Source: Candidatus Poseidoniales archaeon (GTDB lineage: Archaea; Thermoplasmatota; Poseidoniia; Poseidoniales; Poseidoniaceae). Taken from it: DNA of 64,000 bases. Below, one piece after another: positions 1 to 64,000 of this stretch (the first letter of the stretch is position 1; each line of letters opens with the position of its first letter). The stretch spans positions 7,583 to 71,582 of the forward strand of contig JAYQSB010000007.1 in NCBI GenBank assembly GCA_038146705.1, given 5' to 3'. Position numbers and translations under genes: made by a program. The notes beneath the pieces are model-generated. The model did not search any database, had not been told where the DNA came from, and saw nothing but the letters and a program-made list of their open reading frames with translations.

Positions 1-22
1 GCTACTCAAGTGGTGAAGAATT

Positions 23-1408
23 TCAATCCTTCTTCTCTTTTCGAGGTCGATGTCTTTTTTTGGATGAATCTTGTTCTTCTTCACGCATTGCTCGTAATTC
101 TCTCGATGATTTCTTTGATTTCTTCCCGGATTGACCAGCGATATCGACACGAATCTTGCGGCCATCTATTTCAGTTCCATTTAATGCACCAACAACCTCT
201 TTTGCATTCGTTTTGGATGTTGTTGATACGAATGCGAATCCTTTTGGTTTACCATCCGGACTTGTGACGATATTGATGTGCGTGACTTCTGCATGTTCTT
301 TGAATGCTGCATCAATTTGTTCTTTTGTGATTGAGAAAGGAAGGTTGCCCACATAAAATTTGACTTCAGGGTCTCGTTTTGGCTTACTTTTCTTGCTCTT
401 GTCATCCGCTAAATTCACACCTAAGATGCGACCTTGAATTTTCTTTGTTTTCATGGCTTCGATAGCAGCCTGTGCCATTGCTTTATCTTCGTATGTGACA
501 AAGCCAAATCCTCGACTTGCTCCGCCTTCATCGGTCATCACAATACAATCTTCCATATCACCGAATTCGCCAAAGATTTCTCGTAGACCATTTGTATCAA
601 TATCTCGAGGAATCCCTCCTACGAAGAGACGACAGTCAGGGTCAGCCCGTGGCTTTGAGCCACCGCCGCCAGACCCGCCTTCGAATGAGAAATATTCTAC
701 TGCTCGACCATCGTTACGAACATCTGCAGCGATCATCGTTGAACGGGCTGCAGGGCCTTTTGCTCGGAACTTTTCAGTTGCTTCACTCCATCGCTTTCCT
801 TTTCTTGAAATTTCATCTATATCTTCCCGGCCACTTCCCCAACCGATTCCAAATTGGTCGGACACCGCACGATAATCCCTTGAGCCACAAGTTGAACATA
901 TGACATTCCAATCATCGCTTACATCTATTTCCATTTGTCCTCCGCACGAGCCACAGAGTGAACTCAAGACACCAAGGTGAGGGGCAGAGCGGAAGTCAAT
1001 TCGTAGAACTGGTTGTGTATCTGTTACAATTCCTCGACAAACATCTCGAACGTTGAGGGCATCTCTTGTTTGATGAAGATATCTGTCGGTGATGTTTGTG
1101 ACATGGAATTGTGCAATGCGGTTCTCAGCATCAATGGAGCCTGATTTCCCCTCGATGAGAAGAATCATCGCTTCACCATGTTTCTCATTGAGTCGAGTTA
1201 TTTCGCACAACACAGTATCGCCGACCTTCGGTGTGGGGAGTTCTTGTTGAGGTACGACGCTAATGATGCCATCTTCTTGATGAATTTCGCCGAGAACGAG
1301 TGCACGTAGTTCACCATGGTGGAGGTGGACGCCAGAGCCGACCTCGAATTCTCCTTCATTACCTAATTTCGTACCCGGGGTGACGATGCTCGCCGTCATG
1401 TTTCTCAT
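23..1408 (-). CDS. csl4: Exosome cap subunit Csl4 (N-domain + S1 + zinc ribbon) fused to two C-terminal RRM domains and a Lys-rich tail
   Basis: ORF 23..1612 trimmed to the ATG at 1408, because the upstream part overlaps the methyltransferase gene and AAGGA precedes this ATG. The N-half has Csl4 layout: IVTPGTKLG N-domain, S1-like FHVTNITDRY...VRDVCRGIV, and a CxxC-x15-CxxC zinc ribbon CGSCGG...CSTCGS (nt 887-955). After a GGSGGGGS linker come two RRMs with near-consensus RNP2/RNP1 motifs: LFVGGI/RGFGFVTY (nt 407-631) and FYVGNL/KGFAFVST (nt 137-361). A K/R/E-rich tail follows. Confidence 0.8.
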   Translation of the reverse strand: MRNMTASIVTPGTKLGNEGEFEVGSGVHLHHGELRALVLGEIHQEDGIISVVPQQELPTPKVGDTVLCEITRLNEKHGEAMILLIEGKSGSIDAENRIAQFHVTNITDRYLHQTRDALNVRDVCRGIVTDTQPVLRIDFRSAPHLGVLSSLCGSCGGQMEIDVSDDWNVICSTCGSRDYRAVSDQFGIGWGSGREDIDEISRKGKRWSEATEKFRAKGPAARSTMIAADVRNDGRAVEYFSFEGGSGGGGSKPRADPDCRLFVGGIPRDIDTNGLREIFGEFGDMEDCIVMTDEGGASRGFGFVTYEDKAMAQAAIEAMKTKKIQGRILGVNLADDKSKKSKPKRDPEVKFYVGNLPFSITKEQIDAAFKEHAEVTHINIVTSPDGKPKGFAFVSTTSKTNAKEVVGALNGTEIDGRKIRVDIAGQSGKKSKKSSRELRAMREEEQDSSKKRHRPRKEKKD

Positions 1409-1502
1409 TCCTTGGACATGGCCATCGACAGGTCGCACGCCGCTATTCGACCCCACATGTCTTTCCTTTTCAAACCCGAGTATGACAATGAATTCACTTT
1501 GG

Positions 1503-2117
1503 TCAGCCTTGTCTTGAAAATGACCAACAAGAGATTTTCGTCGTTTGTTGACGACTTTTGTGGTGTTGATAGGCTTGAGGTAACCGAAAATGGTCGTTGA
1601 ATAATTTCTCACTTGACCAACCCTGATTTGACGCTATATCCTCAATATGTTTTGATTCAGCAGAATGAAGGATATGGACATGTGTCGCTTTTGAGGTAAA
1701 GGCAAGGTCAAAAAATGGGCGGTCTGCCTTCTGGGTTTGAACACCCCATGGGGGATTCATAATGATTGCATCAACATCAGTTGGCAGTTCGGTGTGATCT
1801 GAAATAGACGTTTGGACTACATTATACATGTCATCAGGAAATGATTCGAGATTTTGTTGTAGAACTTTCACTGCTTCTTCATCGACCTCATAGAATGATA
1901 CATGCGTAGCACCGAGCAACAAACATCCGATGCCAAGAATCCCATTTCCGCTTCCCAAGTCTGCCATTCGTAATCCTTCAACTCCGTCGTTGTGAGAGAG
2001 GACGGTAAGCCACCTCGCAGCAAGAGCTCCATCTGTTTGGTATTGTTCAAGAATAACATCTCGTTGAGGGTGTGGCTCAAGATTTGATAGGAGCATCGCA
2101 AGATGCTTTGTTTTCAT
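1503..2117 (-). CDS. METTL5-like N6-adenine (rRNA) methyltransferase, class I SAM-dependent
   Basis: 204 aa. LEQYQTDG N-terminal signature, SAM-binding DLGSGNGILG, and catalytic IIMNPPWG (NPPW/F-type amino-methyltransferase motif). Lies directly upstream of csl4 on the same strand. Confidence 0.7.
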   Translation of the reverse strand: MKTKHLAMLLSNLEPHPQRDVILEQYQTDGALAARWLTVLSHNDGVEGLRMADLGSGNGILGIGCLLLGATHVSFYEVDEEAVKVLQQNLESFPDDMYNVVQTSISDHTELPTDVDAIIMNPPWGVQTQKADRPFFDLAFTSKATHVHILHSAESKHIEDIASNQGWSSEKLFNDHFRLPQAYQHHKSRQQTTKISCWSFSRQG

Positions 2118-2121
2118 TCCC

Positions 2122-2301
2122 TCACCATCGAGGTTGCTGTTGGTATTGGCGCTGTTGCATTTGGAATCTCATGTTTTGAATTTGTTGTGCTTCCATTCGC
2201 AGCCTTTGTAGGAGGGCTTCGCCAGGTTGTTGATTTCCGCAAAATCGGCAAAATCGAGTTCCATCAGGATGCTGTTGGCCACAGTTGATACAGAAAGCCA
2301 T
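2122..2301 (-). CDS. Small zinc-ribbon protein (59 aa) with Gln-rich tail; missing from the ORF track (below cutoff)
   Basis: My translation: MAFCINCGQQHPDGTRFCRFCGNQQPGEALLQRLRMEAQQIQNMRFQMQQRQYQQQPRW*. It has CxxC-x10-CxxC. GGAGGA lies 6 nt upstream of the ATG at 2301. The stop at 2122-2124 lies 4 nt before the methyltransferase ATG (2117). Confidence 0.6.
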   Translation of the reverse strand: MAFCINCGQQHPDGTRFCRFCGNQQPGEALLQRLRMEAQQIQNMRFQMQQRQYQQQPRW

Positions 2302-2338
2302 GATGATTCCTCCATTTGTTGCTGGCGTTTTTTCTTTT

Positions 2339-3406
2339 TCAACCTATTGATGTCATTTCGACGAGAATGGACCAAGTATCAAGTTGAATGGCAATTGCAC
2401 GTTCATTCATTTCTTCCCATCGAGGGTCTTCCATGAATTCTGAAACTTCAATGCCAGAATCAATTTTCTCTTGGATAAAGGCACGAAATTCAATTTCAAT
2501 TTCAGACTGAGGTTCACTTTCTTCTTCCTGTGGCAATTCCACATCTGTTGAATCGTTTTCTTCGACCTCTAATGTAGGTTCGATTGGAACATCGACAACC
2601 ACCTCATCTGCACCTGCGATTTCTTCAGCCCCATCATTGCTCTTCTCATCACTTGCCGAAGGGGGAAGAGGAACCTGTTCAGTCTCTTCTGATGTCTCTT
2701 CAACATGTTGAGGTTCGACTACGGGCGTTTCAACCTCTTCGGTTTGGATCTCTTCAACAGGCTCATCTTTGGATTCTTCGTTGATATTTTCCTCAACGAC
2801 GGGTTCGGAAGCCTCTGAGATTTCCGGTTTAGGACGCTCAAGTCGGCCTACTCCTAGGACTTCAGCCTGTTGTCGAGCAAATTCTGCCGCTTGTCTTCTT
2901 GGAAGACTGACGAATGCTTTTCCAGGGAGTGAACTGGTTGGGAAAGGCAAGTAGTAAATATCAATTGGATTGATCTCTGGATGTGTAAAACACATGATTT
3001 GTTCGGCTTCAAATGCCCTTTGAGCAGGCGAATCAATAGAAAAGGGAAGGGGATGAACCTTGATGCTGCTTCTTTTCCAGCCTTCGCCTTTGATGAGGTG
3101 CTGAACCCACGGACCGAGGTCCGTTGTTGCGAGGTCAACGAATTGGAATGACGCATCACGAGGATTCAATCCTTGTTCCTCCAAGAGCTTGGCTTGTTCC
3201 CTTGGCCGATGAAACATCGACACAATCGGTTGCCCATGCTCGACAAGGTCGCCATGAAGTTCCATCATTTTGCGGTCTTTTCTTGGACAAAGCATGAGGA
3301 TTCGCATTCTGGTTGCGTTCACGTCCCAAATTTCGCCCCATCTTTGCTCTGCCTCATCAAACAACTGTCCCATGGTAGCGTCGGGAATCATTGCAGTTAT
3401 GCCCAT
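2339..3406 (-). CDS. Hypothetical protein: ~210-aa globular N-domain, ~110-aa highly acidic E/P/V-rich linker, short conserved-looking C-terminal segment
   Basis: Long ORF 2339..3457 begins with TTG. The ATG at 3406 is preceded by GGTGAG. I recognised no family motif. The acidic low-complexity region reads EPVVEENINEESKDEPVEEIQTEEVETPVVEPQHVEETSEETE... Confidence 0.55.
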   Translation of the reverse strand: MGITAMIPDATMGQLFDEAEQRWGEIWDVNATRMRILMLCPRKDRKMMELHGDLVEHGQPIVSMFHRPREQAKLLEEQGLNPRDASFQFVDLATTDLGPWVQHLIKGEGWKRSSIKVHPLPFSIDSPAQRAFEAEQIMCFTHPEINPIDIYYLPFPTSSLPGKAFVSLPRRQAAEFARQQAEVLGVGRLERPKPEISEASEPVVEENINEESKDEPVEEIQTEEVETPVVEPQHVEETSEETEQVPLPPSASDEKSNDGAEEIAGADEVVVDVPIEPTLEVEENDSTDVELPQEEESEPQSEIEIEFRAFIQEKIDSGIEVSEFMEDPRWEEMNERAIAIQLDTWSILVEMTSIG

Positions 3407-3460
3407 TGTCTCACCGGTGTGTATGAGACTGTTTTCCTCTTTAGCGATAGGGGTCAAAAT

Positions 3461-4513
3461 TCATGAGTCAAGGATACCTTTTGCATAGGCCAATTCAGCG
3501 AGGAGAATTGTACCCCCGGCTGCTCCACGGATGAGATTGTGAGAATACCCCTGGAAATGTATGCATGCCTCATCTTTTTGTTTGAAATTTCCCACCGTGA
3601 CTGCCATTCCATTTCCCCGATGATAATGCTCATCCTCTGGTGTTGACATTTGAACACCATCAGACCACAGGTCTTCATCAAGGTTGATTTCATCTTTGAA
3701 TTGAATCAGTTTTCTTGGACTTGATGGTAGATTCAAATGTTGTTTTTGATTGAAACTGATTAATGTATTTTGTAGTTCATCAACACCTGTTGGTCGGTTA
3801 AATGTAAGATGAATGTCGACAAGGTGGCCGTGTTGTCGAGGGACTCGCTTGCACGATACGTCAATAGGTATGCTCGATTGGGTGATGTATCCAAATTCTT
3901 GAATAATTTTCTCTGCTTCACCAGGAATGGTTTGGTCACTCAGTGTATTTTTGGCGTTAAACTCGTCGAGTAATCGCCTCCCTCCTCCAGAAAGTGCTTG
4001 CTTGGTGTTGATTTCACAATGTTTGATTTCGGTGTTGTGCATGAGTGGATATACAGCAAACAAAAAACTCAGGAGCGTGCAATTCGTAGCACAAACATGA
4101 TGCGAGGTCGATGCGAATAATCGGTCAGCGTTGATTTCCGGTACAACTGTCGGAATGTCTTCTCGACAACGGTATGAACTAGCGTTCGAAAACACATGAA
4201 TGCCGTATTTTGCCCAAATTGGTTCAATGTTCCAAGCATATTCTGAAGGAATTGTTGAAATCGCTAACTTCACGCCTTTATTTGCGAGGTCTGCGATTAT
4301 GCTTTCATCATCGAGCGGGAGAACAATGTTGTCGAGTGGCTTGGGGCGAAAATACTCTATTGTCCAAGGCAAGTGCTCAACTTTTCGTCCGACGTTGCTT
4401 GGGCTTCCAGCAATATAATTGAGATTAAACCAAGGGTGGTCGTTGAGAAGAAATTGAACATATTGTGAAACAATCCCTGATGAACCAAGCAAGACTGTGC
4501 TGATTTGGCTCAT
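3461..4513 (-). CDS. asd: Aspartate-semialdehyde dehydrogenase (archaeal type)
   Basis: HPWFNL near the N-terminus, VFSNASSYRCREDIPTVVPEIN, active-site Cys in ATNCTLL, QALSGGG, and RVPRQHGHLVDIHL. The N-terminal dinucleotide motif is divergent (GSSGIVS). Confidence 0.8.
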   Translation of the reverse strand: MSQISTVLLGSSGIVSQYVQFLLNDHPWFNLNYIAGSPSNVGRKVEHLPWTIEYFRPKPLDNIVLPLDDESIIADLANKGVKLAISTIPSEYAWNIEPIWAKYGIHVFSNASSYRCREDIPTVVPEINADRLFASTSHHVCATNCTLLSFLFAVYPLMHNTEIKHCEINTKQALSGGGRRLLDEFNAKNTLSDQTIPGEAEKIIQEFGYITQSSIPIDVSCKRVPRQHGHLVDIHLTFNRPTGVDELQNTLISFNQKQHLNLPSSPRKLIQFKDEINLDEDLWSDGVQMSTPEDEHYHRGNGMAVTVGNFKQKDEACIHFQGYSHNLIRGAAGGTILLAELAYAKGILDS

Positions 4514-4538
4514 ATCATATCACCAAAACCTTTCCTTT

Positions 4539-5261
4539 TCAATTCATGTTCTGTTGCGTCGGTTCGTATGGGAGTGGAAAAATTCGTCGCACAATTAATT
4601 TCTTCAAGATGTGCCAACCATCAGCAGTCGAACCCAATTTTGCATCACCAATACGAGGTCGATAGTGAATAGGAACGTATTCAATTTTGAGCCCATGATG
4701 GACACAGGTCGCAAATAATTCTGCTTCTAACTCAAATGACGCACTGTTAAGTTTCATTTTCTCGAGGGCTTTTGATGAAAACATCCAGTAGCCTGAACAC
4801 AAATCCTCACATTTTCGGCCAAACAGAATTGATGCAAACCATGTCAAAAAATGATTACCCATCATATTCAATTTTGTCATGCTATTGCGGGAACTTTTGC
4901 CAGTCAATCGATTCCCAACGACAATATCATTTTTTGAAAGCGATGGAAGGAATTCAATGATCTCTTTTGGATCATACGTTCCATCTGCATCAAGCATCAC
5001 AACAACATCAGGGTTGTATTGCATCGCTTTCCCAAATCCTTCTCGAATAGCGTTACCCTTTCCAGTTCCTTGTTGTTGGAATACATCAAAATTCAATCTC
5101 TTTGCAATTTCATTTGAACCATCAATTGAGTGTCCATCTGCTACGATACAGGTTGTTTTGAAACCCATGTGTTCTAGACTCTCGAAAGGAAGATGTCGAT
5201 TGACCCAGCGTAATCCATCTGCTTCATTGAGCGTGGGAAGAAGAACGACAAGGCTCTTCAT
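4539..5261 (-). CDS. Family 2 glycosyltransferase (dolichyl-phosphate sugar synthase-like)
   Basis: VVLLPTLNEADGL, ADGHSIDGS, DXD motif in MLDADGTYDP, and a C-terminal amphipathic/hydrophobic tail. About 240 aa, typical for Dpm1/AglD-like GT2 enzymes. Confidence 0.8.
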   Translation of the reverse strand: MKSLVVLLPTLNEADGLRWVNRHLPFESLEHMGFKTTCIVADGHSIDGSNEIAKRLNFDVFQQQGTGKGNAIREGFGKAMQYNPDVVVMLDADGTYDPKEIIEFLPSLSKNDIVVGNRLTGKSSRNSMTKLNMMGNHFLTWFASILFGRKCEDLCSGYWMFSSKALEKMKLNSASFELEAELFATCVHHGLKIEYVPIHYRPRIGDAKLGSTADGWHILKKLIVRRIFPLPYEPTQQNMN

Positions 5262-5303
5262 GCTCCTGTCGAAATGTCCTTCTAAATTGATACTTTCGAC
5301 GAC

Positions 5304-7406
5304 TTAATTTGTTTCAATCGCTAGAAGCGAAACGCCAGTTACATCGAATATGTGCTTGCTTCGACCCGATATGCCCGTTGGATTGACGAAAAATGAAGAG
5401 TCATCATGTTCCCAGATGATTGAAAATGAATCCCCTTGAACATTCTCAAAGCAAAGACGATGATAGCCTGCTGAAGATTTGAGCGTGTGCTCGAAATATT
5501 CATTGGAAATTTTGACACTTCCTATTGAGCCATGTGTGATATAGGATAGACAGAATGTAGGTGAATGAACTGCAGAAGGTCGAATTTCAAGAGAAGCTTC
5601 TTTTCCTTCTTCAACGAATTCAATGGTCGATGAAAATCCATACCGATATGAAAGTGCGTGTTTTGAGGACCAAATGTCATCTCTCGACTCGCATCCTATA
5701 CATTGTTCAGAATGAATAGGTTCAACCCTATATTGCTGAGCATTTCCTCCAGCACGAAACTCCCAAATTCGACTTCCATCAATCTGGTCGATTTCCTCCC
5801 AGAAACGTGAGCTGGATAAGATCCATTGAAGAGAACCCATGGGTGATGAAATTGCAGCCTGAATCCCCAAATCGGTTATTCCGGATACGTCGTCGTAGAG
5901 AATTGCAGTGTATGCTTTTGAGTGCGAGGTTAAATCAGACTGAACAACACCAACTGTTGGCTTCGCGACAAAAGAACTGTTATGCTCAAACCAAGTGTAG
6001 CCCCATGGTGCATTTTCAGTGTAAATCGATTCATATTCTTCGATATATTTGTCAAAAAGTAGAATATCGGACGATTGTACAGCATGATTTTGATCATGTG
6101 GTATGATTTGTAGAACCAAGATTGTAGGCATGCAGAGCATGATTGTCAAAACAATAGTTTTGATTGCCTTTTTTTGAAGATAAGAATCGAATTTCAAGGA
6201 TAGTGCAACGATGCCGAGTAGAGGTATATGGAATGCATGGAGGCTCATCGAGTACAATATTTGGGACAATACATGAAGCGTTTCGATTGGTGCTTCAGGT
6301 CCGAAATACTGAACAAAAGTAAAACTGTAAACTGCGATAAACCAGAAACTGAATACTTGTATTTCTTTATTTTTTGATTCGACCAAAGAACAGTACATTG
6401 CCGCTGCAAACAAGAAGCCATTGAACAAAAGAAATGACTTGCCGCCTTGCCAACCATATTCGTTGTCGATCCAGTGGCCATTTGAAAGGTTCAAATTCCT
6501 AACCAGAAGTTCACTCAAAAGAAGAAGGAGGACAATACAGCCTCCAATGAGGAGTTTTTTGTTTGGTTGATTCATCTTAGGTGTGTTGTCTTCAACGATG
6601 ACCGCCTCGACGAGATATAGCGTGAGCAAATAGATGAAGCCACTAGGGTGAATGAGTACGCTACCACTGAGTAAAATGAACTTTATTTTCTTCGAGTCAT
6701 TTTGTTTGAACATGAGGAAAAGAGCAAATGAAAGCGGTAGAAGGCTTGCTATTGTTGGGTAGCCTGAGTCGAAGAATTTTGCGAAAATAGCGACACCAAG
6801 CATCATTGCAACGAGAGCGTGAAGTGATTTTTTCCGTTCATCAAATGCAGCAGTGAGTCCACAAATCAATCCAAACATACTTGCTGTTCCGACATCAAAG
6901 GTTGCAACATCGAGACTTTGTTGTGTGAGAAACCCAACGTGTGCAACGAGTGAAGGGAAGGCAGGCGAGTACCACCATGTCATATCCGTCCACACGATGC
7001 CTCCTTCTACTGCTGTGTATTCTGATGCAATGACGGCAAATCCAATCCAATCAACACCAAACTGAATGTCGGATAACATTCGATAAGCAAAAATTGCGAA
7101 GGTCAATGATGCAAAACCTATGAAAGAATCGATTTCGAATTTCGATTCCTTCACCTCAACCTTCTTGCCAGTTCTCAACCATGTCCATATTGCCAGAGCA
7201 TTGAAACCGATGAGGGCGAAAAAGAACACCCATGGCGAGAAACCGAAGAGCAACATGATGAGTGCAGATATCGCAAACTGAGTGAAAACAGAAAGAGAAA
7301 CAGAGAGGAGAATCCATTGTAATTTAGTTCTCAAATCAAAATACAGCATGAGGTATATTGCACTTGGAAGAATGCCTGCGAGGAGAATAAACAAGACTCC
7401 CCACAT
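5304..7406 (-). CDS. Polytopic membrane protein with C-terminal soluble domain; possible GT-C-type glycosyltransferase
   Basis: 700 aa. A run of roughly 12-13 hydrophobic helices over ~440 aa is followed by a ~250-aa soluble domain. It lies 42 nt upstream of the GT2 gene on the same strand. I found no diagnostic catalytic motif, so the function is inference from architecture and context. Confidence 0.5.
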   Translation of the reverse strand: MWGVLFILLAGILPSAIYLMLYFDLRTKLQWILLSVSLSVFTQFAISALIMLLFGFSPWVFFFALIGFNALAIWTWLRTGKKVEVKESKFEIDSFIGFASLTFAIFAYRMLSDIQFGVDWIGFAVIASEYTAVEGGIVWTDMTWWYSPAFPSLVAHVGFLTQQSLDVATFDVGTASMFGLICGLTAAFDERKKSLHALVAMMLGVAIFAKFFDSGYPTIASLLPLSFALFLMFKQNDSKKIKFILLSGSVLIHPSGFIYLLTLYLVEAVIVEDNTPKMNQPNKKLLIGGCIVLLLLLSELLVRNLNLSNGHWIDNEYGWQGGKSFLLFNGFLFAAAMYCSLVESKNKEIQVFSFWFIAVYSFTFVQYFGPEAPIETLHVLSQILYSMSLHAFHIPLLGIVALSLKFDSYLQKKAIKTIVLTIMLCMPTILVLQIIPHDQNHAVQSSDILLFDKYIEEYESIYTENAPWGYTWFEHNSSFVAKPTVGVVQSDLTSHSKAYTAILYDDVSGITDLGIQAAISSPMGSLQWILSSSRFWEEIDQIDGSRIWEFRAGGNAQQYRVEPIHSEQCIGCESRDDIWSSKHALSYRYGFSSTIEFVEEGKEASLEIRPSAVHSPTFCLSYITHGSIGSVKISNEYFEHTLKSSAGYHRLCFENVQGDSFSIIWEHDDSSFFVNPTGISGRSKHIFDVTGVSLLAIETN

Positions 7407-7491
7407 ACCATACGCCTAGTGATGAAACCTCTTCTTCTTTCTGTTAAAGCATAAGTAGAACCACCAAATAAGATAGATAAGGGGGAATTCG

Positions 7492-8094
7492 ATGTTTCAT
7501 CCAACAGTAATGTTCGACGAACCATACTGGGTTTTTGATTTCACGAAACCAAGGTCGACACCTTGGCAAAACAGTTTCAAGTTCACCATTGGGCGTTATG
7601 ATGAAACCCGCCCTGGCATGTACAACGCCGAAATATTTGGAAATGTTCGAAATCACCATGTTGGGATCGATATCGGTGGCCCGATTGGTACACCTATTCA
7701 CGCATTTGCGGATGGAGAAATTTTCATGATCGATGTGAATGATGAAGAAGGATCGTATGGCCCGACCCTTATCACAAAACATCAGGTTGCATTACCTCAA
7801 AGCGTAGGTTCAGCAGAGAGTGGCGAAGTCGAAACATTTTGGGTTTTGTACGGTCACTTGAGTGCAGGCGTTCTCGATTCGTGGACGATTGGTCAATCAT
7901 TTGTAAAAGGAACAATCCTTGCTCACATTGGGAACGAAGATGAGAATGGCGGTTGGGCACCTCATGTGCATGTTCAGATGTCACGAATTGAACCGACCAT
8001 ATGTGATTTGCCAGGCGTTGTAGCAGTTGAACACAGGAGTAATGCGTTGCGAGATTATCCAGACCCACGTCTCATTCTCGGCGAACTTTATTGA
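7492..8094 (+). CDS. M23 family metallopeptidase-like protein, no signal peptide
   Basis: HxxxD motif in NHHVGIDIGGPIGTPIHA and HxH motif in GWAPHVHVQM. The N-terminus is hydrophilic (MFHPTVMFDEPYW). AAGGGGGA precedes the ATG. Confidence 0.75.
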   Translation: MFHPTVMFDEPYWVFDFTKPRSTPWQNSFKFTIGRYDETRPGMYNAEIFGNVRNHHVGIDIGGPIGTPIHAFADGEIFMIDVNDEEGSYGPTLITKHQVALPQSVGSAESGEVETFWVLYGHLSAGVLDSWTIGQSFVKGTILAHIGNEDENGGWAPHVHVQMSRIEPTICDLPGVVAVEHRSNALRDYPDPRLILGELY

Positions 8095-9188
8095 ACAGAT
8101 TGAAGGAATTTTTTCAACGAATCAATGGGCACAATGACCGACGGGTCCTTTCCATGAAGAAGCGAGAGTGCAATGCTCAACCAATCCATAACAATGCAAT
8201 GATACAGCAATGCTTCGAATAAAGACTCGCCTTCGCCTTGAATTTTCCAAGCGAATTCAGTTGGGCTATGAGCGATAAACCAATCCAATCGCTGTTGGAC
8301 GCGATGGTGCATATTCTGCCAGGTGAGAATAAGGATGACATGCGAATCGCTCGATGGGTCACCGTGCTCTCCAACACCACCCCATGCCACAATTTCGTTA
8401 TGGTTCATCTCTGGAACCAATCCTATTCGAGCAAATCTTGCACTATTTTCATTCAATTGATTTTTGAAACGAAGAACTGATGGCTCACATTCAGTTGGGC
8501 CTAAGATGGAAATTGGTCTTGTTGTCATTGCTGCAGCTAACTGTGCTACATCACCTTCCGGGTCGAGCGTAAAGTCGAAGTTTTGGGAAACTTGTTGCAA
8601 GCGTTTGAAAGTTTCATCGAGAAGTTCGTCGCTTTCTCTTTCGAGAACACCAACTCGCTGTAAAAACGCATACTGGCGACTGAAAATATGGCCAAAAGCG
8701 GTTCGTGGTGGTTGACCACCGACGGTAGGAATTAGATGGCAATTTGGATACACTTCTGCGAAACCTGCCAACTCACCGCCGGTTGCAATGACCACGACAG
8801 TCCCCCCTTGTTGTAGGATTTGTTCTGTTGCGACAACAATCTCTTCTGTGGTTCCACTATGGCTTGTGGAAAGCACCAGTGTGTTTTCATTCAACCACGA
8901 TGGTATTGTGTAATCTCTGTGAACCTTGATTGGAATTGAGCCTTGATGGTCAGCAAGTGCTGATAAAAAATCTCCTCCGCTTGCTGAACCACCCATGCCC
9001 AAACATAGCACTGAGGTCCATTTTCTGTGTTTCAACTCATCAATCCATTCAGCATGTAATCGACGAATGAATTCAAAACCGTTTCTCAAATCGTTAACAA
9101 AATTTTGCGTATGTCCAATGATGCCTTGATTGTCGAACTTTAATGCAAGGTCGACAAGAGTGCTGGGATGTTGATCTTCTGAGTTCAT
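8088..9188 (-). CDS. Bifunctional phosphoglucose/phosphomannose isomerase (SIS domains)
   Basis: 366 aa. SIS motif CLGMGGSASGGDF and a second SIS-like half (STSHSGTTEE). Size and layout match archaeal PGI/PMI. Confidence 0.7.
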   Translation of the reverse strand: MNSEDQHPSTLVDLALKFDNQGIIGHTQNFVNDLRNGFEFIRRLHAEWIDELKHRKWTSVLCLGMGGSASGGDFLSALADHQGSIPIKVHRDYTIPSWLNENTLVLSTSHSGTTEEIVVATEQILQQGGTVVVIATGGELAGFAEVYPNCHLIPTVGGQPPRTAFGHIFSRQYAFLQRVGVLERESDELLDETFKRLQQVSQNFDFTLDPEGDVAQLAAAMTTRPISILGPTECEPSVLRFKNQLNENSARFARIGLVPEMNHNEIVAWGGVGEHGDPSSDSHVILILTWQNMHHRVQQRLDWFIAHSPTEFAWKIQGEGESLFEALLYHCIVMDWLSIALSLLHGKDPSVIVPIDSLKKFLQSVQ

Positions 9189-9203
9189 GCTTCATCCTCC
9201 TTG

Positions 9204-10295
9204 TCACTCGCTTCCATATTTTATCTTTTCATCAATTCCAAGTCGAGGGAGAGCAATCCATTCGCCCTCTATTTTACACAACAGAATCTTCGATTGTTGT
9301 TCGTGAGTGTATGGTAGGCGAACCGAGCTCATCTTCCAATTTGTAGGGTCAAGAAATTCTCCAACAGAATCATCTTCTGTGAGAAGTTCGACTTCGAGAA
9401 TGTCCTTTCTCCTCGCAGCAACATTCGCTGACTCAAGGTCACGCCATGTGACACCAGTCTTCTCGTGATGAGTGACACGTTGAATAATCGCCCCATCCTT
9501 TGACCACGATGTTGGCCTCCACAATGCGTTTCGAAACGAAATGACATCGCCAAGGTCGTAGCCTGGTTTTCGATACAAGAGTGTTAAACGAGTGACGTCA
9601 ACGCCATCTTTCTTACCAACGACCGAATTCGTTTCAATAACATGTCCACCAAATTCGGATATAAGGTGCCGCCCCCAAGAGCGTGCAAGTCCCTTGCTGC
9701 CTAAGATGACATCATATCCACCTTGTACTGGTCCTTCTTTGGTGATGAAAAACATCGGGTCGTCTGCCATTGCATCAAGGACGTCATCGAATGTTTCGCG
9801 AAGTGCTCTAAATTCTTCTTCGTCCAACTTTCTTGCTGAACTCCTTAACTGCACTGTAGCCTCGAAATAATTTCCCGCTTTACGAGTGCAAGTAATACAA
9901 ACACCGTTTGCCATTCTCGCTCGCATCGTGTATTCTTCCTGGTAAAGCAATGAATCAATGATGCCTTCGACATGAATGTGCAATAGCGTGTGCCTATCGC
10001 TGACGGGTTCCACTTCCATTGCAACACTGGTCTGTTCTGCAAGATGATGAACTTGCACATGGCGTTGGAGCAACTCATCCCATAATTGATCATAGGTGAG
10101 GTCTGTCCATTTTCCTTCAAGTTCAACAATTCCACAACGGGCACATCGTACCCAGGGAACGTTGGTCGGAACGATAGCGAGTTTCGTTCGTTTCCTACAG
10201 CATTCTTCGCACAATCTGTCTGTGAACAATGGTGGTTCTCTGCCACAAACGAGACAAAAGTCGCCACCGAGGATGCTTGACATTTCGAACCCCAT
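9204..10295 (-). CDS. nmd3: NMD3 family protein (large ribosomal subunit biogenesis/export adaptor homologue)
   Basis: N-terminal four-CxxC zinc cluster: FCLVCG...LCEECC...VRCARCG. Length is typical of archaeal NMD3. The ORF extends to 10355, but the ATGs at 10295/10283 lie just before the first CxxC and avoid overlapping the ccmD-like ORF. Confidence 0.75.
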   Translation of the reverse strand: MGFEMSSILGGDFCLVCGREPPLFTDRLCEECCRKRTKLAIVPTNVPWVRCARCGIVELEGKWTDLTYDQLWDELLQRHVQVHHLAEQTSVAMEVEPVSDRHTLLHIHVEGIIDSLLYQEEYTMRARMANGVCITCTRKAGNYFEATVQLRSSARKLDEEEFRALRETFDDVLDAMADDPMFFITKEGPVQGGYDVILGSKGLARSWGRHLISEFGGHVIETNSVVGKKDGVDVTRLTLLYRKPGYDLGDVISFRNALWRPTSWSKDGAIIQRVTHHEKTGVTWRDLESANVAARRKDILEVELLTEDDSVGEFLDPTNWKMSSVRLPYTHEQQSKILLCKIEGEWIALPRLGIDEKIKYGSE

Positions 10296-10332
10296 TGTTA
10301 TGGAAAAGCCACTTTGTTTTGAAGGTATAGCC

Positions 10333-10512
10333 TTATTCTTCGTTTTCTGAATCATCTTTCAATGCAGTCATATTGTCCATGACTTCCTGCATCGATTCTA
10401 ATTGTAATTTTAATCGATTGTGTCGGGTAGCAACGATATAGGTCCACAATCCCAAAGCAAAGAGCATGCCTAAATATGCGATTGCAAGATACGTTATACT
10501 TTCCATTTTCAT
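10333..10512 (-). CDS. ccmD: CcmD-like small heme-exporter subunit (59 aa, single TM); missing from the ORF track
   Basis: My translation: MKMESITYLAIAYLGMLFALGLWTYIVATRHNRLKLQLESMQEVMDNMTALKDDSENEE*. It has one TM helix followed by a charged tail. Its ATG overlaps the ccmC stop as ATGA (10509-10512). This is the position expected for ccmD after ccmC. Confidence 0.55.
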   Translation of the reverse strand: MKMESITYLAIAYLGMLFALGLWTYIVATRHNRLKLQLESMQEVMDNMTALKDDSENEE

Positions 10513-11204
10513 CCATCCAATTGTGATTGCATCAATGCAAGTTGTTGTTCTAAACGACTTGTTTGAAGAGAAAGAAGAACTTGGCCAACGATGGCAACTG
10601 AAAATGAGATTGCACCGATGAGTAATACTGTCCCCATGTCTGAATCAAGTGAACTCCCTTCGCCCGTTGCAACCACAGGGCCAGGATGACGAATAGTCCA
10701 CAATCTTGTTGCAACATAGGTGACTGGTACGAGCACAAAACCATAGAGTCCGAAGGTGGAAAATGTGTCGCGTGTTTCGACACTGTCTGGCTGACTTTGC
10801 CGACCGAGGACTAAGTAAATGGCGAGGAATGTGAGCAGTCCAAATGTGTTGAGGCGGGGGTCAGCCCAATCCCATGGAACACCCCATTCTGCAGCACCCC
10901 AAATACAACCTGACCAGACGGTCATCAAGCCTGTAACCAACCCGGCTTCTGCCCCGGCGATGTGAAGTTTCCACCCAAATTCAGAACGTCGAAAAATCCA
11001 CATTGCTGAACCGGCAAAGAGGAAGGCAAAAGCGAGAAAAGCAGCCCATGCTGCGGGTACATGCCAATAGAAAATGCGTTGAGCACTCGGAGACTCAAAA
11101 GCGTCAATGGATACTTGAGGAGCCCAGAGCAAACCTAAGCCTAGTGTTGCCGCCATTCCGGTATAACCAACTGCCAAAACCAGAGGTGCTTTGTCAGTCA
11201 GCAT
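10509..11204 (-). CDS. ccmC: Heme lyase/exporter subunit CcmC (cytochrome c maturation System I)
   Basis: Trp-rich WWD motif WGVPWDWADPRLN. Conserved His contexts FYWHVPAAW and LWTIRHPG. About 6 TM helices. The ATG at 11204 sits within ORF 10509..11210, which itself starts at TTG. Confidence 0.85.
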   Translation of the reverse strand: MLTDKAPLVLAVGYTGMAATLGLGLLWAPQVSIDAFESPSAQRIFYWHVPAAWAAFLAFAFLFAGSAMWIFRRSEFGWKLHIAGAEAGLVTGLMTVWSGCIWGAAEWGVPWDWADPRLNTFGLLTFLAIYLVLGRQSQPDSVETRDTFSTFGLYGFVLVPVTYVATRLWTIRHPGPVVATGEGSSLDSDMGTVLLIGAISFSVAIVGQVLLSLQTSRLEQQLALMQSQLDG

Positions 11205-11240
11205 ACACAAAGGAAGGAACTCCCCTTCTTGAAGGTGGTG

Positions 11241-12467
11241 TCATGCTGCCAAAACATCCAGCAGAAGAGCGAATGGTAAAATCAGAATTGGCGTAAGGAG
11301 TCCGATAAATACTGCGTGAGGTCGTGCGAGTTGTTCAACTTGAAGTTGGATCAATCGCATGATGTGGGCTAGACAGCCTGCCAACATTGTTCCTGAAAGA
11401 ACCAATTCAACAGATAATGAATCAATTCCGGCTAGTATTGAAGTCGAAAGAATAGTCATGATACACCCTAATGCAAAAGGCAGCCATGATGAATGCGGTG
11501 TTGTGTTTGCTGTTGCTCTCCACCACGATAGGCTTCGTTCTTCTCGCAACATGACCACAAGGCCGTCACCACATAGGCCAATGGCAAGTGCAGGAGCGAG
11601 CATGAATCCCAGATGTTCTATTGAACTTGAACCAATGGGAAGAGGCAAGATGGCCATGAACACCCCCAATGTCATGAATGCAGCCAACCCATTATGGCTT
11701 AACCATCGCATCGTTCGTAATTGTTGACGGAGACCAAATGTAGATGCATTGAGCCTGTTCTTTGTCTCACTTCGAGGAAAGTCATCAATCTGCTTGAATG
11801 ATGATGGTTCATGGAGTTCGACTTTACTGGTATCCATCGAGTAAACTTGAGTTCCAATTTTTGTGAACACACCTTGGTGAGAACTGATGACAATGCCGTG
11901 ACCGGCATTTCTCAAATGTGCAATCCATTTTACCAACATTCCAAGCGTTTGTTCATCCAGTCCGGCATCCGGCTCATCAAGGGCGACAAGTGTGGGCTCG
12001 TCCGAAGCGAATGCTGGAAGGAGTGCAGCGAGCACGGCAACTTTGCGTTGCTGGCCTGCAGATAATGTTGCCACAAGATCGTGCTTGCGATGCAACAATG
12101 AAAACGCTTCTAAAAACGGCGATGCATCTATTCTTTTCCCATACATCATTGTAGCATACTCAAGATGTTCGGCAACTGTTTCCGACCCCATCATGCCGTT
12201 GGTTTGTAGGGCGACACCGAGATTGAGCATACTTTTTTTACGACGGCCGTCGGAGTCAAGGACGAGCGATTCATTATGCTCGAGTTTACCTTTTTCAAGC
12301 GGCACAAGGCCAAGAAGTGTTTCAATCAACGTCGATTTTCCTGAGCCGTTCGTTCCGATGAGTATTCGGACTTCGCCTTCCCTGATTTCAAAATCCATAT
12401 TGTCGAACACGGTGTGCATGCCACGTCGTACACTGGCCTGCTTAAGCTTGACCAGCACACGAGCCAT
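11241..12467 (-). CDS. ccmA: Fused CcmA (ABC ATPase) - CcmB-like (membrane) heme exporter protein
   Basis: Walker A GTNGSGKST, ABC signature LSAGQQRK, Walker B LVALDEPDAGLD. A ~170-aa hydrophobic C-terminal half with several helices follows, in the position where ccmB normally lies, immediately upstream of ccmC. Confidence 0.7.
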   Translation of the reverse strand: MARVLVKLKQASVRRGMHTVFDNMDFEIREGEVRILIGTNGSGKSTLIETLLGLVPLEKGKLEHNESLVLDSDGRRKKSMLNLGVALQTNGMMGSETVAEHLEYATMMYGKRIDASPFLEAFSLLHRKHDLVATLSAGQQRKVAVLAALLPAFASDEPTLVALDEPDAGLDEQTLGMLVKWIAHLRNAGHGIVISSHQGVFTKIGTQVYSMDTSKVELHEPSSFKQIDDFPRSETKNRLNASTFGLRQQLRTMRWLSHNGLAAFMTLGVFMAILPLPIGSSSIEHLGFMLAPALAIGLCGDGLVVMLREERSLSWWRATANTTPHSSWLPFALGCIMTILSTSILAGIDSLSVELVLSGTMLAGCLAHIMRLIQLQVEQLARPHAVFIGLLTPILILPFALLLDVLAA

Positions 12468-12553
12468 GCGTGAGCGAAGAGGTTCTGATAAGTCAAATCT
12501 CCTACTGTTCCCATAGCGTCAAACCAATAGGCAACCACTTCATCGTTAGGAAT

Positions 12554-13603
12554 ATGGGCTACCATATGTTGACGTTTGGTGCAGCAGAATGGTTTGTTTT
12601 TAGCCTGTGGATTCTCGGTATTTCCACACCTATCTTGTACGCATTGAGGCATCAAACATCGCTTGCTTTGTCCTTAACATTGAGCGTTCTGCTCGGTTCA
12701 ATCGTTCAAGTTATTTGGTTTATTTTGTTTCAATATGGACTAATGACGACTTGGTTATGGTACGATTTTGTTCTCGTTCCCGGTCGAACAGGTGAGGCTA
12801 TGTGGTGGCACACGCTCTTCACCTCAGGTTTCCTTCATAGTCAAGATGTCATGCATGTGCTTGGAAATACGATTATCCTTGCACTCGTCGGCATTCCTCT
12901 CGAGCAACGATTAGGAATGAGGAGGTATGCAGCCGTCTATGCTGCGGGGCTTTTCTTTGGTTCACTTGCTTGGGTACTCATGAATTCGGACTCATATCGA
13001 CCTGCCCTCGGTGCTTCAGGAGCAGCTTTTGGCTTACTTGGAGCATACCTTGCCGGTTGGCCAAAAGATGAGATACCTTTCCCGTTCATTCTGATTCGGA
13101 AGTGGCCGGTTACATTGATTGCCCTTGTGTATTTTGGTCTTGAAATCTTACGAGCATACTCGACATATGGTCTTCAGGAAACGAGCGATGTCGCCCATAT
13201 GGCTCATCTTGGCGGGTTTATTGGGGCATATATCTGCCTACCACTCATTGCAAAAGGAGGTCCAGTTCCTCTCGGAATTGAGGATGGAGGCCCATCCCTC
13301 ATCAACTCGATGCAAAGCAAAAATAAGGCAATTCGGGCAAAAATGGTCGATTTGTTATCGATTGATGACCCGTGGACTGCAGAAGGTCAAGCGATACCGA
13401 AAAATCTACGAGAGCCGTTCAAGAAATTAAGGCAAGAAGGCGATGAGGTCGAAACGAGGCTCGCATGGATGGAGCAGATAGCAGTTCTCGGCCAATGCCC
13501 TCGATGCTCAAATGAACTTATCATGAACGAATATGTTGATGGCCCTCGAATCAATTGTACACAGAACAAAAGCCATCTTGATTGGCCACAAAATCCAACC
13601 TGA
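12554..13603 (+). CDS. Rhomboid family intramembrane serine protease with C-terminal cytoplasmic zinc-binding tail
   Basis: Catalytic GASGAAFGLLGAY (GxSG) and HMAHLGGFIGAY (His). Six-plus TM helices, with FLHSQDVMHVLGN as the HxxxN-like motif. The C-terminal tail carries CPRC-x16-C-x5-H. The ORF opens at GTG 12470; the ATG at 12554 is preceded by AGGA. Confidence 0.85.
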   Translation: MGYHMLTFGAAEWFVFSLWILGISTPILYALRHQTSLALSLTLSVLLGSIVQVIWFILFQYGLMTTWLWYDFVLVPGRTGEAMWWHTLFTSGFLHSQDVMHVLGNTIILALVGIPLEQRLGMRRYAAVYAAGLFFGSLAWVLMNSDSYRPALGASGAAFGLLGAYLAGWPKDEIPFPFILIRKWPVTLIALVYFGLEILRAYSTYGLQETSDVAHMAHLGGFIGAYICLPLIAKGGPVPLGIEDGGPSLINSMQSKNKAIRAKMVDLLSIDDPWTAEGQAIPKNLREPFKKLRQEGDEVETRLAWMEQIAVLGQCPRCSNELIMNEYVDGPRINCTQNKSHLDWPQNPT

Positions 13604-13620
13604 TTTTTCGTGATTTTTCG
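13601..13620 (+). terminator. Tandem 10-mer TGATTTTTCG x2 giving two T5 tracts right at and after the rhomboid stop (possible oligo-T archaeal terminator)
   Basis: An exact tandem duplication is seen at 13601-13610 and 13611-20, and the first TGA is the rhomboid stop codon. Oligo-T tracts are known archaeal termination signals. Confidence 0.3.
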
Positions 13621-13679
13621 ACCAAAATAAAGATAGAATCAAAGAGGTAAACCGAGACATAGAGGCAGGAGGGGTGAGA

Positions 13680-16600
13680 ATGTATCGTCGAAATTCGCGA
13701 ATAATGCTTCTCATACTCATCTCTGGATTGATGGTATCTTCAACGACTATTGCTCCAATCTTAGCACAGCCAACACCGGCTGAAACAATGCAAAAAGACC
13801 GCACTGCTCCAATTCTCATCGAGGGATTGCCGCCGTTGATGTGTGGCCAAGATATATGCCCCTTTGAGTCTAGAATCATCGAACGACATGATTTGCCAGC
13901 ATCAGAAGACTACCTTTGGTGGTTGTCATATGGTCCTGACCTTGATTGGAATGGGATGGATGACCGTCTCCAACGCGTCATGGCAGGAGCCGACTCAATT
14001 TCTCCGACCGCTATCGTTGGCCCTGATGGAAGAAAAACGGTCGCTATCGTTGTTGATTTTGCATGGCACCCAACCCAAGATGACCACAATGCGTTGCGAG
14101 ATGTTTTGCAGCAACATGGGTGGGTAGGTGAAGAAGGTGGAGCTTGGTATCAAGCCCTTGATTCGTTGGATTCAATTGTCGTTGACAAGGTTCCTGTTTC
14201 GGCTCTTATGGACATTTATTTCCTCGATGGTGTTGTTGTTGTTGAAATGCAAAATGTCATGATACCATCCAATGATATCGCTACTCGTGCACTACGAATG
14301 CGGTCATCAGAAGTGTACACCGCAACAGCGTATGAGCGAGGATACAGTGGAGAGGGTGTCGTTATCGCAGTCCTCGACACAGGTGTGGATAACGAACATC
14401 GTTCACTCAACGACTTTGATGATAAAAATGACGCACCCGACGAAGACCCAACCTCTTACGATGACCAAAAATGGGTTGCGGGATACGATGCCACCTCAGC
14501 AGCATCGAATGCAGATGGAAGTCAAGATCCAGACGATGGACAAGGGCACGGAACGCATGTAGCAGGTAGTGCCCTTGGTACAGGTGGAAGCGATAGGGTC
14601 CACATGGGTACAGCTCCAGGAGCATATCTTGTTGACATCAAAGTACTCACAGATTCTGGCGGAACCAATTCTCAAGCATCCCTCAACGGTATTCAATGGA
14701 TGATCAACAACCGAAACACGGATTGGGGTAACAATGCTTCGAGTCGAGGAATCGATGTCGCCTCAATGTCGTTTGGTTCAGTATCCTCTCCACTCAACCC
14801 AGATGATGAAGGCGATAATGGTACAGGAGCAGAAGCGAGGCTTGTGAACAACGCAACATCGGCAGGTATTGTTTGTGTTGTAGCCATGGGGAATGATGGC
14901 TCTCAGCGTGTTCCTTCACCCGCAAGTGCGGACGGTGCAATATCTGTCGCAGCAGCGAACGATAGAAACAATGTCAACAGAACAAACGATGTCATCGCTT
15001 CATACTCAAACTCAGGGCCACGTCTCTCAGATAATGATGATGATGATTGGGATGAGCTCAAGCCCGATGTCACATCTTATGGTACAGCGATTATTTCGGC
15101 ATCTGCAGCCACCGGACCTTCTCTACCTGGTCAGTTTAAGACACTTGCAGAAAATGAGTATGAATCCCTTGATGGAACGAGCATGGCGACACCTCTTGTA
15201 TCAGGGGTTGTAGCCATTATGCTCCAAGCAGATGATTCTTTAACTCCTGAGCAGATTAAAGACATTCTACGGAATTCTTCAGAACAAAAGGGAAGTGCAA
15301 GCGAACCATCTGTTTCAAATCGATGGAATGCCAACTGGGGCTTTGGCCTCGTCGATGCGTCGTGTGCTCTCGATAAAGTGTTGAAGCGTGTTTGTACCTC
15401 TTTGGACGATTCAGGGGTTGTCATCGACCCGCCCCCCGGCGGCGGTGTTGGTGACCATGTTGATGTCGACGAGCCCGAAAATCAAAGTTATCACCTTGCT
15501 GGCCAATACCTAAGAGTTTCAGGGACGACAGACATTCCATCGGATGTTGATTATGTTCAGGTTCAAGTCTTGCTCGAACAAGTGAACCAAGATGGAGATA
15601 AAACCGAGTTATTACCATGGACTGCAGCGACCGGGTCTGTTGAAAATTGGTATCTCGATATTCTTGTTCAAGATGATTGGGCAGACCCAGATGCAGATTA
15701 CAATGTGGTCTATGCACGTGCGGTAACCGATGAGGGTGATGCCTCTTCAATCGCTTACAAGATTGTTCAATTTGGAAAAATGGACATCACCTTTTCATCA
15801 CCTGTAGCAGATTCAACGATTTCGGGTTCCATTGAAGTGTCTGGTACTGTTGAAGGTACAGACCATAACCGCATCGAATACAAAGTCGATGGTGGCGATT
15901 GGATTCTTGGTACCAACCTTGAGTCGATGGAAGAAGGCATTCAATCATGGTCATTTGTTTGGAATTCACAAGAGGTTGAGGACGGGATTCACAAATTGAG
16001 TGTTCGAATGGTCAATGATTCTGAAATCAAAACAGATGTCGAGCGTCGTTCTTTTACAGTGGATAATTTCCCAGCAACACCTGATTTTGAGATATTTGGC
16101 GTTCCTGAAATTCATGAACAAGGTCTGCCCGTCTACGATGCCATCGCAGGGACCCTCCTCGAGGTCAAAGTGGCCATTCGTAACATTGGCGATGATGATG
16201 GTGAAGATGTCTATATCGTGTTGAATGCACCTGGTACCAACTCCACCTCGTATCCCTCTGACAAGATCCTCGATTTGATTGAAGAAGGTGCTACGACCAC
16301 ATTCACACTTTATTGGTGGGCTACAGAACCTGGTGAGCACACAGTTGAGATCGAAATCGACCCAAACAATCGATTTAGTGAACCCAATGAGGAAAACAAT
16401 GTCTATTCGTTCACATTCGTTGTTAACGAACGACCAGTACAACCAGTTCTACGATTCCAGTCTGGAGCTGTGAGTACTTCTCCAGTCATTCCTACACCCA
16501 ACACTGAGTTTAAAATCAATATTCGAGTTGATAATTACGGTCAAAATGATGCAACGAATTTGCAATTAGCACTCGACAAAAAAGTCGAAGGCGTTGGATG

Positions 16601-18521
16601 GGATAGGGTCGCATCAAAAGAAATCATTGTCATACCAGGGTCGATTGTTTTCCCGGGCTTTGTTGAGGTCACATTCGATCAACTTACTCAAGAATCGGGT
16701 GTTGCAGAATACAGAGCGAAGTTAAGTGGAAATGGTGTAGAAGTTGACCATAGCCAATATAGATTCAACATCACTGTTACCGATTACGAGGTCAGTGCGC
16801 TCGTTCGGGCTGAACTTGACCCAAATGAAGTTCCTTTAGAACTCGTGAGTGTTCAAGACCGCTCACTTCTATTTACATTACAAAAAGAAGAATTACATGT
16901 CCGAGTGTATGATAAAACAAATCAACTCTTCACAGATATTCTCTTGGAAAGCAATTGGGATGGAGAACTTGCGACACTTGAACGTGAGGATGAGCTTGTA
17001 CATGTTGCTTGGACAAGAAAAACAGAAAGTATCGATGGGTACACACTTACGGATATTGGTATGACTTCAATATCGTACGAAGGAAAAATAACGCCGAAAC
17101 ATTATCATATGCAACCACTGAAACTCTCGGAAGGAACGTATTGGGGTCTCGCACTCGACGAACACGATAACCGAGTTGTCTTAGCAGGATACCATCGAGA
17201 TATTTCGACAGGTGGTTCATGGCAAGATGTTACATCGATCTTCGCCCTTGTGAGCGAAACACCTGACAGAGGAACATCTTGGGGTAACGAAGTTGTTGTC
17301 CTCGCTGATGTTGATATTCGTGAAAGTGATGCACAACCTCTTGCGATTGCCTTGGGCGAAGAGTATCTGCACATCATCTACCAACAAAGGAGAGATGATG
17401 TCACAGGTATTGAACGGGTTGGATTGATGTACACGCATGGAGACCCAACCCAATCATCTTGGTCGTTCAAATCTGCAGTTGACGATGAGAGTTACAATGC
17501 AGAACTTGATGTCATCGTTGATGACGATGAGGATATCCTCATTGCCGCTTGGATGAAACACACAGGGCGATTCACTCAGATAGCGACTGCGATAACTGAC
17601 TCGAGTTGGTCAATTGGTGAACCAAATTATATCCATTCACCAGGTTCAAAATATCTCAGCATTGGACAACACAAGGACGGTCACTATCTCGTGTATGATG
17701 AAATCAATGTCTTCGGACCAGTGACTCGATTTGGAAAAATATCTGACCAAGATGGAAATGCAGTGAATGGGCTTTCAAACATCATCTCATCAGGATATAT
17801 ACGTGGTTACGATGTGAATGAAGACAACGATGGCCTGATGTTTTTGATTTCAGAAACTGGTTCCTATGAATTCAAAGACATTCTATCGAAAAACAGTTTC
17901 AAGGAAGGTGAGCGATTGTCTGGACTTGAATTGCTCCTCGAACCTCTTCCAGGCTCCTACGAAACAAAACTCATTGTTGCATCATCCGCAACACTATTTC
18001 TTGGATTGTTTTTGATGTTCATCATCGTCACATTGCGAAGAAGTCGTAGAGAAGTTGAACTTGAAATTGCTAAGGTGGTCGAAGACCAAGACAATGTGGA
18101 ATTGATGATACAACCACAAGAAGATGTAGGTCCATTGCTTGCTATTGATGCCGAAGAAGAACTTGTTGTTTCTTCACCGACAATCATCGAGCAGCAAGAT
18201 GCCGAAGAGGAGCAAACATTAACAGAAGAGTTGGAGCAAAAAATCGAGCAAGGCGAAGGAAGTGCCAGACTTGAGCGCCGTATGAAGAGAAAGAAAGACC
18301 GTGAACATGCTGAGATGTTTGCGAATTTACCACCACCGATGTTGCCCCAGATAGCGGACATACCCCCACCCGACATCGCAGTTATTCCACAACCTGTAAT
18401 GCCGCTACCTGAATTATCCAAACAAATGGTTTGTCCAAAATGTTCGGCGACAATCAAAGTCAAAGACATCATGCGAACATCGATTATATGTCCGATATGC
18501 TCGGCAACGATTGAATCCTGA
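13680..18521 (+). CDS. Giant subtilisin-like (S8) serine protease, with CARDB-like and Asp-box/propeller-like regions, C-terminal TM anchor and cytoplasmic zinc-ribbon tail
   Basis: Signal peptide MYRRNSRIMLLILISGLMVSS. Catalytic triad contexts VIAVLDTGVD, GHGTHVAGSA and GTSMATPLVSG. CARDB-like VAIRNIGDDDGEDVYIVLNAPG and Asp-box-like TPDRGTSW. TM helix LIVASSATLFLGLFLMFIIVTL (17970-18035). The 161-aa tail ends in CPKC-x15-CPIC (18432-18503). GGAGGGG precedes the ATG at 13680. Confidence 0.9.
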   Translation: MYRRNSRIMLLILISGLMVSSTTIAPILAQPTPAETMQKDRTAPILIEGLPPLMCGQDICPFESRIIERHDLPASEDYLWWLSYGPDLDWNGMDDRLQRVMAGADSISPTAIVGPDGRKTVAIVVDFAWHPTQDDHNALRDVLQQHGWVGEEGGAWYQALDSLDSIVVDKVPVSALMDIYFLDGVVVVEMQNVMIPSNDIATRALRMRSSEVYTATAYERGYSGEGVVIAVLDTGVDNEHRSLNDFDDKNDAPDEDPTSYDDQKWVAGYDATSAASNADGSQDPDDGQGHGTHVAGSALGTGGSDRVHMGTAPGAYLVDIKVLTDSGGTNSQASLNGIQWMINNRNTDWGNNASSRGIDVASMSFGSVSSPLNPDDEGDNGTGAEARLVNNATSAGIVCVVAMGNDGSQRVPSPASADGAISVAAANDRNNVNRTNDVIASYSNSGPRLSDNDDDDWDELKPDVTSYGTAIISASAATGPSLPGQFKTLAENEYESLDGTSMATPLVSGVVAIMLQADDSLTPEQIKDILRNSSEQKGSASEPSVSNRWNANWGFGLVDASCALDKVLKRVCTSLDDSGVVIDPPPGGGVGDHVDVDEPENQSYHLAGQYLRVSGTTDIPSDVDYVQVQVLLEQVNQDGDKTELLPWTAATGSVENWYLDILVQDDWADPDADYNVVYARAVTDEGDASSIAYKIVQFGKMDITFSSPVADSTISGSIEVSGTVEGTDHNRIEYKVDGGDWILGTNLESMEEGIQSWSFVWNSQEVEDGIHKLSVRMVNDSEIKTDVERRSFTVDNFPATPDFEIFGVPEIHEQGLPVYDAIAGTLLEVKVAIRNIGDDDGEDVYIVLNAPGTNSTSYPSDKILDLIEEGATTTFTLYWWATEPGEHTVEIEIDPNNRFSEPNEENNVYSFTFVVNERPVQPVLRFQSGAVSTSPVIPTPNTEFKINIRVDNYGQNDATNLQLALDKKVEGVGWDRVASKEIIVIPGSIVFPGFVEVTFDQLTQESGVAEYRAKLSGNGVEVDHSQYRFNITVTDYEVSALVRAELDPNEVPLELVSVQDRSLLFTLQKEELHVRVYDKTNQLFTDILLESNWDGELATLEREDELVHVAWTRKTESIDGYTLTDIGMTSISYEGKITPKHYHMQPLKLSEGTYWGLALDEHDNRVVLAGYHRDISTGGSWQDVTSIFALVSETPDRGTSWGNEVVVLADVDIRESDAQPLAIALGEEYLHIIYQQRRDDVTGIERVGLMYTHGDPTQSSWSFKSAVDDESYNAELDVIVDDDEDILIAAWMKHTGRFTQIATAITDSSWSIGEPNYIHSPGSKYLSIGQHKDGHYLVYDEINVFGPVTRFGKISDQDGNAVNGLSNIISSGYIRGYDVNEDNDGLMFLISETGSYEFKDILSKNSFKEGERLSGLELLLEPLPGSYETKLIVASSATLFLGLFLMFIIVTLRRSRREVELEIAKVVEDQDNVELMIQPQEDVGPLLAIDAEEELVVSSPTIIEQQDAEEEQTLTEELEQKIEQGEGSARLERRMKRKKDREHAEMFANLPPPMLPQIADIPPPDIAVIPQPVMPLPELSKQMVCPKCSATIKVKDIMRTSIICPICSATIES

Positions 18522-18530
18522 AGTGGAATT

Positions 18531-20354
18531 ATGTGTAGCATCTTTGCATACATCGGCCATCGACAAGCACAGCCAATTTTGCTCGATGGTATTCGAAGGA
18601 TGGAATATAGAGGCTACGATTCTGCTGGCGTAGCGATTAAAAATTCAAAGATAAAAGTTGCTAAATCCGTAGGTAATGTGTCACAATTACAATCACGAAT
18701 ATCCGAACGATTGCTAGGTACCCGAGGCATAGCACACACAAGATGGGCAACTCATGGGGGCGTGACCAATGAAAACGCCCACCCACATTTCTCATTTGAT
18801 GAAAAAGTGGTTTTAGTCCACAATGGTATCATTGAAAATTACAAGGTGCTCTCCCGTCAACTTGCATCGAAGGACATCAAACTAAAATCGCAAACCGATA
18901 CTGAAGTCATAGCACATCTGGTGGCCTTGGAATTAAAGGATGGTAAAACGCCGACAGAAGCTGTACAAAACACCATCCTCAAATTACGAGGAACGTGGGG
19001 TATCTGTGCGATGTTTGCTGACCATGAAGAACTTGTATGTGCACGGTTCGGCTCACCGCTTCTCGTAGGCAAAAGCGAGGGCGAAATGTTTGTATCAAGC
19101 GACCCTCATGCTCTTCAACCATACACTGACAAGGTGATTTTTCTCGAAGAAGGCCATCTTGCAACAATAACAGCGTCAAAGGTTGACATCTCATCTTCTT
19201 CAAACAACAACCCTGTCAAAGCAGAAATAGTGAAACTTGAACAAGAATGGGGTGAATCTGAATTAGGTGACTATGAGCATTACATGCTCAAAGAGATTTT
19301 TGAACAACCGGATGCATTACGTCACTGTGTTTCTGGACGAATGAATTTGAACCAAGGCATTGGCCGACTTGGAGGAATGCGGCTTGAACCAAGTGTACTT
19401 CAACGTACACCACACGTTCGACTCCTTGGATGTGGAACTGCATTTCACGCTGCAGAAATAGGAGCGGCCTTAATCGAACGATTAGCAAGAATTCCTGCGG
19501 TTGCAACAATTTCGAGTGAATTCAAAACCAATGATCCAGTCATCAATCCTTTAGCCATACATCTTGCGATTTCACAGTCAGGTGAAACTGCGGATACAAT
19601 TGCAGCGGTTCAAGAAATGCATCTCAAAGGCGCAAAAGTGCACGGGGTTGTCAATGTCGTTGGTTCAACAATTGCTCGGTTATGTGGTCAGGGCGTTTAC
19701 ATTCATGCCGGCCCTGAACAAGCAGTAGCCTCAACGAAAGTCTTCACAAACATGATTGCAGCACTCGCCCTTTTTGCAACTCAAATTGGACGTTCTCGAC
19801 ACATTTCAAAAGACCAAGGTGTTGAAATCCTGAAAGAACTTCAACAAATCCCTCATAAAATGGAGGAATACCTTGAATCTCAAGGAAGCATTCAGGAAGC
19901 GGTTGACGTTCTCAAAGATGCTTCATCTGTTCTCTTTCTTGGAAGGGGTATCTCCGCCCCTGTAGCAAAAGAAGGAGCCCTCAAATTGATGGAGGTTGCG
20001 TACATTCCTTGCTTGGCATATCCAGCGGGTGAAATTAAACACGGTCCTATCGCACTTCTTGAAGAAGGTAGTCCAGTTGTCGTTGTTGCACCAAATGATT
20101 CACTTCAGGTCAAGGCCATGTCTGCTATTCATGAATGCCGTGCACGAGGTGCAAAGATCATTCTCATCCATGAACAAGGAGATTCGATTGCATCAGAAGG
20201 CGATATTTCCATTGCAGTTCCGAGTACCCATGAAGTTCTCTCCCCACTTTTGACAGTATTGCCGCTTCAACTGATCGCTTACTACACCGCTCTTGCACGT
20301 GGATGCAATATCGACCGGCCTCGGAATTTGGCAAAATCGGTTACAGTTGAATGA
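18531..20354 (+). CDS. glmS: Glutamine--fructose-6-phosphate aminotransferase
   Basis: N-terminal nucleophile Cys (MCSIFAYIG), GHTRWATHG and HNGIIENY in the amidotransferase domain, two SIS domains (ISQSGETADT), and C-terminal NLAKSVTVE. Confidence 0.9.
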   Translation: MCSIFAYIGHRQAQPILLDGIRRMEYRGYDSAGVAIKNSKIKVAKSVGNVSQLQSRISERLLGTRGIAHTRWATHGGVTNENAHPHFSFDEKVVLVHNGIIENYKVLSRQLASKDIKLKSQTDTEVIAHLVALELKDGKTPTEAVQNTILKLRGTWGICAMFADHEELVCARFGSPLLVGKSEGEMFVSSDPHALQPYTDKVIFLEEGHLATITASKVDISSSSNNNPVKAEIVKLEQEWGESELGDYEHYMLKEIFEQPDALRHCVSGRMNLNQGIGRLGGMRLEPSVLQRTPHVRLLGCGTAFHAAEIGAALIERLARIPAVATISSEFKTNDPVINPLAIHLAISQSGETADTIAAVQEMHLKGAKVHGVVNVVGSTIARLCGQGVYIHAGPEQAVASTKVFTNMIAALALFATQIGRSRHISKDQGVEILKELQQIPHKMEEYLESQGSIQEAVDVLKDASSVLFLGRGISAPVAKEGALKLMEVAYIPCLAYPAGEIKHGPIALLEEGSPVVVVAPNDSLQVKAMSAIHECRARGAKIILIHEQGDSIASEGDISIAVPSTHEVLSPLLTVLPLQLIAYYTALARGCNIDRPRNLAKSVTVE

Positions 20355-20356
20355 TT

Positions 20357-21076
20357 TTACAAGACTGAAAAACGCTGTTCGCTCTCTTTCCATGTGAATG
20401 GTTTGTAACCTAGCACGTGCCGTGTGTGCCGCATTTTCACGATACCAATTTTTCTTGAAACATCATCGCCGTGACGTTCCATCACGAGATGCAAGACGCC
20501 GTCTGAGAGGTAATCTTCGACTCCGTATTCCCCAAACTGTTTGTGGTCATCACCTGTCATTTCACAGATGAAGAATGAAGTGAGGTTGAGCCTGCGAACG
20601 GCTTCAAACAGTCGGAAAATCTCGTCTCTTGGGTTTTCCATTTTTGTTAATGTGAAAAATGCTCCCAGCGAGTCAAAGACAAGTAATTCAAATCCAATGG
20701 ACTCTCTGTACGATGTGAGTTGTTTAATGAGTTGACCCATCCAATCAACACGCTTGTTCATTCCCTGCTCATCAAGTTTAACACGAAGGTCAGCCAAGTC
20801 AATGATAGCGATTCTGTTTCGGACACGTGCATCCTCGACATTCATACCCATATTGGCCATGTGTGACCTAAGAGATTCTTTTCCTTGTTCCAGCGTCACA
20901 TAGATTCCACTTGTTTCACCATAGAGAACTGCATTGTAGAGCATTGAAAATGTCAAACTGGATTTCATTGCACCCGATGCACCAGCTACGATGCAAATGT
21001 GACCTTGAGGGATGCCTCCTTGCATATTTTCGTCTAATCCTTCAATATTGGTTGGGATTCGTTCGCTGTCTGCCAT
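20357..21076 (-). CDS. Single-domain KaiC/RadA-like RecA-superfamily ATPase with non-canonical P-loop
   Basis: RIPTNIEGLDENMQGGIPQGHICIVAG matches the KaiC-like N-terminus. The P-loop reads GASGAMKS (Met where Gly is expected). Walker B is LLVFDSL. The ORF opens at TTG 21115, and the first ATG is at 21076. Confidence 0.65.
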   Translation of the reverse strand: MADSERIPTNIEGLDENMQGGIPQGHICIVAGASGAMKSSLTFSMLYNAVLYGETSGIYVTLEQGKESLRSHMANMGMNVEDARVRNRIAIIDLADLRVKLDEQGMNKRVDWMGQLIKQLTSYRESIGFELLVFDSLGAFFTLTKMENPRDEIFRLFEAVRRLNLTSFFICEMTGDDHKQFGEYGVEDYLSDGVLHLVMERHGDDVSRKIGIVKMRHTRHVLGYKPFTWKESEQRFSVL

Positions 21077-21170
21077 AGGACTCACTAAGTAACGGGATTT
21101 GTTTGGTTTCTTCAAGTTCTCGTTCGATTTTCATGGATAAAATTACGGCATTTCGTGTCCTAGCCATCCT

Positions 21171-21743
21171 ATGGAGGTCATTTTGGCGTCAGCATCTCCA
21201 CGCAGAAAAATTGTGCTTGAGGAGTTCGGTTTTCGTGTCGTACAGCACCCATTGGCCGGTATCGATGAGCGTGCCCCTACAGGAGTAGATGTAAAATCTC
21301 AAGTTGAGTCAATTTGTCGACGAAAGTCTGAGGGGTTCAAACCTCAAACTGACCAAATTGTTGTCGTTGCAGATACGATGATTGAACATCCAAACGATGT
21401 GTTGCATAGCATTGGAAAGCCAATAAATAGGGCCCATGCAAATGAAATATTGTTGACTCTTTCAAATCAAAACCACAACGTCTGGACTGCGACCGGTGTA
21501 AGTGTGCATGGGAAATGGAAATTTTTCGTTGATTATTCTGTGGTTTTTATTCCTCAACTTGAGTCTACGACTCTCGAGATTCTGCTCGATTCAGGTTCTT
21601 GGAAAGAAAAAGCTGGTGCGTATGATTTACAAGGAAAAATGGGCGATTATGCAAAATTGAAGGAGGGCCATGAATCGACCGTTCTTGGCATATCATCAAG
21701 TGCAATCGACTACCTGCAGACAGTGTTTCACGAAGACAATTGA
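21171..21743 (+). CDS. maf: Maf-like nucleoside triphosphate pyrophosphatase
   Basis: N-terminal ILASASPRR, VVVADTMIE (ADT motif), KAGAYDLQG near the C-terminus, ~190 aa. Confidence 0.8.
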   Translation: MEVILASASPRRKIVLEEFGFRVVQHPLAGIDERAPTGVDVKSQVESICRRKSEGFKPQTDQIVVVADTMIEHPNDVLHSIGKPINRAHANEILLTLSNQNHNVWTATGVSVHGKWKFFVDYSVVFIPQLESTTLEILLDSGSWKEKAGAYDLQGKMGDYAKLKEGHESTVLGISSSAIDYLQTVFHEDN

Positions 21744-22300
21744 GGGGTGAGCCCTAAATCATGGTTTGATGAATCTACAACGACATCGATTCCAGGAATG
21801 AGAAACAATTTATCCTCGTTGTCGAGTGAATACACACCAATGCCATAATGATTTGAATTCGACTTTAATTCCCTCTTCAATGCATCTTGATGTGTTTCCA
21901 TATGCAACAATGGTCGGAAGTCGAGGATCACTGAATCGCCCTGCATCACTCGTTCGAACATTGGACGGAATGGAACTCTAAACTTTTCATCTGGGCTAAG
22001 GTATCGAACCGCTTTATCGGGTATTGGATTCTGATAGGTGAGTGGTACACCGAGGTCATGAAATGGTTCACCATCTGAGGTGACAGGGCCTTTCCAGTCA
22101 AAAGGAACCTCTCGCCTTTGCTGAGGTGTGGCGATTGGAACAGGTTGAATGACTGGCGGTGGGATATCGTCTAATTCCGCTTCGAGAATATCTTCACCAC
22201 TTGGTTGAGGGGGTTGTCGTTGCTGATTTCGCTTTCTCTTGGAAGGAGGTTTATTTCCATCGGGGTCGGGTAAACCAAAAAACTGCCAAAGGCTCACCAT
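21728..22300 (-). CDS. Possible SepF-like cell-division protein with long Pro/Gln-rich linker
   Basis: Amphipathic N-terminus MVSLWQFFGL, then a P/Q-rich linker. The C-terminal ~75 aa (QGDSVILDFRPLL...HYGIGVYSLDNEDKLFLIPGIDVVVD) follows the SepF pattern as I remember it from archaeal SepF. This is recognition by eye only. Confidence 0.4.
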   Translation of the reverse strand: MVSLWQFFGLPDPDGNKPPSKRKRNQQRQPPQPSGEDILEAELDDIPPPVIQPVPIATPQQRREVPFDWKGPVTSDGEPFHDLGVPLTYQNPIPDKAVRYLSPDEKFRVPFRPMFERVMQGDSVILDFRPLLHMETHQDALKRELKSNSNHYGIGVYSLDNEDKLFLIPGIDVVVDSSNHDLGLTPQLSS

Positions 22301-22309
22301 AATTTTTCC

Positions 22310-25300
22310 TCAGAAATCTAGATCGTCCAATAAATCGTCAATCGATGGCTGGGCAGGTTGAGTTTGGGTATCAAAGACTTGTGGTTGAATAGGTGCTGGT
22401 GGTGCTGAATTTGCCTCCAACCATTGGTGGCCGTAGTAATTCCATTGTTCTAGCGTCCAACCTTGTGGTAGACCCGTTACAGGAATTGGCGGGGTAGGCG
22501 AGGTTTGTTGCGTCACAACAGGTTGTTGTGGAACTTGAGCGTTCAACGATGGTGCTGGTTCCAACTGTGTTTGTTGTTGAGGTAATGCAGGGAGTGCAGG
22601 CAATTCAGGCAGTTGGTTTTGCTGAGGTTGTTGAAATGCAGGAATATGACCAGTCCCGCCAATGCCAAAGACAGCATCGTCAAATTTCGTTTCATAGACT
22701 TGGTCCGAAGCCCTTGGCTTTGTGATCAACATAAATCCACCGAGGAGTGCTACGATGATGAGGATCGAAAAAATCGTGTACGTCATTGTTGTTCCTATTG
22801 CTGCTTCAATCGATTCAAAGACGCCGTCTGGAGGCAATTCTGCAACTTTGATGGTGATGGTCGTCGTTTGAAATTCCCCATCATCGTCAATGACAGTGAG
22901 AACGATGTCCCATGTTCCAGGAGGCAGGTTCATCAGTTCGATTGTCTCTGTGCTAAAATCGACATCACCAGTATTTTTCCCATCGAGGTTTCCATCCATG
23001 TAACCAACATCCCAAGTGTACAGCAGCGTGAGTTTGTCTGTCTCTGTTTCTCGTGTTCCCGATGCATCAAGGACGAGAGAGTCACCCTCTGTCAACTCTG
23101 TTAGAACAGCTTCAGTACCAATGACTGCAACAGGTGGAAGATTGAGTACACTCACATTCATGGATATTGACGCTGAAGCACCGTCATTGTCGATAACAGT
23201 TGCAGTAATTTTGCGAATCCCCATTGTGCCCCATGATGCATTCAAATTTTCACCGGTCACTTCACAGTCATCGTCCATGATTCCATTATTGTCCAAATCG
23301 ATGGTGGAATCAAGGTCCCAGCAAATGCGCAATGAATTCATGTCTGAGGGTGTATCATCAACATCGACAGTCAAATACAGGGGGTCATCTTCAAACAATG
23401 GTACATCGCCAAAGAATCCAGAAATTGTTGGTGCAAGATTGTTGACCATAACCGTTCCATACCGTGTTTCTGAGGTTACTCCATCATCATCAATAGCCCG
23501 GACACTGATGATGTGTTCACCTGAAATGTTCCACGAAATGAGTTGATTTGATTCGGCACCTGTGGTTGTCAACGTCCAATTTTCATCTTTATCGGATGGG
23601 TGCCATTCGATGAGCAAAGAGGGCTCATCGCCTGTAGAATCATCGGCCTGAACTGCTAGGAATCCAACTTGATCTTCGTTCACAACCCAAAGACCATCTT
23701 CATTTACATTTGCGGCTTCTCCAGCGAGAATAAGTTGTGGGTCAGAAATTGTTGGGGCAATGTTAAGAACTGTAACGCTGAAATTCACTTCTGTTGATGC
23801 ACCATCATCATCCACGCCAATTGCTGTGATTGTCATTTCTCCCTCTTCAACAGGTGTGAATGTACAGAGTCGTTGGGTGAGACCTTCATCACAGGATATG
23901 CCGGGCCAAGAAATTATGACATCTTGACCTTCGGGTGATATTGTGTCGTTATCAGCGACACCTGTCGCTTCAACAGTAATCTTTGATTCGACGTTGACAG
24001 TTTCAGGTCCAGTCAATTCGAAAACAGGTGCTCGATTTAATACGCTAACTGTGTGATTGAGTTCGGATGTATCCAGTTCATCATCGGTGACAATCAAATG
24101 TACATTCCATTCCCCATCATCTGACCAGTTGAATTCAGTAACACAAGTTTCTGAGTAAATTCTTGTGATAAGGCCAGGTTTGTTTTCGATTTCAAACATA
24201 CACTCAACTTCACCACCGTCGATGTCAAAGCTCGCCGTGGCATCGAGTGTGATGTTTTCCCACGTGTACATTCCTTCAGTCGAAGTCATATTGCTCGTAG
24301 GCAACCTTCCAAAGAAGAGATTCATTGTACCTTGGTTATTTGTTCTATCAGCATCTTCAGTTACACTCTCAGTTGGGTCGACGATGTATGTGAACACCGA
24401 TGTACCAATCGCTTGATCTTCTGCGACGGTGAGGTTAATTTCAACCCTGTAGGTCGAGTATGGACCGATAGCGGGAATGGTGACGCTTGACGTTGAAGAG
24501 AGTGGGCTGCCATCAAGCAAAAATTGAACATCGGTTGTGGGTGATGTTGCTATACCTCTATTTTGAATGGGTAATGAAAATGTAAGCAAATCACCGGGTA
24601 TTGAATTAAAACCAATGGCTGAATTCAGCGTTGTTGTTTCACCATTTCTGGTGCGCTCAACAATGCTTGCAGACGCTTGTGCAATGAGGTCCACGCCAAC
24701 GATTGAAAGGTCCATGACGACACTTGTGACACCAATGACTCGGGCCACAGGGTCCCACACAATGAGGCCATTGCTCGAATAATCATCGCTGCTCGGGGTG
24801 TCATCTGTAAATTCAGATGTGTCTAAATCAGAAATCGAAATATTACCAACACCATCAGTTGTTGGATTTCTAATGGTTTTGTCAATTTCATATCGTACCT
24901 GCAAGTTTGTGTTTGCCACACCATTTCCATTGTTGAGGTATTGTGCTGTAAAACTTGTATCGATTTCGGGAAGAACTCGGGGGTATGCCATTTGGACATC
25001 GATGACCTTGTTTCTCGTACCTGGGTTCGAGGTTGCAGATACGCCAGTAGAGTCAACTGGGCTGTAACTTTTCAAAAACCAGTCAATAGTGAATCCTGCA
25101 GTATTCGATACCCTATTCCATGCAGGGCCTCGAACTTCTGGACAATACCAATTGAATCCAGTGTTCACTCCTGTTCCATTCCATTCCATGATCTTGAAGG
25201 AATTTTGACAGCCTTGATATGAAGGAGCGTTACCGTTTTCTGAAGGAGCCTGATTCTTGGTGATTTGCCACGAGTAATTTTCTGTTACTGTATTATCAAA

Positions 25301-25966
25301 TCCGGATGGGTCGAAATAATCAGATGAGCCCGATACAGTTGTTTCTGCTTCAAGATTTGAATACCACTGGTTTCCATTTTGTAAGGGGAAATCATGTGAT
25401 TCCTTTGGAGGCGTGTATGTGGTGTTGAATTCAAGGGTCGCAATGTCCTGCTTCAGCCAATTCGCAGGAAATCCAAAAATGGATGGGATGAAATCGACAT
25501 CGATTTCAAAGACAGTAACGACGGTGGCAAGGTCTCGTACTCGAACATAATCCGCTCCATCGTAAGCGATGTTGAGCGTGCCTTGATTCCCGTCGAGCGT
25601 CGCTCCATTCGTTCCCGAAGTGAAATCTCCACTGATGAGAATTTCGTAAATGAGCGTTTGCGTGCCATCAATATCAACGAAGCCTATGTTGTTCACTTCT
25701 CGTGTGGTATCTCCGTCGAGTGTGTTGATTGATGCGGAGACACCAGACTGTTGCACGAGACTTGACACGTCGAAATCAGTGTCATACACCCAAGTATCCC
25801 CAATCCTGTAATTCGGAATATCAACAACGGATGTTGAACTTCTTCCTGATTCGCTGGGAGACACATCGGTTAGAAGTCTATGTTCTTGTTCTAGAATATT
25901 GAGTGCAATTGGTTGCAAGAGTACGAACAAAAGGAAGAGCGAAACAAGCCTTCGGTTCATATCCAT
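22310..25966 (-). CDS. Giant PKD-repeat surface protein with C-terminal TM anchor and P/Q-rich cytoplasmic tail
   Basis: Signal peptide MDMNRRLVSLFLLFVLL. Multiple PKD-like repeats (VLNRAPVFELTG..., VDDDGASTEVNFSVTVLNIAPT, IDDDGVTSE, IDNDGASAS, IDDDGEFQ). CARDB-like segment. TM helix at 22724-22789 and a 137-aa tail. Confidence 0.8.
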   Translation of the reverse strand: MDMNRRLVSLFLLFVLLQPIALNILEQEHRLLTDVSPSESGRSSTSVVDIPNYRIGDTWVYDTDFDVSSLVQQSGVSASINTLDGDTTREVNNIGFVDIDGTQTLIYEILISGDFTSGTNGATLDGNQGTLNIAYDGADYVRVRDLATVVTVFEIDVDFIPSIFGFPANWLKQDIATLEFNTTYTPPKESHDFPLQNGNQWYSNLEAETTVSGSSDYFDPSGFDNTVTENYSWQITKNQAPSENGNAPSYQGCQNSFKIMEWNGTGVNTGFNWYCPEVRGPAWNRVSNTAGFTIDWFLKSYSPVDSTGVSATSNPGTRNKVIDVQMAYPRVLPEIDTSFTAQYLNNGNGVANTNLQVRYEIDKTIRNPTTDGVGNISISDLDTSEFTDDTPSSDDYSSNGLIVWDPVARVIGVTSVVMDLSIVGVDLIAQASASIVERTRNGETTTLNSAIGFNSIPGDLLTFSLPIQNRGIATSPTTDVQFLLDGSPLSSTSSVTIPAIGPYSTYRVEINLTVAEDQAIGTSVFTYIVDPTESVTEDADRTNNQGTMNLFFGRLPTSNMTSTEGMYTWENITLDATASFDIDGGEVECMFEIENKPGLITRIYSETCVTEFNWSDDGEWNVHLIVTDDELDTSELNHTVSVLNRAPVFELTGPETVNVESKITVEATGVADNDTISPEGQDVIISWPGISCDEGLTQRLCTFTPVEEGEMTITAIGVDDDGASTEVNFSVTVLNIAPTISDPQLILAGEAANVNEDGLWVVNEDQVGFLAVQADDSTGDEPSLLIEWHPSDKDENWTLTTTGAESNQLISWNISGEHIISVRAIDDDGVTSETRYGTVMVNNLAPTISGFFGDVPLFEDDPLYLTVDVDDTPSDMNSLRICWDLDSTIDLDNNGIMDDDCEVTGENLNASWGTMGIRKITATVIDNDGASASISMNVSVLNLPPVAVIGTEAVLTELTEGDSLVLDASGTRETETDKLTLLYTWDVGYMDGNLDGKNTGDVDFSTETIELMNLPPGTWDIVLTVIDDDGEFQTTTITIKVAELPPDGVFESIEAAIGTTMTYTIFSILIIVALLGGFMLITKPRASDQVYETKFDDAVFGIGGTGHIPAFQQPQQNQLPELPALPALPQQQTQLEPAPSLNAQVPQQPVVTQQTSPTPPIPVTGLPQGWTLEQWNYYGHQWLEANSAPPAPIQPQVFDTQTQPAQPSIDDLLDDLDF

Positions 25967-26026
25967 GGGATATCATTCAACTACTTGAGTGAATGTATGG
26001 AACGACTAGTATTATCAAATGAAATT

Positions 26027-26641
26027 TCAGAGAAGATCTGCTAATTCGTCTTTGATGATTTCAACAGCCTCAAGAATCTCGTCCTTGTGGCGTGCACCAG
26101 TAATCACCATTTTGCCCGAGCCGAAAATAAGGCAAACGACCTTGGGATAATCGAGTCGGTAGATGAGTCCAGGGAATTGTTCTGGCTCGTATTCTACTTT
26201 ATCGAATGGAAGATGGAATGTAAGGTGATTGAGATTAAGCTTTCGTGGTTGACCTGCTAATGGCTCACCAGTGAATTTGTCAGCACCATCGTAATCTTCT
26301 GGATAGTGGAGTGCATAGGTCGCAACCATGTTTTGAACTTCAATTTCAACTTGGTCAAGTTCCCATGTTGTTATGCCTGCTTTTCTGAGGTCTTCAATCA
26401 TGATTTGAATACCGTGGTGAATATTGTCTTCGTCTTTACCACCTGTGCACACGGCTCGTCCACTTCGGAACATGAGAATGGCAAGTTTTGGTTCAACGAC
26501 TCGATACACAACACCAGGGAATTGTTCAGGTTCATATTCGCAGTTCAATTGAATTGCGATGTCAGGCAGGTCGAGTTCTTCAGCAACTCGTGTACTTGCG
26601 ACTACATTTACTACGGTTAGGCGTTCTTCATCGGTTGGCAT
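26027..26641 (-). CDS. tbp: TATA-box binding protein (with 22-aa insertion in repeat 2)
   Basis: Two TBP repeats, each with EYEPEQFPG: VVNVVAS...EYEPEQFPGVVYRV...ILMFRSGRAVCTG and VQNMVAT...EYEPEQFPGLIYRL...CLIFGSGKMVITG. The ATG at 26641 (MPTDEERL) is the likely start. Confidence 0.9.
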   Translation of the reverse strand: MPTDEERLTVVNVVASTRVAEELDLPDIAIQLNCEYEPEQFPGVVYRVVEPKLAILMFRSGRAVCTGGKDEDNIHHGIQIMIEDLRKAGITTWELDQVEIEVQNMVATYALHYPEDYDGADKFTGEPLAGQPRKLNLNHLTFHLPFDKVEYEPEQFPGLIYRLDYPKVVCLIFGSGKMVITGARHKDEILEAVEIIKDELADLL

Positions 26642-26681
26642 GAAAATCCCACCTGCAACCAGTATATAAAAGGAAAACACT

Positions 26682-27836
26682 TTACAATTTACTTTCTTTT
26701 TTCGTAAATGCTAAGTTCTCGTAATGTTCTAATCGTACGCCATCCCTTGAAATTGAGGTGATGTAACTCGTTCCACCCGCTTCTTGGATGGCACGAGCAG
26801 TCGATTCAGGTTGTCTTGTCAAGGCGATCATGCAGCCTCCTCCACCAGCTCCAGATAGTTTCGTTCCAAGGGAAAAAGGAAGAGCGGCCCGAATCAAGCG
26901 TCGAAGCGGAGTGCTCGAAACCTCGAGTTTTTCGAGAAGAATTTGATTTTGATTCATCAACCGTCCTACTTCTTCAAAGTCCCCGTTCTTCATCGCTGCA
27001 TATCCGTTGAGAGAAATGTTGCCGATGTCTTCGACGTATGTCATGTGCTCCTCAGAGGAAGCAAGAAGGTGAGCAACATGTTCGACTTGTTTTTTGGTTG
27101 AAGAACGAATTCCAGTGGCTCCTATCACGAGGTATACATCATTGGGTAATTCACTCTCGATTTGGCTCATCTCCCATTGTCGAATAGTATGATCCACGTT
27201 CAATTCACGCTTGTACAACATGTGTTCATGTTGAGTTCCACCAATGAGAATGAGTCCACCATGGGCTGAGGTTGTCGTGTCCATAGGTGAAGCTAATCCC
27301 CCCTGTGCTATTGCTTCAGCAGCATGAGATAACAAACCGCATTCATCGATAGAAATCGCATCCTTACCAAATACATGTCCACTTACCTCCGCCTTTTCGT
27401 CGGTAGTATGTTCGGGTTTGTATGCTTGTAATGGTTGGTATTTCGACGACCATCCTTCCAACCATTCTCCGCGAGAATCAATTTTTCGTCCACGTGCGGA
27501 CCGCAAGCATGCTACAAGTGCATTGCACAGGGCAGCGCTCGAACCCAATCCTGATGCCGAAGGAATTTCGCTCTCAATTTGAATCGAAAGTGACTCGAAG
27601 TTATTTGCTTGATTCCACAATTTCTTGAGCAAGAAATCGATATGGGGGTGAGAATCAGGATGATATTTTCGACCCTCTAATCGCATAGTATTGCCCGTTT
27701 GAATTGAAACTGTTGTTCTCAAATCGAGGGCTACGGCTATTGCAGGCTGACCATACACGACAGCGTGTTCTCCAAACAAGACACATTTGGCTGGAGCACT
27801 TGCTGAAATCCTCGGACCTTGCTCCCCCATGGCCAT
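26682..27836 (-). CDS. mvk: Mevalonate kinase (GHMP kinase)
   Basis: APAKCVLFGEHAVVYG, GLGSSAALCNA (GHMP motif II), KLSGAGGGGCMIAL (motif III). It carries an extra segment of roughly 45 aa between motifs II and III. Confidence 0.85.
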   Translation of the reverse strand: MAMGEQGPRISASAPAKCVLFGEHAVVYGQPAIAVALDLRTTVSIQTGNTMRLEGRKYHPDSHPHIDFLLKKLWNQANNFESLSIQIESEIPSASGLGSSAALCNALVACLRSARGRKIDSRGEWLEGWSSKYQPLQAYKPEHTTDEKAEVSGHVFGKDAISIDECGLLSHAAEAIAQGGLASPMDTTTSAHGGLILIGGTQHEHMLYKRELNVDHTIRQWEMSQIESELPNDVYLVIGATGIRSSTKKQVEHVAHLLASSEEHMTYVEDIGNISLNGYAAMKNGDFEEVGRLMNQNQILLEKLEVSSTPLRRLIRAALPFSLGTKLSGAGGGGCMIALTRQPESTARAIQEAGGTSYITSISRDGVRLEHYENLAFTKKESKL

Positions 27837-27942
27837 ATCATGAGCAGAGTGTTGAAATGTCTTCCTCACATTTTTACACATCGGTGCATTGAAAGACGGT
27901 CTTGTCTTGGGACGAGGTGAGCAACATAGGTGGTCGTCACGA

Positions 27943-29991
27943 ATGATAGTTCATCCTCTTGAAGTGAAATATTTCGACGCAGTACAAGGATGGTGGTTCT
28001 TGTTTGTTCTGTTTGGTGTATCGGGAGGATTTTTTGCCTATCAAGTCATTAAGGCCACACGCCTCGTTCTCGTCGGGAAACCGGAAAATAGATTTGACAA
28101 CTGGGGTCTTCGAATAAAGGAAGTCATCACTGGTTGGCTTGGACAAAAAAAGGTGCTAAAAGACCGCATCGCAGGTGGCATTCACGTCTTGATGTTCTGG
28201 GGGTTTTTGATGCTCTCCACCGATATGCTCGACCTCGCCACCGCAAACAAATTTTCTCACGCTCTTCCTGAATGGCTTCGAAACCCTTGGAATCTGATGG
28301 TTGAAATCGGATATGTTTCTGCTTTCATTGGTTGTGTTTTTGCCCTCGTCCGAAGGGTTGTCTTCACTCCAGAGAAACTGAAAGGCAAATCTCAACTTGA
28401 GGGCAATGTCATCCTCTTGCTCATCCTAACCATTACAGCCACCTCTTTCATCATCGAATCCTATGAGGCGACGCTCACACAAACATGGGAGCCAATTGGT
28501 TACTTCGTGAGTCAGGAAATGAATCCAGACCAGTCGATGGTCAATACAGCGTACTGGATGCACATGCTCGCAATTTCTGTGTTCCTCTTTTTGATCCCGT
28601 TGTCAAAGCACATGCATCTTGTTATGGCCTTCCCGAACGTGTTTTTCCACGACCTTCGTCCAATGGCGACCATGGAGCCACTCGCTCGAAATGAAAGCGG
28701 AAAGGCGATGTCACTCGACGACCTTGACCTCGAATCATTTGGTGCAGTCAATTACAGTGATTTTTCTTGGCGAAGTCTCATCGACGGATGGGCGTGCACC
28801 TCTTGTGCGAGGTGTCAAGATGTGTGTCCAGCGTATGCGAGCGGCAAAGCCCTAAATCCAATGCAAATCATTCACGATGTTCGACATTATGCAAATGACC
28901 ATTCAGCAACCCTTTTCGCTGGAGAAAAACCAGAAGAAGACATCATTGCTCGATTTGGAGAGGAAGCGATTTGGGCTTGTACAACTTGTCACGCTTGCGT
29001 TGAAGCATGTCCAATTTATATCGACCATGTTCCAAAATTGACCGATGCCCGTCGACATCTCATGATGGAGAGAATGGAATTTGATGAGAAGGTCGAGGAT
29101 ACAATTATGCCTCTGATGGCAACAATTGAGAATCTAGAATCCGATTCGAATCCATATGGAATGCCTTCCCACGAACGAGGTGAATGGGCCGAAGATTTGG
29201 ATATCAAAATCGGAGAACCTGCCGAGTATATTTACTTCGCAGGCTGTGCTGCATCATTTGATGAGCGAAACAAAAAGGTCGCACGAGACACCATTCAAAT
29301 CATGAAGCAAGCAGGTCTCGATGTCGGTATCCTCGGTATGCAAGAAGGTTGCAGTGGCGACCCTGCACGTAGAGCAGGGAATGAATATCTTTTCCAAATG
29401 CTCGCAGAAACAAATCTCGCAACATTTGAAGAAATTGGTGTAAAGAAAATAGTTGCATCTTGCCCTCACTGCTTCCATACATTAGGAAAAGAATACAAGG
29501 AATACGGTGGCGAAGATATTGAAGTCATGCACCATTCACAACTCATCTCCCATCTTCAATCCTCAGGTGAATTACCAGCACCGAAACACGACGAAAGCGT
29601 GACCTATCACGACCCGTGTTATCTTGGCCGAATTGGCGGTGTCCTCGAAGAACCAAGAAATGCAATTGGAGGCGTCGATGTCGAAGTCGAACGCCATGGC
29701 GAGCAATCCTTCTGCTGTGGGGCAGGTGGTGCTCAGATGTGGATGGAAGAACACGTACCTGAAGGCAATGACCGTGTCAACATTATTCGTTCTAAAGAAA
29801 TTGCAAAGACTGGGGCACAAACTGTCGCAGTCGGGTGTCCGTTTTGTTCAACAATGGTGACTGATGGCCTCAACGCAATTGGTTCTGACATGGAAGTCAA
29901 GGATATTGCCGAACTCGTATGGGAGCAATTGAAGGCAAACGATGCAAAGATGACTGAAGCAAGTTCAAAGAAAGAGACCGCAGAAGCGTGA
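27943..29991 (+). CDS. Membrane-bound Fe-S oxidoreductase: multi-helix N-terminal membrane domain fused to HdrD/GlpC-type domain (2x[4Fe-4S] + 2 CCG)
   Basis: Five to six N-terminal helices. Ferredoxin motifs CTSCARCQDVCP and CTTCHACVEACP. Cys-rich CCG-type motifs FAGCAASF...CPHCFHT and DPCYLGR...FCCGAGG...GCPFCSTM. Confidence 0.7.
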   Translation: MIVHPLEVKYFDAVQGWWFLFVLFGVSGGFFAYQVIKATRLVLVGKPENRFDNWGLRIKEVITGWLGQKKVLKDRIAGGIHVLMFWGFLMLSTDMLDLATANKFSHALPEWLRNPWNLMVEIGYVSAFIGCVFALVRRVVFTPEKLKGKSQLEGNVILLLILTITATSFIIESYEATLTQTWEPIGYFVSQEMNPDQSMVNTAYWMHMLAISVFLFLIPLSKHMHLVMAFPNVFFHDLRPMATMEPLARNESGKAMSLDDLDLESFGAVNYSDFSWRSLIDGWACTSCARCQDVCPAYASGKALNPMQIIHDVRHYANDHSATLFAGEKPEEDIIARFGEEAIWACTTCHACVEACPIYIDHVPKLTDARRHLMMERMEFDEKVEDTIMPLMATIENLESDSNPYGMPSHERGEWAEDLDIKIGEPAEYIYFAGCAASFDERNKKVARDTIQIMKQAGLDVGILGMQEGCSGDPARRAGNEYLFQMLAETNLATFEEIGVKKIVASCPHCFHTLGKEYKEYGGEDIEVMHHSQLISHLQSSGELPAPKHDESVTYHDPCYLGRIGGVLEEPRNAIGGVDVEVERHGEQSFCCGAGGAQMWMEEHVPEGNDRVNIIRSKEIAKTGAQTVAVGCPFCSTMVTDGLNAIGSDMEVKDIAELVWEQLKANDAKMTEASSKKETAEA

Positions 29992-29997
29992 TGGCGA

Positions 29998-30951
29998 ATG
30001 CACCACATGTCGAATGAGGACAAGGGTAATCTCATCAACTGGTACAAAGCAAATCAACGAGATTTGCCTTGGAGGGCTACAAAGGACCCTTGGCACGTTC
30101 TCCTTTCTGAAATTCTGTTGCAACAAACCCAGATGTCGAGAGGTGTGGAATATTGGAAGACGATCGTCGAACGATTTCCAACGATTGTTGACTTGGCTCA
30201 TTCAGATGTAGAGGAACTCCTCTTGTTGTGGCAAGGAGCTGGTTATTATGCACGGGCAAGACGATTGCATGCTTGTGCTCAGGTCGTGCTTGAAGAACAT
30301 TCGGGCATCATCCCATCAAGGTACGATGTGTTACTCGGTTTGCCAGGTATTGGACCATACACCGCTGCGGCTGTAGCGAGTATTGCTTTCGACCAACCGC
30401 ATGCTTGCGTGGATGGAAATATTCGTAGAGTTATGGCACGATGGTGCGAGGATGAGGACCCAAGTGAACGAGATGTACAACATTGGGCTGAGACACAACT
30501 CTTTTCTGCTGATGCAGGCCTTTGGAATCAGTCATTAATGGAACTGGGTGCACTTGTTTGCAGTCCAAAGAAACCCACTTGCGAGGTATGTCCGATTTCG
30601 TCAAACTGCCGCGGAAAACAATCTCCTTCCAAATATCCGCGCCCAAAGAAGAGGTTGACAAAACATGTCAAATTGACCGCAATACTCGAAATAGACGAGC
30701 ACGGGCTTCCTCGTTTGTACAATCGTCCATCGGATGGCTTATTCGGTGGTATGTACGGACCAAAAATTGTGGAAGGAGGTGTTGCACCGGACCACGCTGA
30801 TTTTCTTGGCGTCATCCACCATTCACTATCTCATCGTGAATTCGAAATATCGGTCTTTGCGACGAAAGTTGATGATGGCGGTAAAATTATTTCTTCCTAT
30901 CCGTTGTCGACTATGGATTTGAAAATCCTAGCGAAAGGAGGTGTGACTTGA
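29998..30951 (+). CDS. mutY: A/G-specific adenine DNA glycosylase (MutY / Nth superfamily)
   Basis: WYKANQRDLPWR, HhH-GPD LPGIGPYTAAAVASIAF, Fe-S cluster loop CSPKKPTCEVCPISSNC, and a short NUDIX-like C-terminal domain. Confidence 0.8.
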   Translation: MHHMSNEDKGNLINWYKANQRDLPWRATKDPWHVLLSEILLQQTQMSRGVEYWKTIVERFPTIVDLAHSDVEELLLLWQGAGYYARARRLHACAQVVLEEHSGIIPSRYDVLLGLPGIGPYTAAAVASIAFDQPHACVDGNIRRVMARWCEDEDPSERDVQHWAETQLFSADAGLWNQSLMELGALVCSPKKPTCEVCPISSNCRGKQSPSKYPRPKKRLTKHVKLTAILEIDEHGLPRLYNRPSDGLFGGMYGPKIVEGGVAPDHADFLGVIHHSLSHREFEISVFATKVDDGGKIISSYPLSTMDLKILAKGGVT

Positions 30952-31607
30952 TGAGATTACTTCTTGTTGATTTGCTCGCAGAGAGGCACGGATTTGGAAA
31001 AGAAGGTGTTCGTAACATCGTCAATGCATTAACGCCCGAATTGGTGTTTTTGTGGTCCCCACACACTGATGCACCACTCGACTACGGTTTCGGCACCCGT
31101 GTCGATACACCGGTAGAATGTGATATGATCGTCATATCTGGGTCGAGAAAAAATGTCTCGATGTGGGAAGATTGGATGGATGAAGTTGCCGAACTTATTC
31201 GAACAACAAATGTCCCATTGTACGGTATCTGTTTTGGACATCAGATTATCGCTGCAACCTTGGGTGGGCAAGTCATTCGAGCAAAACAGGCAACGGAATC
31301 GGTTTGTTCTGTTGATTTCACAGACGGGACCCAAACATTTGGCTTATTTTCACATCAAGATCATGTGGTCAACTCAGGAGAACTGAAGAATATTGCATCG
31401 AGTAAAGAATGCGGTAACGTCATCCACGTACATCCAAACCGTCCGATTTATTCTGTTCAATTCCACCCCGAAACAGACAGCAGAGTTCTCGATGAGGCTG
31501 TGAAGCATGGTGAGATGACGGAGGCTGAACGCAAAGGGTATGTGTTTGAACATCAAGTGCTCTCGCTTGATGAATTCTTTTCACCGTCGACATATCCAAG
31601 AGCATAA
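30951..31607 (+). CDS. Class I glutamine amidotransferase-like protein
   Basis: Nucleophile elbow GICFGHQ and His-Glu pair in VQFHPETD. The start overlaps the mutY stop (TGATG). Confidence 0.7.
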   Translation: MRLLLVDLLAERHGFGKEGVRNIVNALTPELVFLWSPHTDAPLDYGFGTRVDTPVECDMIVISGSRKNVSMWEDWMDEVAELIRTTNVPLYGICFGHQIIAATLGGQVIRAKQATESVCSVDFTDGTQTFGLFSHQDHVVNSGELKNIASSKECGNVIHVHPNRPIYSVQFHPETDSRVLDEAVKHGEMTEAERKGYVFEHQVLSLDEFFSPSTYPRA

Positions 31608-32212
31608 ATTGAGGCGAGCAAACCTGCAACGAGTGCAAATTCCGCTGGTGCAGCAATGACAATGAAGTGCTGAATATTGTCCAAATACGCATTCGTTTCT
31701 AGATTCGATGTATACCCAGGTGCGAGGAAGAGGGAACCTACCATGGCTATACATCCAGACGTAGAAATCAGCATGCCTCTTTCAAAGAGAGTAGAATCAA
31801 GACCGATTGCTGTTCCGTAGACTTTGGTCCAAATGAGGCTGGAGATGAAACATATACCAGCAGCAGTGGTGTGAATTTTTATGTTCGAATGAAGATCGTA
31901 GATGATAACAAACCACAAACTTATGATGGCCGTGACACCTAAAGCAGTCGTGAGAATTCGTTGGGACATATCCTTCTTTTTCACGCGCACTCGTCTGGGT
32001 GCATCGAACCTCCACCATGTCAGGGCTAGACTTGAGCCAACAAATCCCCCTTTGAACAACAAGGAAGGGATTTGCCCTACATCCGCCTCAGAAATGAAAT
32101 GAGGGAAGGCACGATACTCGTTTGAAAAGAGGAATGTTAAACTTGAGAGGATGGTGGTCAATGCAATGAAAAGTGATGTCATATGATAGGCATTGAAACG
32201 AAACATCATCAT
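31553..32212 (-). CDS. Hypothetical integral membrane protein (about 6 TM)
   Basis: Hydrophobic helices run throughout. The ATG overlaps the stop of the upstream SDR gene as ATGA (32209-32212). I could not assign a family with confidence. Confidence 0.5.
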   Translation of the reverse strand: MMMFRFNAYHMTSLFIALTTILSSLTFLFSNEYRAFPHFISEADVGQIPSLLFKGGFVGSSLALTWWRFDAPRRVRVKKKDMSQRILTTALGVTAIISLWFVIIYDLHSNIKIHTTAAGICFISSLIWTKVYGTAIGLDSTLFERGMLISTSGCIAMVGSLFLAPGYTSNLETNAYLDNIQHFIVIAAPAEFALVAGLLASIYALGYVDGEKNSSSEST

Positions 32213-33252
32213 TGAAAACCCTCAACTGTGTCACGAACAGCTGTGTCGAAATCAATCCACTCCATTCCCAAAACATCCTCTGCTTTCTTACTCGAATAGT
32301 ACGCATCTCCTGACCGAAGACTCTTCACAACTTGTCGTGTCAAATACCTATTTTGGCCGCGCAGACCATTCAACATATCAAACAAAACAGCGGTAGGCAA
32401 AAGGAAGTTTGGTAATGCACGTTTCGGGGATTTTGACTTTGGGTACAATTCACGAATTCGTTTGCATAAATGAGCCATATCGAGACTATGATGGGGTGCG
32501 AGAATGAATCGACCTTGTGCCTGGTCAACTTCAAATGCTCTTCGATGAGCGATGGCAACATCTTTGACGTGAACAAACGCCATTGGGAATTTTGGAGCCA
32601 GCGGGAATCGTCCATGAAACGCATCGTCGAAATATGCTACGCTCGGTGTGGGGCGAGAGAAGCCACCTCCTATGACTGCACTCGGGTTGATGATTCGCAA
32701 ATCGAGGCCAAGTTCATTTGCTAACGTTGTCGCCAACTTTTCAGAATCTGTCTTTGCTTTGGTGTATGGTAGTGCATGGTTTTCCTGCCAAATGGATTCA
32801 TCCTTTTCCACTCCTTTTGGCATGCTACCGACAGCTGCGACGCTCGATGTGTACACAATCCGTTGAATTCCGCATGACTTTGCTGCATTGAAGAGGTGAG
32901 CTGTGCCTTTCATCGCAGTATCGATAATGGTCTCTGCACTGGCATCAATCGAATAAACTGTTGCGGTATGAAGTAAAACATCACAACCAGCTAACAGTTC
33001 TTGCCAAGGGTCTGCATCAAGAACATCGCCTTCAACTAACTCCAAACGTTCTTCGCATCCTAAATCGACAGCATGCTGGAGTACGTGTCTGGTTCGAGAA
33101 GGGTCGGACAGGGAACGGACAGAACCTTTGACTTCGTAGCCGTGTTCAAGTAAATCTCGAACGATATGGTTCCCAATATGACCATTCACACCTGTGACAA
33201 ATACGCGTTTGAAGGTCGGCACAGTCAAGTCCAAGGTGCGATATTGTATCAA
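32209..33252 (-). CDS. NAD(P)-dependent epimerase/dehydratase family (extended SDR, cinnamoyl-CoA/dihydroflavonol reductase-like)
   Basis: VFVTGVNGHIGNHIV (GxxGxxG) and catalytic YTKAK (YxxxK). There is no ATG before the Rossmann motif, so the start is TTG/GTG somewhere in 33222-33252. Confidence 0.75.
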   Translation of the reverse strand: MIQYRTLDLTVPTFKRVFVTGVNGHIGNHIVRDLLEHGYEVKGSVRSLSDPSRTRHVLQHAVDLGCEERLELVEGDVLDADPWQELLAGCDVLLHTATVYSIDASAETIIDTAMKGTAHLFNAAKSCGIQRIVYTSSVAAVGSMPKGVEKDESIWQENHALPYTKAKTDSEKLATTLANELGLDLRIINPSAVIGGGFSRPTPSVAYFDDAFHGRFPLAPKFPMAFVHVKDVAIAHRRAFEVDQAQGRFILAPHHSLDMAHLCKRIRELYPKSKSPKRALPNFLLPTAVLFDMLNGLRGQNRYLTRQVVKSLRSGDAYYSSKKAEDVLGMEWIDFDTAVRDTVEGFQ

Positions 33253-33290
33253 CCTTCAAGTAGTCAATTTCTCTCGTTCGGGTGAGCGAC

Positions 33291-34772
33291 ATGGCCCTTC
33301 ACCTGTATGACACGAGACATCGGGAAAAGGTCCCATTCAAGACAATCCATCCAGGAAAAGTGTCAATGTATGTTTGCGGCGTCACAGTTTACGACCGTTG
33401 CCATCTAGGGCACGCTCGTTGTTACATCGCATTTGACGTGATTTTTAGGTGGCTGAAACAATCAGGTTACGATGTCACCTATGTTCAAAATTTTACAGAC
33501 ATCGATGACAAAATCATCAACCGTGCACAAACCGAACATCGTGACTGGCGGGAAATAGTTGACGAAAACATCGCAGCCTACTATCAAGACATGGACAGGC
33601 TCAATATTCAACGGGCAAATCACTATCCACGTTGTACAGATTATGTTGAACACATGATTGGTATTATCGATGTTCTCATCGACAAAGGACATGCATATGC
33701 GGCCGACGACGGCGTCTATTTTGATGTTGAATCTGCTCCTGAAAAGTATGGTCAACTCACGGGTCAATCGATTGAAGCAGTCCGCTCAGGTGCAAGCGGA
33801 AGAGTCGAAGACCAAAGCGGAAAGCGTGACCACAAAGATTTCGCATTATGGAAAGCGGCAAAACCCGGTGAACCAACATGGGATTCCCCTTGGATGCCGG
33901 GTCGTCCTGGTTGGCACATTGAATGTACTGCAATGTCACTTGACCATTTTCTCAATGAATTCGACATTCACGGAGGAGGACACGACCTGCGTTTTCCTCA
34001 TCATGAGGCTGAAATTTTCCAAGGCGAATGTTACACCGACCATGCTCCTGTTGTTCACCACTGGCTCCATAATGGATTTGTCAACATCGACGGAGAAAAA
34101 ATGTCGAAATCGCTAGGTAATTTTTGGACCATTGATGAAATTTTAACGAAAATCGACCCACTTGTCCTTCGATTTGCACTGATCAATGCACATTATCGCT
34201 CACCGATTGACATGAATGAATCCCTCCTCAAAGATGCAGAGCGGAATTACTCAAAATTGATCGATGTCTATTCCGCAATGGTCAAGCAATTAGGTGATGA
34301 TGAACCTGTCAATCTCCCTCATCCTGATTCTTCTTCGAGTCAACCACTCTCAAGAGGGTTGGGTATGCTTGAATTGATGGGTGAACAGTTCGCTAAGGCC
34401 ATGGACGATGATTTCAACACACGCGAGGCTATTGCAAAAGTGCTTACTGCACTTAGAGAAATGGCGAAAGTCAGCGATAGCGGTCTTGAAGAAAGTGACC
34501 ACCACGCATTCGCCCACTACTGTGTCGAATGGCTCGAGGAAACCGCAGGTGATGTGTTGGGTCTTTTGCCAACGCGGGAAGAAATTCTTGAACCGAAAGA
34601 AGACCCTCGAAGAGTGGAAATTGCTGACAAAGTAGAATCTCTCCTTGCCCAACGTGCTGAAGCACGAAGTGCAAAAGATTGGGAAACAGCCGATCTTATT
34701 CGTGACCAACTCAACGAACTTGGTGTTATCGTGACCGATACCGCAGAGGGTCCAGTTTGGGATTTAGTCTGA
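33291..34772 (+). CDS. cysS: Cysteinyl-tRNA synthetase
   Basis: MYVCGVTVYDRCHLGHAR (HIGH-type), WDSPWMPGRPGWHIEC, KMSKSLGN, and a C-terminal DALR-like helical domain. Confidence 0.9.
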   Translation: MALHLYDTRHREKVPFKTIHPGKVSMYVCGVTVYDRCHLGHARCYIAFDVIFRWLKQSGYDVTYVQNFTDIDDKIINRAQTEHRDWREIVDENIAAYYQDMDRLNIQRANHYPRCTDYVEHMIGIIDVLIDKGHAYAADDGVYFDVESAPEKYGQLTGQSIEAVRSGASGRVEDQSGKRDHKDFALWKAAKPGEPTWDSPWMPGRPGWHIECTAMSLDHFLNEFDIHGGGHDLRFPHHEAEIFQGECYTDHAPVVHHWLHNGFVNIDGEKMSKSLGNFWTIDEILTKIDPLVLRFALINAHYRSPIDMNESLLKDAERNYSKLIDVYSAMVKQLGDDEPVNLPHPDSSSSQPLSRGLGMLELMGEQFAKAMDDDFNTREAIAKVLTALREMAKVSDSGLEESDHHAFAHYCVEWLEETAGDVLGLLPTREEILEPKEDPRRVEIADKVESLLAQRAEARSAKDWETADLIRDQLNELGVIVTDTAEGPVWDLV

Positions 34773-37238
34773 AGGTGGCGGTCCTAGCGGTGGTGGAGGC
34801 GGCACAAAATCTTCCACTTGTTCCTCAAAGAATTCCTTGGCTTCGGTGAGGTCCACATCATCTTCTTTCTTCCCTGACGCACTAAAGACGTACAGTGCGA
34901 CGAGCAAACCAATAGAAATAGACCAAAATGCAAGTTTTACGGTTGTGGTCGATGATGAATCATCGAGGAGGATTTCATCATCGTCAAAGACGACTTCAGT
35001 TTTATTTGTGGAGGTGTTGTTTTCGATTTCAGGTTCAGGGTCATCATTTCCTTCGACCACTTGGCATGGCGGTAATGTCCCATCTTCACATCGTTCTTCT
35101 TCAATAATTTCAAACGATTCTCCAAGCAGTAATGTTTCATTTCTATCATAATATCTATCATACAGCAATGAAAGATTGATTTGTGCATTTGCAGGTATAG
35201 AGGAATTTAGAACGTCAAAATATCGTTCGTCCCCGTATGTGTACCACGGGTCGAGTCCGACTTCGGTTGTTCCTGATGTAGCCTTTTCAAAATCGGTTGC
35301 ATCTCCAAATGCAGATTGCATTTCAGCAGGGTCGAACCGCATCGCTTTTTCCAAATCTTCGACGATGGTTGCCCAAGTTTGTGCCCCGTCTGGAACGGAG
35401 ATAAATGTCACATCGATGACTTTGTCAAATGCACCGGCGGGTTCATGGTCGTCACCTTTGAGTTGAGTCATGAGATCAAGGTCACCGAACAGCGGTAATC
35501 CCCCAACAATCGAAAGACGCACATCAGGGTCAATTGCGTTGATGAGATTTCGATAAGGATTTGAATGGATATTGTCGATGACGACCAAGTCAGCCGCAGT
35601 ACCGGGCGTTAGTGTTCCTACATCGTTTGACCAGCCCGTTGCTGCTGCAGCGTTGACAGTGACCATCTGTACAAGTTCGTAATCCGAAAATACATCTCCA
35701 AGAATTTCATCATCCCACAAATCAGCAATCTTCAATTCATGCAATGTCGATTTTGATCCCGATGGAGTCCAGTCGGGCGCGAGTGCGATACGAACACCTG
35801 CTTGTTTTGCTGCTGCAATATCTGCGGTTTGCCCGTAGAGAAGAAGGTTCGATAGTGGTGACCACACAAGAGTGGCTCCAACATTTGCCATTTGTTGAAA
35901 TTCCACAGATGTAAGGGCAACACCATGAATCAAGACGAGTTCACCGACGAGAAGGTTATTGTTCACTAAAATATCAAACTCAGCTTTACTACTCGAATCA
36001 ACTCCCTCAGCGATATGGACAAACCAAGCATCGAGGGTGCCTGATGCATTTCCATTTTTGATATGGGAGCCCACGTAATCGGAGGTCAGTTCAGTCACTT
36101 TTGTGTGAATTTGGTCCCTTCCAAAATTCCAATCTTCAATATTTCGTGCAAGAATTGTTGCATAGGTCTCATCCGGGTTTGACGGACTTCCTTGTGAAGC
36201 GGTTGTGCCTCCCATAATCGCCTTTGCTTCAACATACTTCATGGCTTGAGATTCCATGTTCCAATACTGAGGTGAATGCACGAGCGACTTTGGCTTGGTG
36301 ACTTGCGGACTATAGTCCGGATGGTTTTTCCATTCATATCGATTATTATATCCTCCCCAAGCATTTCTGTTTTGAAGTTGAAGATGTGGAGTCATTTCCC
36401 ACAATGGTGCTTGGTTGTAATGGAGGTGGTTATGCGTATCAATCAATCCAGGATAAATTGAGCCATTCGTTTCGACAATAGGAACATTTGTGAGTTCTAT
36501 TGATTCTGGAATACTCTCATTCCAAACAGCCTCAATCATGCCATTTCGAACATAGATATACCCATGATTGAGGACGGCTGATGAAGATGTCATCGGCACA
36601 ATTCGACCTCCAAGGATATACGAACCCTGATGGATATGGTCAGTTAAGCCGTAGCAACCGACCGTCCGAATTGATGTTGGTTGCACTTCAGTTGAGCTCC
36701 ATCCTGGCGTTGGTGGCTTGACTTTCTCGATTGAACCATTTTCCAAAGGAACATACGAATAGTCCCACCAAGAATCTCTGGCGGGATACGACAACATGTC
36801 CACAAGAGTTCCGTTTGCATCTCGAATCGTTGCAGCGTCATCGTTGTAATAATCGAATTCAATTCTCGAATCAGAACGAAAGATGACCAGCCTTTCATCT
36901 GGACCAAGGCTTGTGTTCCATGCTATTTTGCACGGTGCTGAACCTTCATTGATGGTATCGTCGAGTAGCCAATTTGATATGTCAACAGGTTCAGTACCAA
37001 AATTCCAAAGTTCGACGAATTGGTCTGATGACGACCCTATATCTCCATCTCCATTCCAGTCCGTTCCATTATACTCCTCAGACGATGCAGAAACCAAAAT
37101 TTCTGAAATTTGAATCGTGTAATTCGGTTCAGAGAATTGCGGTTTCGTATCGTGTAAACCAATGAATTCAGTTTTCATTGTCGTTGAAAAAGCCATGAGG
37201 AGCGCAAAAGCAACAGCCATACAACGACTATTCGCCAT
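34764..37238 (-). CDS. Exported lamin-tail-domain (LTD) + amidohydrolase-superfamily protein with C-terminal TM anchor
   Basis: Signal peptide MANSRCMAVAFALLMAF. LTD signature ISEILVSASSEEYNGTDWNGDGDIGSSSDQFVELWNFGTEPVDISNWLL. Amidohydrolase metal ligands GLIDTHNHLHYN, VHIAEG, LIHGVAL, ALAPDW. TM helix at 34872-34934 and a 35-aa acidic/Pro-rich tail. Confidence 0.75.
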   Translation of the reverse strand: MANSRCMAVAFALLMAFSTTMKTEFIGLHDTKPQFSEPNYTIQISEILVSASSEEYNGTDWNGDGDIGSSSDQFVELWNFGTEPVDISNWLLDDTINEGSAPCKIAWNTSLGPDERLVIFRSDSRIEFDYYNDDAATIRDANGTLVDMLSYPARDSWWDYSYVPLENGSIEKVKPPTPGWSSTEVQPTSIRTVGCYGLTDHIHQGSYILGGRIVPMTSSSAVLNHGYIYVRNGMIEAVWNESIPESIELTNVPIVETNGSIYPGLIDTHNHLHYNQAPLWEMTPHLQLQNRNAWGGYNNRYEWKNHPDYSPQVTKPKSLVHSPQYWNMESQAMKYVEAKAIMGGTTASQGSPSNPDETYATILARNIEDWNFGRDQIHTKVTELTSDYVGSHIKNGNASGTLDAWFVHIAEGVDSSSKAEFDILVNNNLLVGELVLIHGVALTSVEFQQMANVGATLVWSPLSNLLLYGQTADIAAAKQAGVRIALAPDWTPSGSKSTLHELKIADLWDDEILGDVFSDYELVQMVTVNAAAATGWSNDVGTLTPGTAADLVVIDNIHSNPYRNLINAIDPDVRLSIVGGLPLFGDLDLMTQLKGDDHEPAGAFDKVIDVTFISVPDGAQTWATIVEDLEKAMRFDPAEMQSAFGDATDFEKATSGTTEVGLDPWYTYGDERYFDVLNSSIPANAQINLSLLYDRYYDRNETLLLGESFEIIEEERCEDGTLPPCQVVEGNDDPEPEIENNTSTNKTEVVFDDDEILLDDSSSTTTVKLAFWSISIGLLVALYVFSASGKKEDDVDLTEAKEFFEEQVEDFVPPPPPLGPPPSD

Positions 37239-37331
37239 ACCCTACCGTGTCATCTTGCGCTCATCAAATCAGCGGCGAAATTCTCTGCACCACGAACACG
37301 CCTTCAAAAACCCCTAGTGATAGGAGGAGAA

Positions 37332-37703
37332 GTGGCAGTCGTAGAAATATCCATGGAAAATTTTGAAACCACGATTCATGACAATGATGTCGTCATCCTG
37401 GACTTCTGGGCAGAATGGTGCGGACCATGCAAGGCATATGCACCTGTTTTTGAACGAGTATCAGATGAGGTGCTAGACGTAACTTTTGGAAAAATTAACA
37501 CAGAACTTGAACTTGAATTATCAGGTATGTTTGGGATTCGAAGTATTCCGACAACGGTGGTCTTCAAAGATGGTATTGGCGTCTTTATGCAGCCTGGAGC
37601 ACTGCCTGAAAACGCACTAAAAGACCTTATTGAGAAAGTGAAAGACCTCGACATGGATGAAGTACGAGCCGAAATGGAAGCAAATTCCAATGATGAATCC
37701 TGA
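37332..37703 (+). CDS. trxA: Thioredoxin
   Basis: [10 protein letters not shown] active site and a thioredoxin-length protein. The GTG at 37332 follows GGAGGAG; an alternative ATG lies at 37353. Confidence 0.85.
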
Positions 37704-37749
37704 TACTTCATGTCGATGTCTTGAAGAATATTTGCGTTACCGGATAAAT

Positions 37750-39552
37750 ATGCGTCCACAAGTGCTCTTCATCTTGAGCATACTTTTGACGAGTTCTATC
37801 TCAGGATGCTTTGGTGAATCTGACGGCGAATCGGAACAAGAGAACCCCAACAATCCCTATCCAGAGCCGTGGGAACGTACTGAACTTTCATATCAAGCCA
37901 CCGATGTATTCGCCCGAGTATCAATCAACGGCTCTTTCCCAATTGGCGAAGTGTCTTCGGTTTTCGTGCCAGTGCCCACCATAACAGCCGCCGACGGGGG
38001 TGCCGGGCTGACGGGGGATGCTCAAGTCCATCTTGGACTTTGGTTACCCGTTATCGAAGGTTGTGATTTTACTTCAGCCAACCTTTCACCCGAGTGTCAA
38101 GTCCCAGTGATTGCAGAGATTGGACCATATTACAGCGATGGGGATGTTGACGCTCTAACGCCCGCTGACCGGCTTGGTCGAATGCTCATCGAGAATTATG
38201 TACCTCATGGTTACGGTGTCGCCCAAGTTTCCGTTTTTGGAACAGGAGAATCGAATCACTGCATGGACTTGATGGGTACGGACGAACAACGAGGTATTGA
38301 TGCAGCAGTTACCTGGTTAGGTTCACAGCCATGGTCAAATGGAAAGGTGGGTATTATCGGTAAATCTTACGATGGTAGCACGCCTTGGCAAGCAGCAACC
38401 TTTGGAAATCCGTACCTTGCTACAATTGTTCCAATGTCAGGGCTCATTGGAGTGCATGAACTGATGTGGAGAAACGGAAGTATGGAAGCCCGTGGTATGA
38501 TCATGCACAACGGTGTGTACGGTTCCTTTGGCATCGATGGTGATTCAAACGACCTACAGACCTTGTGCGAAGGGTATCTTGAGGGATACTTCAACGGACC
38601 AGCGGCATATTTGTCCGGTGGCATGGTCACATATGCAGGCAACGATTATTGGACAGAGCGGTCATTTTTGGACAGGGTTGTCGAGAATTACAACGGTTCA
38701 ATCTACATTATCCAAGGCATGCAAGATTGGAATGTCGACCCTCATATGGCATTTCCCACTCATCAAATTATCGAAGATGCAGGCATCGAAATTAAGACGC
38801 TTGCAGGTCAATGGGCTCACGACTATCCCGACAGAGCAACCGGACATGCTTCGTTACCATCTGGTGAAGGTCAAGAAGCGTATCCCTACACACTACGTTG
38901 GGATTGGGCCGATGAAATGCTGTATTGGTTCAATTGGTACTTGAAAGGTGAGGGCACTGCCCCGACACTCGGCGTTGAAATGCAAGATAACCGGGGAGGC
39001 TGGCGGTTTGAAACAACATATCCGCCAGTGGACACAACGTTCCTTGAAATTCCCGCAACTGAACTGAACCCTACCGGAGCCTCAATGAGTTCAACAGATA
39101 CAATCACGATGACCTATGGTCCATTTGAAAGCGATGTCTACATCATAGGTATGCCGTCTTTTCACATTCCTGTGACGCCTCATACCTCAAACGGTGCTCA
39201 TGCATATCTAGAGATGACAGATAGCACGGGCATGCATCTCGGTCACGCCGTTATGGACTTCCGATTCCACGAAGGTGGCCGAGATGGCCAGGAAGCCCTC
39301 GTCCCATTTGTGACCGTGACAGGAAAAATGGAATTTCTTCCGATGGACATCTTTCTCGAAGCGGGTGAGTCAATCATGATCGAAATGCAGCAAACCGGGT
39401 ACGATTATGTGCCGTCACCGGTGAGTGCAGGGCAATTTTCAATCGATTGGTCTACTGCAACGCTCACTTTACCACTCATCTACAGAACATGCAATGATTT
39501 GTTCCAAGCACCAATGCATGAGTACGGTGAAGAAAGTCAACGACAATGTTAA
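37750..39552 (+). CDS. Secreted X-Pro dipeptidyl-peptidase / CocE-NonD family (S15) hydrolase, lipobox-like signal
   Basis: [22 protein letters not shown] signal with Cys. Nucleophile elbow [12 protein letters not shown]. Large alpha/beta-hydrolase plus C-terminal beta domain. The upstream part of ORF 37657.. overlaps trx and lacks protein-like features. Confidence 0.7.
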
Positions 39553-40700
39553 TTTTCGTTGAAGTCGATGCCTTTTTTGATATATCGAGTCGCATCTCGT
39601 AACCATGTTTTCTTTTCTTTCGTTGTAAGCACCGAGTCAACAAATTTCATACCACCTCGATTCAATTTTGTTCTTCTCGTCTCAAGCAGGGGCAAGGCAA
39701 GAATCAATTTAGCCAGTTGGACTTTTTCTGTCGAATTCAGTGTGTCATATGCCGGCTCAGGTGTCGTGAACTCACAATTTTTGAAGTTTAGAAATAGGAT
39801 GATGAATTCAATGTTTGGATGAATGGCTTTTGCCCCATGAACATGGTGTTGAATGGAATTTTTGATGAATACAGTCATGTGAGGTGACAAATTTTTGTTG
39901 AGTTGAATCTCATCGAGCACACCTTGCGTCGCTTCTCGACCGTTTGCTCTACAGATCAGCTCATTCATGACAACAGTGGTTCCAATCATATTCCAAATGA
40001 CATAAACTGGAAGGAGGAGCCATTCAACGAATACTCTTGGGGCAGTACGGCCAAACATTCTTGCTAAAATTCGACGTAAGATCCGTTTTACAAGTGCATT
40101 GAAGAGAAGCACTTGTGCTCTGTATGCTGCACCTTTGGCGGCAATGGCAGCCTTCGAAGATTTTTCAAGTGGGTCGATACCGAACTTAGGACTCGTATCT
40201 CTATTCATCCCAAGAGCTGCCTTTGTTAATCCAAGCGGAAGCGTTTGTTGGATGGCCTCGTCGACTTCACTTTCTGCATCAACATCTCGTTGCGTAATTT
40301 GATTCATTTTGCCTGCGGCACGTACAGCGTCATAATATAACAACAGCAATTCAAGAATTGTCGCTAGAAGAGATACTGCAATGATCAAACCGATTAAGAA
40401 TGCGTAATCCCAACCAGTAACACTGTTGGTTTCTGTGTTCAAGTGAGGATAATGAACGAGAATGACCTGGTACAAGATGAGAATTGGTATGGCACTGGCC
40501 ATCGCTCCAATCCCTCCACTTCGTAAGACAGCGATGTACCCAACTTTCTTCGTTCGCTGAACCCTTTCTTTGCGATTTTGAGGCGCCCCATACTTCGTGT
40601 CAAAGATTGAACCGAAGGAAAGAATTCTTTTTGTTGCAAAATCTAGAATTTTTGAACCAGTTTGCAGGAAGTTCTTCGGCTGAGAAGATTTTTCCTGCAT
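39549..40700 (-). CDS. Hypothetical membrane protein (3-4 TM) with His-containing soluble C-terminal domain
   Basis: 383-aa ORF downstream of the NikR-like gene on the same strand. Hydrophobic helices include [42 protein letters not shown] and [21 protein letters not shown]. The C-terminus contains [13 protein letters not shown] recognised no family. Confidence 0.5.
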
Positions 40701-40712
40701 GATACTGTTGAT

Positions 40713-40735
40713 GAGAAGTACTTTTTATGCTTCTC
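40713..40735 (-). other. Short perfect hairpin (6-bp stem GAGAAG/CTTCTC, 11-nt loop) between the nikR-like stop and the start of the downstream membrane-protein gene
   Basis: Inverted repeat read directly at 40713-40718 and 40730-40735. It ends 12 nt upstream of the ATG at 40700 on the minus strand. No U-tract follows it. Confidence 0.25.
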
Positions 40736-40753
40736 GATTTTCATGCTAGGTTC

Positions 40754-41179
40754 TCAGCAACACCCATCCGAGCGCGAGGGTGCAGTGACGAATTGTACTC
40801 TATCGATGTGTGTCGTGTTTTTCAGTTGGTCGAGTACAGACCGAATTGAAGCAGCTGAACCTTTTGTTTGTAGCGTATCAACGCACGTGTGGGACTCAGT
40901 TAGGCAATTGTGATGGTATGAAGAGACCTCAATTGAGTGTGAATGTCGAATATTGAGTAACTTCTGTTCTATACCATGCTGATAATAAATAATGAGGGTC
41001 CCTTCAACCATCTCTTTGTCGTCCATCGTCTGAAGGTCTCCCCTTTGAAGTGAGTCGGAGAAAAATAGACTCGCATCCCGAAGAAACATGCTTCTATTTT
41101 TGTAGCCGCTATCCTGTATCATCTGTTCTAACTCAACTGCAAATTGGTCATCCGTGCTGAATGAAAGTATTCTAGACAT
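40754..41179 (-). CDS. nikR: NikR-like metal-responsive transcriptional regulator (ribbon-helix-helix + ACT-like metal-binding domain)
   Basis: RHH N-terminus RILSFSTDDQFAVELEQMIQDSGYKNRSMFLRDA. C-domain GTLIIYYQHG...IRHSHSIEVSSYHHNCL carries His/Cys at NikR-like positions, and the protein ends SDGCC. The ORF opens at TTG 41197, and the first ATG is at 41179. Confidence 0.7.
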   Translation of the reverse strand: MSRILSFSTDDQFAVELEQMIQDSGYKNRSMFLRDASLFFSDSLQRGDLQTMDDKEMVEGTLIIYYQHGIEQKLLNIRHSHSIEVSSYHHNCLTESHTCVDTLQTKGSAASIRSVLDQLKNTTHIDRVQFVTAPSRSDGCC

Positions 41180-41242
41180 AAGTTTGCCAATTTTCAAAAG
41201 TTAATAACATTTGTTAAATATGTATTAATTAGGCACGGATGT
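41180..41242. promoter_or_regulatory. Divergent nikR-like/ZIP intergenic region with dyad TTAATA-N16-TATTAA (candidate operator overlapping an AT-rich promoter)
   Basis: TTAATA at 41201-41206 and its exact reverse complement TATTAA at 41223-41228, 16 nt apart. GTTAA is also directly repeated (41200, 41212). The region is AT-rich, so the dyad could be chance. Confidence 0.3.
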
Positions 41243-42349
41243 ATGTACGAACTCCTAACCTATGCAACCATTGCTCTTGTCATTGGCCTTGTGTGTGGAC
41301 TGTTGCCTGTTTTTTCTAAATTTGATGAAGACCAAAACCGACTAAAAATGCTCACAGGGATTGCCTCTGGAATTATTATTGCTTCTGCATTTCTTGTTGT
41401 GATACCCGAAGGTTTTGAATTGGCATCAACAGATGAACACGGGGATGAACAGGCACTTGTTGGCAGCGTAGCTTTAGTTCTCCTCGAAGTCAATGATGGT
41501 GACATTACTCCAGAACAAGGAATCGAAGAAATTGAGGAGTTGCTCGGTGGTCACGACGAACATGAAGATGAACACGCTGACGAAGGCCATGACGACAGTC
41601 ATAGTGAAGGTCTGAAATCTGAAATTGAACATGTGATCGAAGAAGTAGAATCTGGAGACGTTAACGCTACTACAGGTATCTCTGAGATACATGAGTTGGT
41701 TACTTTGCACGCCCATGCTGAAGAACACGAAGAACATGATGACATTTTGATCATCGGCGGTGCAATTCTCGCTGGTTTTCTTCTCATGCTCATTTTGGAA
41801 GGTTCAGGTATCGGACACGCAGTTCATGAAGAACATCATCATCATCACGATGATCATGGACATGACCATGTTCATCACAATTCGGCAGGATGGATGCTTG
41901 TCTTTGGGCTGACACTCCACGCTGCAGTCGATGGCCTAGCCATCGGTGCAGCAGCAGCAACTGGTTCAATCTCAGTTTCGTTGACTATTCTTCTCGCTGT
42001 GTTGATTCACAAAGGACCAGCCGCCTTGAGTCTCGGTATATTTTCACTCCATGAACGGGAATCTCGCAACGAATCAATCCGAGATGTCATCATCTTTTCA
42101 TTGGCAACACCAATGATGATCTTTGTTGCATATTTTCTCTTATCGTCACTTGAGACACAGATGATTGGCCTCGCCATGCTGTTTTCAGCAGGTACATTTC
42201 TTTACGTCGCTACTGTGGATACGCTACCGGATATCCACAATGCAGAAACCGGGAAGAAAGCCATGCTTCATGTGGTAACTGGAGCACTTTTCTTGACAGT
42301 ACTTCTCGTTGTCTTTTCTATGACTGGAGCCTTATCCCACGGACATTAG
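41243..42349 (+). CDS. ZIP family divalent metal transporter with very long His/Asp/Glu-rich loops
   Basis: ZIP signature helices LTLHAAVDGLAIGAA and LIHKGPAALSLG. His-rich stretches HDEHEDEHADEGHDDSH, HAHAEEHEEHDD and HEEHHHHHDDHGHDHVHH. Confidence 0.8.
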   Translation: MYELLTYATIALVIGLVCGLLPVFSKFDEDQNRLKMLTGIASGIIIASAFLVVIPEGFELASTDEHGDEQALVGSVALVLLEVNDGDITPEQGIEEIEELLGGHDEHEDEHADEGHDDSHSEGLKSEIEHVIEEVESGDVNATTGISEIHELVTLHAHAEEHEEHDDILIIGGAILAGFLLMLILEGSGIGHAVHEEHHHHHDDHGHDHVHHNSAGWMLVFGLTLHAAVDGLAIGAAAATGSISVSLTILLAVLIHKGPAALSLGIFSLHERESRNESIRDVIIFSLATPMMIFVAYFLLSSLETQMIGLAMLFSAGTFLYVATVDTLPDIHNAETGKKAMLHVVTGALFLTVLLVVFSMTGALSHGH

Positions 42350-42423
42350 TCATCAATGAACATCGTGCAGAGGGACAATAAAAATCCGCTATGCTCTTAA
42401 GCCATTGACAACCATTGTTTCGC

Positions 42424-44403
42424 ATGATGTCAAAACAAAGTGGAAGAATCACTGATAAGTTAATGCACAAATTAACCGCACACTTTGGTAGTGAAGAACA
42501 AGTATTTGACACACTAAAAAACGGTGATATCGATAAAATTGCCCAAGTCCAAGGCATTTCAACGCAGAGAGCGTTGTCTTTAGCAAGACAATTCATGGGT
42601 GGAGAAACATCGTTTCTTTCAACAAAAGAATCTGTTCGGCTGTATGAATTGTTGATCAAAGACCTCCAAAATTTCACATCAACCTCGGCAACAAAAAAAC
42701 AGATTCAATTGATGACTCCCCTTCAAGATCAAACTGAGAGAATCGAACTATCCCGTCATGCACTTCAACTTGAAGAAGAGGTGCTGCAAGACATGGGTGA
42801 CTTGATGTCGCACATTCGCCCTTTCAAAGAACCTCAAAAAAAGTACGACCGTGTTATCGTCACAAAAAATGAAATTCCACACCTCAAAGGAAAATGCAGA
42901 ATGTATACCCCGTCAGATGAAGAATCTTGGAAAGATTATACAGTGTTTCCAAAAGTGACATGGATTGGGGAAGGTGCTCCAATGGATGCACCAGAGGGTT
43001 GGTTGGTGTTTTCTCACCAAGTGGATGACTTTCGAATATTACCCGAATATATCATCGATTGGTTCCAGCTCAACGTTGATACGATACAAACGATGGTGAA
43101 CATCATCGAGCGATGTGCAGAAATGGCAAAGGATAATCTCCATTTCGAATCAATTTCCCAACGAATTGGTGAAACTCAGGGCCTTGATAGGCACCTTACA
43201 ACCCTTGGTTCAATGGGGCAAGAAGACATCATTGAAGGAATTCGTGACCAATTATGGCGAACTGCAAAACGTATCGAGCAAGAAATGCAGGATGAGGTGA
43301 CAACATCAATTCAAGACCAAAGTGTTGCACTCCAGGGCGAAGAATTGCTTGAAGCATTGAGCAACAATTCTTCTCTCAAGCGAAAGTTACAATCTGCAAC
43401 GGCCAATATCATTGACGAAGCGGTGGAGAAAGCTTATCATAAATTCACTCAATTTTTGGAACCATCAGGGATACAATGCTCGATGCAGCTGTTTACAGAT
43501 GGTTGGCCATCGGTTGTGAATAAAGCTGAACTTGATGATATTCATGCAGCACTCACTGAAATGATTGAATCGAATGAACTTCAAAAGATTGTTTCGCTCG
43601 CAACGGCCCTTGAATCATTCATGGAATCATCAAAAGTATGGTACCGAGATTGTATCTCTTTGGATATTTGGATGTCCGTTGGTCGTTGGGCACATCATCA
43701 TGGATGTAGCCTTCCCTCGTTCTCTTCTCATGGCATTTCTGTCATCAACGCATTTCACCCATTCATCGATGGAACACCTGAGCCAGTGACCTACGCATTA
43801 GGTCAATGTGCCCAAAAAGATGACAGGCAAAATCTTGCTCTCCTTACTGGAGCAAACTCGGGTGGGAAAACAACACTCCTCGAGACATTATCATTTGTTG
43901 TCATTTTGGCACACATGGGCCTTCCTGTCCCTGCATCTTCTGCAATAGTAGGAAAGGTTGAGTCGCTTCATGTCCTTGCTAAAGCAGGAGGGACGCAAAG
44001 TGCAGGAGCACTTGAACAAACACTCGAACAACTTGCAAGGGTTGTATCAGACCCTTCGCCGAAATTCATTTTTGCTGACGAACTCGAAGCCATCACAGAA
44101 CCAGGTGCAGGTGCAAAAATTATTGCTGGTATGTTGCTTGCAGCAGAACGTCAGTCCCATACAACAACAGTTCTCGTCACACATCTTGCCCCAGCGATTA
44201 TCGAAGCAACACGTAGGGATGATTTGCGGGTCGATGGAATTGAAGCGAGAGGATTGGACGACCAACTCGAGTTGGTGGTTGACCGCAACCCTCGCCGAAA
44301 TTATTTGGCAAAATCAACACCTGAACTTATTCTACGAAGGCTACACCAACGAAATTCAGGTTTGATAGAGCAATTGTTTGGCGATATTCTTGACTCATTT
44401 TGA
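42424..44403 (+). CDS. Archaeal MutS-like ATPase (MutS2-like, no Smr or mismatch-recognition domain evident)
   Basis: N-terminal HhH-like IAQVQGISTQRALSLARQ. MutS ABC ATPase core with Walker A LLTGANSGGKTTLLE, FIFADELEAITEP (Walker B) and VLVTHL. Confidence 0.7.
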   Translation: MMSKQSGRITDKLMHKLTAHFGSEEQVFDTLKNGDIDKIAQVQGISTQRALSLARQFMGGETSFLSTKESVRLYELLIKDLQNFTSTSATKKQIQLMTPLQDQTERIELSRHALQLEEEVLQDMGDLMSHIRPFKEPQKKYDRVIVTKNEIPHLKGKCRMYTPSDEESWKDYTVFPKVTWIGEGAPMDAPEGWLVFSHQVDDFRILPEYIIDWFQLNVDTIQTMVNIIERCAEMAKDNLHFESISQRIGETQGLDRHLTTLGSMGQEDIIEGIRDQLWRTAKRIEQEMQDEVTTSIQDQSVALQGEELLEALSNNSSLKRKLQSATANIIDEAVEKAYHKFTQFLEPSGIQCSMQLFTDGWPSVVNKAELDDIHAALTEMIESNELQKIVSLATALESFMESSKVWYRDCISLDIWMSVGRWAHHHGCSLPSFSSHGISVINAFHPFIDGTPEPVTYALGQCAQKDDRQNLALLTGANSGGKTTLLETLSFVVILAHMGLPVPASSAIVGKVESLHVLAKAGGTQSAGALEQTLEQLARVVSDPSPKFIFADELEAITEPGAGAKIIAGMLLAAERQSHTTTVLVTHLAPAIIEATRRDDLRVDGIEARGLDDQLELVVDRNPRRNYLAKSTPELILRRLHQRNSGLIEQLFGDILDSF

Positions 44404-44409
44404 ACCGGT

Positions 44410-45822
44410 TCATTGAGGTAAGTCAATTTCAACTGCGAATAAGGGATCAGCATGGCTTGAGTCATGGTATGCGACGACAACACCACCGTCCCTCAGAATA
44501 CCGAGTGAGGCGAAATCAAATCGAATGTCATTTCCAGCACCTGAGGTTGAGTCGAGGTCACCAAGACCAATGTAGGTCAATGTATCAGGGGCCAAATCTT
44601 CGGAATATTCTCTGACATGGTACACGACATCAACATCTGGCCCTTCGCTCGACTGATATCGGACATTGAGAACAAAGAGGTCAAGTTCGCCATTGCCTTG
44701 AAATTCCCACTCCTCAATTGAGGAAGCGATGGAGGACAAGTCGTATGTTTGATTCTTCCAAGAGAGAGCACCATCGTTGGATGTGTAGTGGGTGAACACA
44801 GCGGATTGCATTGCTACACAGTGAATTGTTCCAGTTCTATCGATATGGCAATATTCACTTGGAAATTGAATTTCAACTTCATTCCATGAAAGTGTGGTGT
44901 CGAGGAATGCAGCATTTCCGTTGTTGAAATATGACGGGAACAACAACCCTCCGCTAGGTACTGAAAACGCTCGCATTTCTTTGTGTGGTTTGTTGACATC
45001 CCAGTATGCAGGCAGGTCTGTGAATGTGAGATTCAATTCTTCAATTGGTTCTCCACCACTTCGACCAGGGAATTGAATTGGATAGTAATTGAGTCCATCA
45101 ACACTGATTTGTCCACCAGCATTTTGAGTTTGGTGCCAGAAGTTCGAGACGACGAGACTTGCCCATTCACCGTTTCCCAAAGTAGAATCGATTGGCCCTA
45201 CGACTTCGACTTGCCATGAGCGGTCGTAAAATGGTTCAGTGAGCCGATTGTAGCACCATTTCCACGCCATTTCAGATTCATCGTAGAGAATTGCGTAAAA
45301 TTTGTCGAGTTTTCCATCTGCACCGATGTATGGGAACCATGACATGGAAATGATATCACCATTGGTTGCTTGTACGATACTGCCTTCACCTAGACCTTCT
45401 TGACCGGGGTTTGTTGGAATTGGGGTCCTGCATTGGGCATCTGGAAGGACACCGGGAATATATGTGTCCCATTCGTGCCCACGATCAACCGAATACACAG
45501 GGTATTCGCCACCAATATTGAGGATGGAACCTTCAACCGAAGTTGCCAGATAATGTTCACAACAATTTCCGCCATAGGTTCGGTCGAATACAGCCCAACT
45601 CGTGTTCGTTGACATGTTAGTGTTGAGGTCAATGGTCTGAAACATACGCTCATCCACATGTGCTTGAGCATCGATACGACTGTAATCTTCCCATATGCTT
45701 TTGATATCTTGAGTCTCAATTTCTCCTTCTTCTACCCCAAAGCACCCTGCGAGGGTCATGATGCTGACCATGAAAACTGCGAGTGCGACTCGTCGCATGC
45801 CTATGGCTTGTATCGGTCTCAT
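44410..45822 (-). CDS. Secreted lipobox-type protein with Asp-box (BNR) motifs, probable beta-propeller
   Basis: Signal MRRVALAVFMVSIMTLAGCFG. Asp-box SVDRGHEW (SxDxGxxW) and near-match SNDGALSW. No catalytic assignment is possible. Confidence 0.5.
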   Translation of the reverse strand: MRPIQAIGMRRVALAVFMVSIMTLAGCFGVEEGEIETQDIKSIWEDYSRIDAQAHVDERMFQTIDLNTNMSTNTSWAVFDRTYGGNCCEHYLATSVEGSILNIGGEYPVYSVDRGHEWDTYIPGVLPDAQCRTPIPTNPGQEGLGEGSIVQATNGDIISMSWFPYIGADGKLDKFYAILYDESEMAWKWCYNRLTEPFYDRSWQVEVVGPIDSTLGNGEWASLVVSNFWHQTQNAGGQISVDGLNYYPIQFPGRSGGEPIEELNLTFTDLPAYWDVNKPHKEMRAFSVPSGGLLFPSYFNNGNAAFLDTTLSWNEVEIQFPSEYCHIDRTGTIHCVAMQSAVFTHYTSNDGALSWKNQTYDLSSIASSIEEWEFQGNGELDLFVLNVRYQSSEGPDVDVVYHVREYSEDLAPDTLTYIGLGDLDSTSGAGNDIRFDFASLGILRDGGVVVAYHDSSHADPLFAVEIDLPQ

Positions 45823-45828
45823 TTGAAC

Positions 45829-46599
45829 TCATTGATGCCCTTCAAAACGATGGCTGAGGGCACTATACAAGTTACCAATCGCCGTTAACGTACGACTTCC
45901 CATCCATGTCAAATCTTCACCATCAACACATTGAAACCAAGGACGTGAACCTGAGATAGCCTCAACTTCATCGCAAATTACTTCGCCTTCGGAACGTGCA
46001 AATTCATGTGGTTCACTCGATAACAACAAACCTTCAACATGATGTTCGACAATATGTTGTGGCGTAACAATTGGGTATCCTGTTCCACCTTGTTCAATCA
46101 ATGGAACGCTGAAACCAATTGATTCGATGAGTCCGCCTGCATATTTTTCAGGGCTTACCGCCATGAGTGGTTCGTGCCAAATGAGGGGTAAAACGACGGG
46201 CCGTCGAGAAGGAGTTGCGCATTTGTCAAGTGCTGAGTTGATCTGTGCAGCGATGTTTTCTGCTTCGGAAGTACGACCGATGGCCTTGCCAAGTTTGATG
46301 AGCATGTTTGAGACATCACGTGGATGATGGACCTCACACACGAAAACCTCGATATGTTTTGACAAGGCCCATTCATAGACCTCTCGGGGATTTTCATCTC
46401 GGTCAAGGACGAGTAATGTCGGTTCAAGAGCCTCAATTTTGCCTAAGTTCGGTGTCTTTGTTCCCCCGACAACTTTGATGTTGTTCACTTCTGGTTTTGG
46501 ATGAATGCACCACGGTGTCCGGCCAACAATTTCGTTTGTCGTGAGGCCTAAATCAAATAGACTGGCTGTCAAACTTGGAACGAGCGAGACAACCCTCAC
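45829..46599 (-). CDS. TroA/BtuF-like (helical-backbone) binding protein without signal peptide
   Basis: N-terminus RVVSLVPSLTASLFDLGL...VVGRT is typical of BtuF-like cobalamin/metal-binding proteins. The two-lobe length is about 256 aa. The GTG start is preceded by GGTGAG. Confidence 0.55.
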   Translation of the reverse strand: MRVVSLVPSLTASLFDLGLTTNEIVGRTPWCIHPKPEVNNIKVVGGTKTPNLGKIEALEPTLLVLDRDENPREVYEWALSKHIEVFVCEVHHPRDVSNMLIKLGKAIGRTSEAENIAAQINSALDKCATPSRRPVVLPLIWHEPLMAVSPEKYAGGLIESIGFSVPLIEQGGTGYPIVTPQHIVEHHVEGLLLSSEPHEFARSEGEVICDEVEAISGSRPWFQCVDGEDLTWMGSRTLTAIGNLYSALSHRFEGHQ

Positions 46600-46607
46600 T
46601 TGCTCAC

Positions 46608-49600
46608 CTATTCAACATGAAACCAAACTGTTGCTCCATCGACCTCGAATGAGTCTGTTGTTGATTCTGGTTGAGAATTTGGATGGTATGAGGCATTTGA
46701 TGCTCTTGTCTCCTGATTAATGTAGTTTGAATCCGCTTCAAAGAGATCGGGTGCATTCATCATCCAAATGTGCAGTTCGATTGTCGCCTCCATTGGCAAA
46801 TCCATTTCTTTTCGCTTTGCCTGAATTCTTCGAGTAATATCTCGAGCAAGACCTTTGGAAAGAAGTTCAGGGGTGTCATTCATGTCGAGGACGAGGCTCA
46901 TCGAATCGTTCTCGCCTTGGTCGACTTGCAACGTTTCAGCAGCAAAGCCCCTGCGCTCAGTTCGACGTATTTCGACATCTTCCGAATCGATTTGTACACC
47001 CAAAATGGTGGCTTCGCCTCGCTCAATGTGTTCAAGGAAAGCATCAACGTCTTCAATGGCACGAATTTCCGCAGCAACAGCATTCACTTCAGCTCTTGCT
47101 TTCGGGGCTAAATTTCTGAAATTTGGTTGAAGTTCGACTTTTTGAAATCGATCAAGGTTTGTCTCGACTTGAATCGATTCAACATTCAGTTCCTCTTCCA
47201 AGATTTCATGGAAAGCGGAGAGGTCAGGCCCAGCGACAATCCACCCTTGGGCGCAAGGCAATCGTTGCCTACGATTGTGATTCACTCGAATACGACGTCC
47301 TGATTCAGCAAGTTCGCGAACCAGGCTCATCTTTTCTTCAAGTTCAACATTGTGTGGAGGTAATTGTGCTGTTTCACGAACCAGTGCTTCGTCCCAATGG
47401 TCCGCTGTGGCTCCTTCCGTTGTTCCTGGTGTTCCCGATGGCCAGGGCGCAGTATGAACAGATGTTCCTTCGAGATTCTGATGAATTTCGTCGACCATGA
47501 ACGGAGCGACCGGGGCGACGAGTCGACAAACGGTCACAAGAACCTCGTGCAATGTATGCTGGCACGCAAGTTTGTCGTCATTTTGACCTTCGTCCCACAG
47601 CCTTCTTCGACTACGGCGGACATACCAATTGGAGAGGTCGTTGACCACAAAATCTTCCAATTCCCTACATGCTTTGTGGAACTCCCAATCGACGAATGAT
47701 TGATGATAATACGTAGAAACTGTGTGGAGTCGGGAAAGAATCCATTGATCAAGGAGTGGTCGTTCTTCAACTGGATTTGCTTGTGCTTGAGGGTCAAAAC
47801 CGTCCATTGCAGCATAATCTGCATGAAATTTGTAGACGTTCCACAAGGTTGAGAACATCTTTCCGTAGGTTTCACGGACACCGTTTGGGTCAAACTTGAG
47901 CGGGTTCCATGGTGCACCGGCTGTAACCATGTACCAACGGGTTGAGTCAGCACCTTCGCGATTGAAGTGATCCCAAGGGTCAACGATGTTTCCTCTTGAT
48001 TTTGACATCTTTTTCCCCTCTGCATCAAGAATGAGGCCTAAAGACAGACAACGTTTGTAACAAATGGAATCGAAAACTGTTGTGGAAACAGCAAGGAGGG
48101 TATAGAACCAACCTCGTGTTTGGTCCACACCTTCACAAATGTAGTCCACCGGGAATGTGTTCGCGAATTGTTCACCGCCGTCAAATGGATGATGCCATTG
48201 TGCAAATGAAGCACAACCTGAGTCAAACCAACAATCCATGACGAACGGCTCTCTTTTCATTGGAAGACCAGTTGATGAGACAAGTGTGAAGCCATCAACA
48301 ACAGGTCGATGTAAATCGAGGTCATCCGGGCAATCAGGATTTTCAAATCCAGCAAATATTGCACTGTTGACTTCATTCTGCAATTCTTCTATTGAACCTA
48401 CACACTTCATTTCACCATCCTCAGAACGCCATACTGGTAGCGGTGTTCCCCAATACCGTTCGCGCGAAATTGCCCAATCCTTGATGTTACGTAGCCATTC
48501 TCCGAACCTTCCTTCACCTACCCAATCAGGTGCCCATTCGACTTGGCTGTTGAATTCGAGAAGTCTGTCTTTGACCGCAGTCATTTTCACAAACCAGGAA
48601 TCCATGGCATAATACAACAATGGGTGGTCAGTTCGCCAACAGTGTGGATAATCGTGAGCATAGGATTTTTCGCGATACAAGAGACCACTTGTTGGCCCCT
48701 TACCGTTGCTACCGTGTTCACTTGACAAAAGTTCGATGATGGCCTCATCGCAGTCTTTTACATATCGTCCGTCGAGTTGTGGATGTACGCCATCGACGAA
48801 TGCTCCGTCCATGCCAACCGTGTGGAAAGCTGGTAGTCCTACTTCCATTCCCAAATTGTAATCATCTTCACCGTACATGACTGCGGTATGCACCACACCT
48901 GTTCCGTCGGTGGTCGTGACCCAATCGGCTGAAAGGACGGTCCATGCCGTTGTCGAATCGCCTCGAGGAACTGCATCTGGAAAGAGTGGTTCATAGGCCT
49001 TGCCAACAAGTGAAGAACCATTGAATTCTTCAACGATTTCAACATGGTGGCGAAGCACTTCTTTCATCAGGTCCTTTGCAAGAATGAACTCTTCGCCAAC
49101 ATCTGCCCCGCCTGCTCCTTCCCAGTGTTCAGAATCTGCAGTTACCCGAACACGAACATACGTGACTTCTGGACCAACGGCCAAGCCAACGTTGCCAGGA
49201 AGCGTCCAAGGTGTTGTTGTCCATGCCAGGATGTGAGCATCATCATCTACGAGCTTGAATTTGACATACACCGATGGTTCTTCAACTTCTTTGTAACCGA
49301 GGGCTACTTCGTGACTTGAGTATGAGGTACCTGTTTGTGGACAGTAGGGTAGGACTTTGTATCCACGGTAAAGCAATCCTTTGTCGAACATCTGTTTCAT
49401 AGCCCACCAACAAGATTCGACATATTCGTTGTGAAGGGTGACGTATGGATTGTCCAAATCAACCCAGTACGCCATTCGCTCGGTCATCTCTCGCCAAGCC
49501 GATTCGTAGGTCCATACAGACTCTCGACATGCATCGTTGAATTCCTGCATACCAAATTCTTCAATGGCTTGGTTGCTCATGAGATTGAGGCGCTTTTGAA

Positions 49601-49889
49601 CTTCGATTTCAACAGGTAGACCATGGGTGTCCCAACCTCCTTTCCGTTCGACAAGAAACCCTTCCATTGCTTTCCAACGGCAAACAAGATCTTTGTAGGT
49701 GCGTGCAACGACGTGATGGATGCCAGGTTTCCCGTTTGCAGTAGGTGGCCCTTCCAAGAAAATGAAAGGTGCACCTTCCCGTCGAACATCGATTGATTGT
49801 TGGAAGGTTTGCTCTTCATGCCATCGCTTCAAGAGACTGTTTTCGAGTTCCACCGGATTGAGTTCTCCGACGGGTTTTGGTTGAGGCAT
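46608..49889 (-). CDS. ileS: Isoleucyl-tRNA synthetase (archaeal/eukaryotic type)
   Basis: GPPTANGKPGIHHV (HIGH-type), GWDTHGLPVE, WAISRERYWGTPLPVW, EGVDQTRGWFYTL, KMSKSRGN. The ATG at 49889 (MPQPKPV) is the likely start. Confidence 0.9.
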   Translation of the reverse strand: MPQPKPVGELNPVELENSLLKRWHEEQTFQQSIDVRREGAPFIFLEGPPTANGKPGIHHVVARTYKDLVCRWKAMEGFLVERKGGWDTHGLPVEIEVQKRLNLMSNQAIEEFGMQEFNDACRESVWTYESAWREMTERMAYWVDLDNPYVTLHNEYVESCWWAMKQMFDKGLLYRGYKVLPYCPQTGTSYSSHEVALGYKEVEEPSVYVKFKLVDDDAHILAWTTTPWTLPGNVGLAVGPEVTYVRVRVTADSEHWEGAGGADVGEEFILAKDLMKEVLRHHVEIVEEFNGSSLVGKAYEPLFPDAVPRGDSTTAWTVLSADWVTTTDGTGVVHTAVMYGEDDYNLGMEVGLPAFHTVGMDGAFVDGVHPQLDGRYVKDCDEAIIELLSSEHGSNGKGPTSGLLYREKSYAHDYPHCWRTDHPLLYYAMDSWFVKMTAVKDRLLEFNSQVEWAPDWVGEGRFGEWLRNIKDWAISRERYWGTPLPVWRSEDGEMKCVGSIEELQNEVNSAIFAGFENPDCPDDLDLHRPVVDGFTLVSSTGLPMKREPFVMDCWFDSGCASFAQWHHPFDGGEQFANTFPVDYICEGVDQTRGWFYTLLAVSTTVFDSICYKRCLSLGLILDAEGKKMSKSRGNIVDPWDHFNREGADSTRWYMVTAGAPWNPLKFDPNGVRETYGKMFSTLWNVYKFHADYAAMDGFDPQAQANPVEERPLLDQWILSRLHTVSTYYHQSFVDWEFHKACRELEDFVVNDLSNWYVRRSRRRLWDEGQNDDKLACQHTLHEVLVTVCRLVAPVAPFMVDEIHQNLEGTSVHTAPWPSGTPGTTEGATADHWDEALVRETAQLPPHNVELEEKMSLVRELAESGRRIRVNHNRRQRLPCAQGWIVAGPDLSAFHEILEEELNVESIQVETNLDRFQKVELQPNFRNLAPKARAEVNAVAAEIRAIEDVDAFLEHIERGEATILGVQIDSEDVEIRRTERRGFAAETLQVDQGENDSMSLVLDMNDTPELLSKGLARDITRRIQAKRKEMDLPMEATIELHIWMMNAPDLFEADSNYINQETRASNASYHPNSQPESTTDSFEVDGATVWFHVE

Positions 49890-49998
49890 AACCAAAGCCA
49901 ACCAAGCCGATTTCTTCAAAATTCCTCTACTGCCAAGAAAAAATTCACCAATTGAAAAAAGCGTTTCATTCAAGACCTTCAAAGTTCACGCACCATTC

Positions 49999-52900
49999 AT
50001 GGCGGATGGTTCTCGTGCAAGGAACGCACTTTTCATCACATTTGTGTTCCTCTTCTCGTCGCAAGCAATCATGCTCACCGGCACCGATATGTCCTACCTC
50101 AAGAATGAACCAAAACCACGGTTATCTGCAGCCGATCAATTGGCTAATCTCACCCTCAATCCAACGACACCAAATTCAAATTTCAAACTCAGCCTTCCAG
50201 AAGGACAACCACTCACCTCTGCGTCCATAGAAATCGAACCCTATGCAACAGCAATGCACTCAGGGTTCGTATGGGATGATAATAGCATTTGGTCTCACAG
50301 CGATGCCACAAACGGTGGCGTAAGCATACAAGGAAATTCAATGACGGGCACTTCTGCTGGCAACCTTTGGGATTTCAACAATGGCAATCAAGGATGGACA
50401 TTTTCAGGCTACGGTGCCCGAGTAACTTCCCCTTCTTGTGGTATGAATGGAAGTTCTGGTGGCTCAATTCGGACCTATGCGGGTTCGTCGTACGCTACTT
50501 CGCCGGTCCTCAATCTCGCCGGAGGAAGCAATATACCATTCCATGCATGGGTGCGACAGGGTTCGAGTGGTTGCGGTGAAGAGCCAGATAGCAACGAAAA
50601 CCTCTACCTTCAATACAAAACGAGTTCAAATTCATGGACCACGTTCCGAACCTTCCAAGGTTCAACATCCGGTGGCTCTGTCACCAATGTGGTCTACAAC
50701 CTGCCTGCTGCAGCACTTCATTCAACATCGCAATTCCGCATCTATCAGAACTCTGGAAGTGGAACGTGTTGCGATTACTGGTTTGTCGATGACGTCCATA
50801 TTGTCTCGCCGCCTCAATCAAATTGGACAAGTCCTTCGTTAGGTTGGCAATCTGGATCGACACAGATGCTTTCCCGCAATTCGTATGCCCCAATTTTCCT
50901 TGAGGCTGACATTCCTCAAAATGCGTATTTGAACTGGACCGTTCTCGATGCGAGTGGATTACCGATTCCAGGTCTCCGTGGTTCGAATACACTCGTCATT
51001 CCTATGGAAGGCATCGACCATGATGTGTATCCAACATTCCGAATCCATCTCGAATTGACTGGTTCATCCAACGGCATGCCTACGCTTTACACAATTTCAG
51101 GTGATGGCAGTTTGGAAGAACATTTCTACACCGACCCTGCCGCACGGCACTGGGAACTGAATGGCAGTTCCTACAATGCCGTGACAAATGTTGTCACCGG
51201 TGGAACTTCAGATGAACTCATATCCCCATGGTTCCTTTCGCATATGCCGCTTTATGGAGCCCAAGTAACAGGTATTTCCTCCAATGCCTTGATTCAATAC
51301 CGAACAGGTCCAAATGATGTTTGGCACAACATCACATTCCCTCACAGTTTCAACATTTCAGGCCAAATGAGTGGCGTTCAATATCGCATTTCATCTCTGG
51401 TCCCAGCAAACGGAAACTGGCAGATGAACGAACTCTCTCACACGTTTTACGGCGGTCTTCAACCTGCTCTGCCCGCTCTCGATCTCGCCTTAGACGGTCG
51501 ATATGAATGGGGTGGAGGAGACGAGCGTGTTGGAATGTGGGGTTGGCAGAACACCTTCGTCAACAAAAACACAGCATACACAGTGTCCGTTTCAAACGGC
51601 AATCCAAGCAATCTTGCATTCTGGGTCCCAAGAGATTCAATGAAGTCACTCTCCCTGTCTTTCGTTGCATCGACAGGACATGTTGAGGCCGTCATCTTTT
51701 CTGTGCAAGGTCAAACCCTCGTGACCAAATCCTTCGGAAGTGGTGTGGAGAACGGTCTCATCCAATTGAACGGTTCAGAGTTCCAATCAATCTCTGATGC
51801 TCTCTATGGCCTCGCATCTTCGGTAGAAGTGCTTGGAACCATGTATGCAGAAGTTCAAGTTGAGGTCGTTGGTAACGGAATCGTCACCTTTTCAGGATTG
51901 AGTGCACCTCACCATGCTCAAACAGTTGTAAGTGCTGGACCAACCTCTTCATTTGTCATGGGCATCAATGAAGCAAGATACGGTGTCGTCCCAACTGGCG
52001 GTACCGACGAGGTCGTTTTACCCTTCGTAGCACAATCCCGTGGCGGTCTAAGAGTGAGCATTGCCGATATCGTGACCTCCAGTTCAGTTGAATTAGTCAG
52101 TGGTCAAATGCAAGACCAAGTCGCCGTACTTACCCCGAGTGAACGATGGCATACCATCGAAACTGAATACACTGTCCTCGGTGGCAACATCCAATATGTC
52201 CGTCTCGATGTATACGGAACTCTTCATCATGCTACCGTTCTCTATCAACTCGATGGCAATCCTATCATCGAAACAGGGGACAGTGATGCAATCATACTTC
52301 CAGAATTAGATTTGTTTACCCACGACGTAAACGGCACCAAAGTTGTGAGTTCTGCAACATTCCGAATAGCACCTGTATGGGACGATGAGATGATGTTGAG
52401 TGCAAGTCTTCGGCTTGTGATGGCCAATGGAGTGGCTTCGATTCCGTTTGTTCAAACTTGGGGGTCAACACTCTCACAAGGATATGAAAATGACCTCATC
52501 ATTCGCTCAGTTTCGTTCACGACAACCGATGGGCCAGCCCTACCGTCACAACAATATCTCAAGGGTGGAGAGCCTCTTCACCTCAGTATGCAAATCGGAT
52601 TTGAAGGTGTTCAAACCGAAGATGCCTTCCCCAGTGGCTTTGGTGAAGTTCAACTTTGGCGAGGTGAAACCCTTGTTGCCAACACGACTTCACTCGATGG
52701 AACATATTGGAACTATACCGATACTATTCCATTCACATATGCAGACGTCGTATGGACTGTCAAGCTCGTTTCCATGAATGGTTCTCACATTGGCCAACCA
52801 GCAGAGCTTACTCGAACATTCACCGTTGATTCAGTACGGCCAAAAGTGATGGAAACCAACCTTCCTCACTACGGGTATCGCTCGCCCAGCCCGACTCAAA

Positions 52901-55086
52901 CCCTCCAAGTCACCATTCGTGACCAGCCTGTTTTGCCCACCAATGTTACCCCTATGGTGTGGAGAGAATGGCTCAATGATTACAACATGAATGGTTGGCC
53001 AGATGAAGACGAGTATGTGCCAATGACATTCAACTTGCCATACAATCTTTCAACCCTGACAGGATTGTACACATTGCAACTTGACGATACCGCCGGTCAA
53101 CTTGGGCATAAAATTGCGATGTATATCGTCGGAACAGACCCTTCAGGCTACAACATACAAGACGGTGGTGGCCCAGAATATGACCAGCATCTTGTCATGT
53201 ACCAACTCGGTGTTTCAGCCACACCTAAAGTGGAACCAGCCGCATTCAATTGGGAAGGCGGACGAAAAGCATGGCTGCATCCTCAGGAAAAATACACACT
53301 CAATGTGGATGTCAATGAACCAAATGGTGCATCAGACCTTGCAGTTGTTGAGGTTGCCCTTGCCTCAAATCAAGGCAGCGATTCAATGACTGTTTCGTGG
53401 AGTTTTGAGACTGGCAACTGTACGACCACCTCGACACATTTGATCATTGAAGATTGTGAGATGATGAGCAAAGATGGTGGAACTGCAGGACCTTATGAAA
53501 CCGATATGGTGCTCAGTATTGAGTTCCATCTCAGTTGGAATACGCCTGACCTCGGTGAGACAAGGCGAGAACCTTCGATTCGAATTGAAGACAGAAGCGG
53601 GCTTGATGTTCTTCGCACCTTCCCCGAAAAACGATGGCGCTTTTCGTCAAATATGATGATTCCAGAAGAATCTGTTCAATTGTACCTCTCTGCAGGTTCA
53701 TTCCTTGGTGACGGGGCACGAGTTGTTCCAAATACGCCAATGGAAATTTCAGGCGGTTTGGTGTTCTCAGAAACAAATTCAGTTCCAGAATTTGATTGCG
53801 ATGTCAACATTCTTTTCGCAGGCAGGACCATTATTGCAACGGCTAAAGATGGCATATGGTCTTCCGAATTGACAGCACCTCCTACATCAGGCGAAGTCCC
53901 ACTTACGTGGGCGGTTGACTGTATCGAAGGTCAAGGGCAAGATGTGACTGAGAAAGAATCGTCTGTGAAATGGATTCTCGTCGACGGTATTGGACCGGAG
54001 CCCGTCGAAGTACTCTCTCCAAGACCAAAAGCAATACTCACAGCCGGAGGACATGATGTTCTCATCACAGTGAATGAAATTGGTGGACTTGATGTCCAAT
54101 CACTCCAAATTCGATGGGAGGTTGCAGATTACGAATCTGGAGAAGTGTTGAGAGAGGGCGTCGAACCAGTTCTTCTCGAAAGCGAGCAGCCAGATGGACT
54201 CATGCTCGAATTATCATCAAATTTCAATTTGTCAGAAATTAGTCGTGAGATGCTCATTGACCGTTTGGTTGTTCATCTGTATCTTGAGGGCCGAGACCTT
54301 GCAGGAAACAATGTCATCGGTATCGCAGGACAGGCTCCAAATCAACCGATTCAAACCTGGAATATGGAGTGGTTGCAACCTGAATTTGAAATCAACTCTG
54401 CAGGTATTGCATACTCACGACTGCTTGTTGATGTTGGGCAAACCACAGCAGTCACTGTCGAAGTTTCAAATTCTGGAACGCTTGACGGTGAGGTTGAATT
54501 AAACATCTACTGGGTTGAACTTACTGAAGAATCGGGCTTGCTTCAGCGAGTGACCGTCTTTGTTCCTGAGGGCGGTGTTGGTTCTGCAACGCTCGATTGG
54601 GGGCCAGAGCGTCCAGGCGTTCAATGGATAGAGGTCGAACTTGCGAATGGTGCAACGGCGAGTGGGCCTACAATCGATGTTCGTGTGCCAGAGGAGTTAA
54701 CCCTCTCAGAGAAGGTCTTTGGCGATGCGAATCCAATTCTTGGCTCCATTGCTGGTCTCCTCTTCATTGGTGTTTTGCTGACCTCACTGGTTTGGTTGAT
54801 CCGCTTAACGGGTAATCGAGGCTCAAAGGAAGCATATGACTGGGATGAATATTCCTCAGAATACGAGGAAGAAGAAGAGATTGACGATGAACGATTTGAA
54901 GAAATGAGCAATCGCAAAGATGTCCCTGAAATAGCCACGGCTGCCTCGACTGCAGCAGCAGTTTCCGATAGTACCGAGGAGACTGATTGGGTGATGGGGG
55001 CTGATGGATACTGGTGGTATCATGACAAAGAATCGAACGAGTGGTGGTACAAAGACGCAGATGGTAACATTGTAAAACATCCTTGA
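49999..55086 (+). CDS. Giant (1695 aa) exported protein with jelly-roll/MAM-like module and CARDB-like module, C-terminal TM anchor and acidic, Trp-rich cytoplasmic tail
   Basis: Signal MADGSRARNALFITFVFLFSSQA. MAM-like segment at 50362-50802. CARDB-like VEVSNSGTLDGEVELNIYW. TM helix at 54736-54801 and a 94-aa tail. Confidence 0.7.
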   Translation: MADGSRARNALFITFVFLFSSQAIMLTGTDMSYLKNEPKPRLSAADQLANLTLNPTTPNSNFKLSLPEGQPLTSASIEIEPYATAMHSGFVWDDNSIWSHSDATNGGVSIQGNSMTGTSAGNLWDFNNGNQGWTFSGYGARVTSPSCGMNGSSGGSIRTYAGSSYATSPVLNLAGGSNIPFHAWVRQGSSGCGEEPDSNENLYLQYKTSSNSWTTFRTFQGSTSGGSVTNVVYNLPAAALHSTSQFRIYQNSGSGTCCDYWFVDDVHIVSPPQSNWTSPSLGWQSGSTQMLSRNSYAPIFLEADIPQNAYLNWTVLDASGLPIPGLRGSNTLVIPMEGIDHDVYPTFRIHLELTGSSNGMPTLYTISGDGSLEEHFYTDPAARHWELNGSSYNAVTNVVTGGTSDELISPWFLSHMPLYGAQVTGISSNALIQYRTGPNDVWHNITFPHSFNISGQMSGVQYRISSLVPANGNWQMNELSHTFYGGLQPALPALDLALDGRYEWGGGDERVGMWGWQNTFVNKNTAYTVSVSNGNPSNLAFWVPRDSMKSLSLSFVASTGHVEAVIFSVQGQTLVTKSFGSGVENGLIQLNGSEFQSISDALYGLASSVEVLGTMYAEVQVEVVGNGIVTFSGLSAPHHAQTVVSAGPTSSFVMGINEARYGVVPTGGTDEVVLPFVAQSRGGLRVSIADIVTSSSVELVSGQMQDQVAVLTPSERWHTIETEYTVLGGNIQYVRLDVYGTLHHATVLYQLDGNPIIETGDSDAIILPELDLFTHDVNGTKVVSSATFRIAPVWDDEMMLSASLRLVMANGVASIPFVQTWGSTLSQGYENDLIIRSVSFTTTDGPALPSQQYLKGGEPLHLSMQIGFEGVQTEDAFPSGFGEVQLWRGETLVANTTSLDGTYWNYTDTIPFTYADVVWTVKLVSMNGSHIGQPAELTRTFTVDSVRPKVMETNLPHYGYRSPSPTQTLQVTIRDQPVLPTNVTPMVWREWLNDYNMNGWPDEDEYVPMTFNLPYNLSTLTGLYTLQLDDTAGQLGHKIAMYIVGTDPSGYNIQDGGGPEYDQHLVMYQLGVSATPKVEPAAFNWEGGRKAWLHPQEKYTLNVDVNEPNGASDLAVVEVALASNQGSDSMTVSWSFETGNCTTTSTHLIIEDCEMMSKDGGTAGPYETDMVLSIEFHLSWNTPDLGETRREPSIRIEDRSGLDVLRTFPEKRWRFSSNMMIPEESVQLYLSAGSFLGDGARVVPNTPMEISGGLVFSETNSVPEFDCDVNILFAGRTIIATAKDGIWSSELTAPPTSGEVPLTWAVDCIEGQGQDVTEKESSVKWILVDGIGPEPVEVLSPRPKAILTAGGHDVLITVNEIGGLDVQSLQIRWEVADYESGEVLREGVEPVLLESEQPDGLMLELSSNFNLSEISREMLIDRLVVHLYLEGRDLAGNNVIGIAGQAPNQPIQTWNMEWLQPEFEINSAGIAYSRLLVDVGQTTAVTVEVSNSGTLDGEVELNIYWVELTEESGLLQRVTVFVPEGGVGSATLDWGPERPGVQWIEVELANGATASGPTIDVRVPEELTLSEKVFGDANPILGSIAGLLFIGVLLTSLVWLIRLTGNRGSKEAYDWDEYSSEYEEEEEIDDERFEEMSNRKDVPEIATAASTAAAVSDSTEETDWVMGADGYWWYHDKESNEWWYKDADGNIVKHP

Positions 55087-55110
55087 GCGTCGAAAAAATG
55101 AGGTGTCTTG

Positions 55111-56880
55111 ATGTCCATGATTGCACTTTTGCAAATGGATGCAACAATCGGTGCCTTGAAAGCCAACCAATCAAAATTACAACAACTCACGGCAATTGCT
55201 CAAAGCAACGGTGCCACATTAGGCGTATCTCCCGAACTTGCGATTTGTGGATATCCTCCGAGAGATTTGTTGTTGGAACCTGAATTTGTACGTTCTTCAT
55301 TTGAAATAGCGAGAACGATACAGCCCGAATTACCACTGCTTGTAGGGACGCCAGTCCCCCCTGAACATGAACGGAAGAAACCGACAAACGGAGTTGTCAA
55401 GGTCGAACCTCAACCAACCTCACCAATGATGTCGAAATCTGTTGTGGCTCACAAGCAACTCCTTCCTACCTATGATGTCTTTGATGAAGCGAGATATTTT
55501 GATGCGGAGAGTCGAACTTCACTGGTTCGCTCAATTGGTGGGTTCGACCTCGGTGTGACCGTCTGTGAAGATGCTTGGCAATCGGCAGGATTAACCCCCT
55601 CCACCTACGAATCCGACCCCATCGAGCATCTATCACAATTCATTCGACAAGGTGTAGAACTCGATGCGACGGTCAATCTATCCGCTTCACCGTATCACCA
55701 ACATAAAGGATCAACTCGAATTGAGGTTTGTCGACACGCAGCAAAAACCCTCGGGCATCCGTTCTTACTCGCCAATCAAGTCGGTGGAAATGATGACCTC
55801 CTTTTTGATGGTCGTTCAATGGTCGCTTGGCCAGATGGAACGGTCGTCATTGCTCCAGCATGGAGAGAAGGCGTCTTGATCGTGGATATACATACACCTT
55901 CCAATTGTACATGGCTTGATGCACCATACGAGACTGGTTTAACCATTGGTCATCAAGATACACCGTTGACGCTAGCACCTTCCGAAGACGGTATTGTCGG
56001 TCAAGATATCACAGAAATAGTTGAAGCAGTGACAACGGGTTTAGCAGATTATTGCAGGAAGTCAAGCATCCAAGGTATCGTGCTTGGTCTGTCGGGTGGA
56101 ATTGATTCTGCTGTTGCTGCATGTATTGCTCAACACGCTCTCGGGAGTGAGCATGTGCTTGGGATTTCGATGCCGAGCAGATTCTCATCAGACCATTCGA
56201 AGACGGATGCAAAACACACAGCGGACGCACTTGGAATTGAGTTCATGAGCCATTCAATTGAATCCCTTCACGAAGCGACTGAAGCAACGATTGGCTCACA
56301 ATTGTCTGAAGGGTTTGCAGTTGCAGCGGAGAACGTTCAGGCACGTCTACGTGCACTCATTGTCATGGGTTATGCAAATTCGAAGGGTTACATGGCCATT
56401 AGCACAGGAAACAAATCAGAGATTGCTCAAGGATATTGCACACTCTATGGCGACATGGCTGGAGGCTATTGTCCTCTAGGTGATGTGTACAAAATGGAGG
56501 TGTACGCCATTGCAGAATGGTTCAATCAAAAAGCCATCGGTGAAGGAAGGATTGCTCCCGTTTCAGATAGCACGATGACAAAACCGCCGTCTGCTGAACT
56601 TGATGTTGACCAAAAAGACGAGGATACACTCCCTCCGTACGCAACGTTGGATGAAATCTTGCATCACCACATCGAAGGTGGAAAATCTCAGGAAGAAATC
56701 GTTGCTCTTGGTTACGGTCAAGAGATTGTTCTCGATGTGCTTACGCGATTGGAACGAAACGAGCACAAGCGCTGGCAAATGTCGCCAGCACCACGTGTGA
56801 GTTCTCGGGCTTTCGGACAAGGGTGGCGTCGTCCGCTGGCTTCACGCCATCAATGGCGAAGAGATCAACATGAGAACTGA
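55111..56880 (+). CDS. nadE: Glutamine-dependent NAD+ synthetase
   Basis: N-terminal nitrilase-like domain (SPELAICGYPPRDL, catalytic Cys in VTVCEDAW) plus C-terminal PP-loop GLSGGIDSAV. GAGGTG lies 5 nt upstream of the ATG at 55111. Confidence 0.9.
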   Translation: MSMIALLQMDATIGALKANQSKLQQLTAIAQSNGATLGVSPELAICGYPPRDLLLEPEFVRSSFEIARTIQPELPLLVGTPVPPEHERKKPTNGVVKVEPQPTSPMMSKSVVAHKQLLPTYDVFDEARYFDAESRTSLVRSIGGFDLGVTVCEDAWQSAGLTPSTYESDPIEHLSQFIRQGVELDATVNLSASPYHQHKGSTRIEVCRHAAKTLGHPFLLANQVGGNDDLLFDGRSMVAWPDGTVVIAPAWREGVLIVDIHTPSNCTWLDAPYETGLTIGHQDTPLTLAPSEDGIVGQDITEIVEAVTTGLADYCRKSSIQGIVLGLSGGIDSAVAACIAQHALGSEHVLGISMPSRFSSDHSKTDAKHTADALGIEFMSHSIESLHEATEATIGSQLSEGFAVAAENVQARLRALIVMGYANSKGYMAISTGNKSEIAQGYCTLYGDMAGGYCPLGDVYKMEVYAIAEWFNQKAIGEGRIAPVSDSTMTKPPSAELDVDQKDEDTLPPYATLDEILHHHIEGGKSQEEIVALGYGQEIVLDVLTRLERNEHKRWQMSPAPRVSSRAFGQGWRRPLASRHQWRRDQHEN

Positions 56881-56896
56881 GTGGAGTGAGCAGGAA

Positions 56897-57736
56897 ATGA
56901 GCAACATTATTCTCAATATTGCAGGATACCGTTTCGTTGACCTGCCCGACCGAGACGACCTGATTGAACCATACCAACATACTTGCCAGCGTCTGCACCT
57001 CAAAGGAACAATCCTCATGGCACCAGAAGGCATCAACTTTTTTCTTGCCGGTGTAGAACAAGCGATTCAAGATTTTATTCTCTTCCTTGAGCAAGATGAA
57101 CGATTCAAAGATATACCACTCAAAAAATCATGGACAGCGTATCAACCGTTCAATAGAATGAATGTTCGACGAAAGAAAGAAATTATTAGCGTCGGACTCA
57201 ACGAGATTCGCCCAGCAGATTTTACTGGCCCAAACATCAAACCAACCGAACTCAAACATCTTCTCGATGGCGGGCAACCAGTCCACCTCCTCGATACACG
57301 GAACATATACGAAATGAAAATTGGTACTTTTGAGAATGCGATTGATTTGAACATCGAATCATTTCGAGATTTTCCTGCAGCCATCAAGGAATTACCGGAT
57401 TCAATGAAAGATGAACCCATTGTGATGTTTTGCACCGGAGGCATCCGATGTGAAAAAGCGAGTGCTATCATGCTCGATGCAGGATTTCGAAATGTGCGTC
57501 AACTCCAAGGTGGCATTCTTGGCTATTTTGAGGACGTTGGCGGCGACCACTGGAACGGCAATTGTTTCGTATTTGACCAAAGAGTTGCCGTTGACCCAGG
57601 CCTTCATGAAACAGGTGAAGTGGTTTGTTTTGCATGTCGAACTCCACTCACCATCGATGAGCAAGACCACGCCTCATATGTTGTGGGTCAGTCATGTCTT
57701 TACTGTATCAAAGAACCTGTGGCTTCCATCAAATGA
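56897..57736 (+). CDS. trhO: Rhodanese-domain tRNA U34 hydroxylase TrhO/YceA family
   Basis: NIAGYRF N-terminus, rhodanese active loop MFCTGGIRCEKAS, and a C-terminal Cys-rich segment CFACRTPL...CLYC. Confidence 0.8.
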   Translation: MSNIILNIAGYRFVDLPDRDDLIEPYQHTCQRLHLKGTILMAPEGINFFLAGVEQAIQDFILFLEQDERFKDIPLKKSWTAYQPFNRMNVRRKKEIISVGLNEIRPADFTGPNIKPTELKHLLDGGQPVHLLDTRNIYEMKIGTFENAIDLNIESFRDFPAAIKELPDSMKDEPIVMFCTGGIRCEKASAIMLDAGFRNVRQLQGGILGYFEDVGGDHWNGNCFVFDQRVAVDPGLHETGEVVCFACRTPLTIDEQDHASYVVGQSCLYCIKEPVASIK

Positions 57737-59795
57737 ATATCCACTGCTCATCGTACTGCAGAATATTCCAGCTGTACAATTCATGTCCATGTGTTCCATC
57801 GTGGGCGATGAAGAAGAGGTACGTGCTCGAAAGAACCAAGTCTCCATACAAGCCAGTTTGTGCATCATTTGTTGTTCCAGGATAAGGATTGAAAACAAAC
57901 TCAAGTCCTCCTTCATGTAAAACCCAAAGTGCTGAGGATTCAAGGTTCGAGTTTTCCACCCCATGAGCGATGATGAACAGATGTTCTCCGTATGTTTCGA
58001 TATGTCGCGGTTGTGATGATTGAATTCCTGGTCTCAATGAATCGATGGTACCTGTTCCACTCGTACTTCCATCTGAAAAGCAAAGTTCATGGCCAAATGA
58101 TGGCGATATGCAATCAAAATAGATCATATTGTTCATGCTGACACCGCCTGCTGATTGACCGATAGCAAGATGTTGATTTGACAATTCTGTCGCCTCAAGT
58201 GTGTTGAGGTTCAGTGACCATAGCATTGCATCAATGCCTTCAGTCACAGCATCAAAGACGAGCGTCTCGTTGAGATAATGCAAACCAATGTTGTCGCCCA
58301 GGTGTCGAAGTGTCGTATCGCTGCCATCGTATTGCAAGTTGGTCAGCCACTGAAATCCTCCATCATCAAGGAGATGAAGAATTTGTTTTTCCTCGTCTTG
58401 TAATGCAACAAATGCAGTTCCATCATCGGTTCGACATGATTCAAGCAACACAAGGTCACCATCGTGTGGGATATGCCAAACGGTGATGTTATGAGAAATG
58501 GAAATGATGACCTGCTCAGCATCGTTCAAAACAGCACTCATGAAGAGGACATTATCTGCCACGACGGCAAAGACCTCACCGAGCCTTGACACATTGCTCA
58601 TTTGTTCAAATTCGAGTGCGAGATGTTCATTCGAAATACCCTGTTCAATGGGTAGTAATTCTGTTGAGTTGGTCCATGATACTTGATTTGACTGGTTCCA
58701 CACCACCAAGCCATCGTTCCAAACAAGTGCATTTCTCTCAATACTGCCTAGCAAAGGAAGCACCGTCAAATCCTCGGTATGAAGAGCCCACATTTGGACA
58801 CCTGTTCCATCATCAGCATCGAAGTATACCCAAGGCGTCGATGGAACATGCAGAAAGCCAAAGGTCGACCCAGGGAGGCTGTCGCCTGTAGGATTGATGT
58901 CGAATATGAGTTCTGTTGCTCCTGTTGCTAGATTCATGATGTGAGGCTCACATCCTACAATGCTGTCCACTGCAGAGAAGACCACGAATGGAGTATGTTC
59001 AATATGCGTCACTTCTTCACAATTTGATGTGAATGAATTCCCTGCACCTGATATAATGTCTGTCGACCTTAACGGCACATACGTGTCGAAGCAGAGTTGG
59101 AGCGAAGAGATGATTTCATCGCTTTGCAAGACGCCATCCTCAGCGATGCCGGTTTGCCCTCCATCATCGATCCCAAAAGAAATCGAAATACCGCTTCCAC
59201 ACATCCACTCCGGTGGACGAGATTGCTCGACGAGTGCCGAATATCCTGAACTTCCATTCGTACCATTCAGTCCGGCTGTGCCCATCGAACCGTGGCACAG
59301 AACCGACGATGAAACGACCTCGCTCATTTGAAGCAATCCATCGTTATCTCCGTCTTGTCCTGCGTTTATGGTTATACCTTGACCACCACAAATGTCTGAA
59401 TCTTGAGATATATTCTGAATGTCGAGAAGGTAAGATCGCCCATCAAGACCATCATTTCCTGAAGTTCCAGGTTGACCTTGTGGTCCACTCAGCCCTTGAA
59501 AACCATGACAGAGGAGCGTTGATGAATCAATTTCTTCATCGCTCAAAAGACCATCGAAGTTTTCATCGATGCCGACATAAATCATTTGACCACCTTCGAC
59601 ACATGGTTCAATTTCTTCAAAATGTTTGGATGTGGAGAGAATTTCTCGGTTTGTTTCCTCTGTTTCGCCTCGTTCCATCGTCCAAATCAAAAAAGAATTG
59701 AGGCCGGTGATGGCGATGAGGAGTGTCATTCCAAGGACTCGTACAATGTTTTTCTTTGAGGTGTTTTTTTGGCTTGATTGTTGCTTCTTAGGCAT
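57729..59795 (-). CDS. Signal-anchored exported repeat protein: three Cys-bracketed modules with short collagen-like G-X-Y runs, then a probable beta-propeller region with ELWxxDG-like repeats
   Basis: N-terminal anchor VLGMTLLIAITGLNSFLIW. The repeat modules lie at 59091-59603. C-terminal motifs include HELCFSDGSTSGT, HELYSW, QMWALH and ALWVLHEGG. Confidence 0.6.
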   Translation of the reverse strand: MPKKQQSSQKNTSKKNIVRVLGMTLLIAITGLNSFLIWTMERGETEETNREILSTSKHFEEIEPCVEGGQMIYVGIDENFDGLLSDEEIDSSTLLCHGFQGLSGPQGQPGTSGNDGLDGRSYLLDIQNISQDSDICGGQGITINAGQDGDNDGLLQMSEVVSSSVLCHGSMGTAGLNGTNGSSGYSALVEQSRPPEWMCGSGISISFGIDDGGQTGIAEDGVLQSDEIISSLQLCFDTYVPLRSTDIISGAGNSFTSNCEEVTHIEHTPFVVFSAVDSIVGCEPHIMNLATGATELIFDINPTGDSLPGSTFGFLHVPSTPWVYFDADDGTGVQMWALHTEDLTVLPLLGSIERNALVWNDGLVVWNQSNQVSWTNSTELLPIEQGISNEHLALEFEQMSNVSRLGEVFAVVADNVLFMSAVLNDAEQVIISISHNITVWHIPHDGDLVLLESCRTDDGTAFVALQDEEKQILHLLDDGGFQWLTNLQYDGSDTTLRHLGDNIGLHYLNETLVFDAVTEGIDAMLWSLNLNTLEATELSNQHLAIGQSAGGVSMNNMIYFDCISPSFGHELCFSDGSTSGTGTIDSLRPGIQSSQPRHIETYGEHLFIIAHGVENSNLESSALWVLHEGGLEFVFNPYPGTTNDAQTGLYGDLVLSSTYLFFIAHDGTHGHELYSWNILQYDEQWIFI

Positions 59796-59899
59796 GCGGG
59801 GGGAATTCTAAAACGACATTCAAAGGTTACGCCTTTCATATCAAGTCATTTGGTTTGTCAAAGGGGTGATTTGATGAACTGCGACGAGGTGGAAGCAGC

Positions 59900-61678
59900 A
59901 TGGAGAGGCCACAGCGTCTTCAAGAACAACTTGAAGGCCTCGAGGGTAGCACTCGGCAAAAGGGTGCTCGCCTTGTCGTCGACCTTGCCATGACCGCAGG
60001 AGCAGAACGAATCATTCCCGTTGACCACGCTCATATTTCGGGTGTCTCTGTGTTGACTGGTGGACATGGTCTTCGCAGATTCTTGTCAGATTTGGAATGC
60101 AATGAAGGGCAGGGTGTGAGCATTCCAACGACCCTAAATTCAGCGGGGTGTGACGCTGAGAAATTTGAAGAAATGGGCATCTCCGTGCCAAATTTCCTTG
60201 AAGCACAGTTTGAAATTATCCATGCTTATGCGTCTTTGGGCATACAAGCAACATTGTCCTGCACACCTTACGACCGTGGCATTGAAGTTGAATCGGGCAT
60301 AGGAAGTTGGGCTGAATCAAACGCCGTGTGTTTTGCAAATACATGGTCATCCTTGATGACAAATAGAGAATCAGGGCTTTCAGCACTCGCAACTGCACTG
60401 ACTGGATATGCACCGGAATGGGGTTTGCATCTCCCTCAACATCGACAGCCAAACATCCTTGTCCATCTCGATTGTGACTTACATCACCTCTCTGATTGGT
60501 CAATCTTTGGGGATTGGATCGGAAAGCAGGTTCGGCCAGAATGGAATGTTCCTTTCGGACCGATGCCCTACATTATTGGGGCACCTTCGTACATGTCGTT
60601 TGGCATGAAGAAAGCATTAACTGCGGCTGCTGCAAATTACGGTACACCAATGCTTTGGGTCCATGAGCATTCATCCGAAGGCGTCCTACAGGTCGACCAA
60701 CGTGGCCAACCTATACTCAAGGAAGGAGAATGGCAAGGCGTCCTTCGCTTTACCAATGATGACCTTGAACAGCGTTATCTTGAACTTGAACCAAAACAAA
60801 CCGTCGATTTGGTTGTGATTGGCTGTCCTCAAGCGAGCCTCGAAGAAATTCGAATCACTGCTGCCTCAGTTCGAACATTTTCTGAAATGGGTCAAAAATT
60901 AGACGACCATCGGCTTTGGTTGTTTACGAGCAAGGAAAATTACGAACTCGCAGTCTCTGATGGTAGTATTGACATTCTCGAGCAAGCAGGTGTTCTGATT
61001 CTCAAAGATACATGCCCCGAAGTTACACCGTACAACCGTGAAAAATACAATCATCTCTTGACAAATTCAATGAAAGCTGAACACTATCTCACCAGCGGTC
61101 TCAACCGGCTAAAGACGAGCGTAGCCTCTATTCATGATTGTGTGAAAGAGGCCTTTCTTCCAACGGCATTTGATGAAATGAACATTGAAGTCGAGCATAA
61201 GAACACTCCGCCAACATTACAATCAATAAAAACGGATCAACAAGGAGAATTTTCTTCACAAGGAAAGGGACTCTCAAGTCAAGGTAATTTTTCTGTTGAA
61301 GGAAAGGCTCTCGTTACCGATATTCCAATCACATTTTTGGGCTATGTGAATCCTGACACAGGCGTTATTGAAGAAGAAGGCCATCCGCTTCATGGCCAAA
61401 GTATCGAAGATTCCATCCTCATTTTTCCAAAGGGTTCTGGCTCAACTGTTGCCCCTTATGTTTTGATGGGATTGATGTACACCTCAAAAGGCCCCAAGGC
61501 AATTGTCAATAGAGATGTTTGTCCGTTAACACTTCCAGCGTGCTCTCTGCTCGGTGTGCCCTATGGTTTCGGATTTGAACAGGACGCCTGCTTACATGTG
61601 AATAGTGGAGATGATGTCCGACTTGAGCGAAAAGGAGATGTCGTTCAATTACGTGTTTTGAAACGAAGCGGGGAATGA
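59900..61678 (+). CDS. AcnX-type (aconitase X) dehydratase, large (DUF521) and small (DUF126) subunits fused in one polypeptide
   Basis: N-terminus LEGLEGSTRQKGARLVVDLAMTAGAERIIPVDHAHISGVS is typical of the AcnX large subunit. The C-terminal ~140 aa (ITFLGYVNPDTGVIEEEGHPLHGQSIEDSILIFPKGSGSTVAPYVLMGL...PKAIVN) is typical of the small subunit. GAGGTGGA precedes the ATG. Confidence 0.8.
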   Translation: MERPQRLQEQLEGLEGSTRQKGARLVVDLAMTAGAERIIPVDHAHISGVSVLTGGHGLRRFLSDLECNEGQGVSIPTTLNSAGCDAEKFEEMGISVPNFLEAQFEIIHAYASLGIQATLSCTPYDRGIEVESGIGSWAESNAVCFANTWSSLMTNRESGLSALATALTGYAPEWGLHLPQHRQPNILVHLDCDLHHLSDWSIFGDWIGKQVRPEWNVPFGPMPYIIGAPSYMSFGMKKALTAAAANYGTPMLWVHEHSSEGVLQVDQRGQPILKEGEWQGVLRFTNDDLEQRYLELEPKQTVDLVVIGCPQASLEEIRITAASVRTFSEMGQKLDDHRLWLFTSKENYELAVSDGSIDILEQAGVLILKDTCPEVTPYNREKYNHLLTNSMKAEHYLTSGLNRLKTSVASIHDCVKEAFLPTAFDEMNIEVEHKNTPPTLQSIKTDQQGEFSSQGKGLSSQGNFSVEGKALVTDIPITFLGYVNPDTGVIEEEGHPLHGQSIEDSILIFPKGSGSTVAPYVLMGLMYTSKGPKAIVNRDVCPLTLPACSLLGVPYGFGFEQDACLHVNSGDDVRLERKGDVVQLRVLKRSGE

Positions 61679-62685
61679 ATTTGGCCACCATTGTGATCAC
61701 AGGAGTAGCCGGTTTTCTTGGCTCCAGTCTCGCAGAATATTGTGTTCGTCAGGGGCATACTGTTGTTGGCTTTGATAATTTATCTCGTGGTTCTACATCG
61801 AATCTTAGCGAAATTATTGACAATGTTCAATTTCGTTTTATCGAACTTGATCTGACCGACCAACAACAACTCGAGACAAATTTTCCAGAAGCAGATGTAT
61901 GTTTTCATCTCGCTGCGATTAACGGCACGGTTTTTTTCCATGAGCGAGCGCTTGACGTGATTTCATCAAATATTGGTATGACAATGAATGTCCTTCGGTT
62001 ATGCATGCAGACCTCAACTCGCCTTGTGTTCTCTTCCTCTCCAGAAGCGTTTGGCCTCGTAGAAAGTATGCCACTCGAAGATTACAACGAATCGAAGTTT
62101 CCAGCGGCCAAAGACCATCAACGATTCTCATATGGTGCAACGAAGTATGTTGAAGAATTGGCGATGCATTATGGAGCGAGGCAGTCGTTGGATGTTCGGA
62201 TTGTTCGACCATTCAATGTCTATGGGCCACGACTAAGAGGAAAGAAAGACGGTCAAGTTATCGGACGATTTCTCTCCCAACTCTTGAGCAATGAGCCTTT
62301 AGAATTGCATTACGAAGGAAAACATACGAGGAGTTTTACATACATTGATGATGCTATCGAGGGCATATACAAAGCAGGTTTGCTCGACGTGTCCTATCTG
62401 GATGGGCAACCTCTCAGTGGAATGTCATTTAACATAGGTTCAGACCAAGAACATCAGATGATCGATGTGGCTGAACTGCTCATTTCTCTTTGCCAATCGG
62501 AAGACATCTCTCTTCCAGAGAAACCAATGATTTTGGTTGAGTCCGGTTACCCTGGAGATTCAACTCGCCGCTCATGTCAACCTCAGGCTGCACGAGAACA
62601 TCTTCATTGGGAGCCAAAAACAACATTGGAAGATGGACTTACACTCATGATTCAAGAAGTTCAGTATCAATCATCGCTTTCTTGA
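61675..62685 (+). CDS. NAD-dependent epimerase/dehydratase (extended SDR, UDP-glucuronate decarboxylase / dTDP-glucose dehydratase-like)
   Basis: ITGVAGFLGSSL (GxxGxxG) and YGATKYVEE (YxxxK). The ATG overlaps the AcnX stop as ATGA (61675-61678). Confidence 0.8.
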   Translation: MNLATIVITGVAGFLGSSLAEYCVRQGHTVVGFDNLSRGSTSNLSEIIDNVQFRFIELDLTDQQQLETNFPEADVCFHLAAINGTVFFHERALDVISSNIGMTMNVLRLCMQTSTRLVFSSSPEAFGLVESMPLEDYNESKFPAAKDHQRFSYGATKYVEELAMHYGARQSLDVRIVRPFNVYGPRLRGKKDGQVIGRFLSQLLSNEPLELHYEGKHTRSFTYIDDAIEGIYKAGLLDVSYLDGQPLSGMSFNIGSDQEHQMIDVAELLISLCQSEDISLPEKPMILVESGYPGDSTRRSCQPQAAREHLHWEPKTTLEDGLTLMIQEVQYQSSLS

Positions 62686-63509
62686 CGTCGAAGAGGCTCG
62701 TAATGAGAGGAAATGATTGTTTCATCCGTAAACAACAAACGCCCAACTCTGTCCATGCCATGTTGACAAAGAAGATGTTCGATGTGTTCTGGAGCGGATG
62801 TTTCATGGTACCAAATTCGCAGAACCTTGAGAAGTGCTAATTTTGCCACTGCTCCGGGCATATCGTATTCTTGAACAAATTCGACTTCAACGGCACCGAC
62901 AGCTCCCGGAATGATGCCGTTTTGGTTTGGCTTCGATTGTGGGTTGAGTTGCTCAGCCTCTGCTTCACCAAAGTCGAGGGGTCGTGCTGCTGTTTCGATG
63001 ATGTTGAGGACATCAGGGTGTCCTTGAAAGAAATTCATCGTTGCCTTTCCATGTTGTCGAAGGTGAAGGAGCGTATCCCTCATTTCACCATCCCTGTGTT
63101 TTGAAAATGAAGCGAGAATATATGGTGGAGATGTTGAAACATGCATGCAAGAAGATATCGTTGAAAGATTGAATTTTTTATTCGATTGTTTTGCAGCTAT
63201 GATGGAAATGGGACGAGGGGAGAGAAGGGCTGTGAGCCATTTACTTTTTTCCTGATGAGCCATGTCTGCAAATTCAACAGCGGTCAATTCGCCATGTTGG
63301 AGTTCAACATGAAACCAATCATCAAGGGTGCCATCAAGGATTTCTTCGATGGCGTGTTGATTGAATTTAATGTAGGATTCCCATGCACTGATTTCGTCAT
63401 TCTCGCCTCTCTCTTTTTTCCTTTGAATTGAATCCTCAGCGTATGAATTACAACGCATCAAAAAGCGTATGATGACATCCTTTTCAATCATGTATTCGCC
63501 TCTGTTCAT
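62667..63509 (-). CDS. Hypothetical protein; C-terminal part resembles a flavin reductase-like FMN-binding domain
   Basis: PRPISIIAAKQSNKKFNLSTISSCMHVSTSPPYILASF...RDTLLHLRQHGKATMNF resembles the flavin reductase-like fold pattern. The N-terminal ~85 aa are unassigned. This is eye recognition only. Confidence 0.4.
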   Translation of the reverse strand: MNRGEYMIEKDVIIRFLMRCNSYAEDSIQRKKERGENDEISAWESYIKFNQHAIEEILDGTLDDWFHVELQHGELTAVEFADMAHQEKSKWLTALLSPRPISIIAAKQSNKKFNLSTISSCMHVSTSPPYILASFSKHRDGEMRDTLLHLRQHGKATMNFFQGHPDVLNIIETAARPLDFGEAEAEQLNPQSKPNQNGIIPGAVGAVEVEFVQEYDMPGAVAKLALLKVLRIWYHETSAPEHIEHLLCQHGMDRVGRLLFTDETIISSHYEPLRRQESDD

Positions 63510-63963
63510 ATTCTTCTCGAGTCATGTGAAATGATGCTGGATTCCCTATCCAAACTTCGTTGCTTGGAATCGAAGTTGTTACAGTTGCACCAGCACCAAT
63601 GACCGCATTTTCACCAATTTTAACCCCGGGTAAAATTGTGGAGTTTCCTCCTATGACCGCATACTTCTCAATAACAACAGGTTGCCATAGTTCCGCATTT
63701 CCAGATGGGGGGTATTTGTCGTTGAGTACGACAACACTGGGTCCGATAAAGACGTTTTCAGCAATCATGGTTTTGTCTGCGATGTATACACTACCTTGTA
63801 TCCGGGAATTTCCACCAATCGTGACATTACGGCCGATGTGAGCAAGTGCTCCTATTGAAACATGTTCGCCTATGGTTGTATCTTTTCCGATGTGGCATGG
63901 CCACCATGCGACTGAATTGTTGTTGAGGTCAATTCGTTTGCCATGGAGGGGCTCTTCGACCAT
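63484..63963 (-). CDS. Left-handed beta-helix (hexapeptide repeat) acetyltransferase, sugar N-acetyltransferase-like
   Basis: Successive [LIV]-G-x-x-x-x hexapeptide repeats: IGEHVSIGALAHIGRNVTIGGNSRIQG...IGPSVVVLN...IGGNSTILPGVKIGENAVIGAGATV. Confidence 0.75.
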   Translation of the reverse strand: MVEEPLHGKRIDLNNNSVAWWPCHIGKDTTIGEHVSIGALAHIGRNVTIGGNSRIQGSVYIADKTMIAENVFIGPSVVVLNDKYPPSGNAELWQPVVIEKYAVIGGNSTILPGVKIGENAVIGAGATVTTSIPSNEVWIGNPASFHMTREEYEQRRIHD

Positions 63964-64000
63964 ATTGTCCAGCTCAATATTTTAGTTCTCGAAGGAGCAT

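Follow-up and report, generated by a model that had tools for sequence, protein, structure and literature searches.

The 64-kb window, that is, the whole stretch of DNA that was analysed, begins on its minus strand with an open reading frame, here called Csl4-RRM (positions 23..1408, stop codon at 23-25), whose translation runs for 461 amino acids without a break, as the first-pass annotation had claimed. Counted from M4 instead of M1 the protein has 458 amino acids, and M4 (position 1399) is probably the true translation start, given that the sequence ATGACG at this codon is invariant in 79/79 loci while some of these loci have AAGT or AAGG in place of the first ATG. All features described below lie on the same strand. 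The upstream neighbour encodes a METTL5-family rRNA methyltransferase of 204 aa (1503..2117) with an NPPW motif (IIMNPPWG), and matches to PH1948 (E 2.6e-27), human METTL5 (E 2.4e-21, residues 4-200) and Ta1320 (E 1.6e-18) agree with its earlier description as METTL5-like. Further upstream lies the gene of a small zinc-ribbon protein of 59 aa (2122..2301), likewise identified correctly, as indicated by a match to Pfam Zn_Ribbon_1. The methyltransferase gene adjoins Csl4-RRM in 82/83 loci and the zinc-ribbon gene is present in 79/83, with identities of 58-98%; the proposed co-directional string is kept in about 80 loci, in the fixed order GT2, ASD, acidic protein, Zn-ribbon, METTL5-like and Csl4-RRM. 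An assignment of the zinc-ribbon neighbour as Trm112 was rejected, as only generic zinc-ribbon Pfam families matched and the best PDB hits, eL40 and bL32, were non-significant.

The Csl4 part of the protein comprises an N-terminal domain (residues 8-55; 1244..1387), an S1 barrel (residues 60-145; 974..1231) and a zinc ribbon (residues 146-189; 842..973). Residues 8-186 are hit by the NCBIfam model of Csl4 (PRK09521/NF034126) along positions 2-178 of its 180, with an E-value of 2.3e-29 and a score of 102.5 bits (curated cutoff 90). Within the N-terminal domain, modelled by AlphaFold with a pLDDT of about 80, Pfam ECR1_N covers residues 8-43 with 32.6 bits (cutoff 27); Pfam EXOSC1 alone stays below threshold (16.8 bits against 21.2). 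The S1 region lies inside the NCBIfam match, aligns with the A. fulgidus Csl4 structure 2ba1_A and is conserved at 90% or more in 57 of its 86 alignment columns. Residues 3-177 of 2ba1_A (179 aa) align end to end with residues 8-189 of Csl4-RRM, with the CxxC...CxxC cysteines in register, and the same chain is the best Foldseek match of the Csl4-RRM AlphaFold model. All 64 homologues compared keep the four cysteines (C152, C155, C171 and C174); one related lineage (P0123) has lost two of them. As such, the protein is an orthologue of Csl4 that contains all of its domains, in line with what the first-pass annotation had stated. The earlier statement that canonical archaeal Csl4 stops after the zinc ribbon is also correct. 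AF0206, the A. fulgidus Csl4 of PDB 2BA1/3M7N (PRK09521; arCOG00676), has 179 aa, 68 relatives mostly have 175-200 aa, and a Thermoplasmata Csl4 of 189 aa ends in ...DYGKGHLNL. The canonical end matches the ...FGIG at the end of the zinc ribbon, and the extension begins exactly where AF0206 stops. With its 461 aa, Csl4-RRM lies outside the canonical range of 175-200 aa; it is a variant architecture inside the Csl4 family, from which its length does not exclude it.

The extension carries a pair of RRM domains, RRM1 at residues 259-335 (404..634) and RRM2 at residues 350-425 (134..361). Pfam RRM_1 (PF00076) matches residues 261-328 and approximately 351-421 with an E-value of 4e-39 and 132.8 bits against a cutoff of 20.7, and RRM2 is in addition matched by RRM_occluded. 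Thus, the profile searches that had been suggested for this protein place RRM_1, ECR1_N and NF034126 all above cutoff. Both pairs of RNP motifs noted previously were found, namely LFVGGI (RNP2) and RGFGFVTY (RNP1) in RRM1 and FYVGNL (RNP2) and KGFAFVST (RNP1) in RRM2, and none of their aromatic residues (F262, F301 and F303 in RRM1; Y352, F391 and F393 in RRM2) varies among 64 homologues. AlphaFold predicts a beta-alpha-beta-beta-alpha-beta fold for RRM1 (strands at 260-264, 285-292, 298-306 and 330-333, helices at 272-282 and 309-319) and equivalent elements for RRM2, with a pLDDT of 80-86. The top PDB matches by sequence and by fold are the tandem-RRM proteins PABP, nucleolin, hnRNP A1/A2B1, Sxl and HuR, and the Foldseek matches to Sxl, hnRNP A2B1 and HuR reach E-values of about 1e-13. 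These matches do not establish that the RRMs are eukaryote-like: they share 33-39% identity with eukaryotic tandem RRMs, but the prokaryotic RRM model NF058537 (NCBIfam) is also exceeded, with 102.4 bits against a cutoff of 100. Membership in the PABP, SF-CC1 and ELAV families was rejected by the scores for TIGR01628 (103.9 against 497.1), TIGR01622 (105.6 against 231.65) and TIGR01661 (59.3 against 279.1). RRM1 and RRM2 share just 26% identity, which rules out a recent internal duplication. The nearest matches other than the fusions themselves are multi-RRM proteins, whose match totals are inflated by the number of repeats; the two that were inspected come from contigs of eukaryotic origin (WD40, Nup54, protein kinase, Rpb5).

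The first-pass annotation described the connection between Csl4 and the RRMs as a Gly-rich linker, and this has to be corrected. The sequence GGSGGGGS (residues 246-253) belongs to a short variable spacer (residues 246-258; 635..673) with only 3 of 13 columns conserved, and is preceded by a middle module of about 56 aa (residues 190-245; 674..841) with the core LNxxGKRW...E...GPxxRxTxIAADxRxDGR...FxFEG. No other part of the protein is conserved as highly as this module, with a mean majority fraction of 0.91 and 40 of 56 columns at 90% or above, and its first half is common to all variant orthologues. Neither the module nor the C-terminal tail matched Pfam at E-values up to 10, and the best match of a module profile to the PDB (E 0.11) was at chance level. 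When a set of 5.8 billion proteins was searched with this profile, only three short fragments were recovered and the known fusions themselves were missed. AlphaFold models the module with a pLDDT of 31-40, and the module probably serves for docking and becomes ordered only on a partner. Given the low AlphaFold confidence for both the module and the C-terminal helix, roles suggested for either are guesses. The two RRMs are separated by a second, Lys-rich spacer in the alignment (residues 336-349; 362..403).

The protein ends with a conserved motif, KSSRELxAxREE, within a predicted helix (residues 435-448), followed by the basic tail KKRxRRPRxKKD, together at 26..112; the alignment thus bears out the tail proposed previously. 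AlphaFold gives the helix low confidence, and the residues K433, R436, E437, A440, E443 and E444 are the same in all 64 homologues. In addition, the ending recurs as (K/R)SxRExxAxxEEG in variant orthologues that carry other cassettes. These syntenic orthologues from related lineages have one RRM, a treble-clef zinc finger (zf_Tbcl_2) and an RRM, or two zf_Tbcl_2 and RGG repeats, between the middle module and the C-terminal motif, both of which remain constant. We argue from such swaps between the same anchors that the object of selection might be an RNA-binding arm on Csl4 as such.

In tblastn searches at least 125 species-level genomes encode the Csl4-RRM ORF, more than 120 protein clusters cover its full length, and the gene occurs in the MG-II chromosome CM001443.1 from 2012 and on contigs of 1.1-2.4 Mb. 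The 80 loci that were fetched all belong to Poseidoniales, one of them mis-binned, and gene order is constant among them; the fusion is lineage-wide in this group. An assembly chimera or a frameshift that falsely merges two genes, one for Csl4 and one for the RRMs, might be suspected, as in some MAGs two pieces, an N-terminal fragment and an 'RNA-binding protein' of 115 aa (P0284, P0285), are annotated in place of the one gene. However, these pieces are fragments located where a contig ends or at the Gly-rich repeats, whereas the ORF is continuous in independent samples and assemblers, including polished contigs of 1.1-2.4 Mb, and tblastn matches span residues 1 to approximately 447-461 as one segment. 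The join itself (nt ~632-850), for which a chimera or frameshift had been considered, is intact in the species genomes counted above, and the junction region tops the conservation of the whole protein. We thus rejected an artefact, whose probability we regard as practically negligible. Csl4, two canonical RRMs and a basic tail therefore make up one real gene, as judged from profile matches, the unbroken ORF and the orthologues.

The spacer between the methyltransferase gene and Csl4-RRM measures 94 nt and contains a hairpin and near-invariant blocks. The hairpin, GGCGTGCGACC-loop-GGCCATGTC (1415..1441), lies in the presumed 5' leader and was predicted by RNAalifold from 80 loci, with 10 pairs, five of which show compensatory changes. 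Its cells are paired in 98.2% of cases against 90.4% in shuffles (0/500), its covariation score is 0.425 against 0.25 (0/500), and slid controls give pairing of 28-48%. The leader had no match in Rfam at the gathering threshold or at E-values up to 1. Further upstream, approximately 60-70 nt from the start codon, lies the box GGGTT(G/C)AAAAGG (GGGTTGAAAAGG box; 1465..1478), which is near-invariant in 79 Poseidoniales loci and may, judging from its sequence, represent a BRE/TATA promoter element. The 5' blocks of the leader form no consensus helix besides the hairpin and were therefore read as candidate promoter elements; scans for sigma-70 promoters and intrinsic terminators, whose models are not applicable to archaea, remained at background level. 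Given this promoter-like box and leader, a transcript shared by the methyltransferase gene and Csl4-RRM cannot be presumed. Nor is the RNA-processing module suggested earlier special to this lineage, since the METTL5-like gene lies beside a canonical Csl4 in Methanococcoides and the pairing is thus an old archaeal neighbourhood.

Based on these data we consider it fairly likely that Csl4-RRM is the orthologous Poseidoniales exosome cap protein Csl4, equipped with a lineage-specific C-terminal arm that recruits single-stranded RNA. By analogy with the A. fulgidus structure, the N-terminal domain, the S1 barrel and the zinc ribbon would rest on the Rrp41-Rrp42 ring. In that structure the zinc ribbon lies at the periphery, and from it the middle module would emerge, followed by the flexible Gly spacer, the two RRMs joined by a variable spacer, and the helix with the basic tail. 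With up to three Csl4 per cap, as many as six tethered RRMs might surround the S1 pore. They could capture single-stranded RNA, such as 3' ends or tails, and concentrate it at the channel entrance, from where it might be fed into phosphorolytic decay or tailing. Such a role would be akin to that of the Csl4-bound DnaG of Sulfolobus or of the RRM-bearing exosome adaptors of eukaryotes. Genes for Rrp41, Rrp42, Rrp4 or any RNase PH protein are absent from the 64-kb window. Csl4 has been reported to act as a docking platform, as DnaG requires Csl4 (PMC3672285) and aRNase J binds Csl4 via its C-terminal domain and S1 (PMC7144898).

Alternatively, Csl4-RRM might act mainly outside the exosome, as a free RNA binder or chaperone or a ribosome-biogenesis factor, possibly as a partner of the METTL5-like enzyme that holds pre-rRNA for m6A modification or 3' trimming, with the Csl4 part serving as an OB/zinc-ribbon RNA binder. 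The ancient and nearly constant pairing with the methyltransferase gene fits this idea, as does a variant lineage in which the methyltransferase and Csl4 ORFs overlap by one base, and the automatic JGI name of the protein, 'nucleolin', mirrors its appearance with RRMs and a basic tail. However, the same neighbourhood is found where Csl4 is canonical, so that adjacency does not imply a new function, and strong conservation extends to each of the three Csl4 domains, also to the N-terminal domain, which to our knowledge is known solely as a ring-contact element. We thus regard a main role outside the exosome as unlikely.

The RRMs could also be chiefly regulatory or serve protein contacts, by binding the hairpin in the leader of their own gene (autoregulation) or by binding DnaG or aRNase J. 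The covarying 10-bp hairpin and the near-invariant blocks in the spacer of all Poseidoniales loci are consistent with the former, and the published function of the Csl4 C-terminal region as a protein-docking site (PMC7144898) with the latter. Nevertheless, the RNP1 and RNP2 aromatics are invariant in both RRMs, a variant lineage that is free of the spacer still has an RRM, and autoregulation and substrate recruitment can coexist. Invariant RNP aromatics are typical of RNA-binding RRMs, not of UHM-type protein-binding RRMs, and we find it quite improbable that regulation or protein contact is the main purpose of the pair. An extension of the favoured substrate-recruiting cap protein is more speculative: Csl4 in Poseidoniales and their marine relatives might be a modular substrate-recruitment subunit with a swappable nucleic-acid-binding cassette, framed by the middle module as docking element and the C-terminal helix, together with an autoregulatory 5' leader recognised by the RRMs. 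We consider this possible but doubtful; if true, it would represent an archaeal, cap-integrated counterpart of the eukaryotic exosome adaptors that bear RRM or RGG domains.

The Csl4-RRM gene is real, lineage-wide and automatically annotated in databases. In the literature searched we found no paper that connects RRMs to Csl4 or to the exosome, whether in MGII or elsewhere in archaea, and nothing relevant on RRM domains across archaea generally. The novelty implied by the first-pass annotation is therefore reduced: the RRM folds and the continuous join hold, but the architecture is the norm in Poseidoniales, was already contained in the 2012 chromosome and is named as an RRM/Csl4 protein by IMG. 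The system is not new in kind and can already be seen in public annotation. RRM domains are understood as scarce in archaea, and Csl4-RRM adds a lineage-wide case of canonical ones. The archaeal exosome is a model for the ancestral eukaryotic exosome, the choice of substrates by its cap is poorly understood, and in the systems studied substrate preference comes from Rrp4 and a separately bound DnaG. Poseidoniales (Marine Group II) are the planktonic archaea that are most abundant in the surface ocean, and the RRMs found on Csl4 across this order, with their replacement by zinc-finger and RGG cassettes in relatives, offer a natural experiment in cap-mediated RNA recruitment. The analysis also draws attention to the middle module and the leader hairpin, both of them conserved and so far uncharacterised. 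The hosts are uncultured, yet their proteins are open to recombinant reconstitution.

Among archaea, the closest functional analogy is the DnaG-Csl4-exosome of Sulfolobus (Hou et al. 2013, 2014; PMC3672285, PMC4227792), where an extra RNA-binding activity is placed on the cap via Csl4 and shifts the preference for RNA. DnaG, however, is a separate primase/TOPRIM polypeptide that is bound non-covalently and prefers poly(A), whereas the RRMs of Csl4-RRM are covalently attached, putative RNA binders. The canonical tandem RRMs of PABP, hnRNP A1 and nucleolin are similar at the levels of identity and fold given above, and RBM7 of the NEXT complex shares the idea of an RRM protein that brings RNA to the exosome; these eukaryotic adaptors are separate proteins, and a fusion of Csl4/EXOSC1 with RRMs is not involved there. 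Bacterial PNPase, an RNase PH ring, is likewise a phosphorolytic 3'-5' machine, with KH and S1 domains covalently tethered over its channel, but domain types and polypeptide layout differ. Its autoregulation through the 5' leader is a possible parallel to the structured leader of Csl4-RRM, for which autoregulation is hypothetical. With archaeal Csl4 (AF0206) the protein shares the order of N-terminal domain, S1 barrel and zinc ribbon, and the METTL5-like neighbour is shared with Methanococcoides. In contrast to canonical Csl4, it has approximately 270 residues beyond the zinc ribbon and a radical-SAM gene downstream in place of the usual RpoL; the window begins at the stop codon side of Csl4-RRM, and this downstream gene was read from other Poseidoniales loci.

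The open reading frame (ORF) of Csl4-RRM (window 23-1408, minus strand) runs uninterrupted through 461 codons and a stop codon, as the first-pass annotation had claimed, and since profile, alignment and fold matches agree, its description of a Csl4 carrying two RRMs was likewise correct. A complete Csl4 occupies the first 189 residues: residues 8-186 are matched by the NCBIfam equivalog PRK09521, covering 177 of 180 model positions (102.5 bits; cutoff 90), Pfam ECR1_N matches residues 8-43, and residues 3-177 of the 179-aa A. fulgidus Csl4 (2ba1_A), which is also the top Foldseek match for the AlphaFold model, align with the two CxxC pairs in register. RRM1 (residues 259-335) and RRM2 (residues 350-425) are canonical (Pfam RRM_1, E 4e-39 for the pair), with a predicted beta-alpha-beta-beta-alpha-beta fold at pLDDT 80-86, and their closest sequence and fold matches are tandem-RRM proteins, among them PABP, nucleolin, hnRNP A1/A2B1, Sxl and HuR. 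The window protein's two RRMs share only 26% identity, which marks the pair as old.

Among 5.8 billion proteins searched, more than 120 clusters matched 92-100% of the query (46-95% identity, 453-528 aa), and a genome scan with one representative for each GTDB species located relatives in at least 125 genomes, the closest being a Poseidoniales MAG (95% identity); they include the MG-II chromosome CM001443.1, which we take to be the 2012 assembly of Iverson et al. Together with the presence of the ORF on polished contigs of 1.1-2.4 Mb, this rules out an artefactual fusion. The best 80 of the 125 relatives are labelled Poseidoniales, Poseidoniaceae, Poseidonia or generic euryarchaeote MAGs, except for one contig (L019, NZEQ01000079.1) filed under 'Verrucomicrobiales bacterium isolate ARS100', which holds the whole Poseidoniales gene string including Csl4-RRM and is therefore probably a mis-binned archaeal contig. 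The component families are known and the fusion is already visible in public annotation, as NCBI names its members 'exosome complex RNA-binding protein Csl4' and IMG 'RNA recognition motif-containing protein/exosome complex RNA-binding protein Csl4' or 'nucleolin'. Order-wide occurrence, fixed gene order and existing annotation thus indicate that the window comes from the genome of a Marine Group II archaeon and that Csl4-RRM is the normal Csl4 of the order Poseidoniales. The architecture, flagged earlier as unusual, is genuine, but being the rule in a well-sampled order it is, as the first-pass annotation had itself allowed, 'real but not novel' at database level. A literature search found no paper mentioning the fusion nor, as far as we found, any description of four of its features: the conserved middle module, the C-terminal motif, cassette swapping and a leader hairpin. 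Some MAG annotations break the gene into two NCBI proteins, a Csl4 fragment of 193 aa and an 'RNA-binding protein' of 115 aa (P0284 and P0285), the latter just RRM2 and the tail with its start called at an internal Met; such split calls can mask the fusion in annotation-based surveys.

Canonical archaeal Csl4 does stop right behind the zinc ribbon, at a position equivalent to residue 189 (...FGIG), as confirmed by a 189-aa Thermoplasmata Csl4 and by Archaeoglobus relatives of 175-200 aa. What follows in Csl4-RRM had been read as a Gly-rich linker, a term that fits only the variable spacer at residues 246-258. Residues 190-245, the middle module, instead show the highest conservation within Csl4-RRM, with a mean majority fraction of 0.91 (S1 barrel, 0.88; RRM1, 0.87) and at least 90% conservation in 40 of 56 columns. 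Pfam and PDB searches returned no relatives of this module, and AlphaFold models it with a few short helices at pLDDT 31-40; segments that become folded upon binding a partner typically combine strong conservation with low model confidence. The basic tail noted previously is present (KKRxRRPRxKKD), but it does not stand alone, being preceded by a conserved predicted helix (residues 435-448); K433, R436, E437, A440, E443 and E444 are invariant in this region.

Distant orthologues drawn from a 50%-identity representative library retain Csl4, the front half of the middle module (LNxxGKRW...E) and the (K/R)SxRExxAxxEEG ending, and differ in the cassette between these flanks. It consists of one RRM in P0159, of a treble-clef zinc finger (zf_Tbcl_2) plus one RRM in P0156 (L085, 8001-9314), and of two such zinc fingers followed by long RGG repeats in P0261 (L084, 8001-9383). 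Two variant genes lie directly behind the methyltransferase in the same neighbourhood, and the wider synteny is common as well, which makes these two orthologues and not unrelated fusions. The RNA-binding cassette of Csl4 can thus be swapped between constant flanks. P0131 is a further orthologue with another cassette; all four variants come from related marine lineages. On L085 the stop codon of the methyltransferase gene and the start codon of Csl4 overlap. One lineage with two RRMs, that of P0123 (469 aa, 'Ca. Thermoplasmatota archaeon', on contigs of up to 2 Mb), keeps only two zinc-ribbon cysteines out of four (CSNSG...CHTSG), the other two having been lost, and retains the remainder of the protein. 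Methanosarcinales Csl4 measures 223-242 aa; at least in Methanococcoides (P0408; L089, 3501-4226), a low-complexity N-terminal extension rich in Arg, Lys, Asp and Ser accounts for the added residues, which shows that Csl4 has also gained lineage-specific basic additions elsewhere, at the opposite end of the protein.

In A. fulgidus exosome structures, S1 domains line the pore and the zinc ribbon of Csl4 occupies the cap periphery. Csl4 is a docking point for DnaG (PMC3672285), and aRNase J docks on Csl4 in a manner that requires the C-terminal domain of Csl4 (PMC7144898). The simplest interpretation is that in Poseidoniales predicted RNA-capturing modules became fused to this platform, with a putative docking-type middle module followed by a flexible spacer that would let the two RRMs sweep the space over the channel; with the cap as a homotrimer, there would be six RRMs. 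The RNP aromatic residues of both RRMs do not vary among homologues, from which we infer that both are RNA-competent; a mainly regulatory or protein-binding role of the RRMs is less probable. The exchange of RRMs, zinc fingers and RGG repeats between constant flanks supports selection for 'an RNA-binding arm'. We also give a lower probability to an exosome-independent role of Csl4-RRM together with the neighbouring methyltransferase.

That upstream neighbour (window 1503-2117, minus strand) is a METTL5-family methyltransferase, in line with the first annotation (PH1948, E 2.6e-27; human METTL5, E 2.4e-21; Ta1320, E 1.6e-18), and essentially all loci with enough flank retain the order GT2, aspartate-semialdehyde-dehydrogenase-like protein, acidic 372-aa protein, 59-aa zinc ribbon, methyltransferase, Csl4-RRM. 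The adjacency recurs outside Poseidoniales, so that the proposed 'RNA-processing module' is an ancient archaeal gene neighbourhood: a Methanococcoides methyltransferase of 28% identity (E 1e-24) immediately precedes a canonically ending Csl4, which is followed by RpoL. A Thermoplasmata MAG has the order Csl4, RpoL, TruD. The 59-aa zinc-ribbon protein with its Gln-rich tail (window 2122-2301, minus strand) directly precedes the METTL5-like gene in 79 of 83 loci and is 58-98% identical across Poseidoniales, above the conservation of its neighbours; a reading as a Trm112-like methyltransferase partner was rejected for want of sequence support. The 372-aa protein (window 2339-3457, minus strand), very acidic in its C-terminal half, is syntenic throughout Poseidoniales at about 50% identity and matched no family in Pfam or NCBIfam.

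Csl4-RRM and the methyltransferase are separated by a 94-nt spacer (window 1409-1502, minus strand) that is strikingly conserved as DNA in about 79 Poseidoniales loci, although the proteins on either side share only about 50% identity. Its elements are a GGGTT(G/C)AAAAGG box that hardly varies (window 1465-1478, minus strand), a AGGAATGA element, an invariant ATGACG start and an AAGCGAA block, which the clade of the window itself (window, L004-L008) lacks. Covariation supports a further element, a 10-bp hairpin (window 1415-1441, minus strand), with compensatory changes in five pairs, 98.2% of cells paired against 90.4% in shuffles and a covariation score of 0.425 against 0.25 (0/500 for both), slid controls reaching 28-48% paired; Rfam returned no match. 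The spacer may thus hold the gene's own promoter and a structured, possibly regulatory leader.

Other genes in the window are consistent with an archaeal chromosome (TBP, NMD3, KaiC, CysRS, IleRS and large CARDB/PKD/subtilase proteins). Three very large ORFs look like surface or secreted proteins, namely those of 1615 aa (window 13674-18518, plus strand; subtilase and CARDB), 1218 aa (window 22313-25966, minus strand; CARDB and PKD) and 1695 aa (window 49999-55083, plus strand; reelin-subrepeat match only), as would be expected from the protein-degrading way of life ascribed to MGII.
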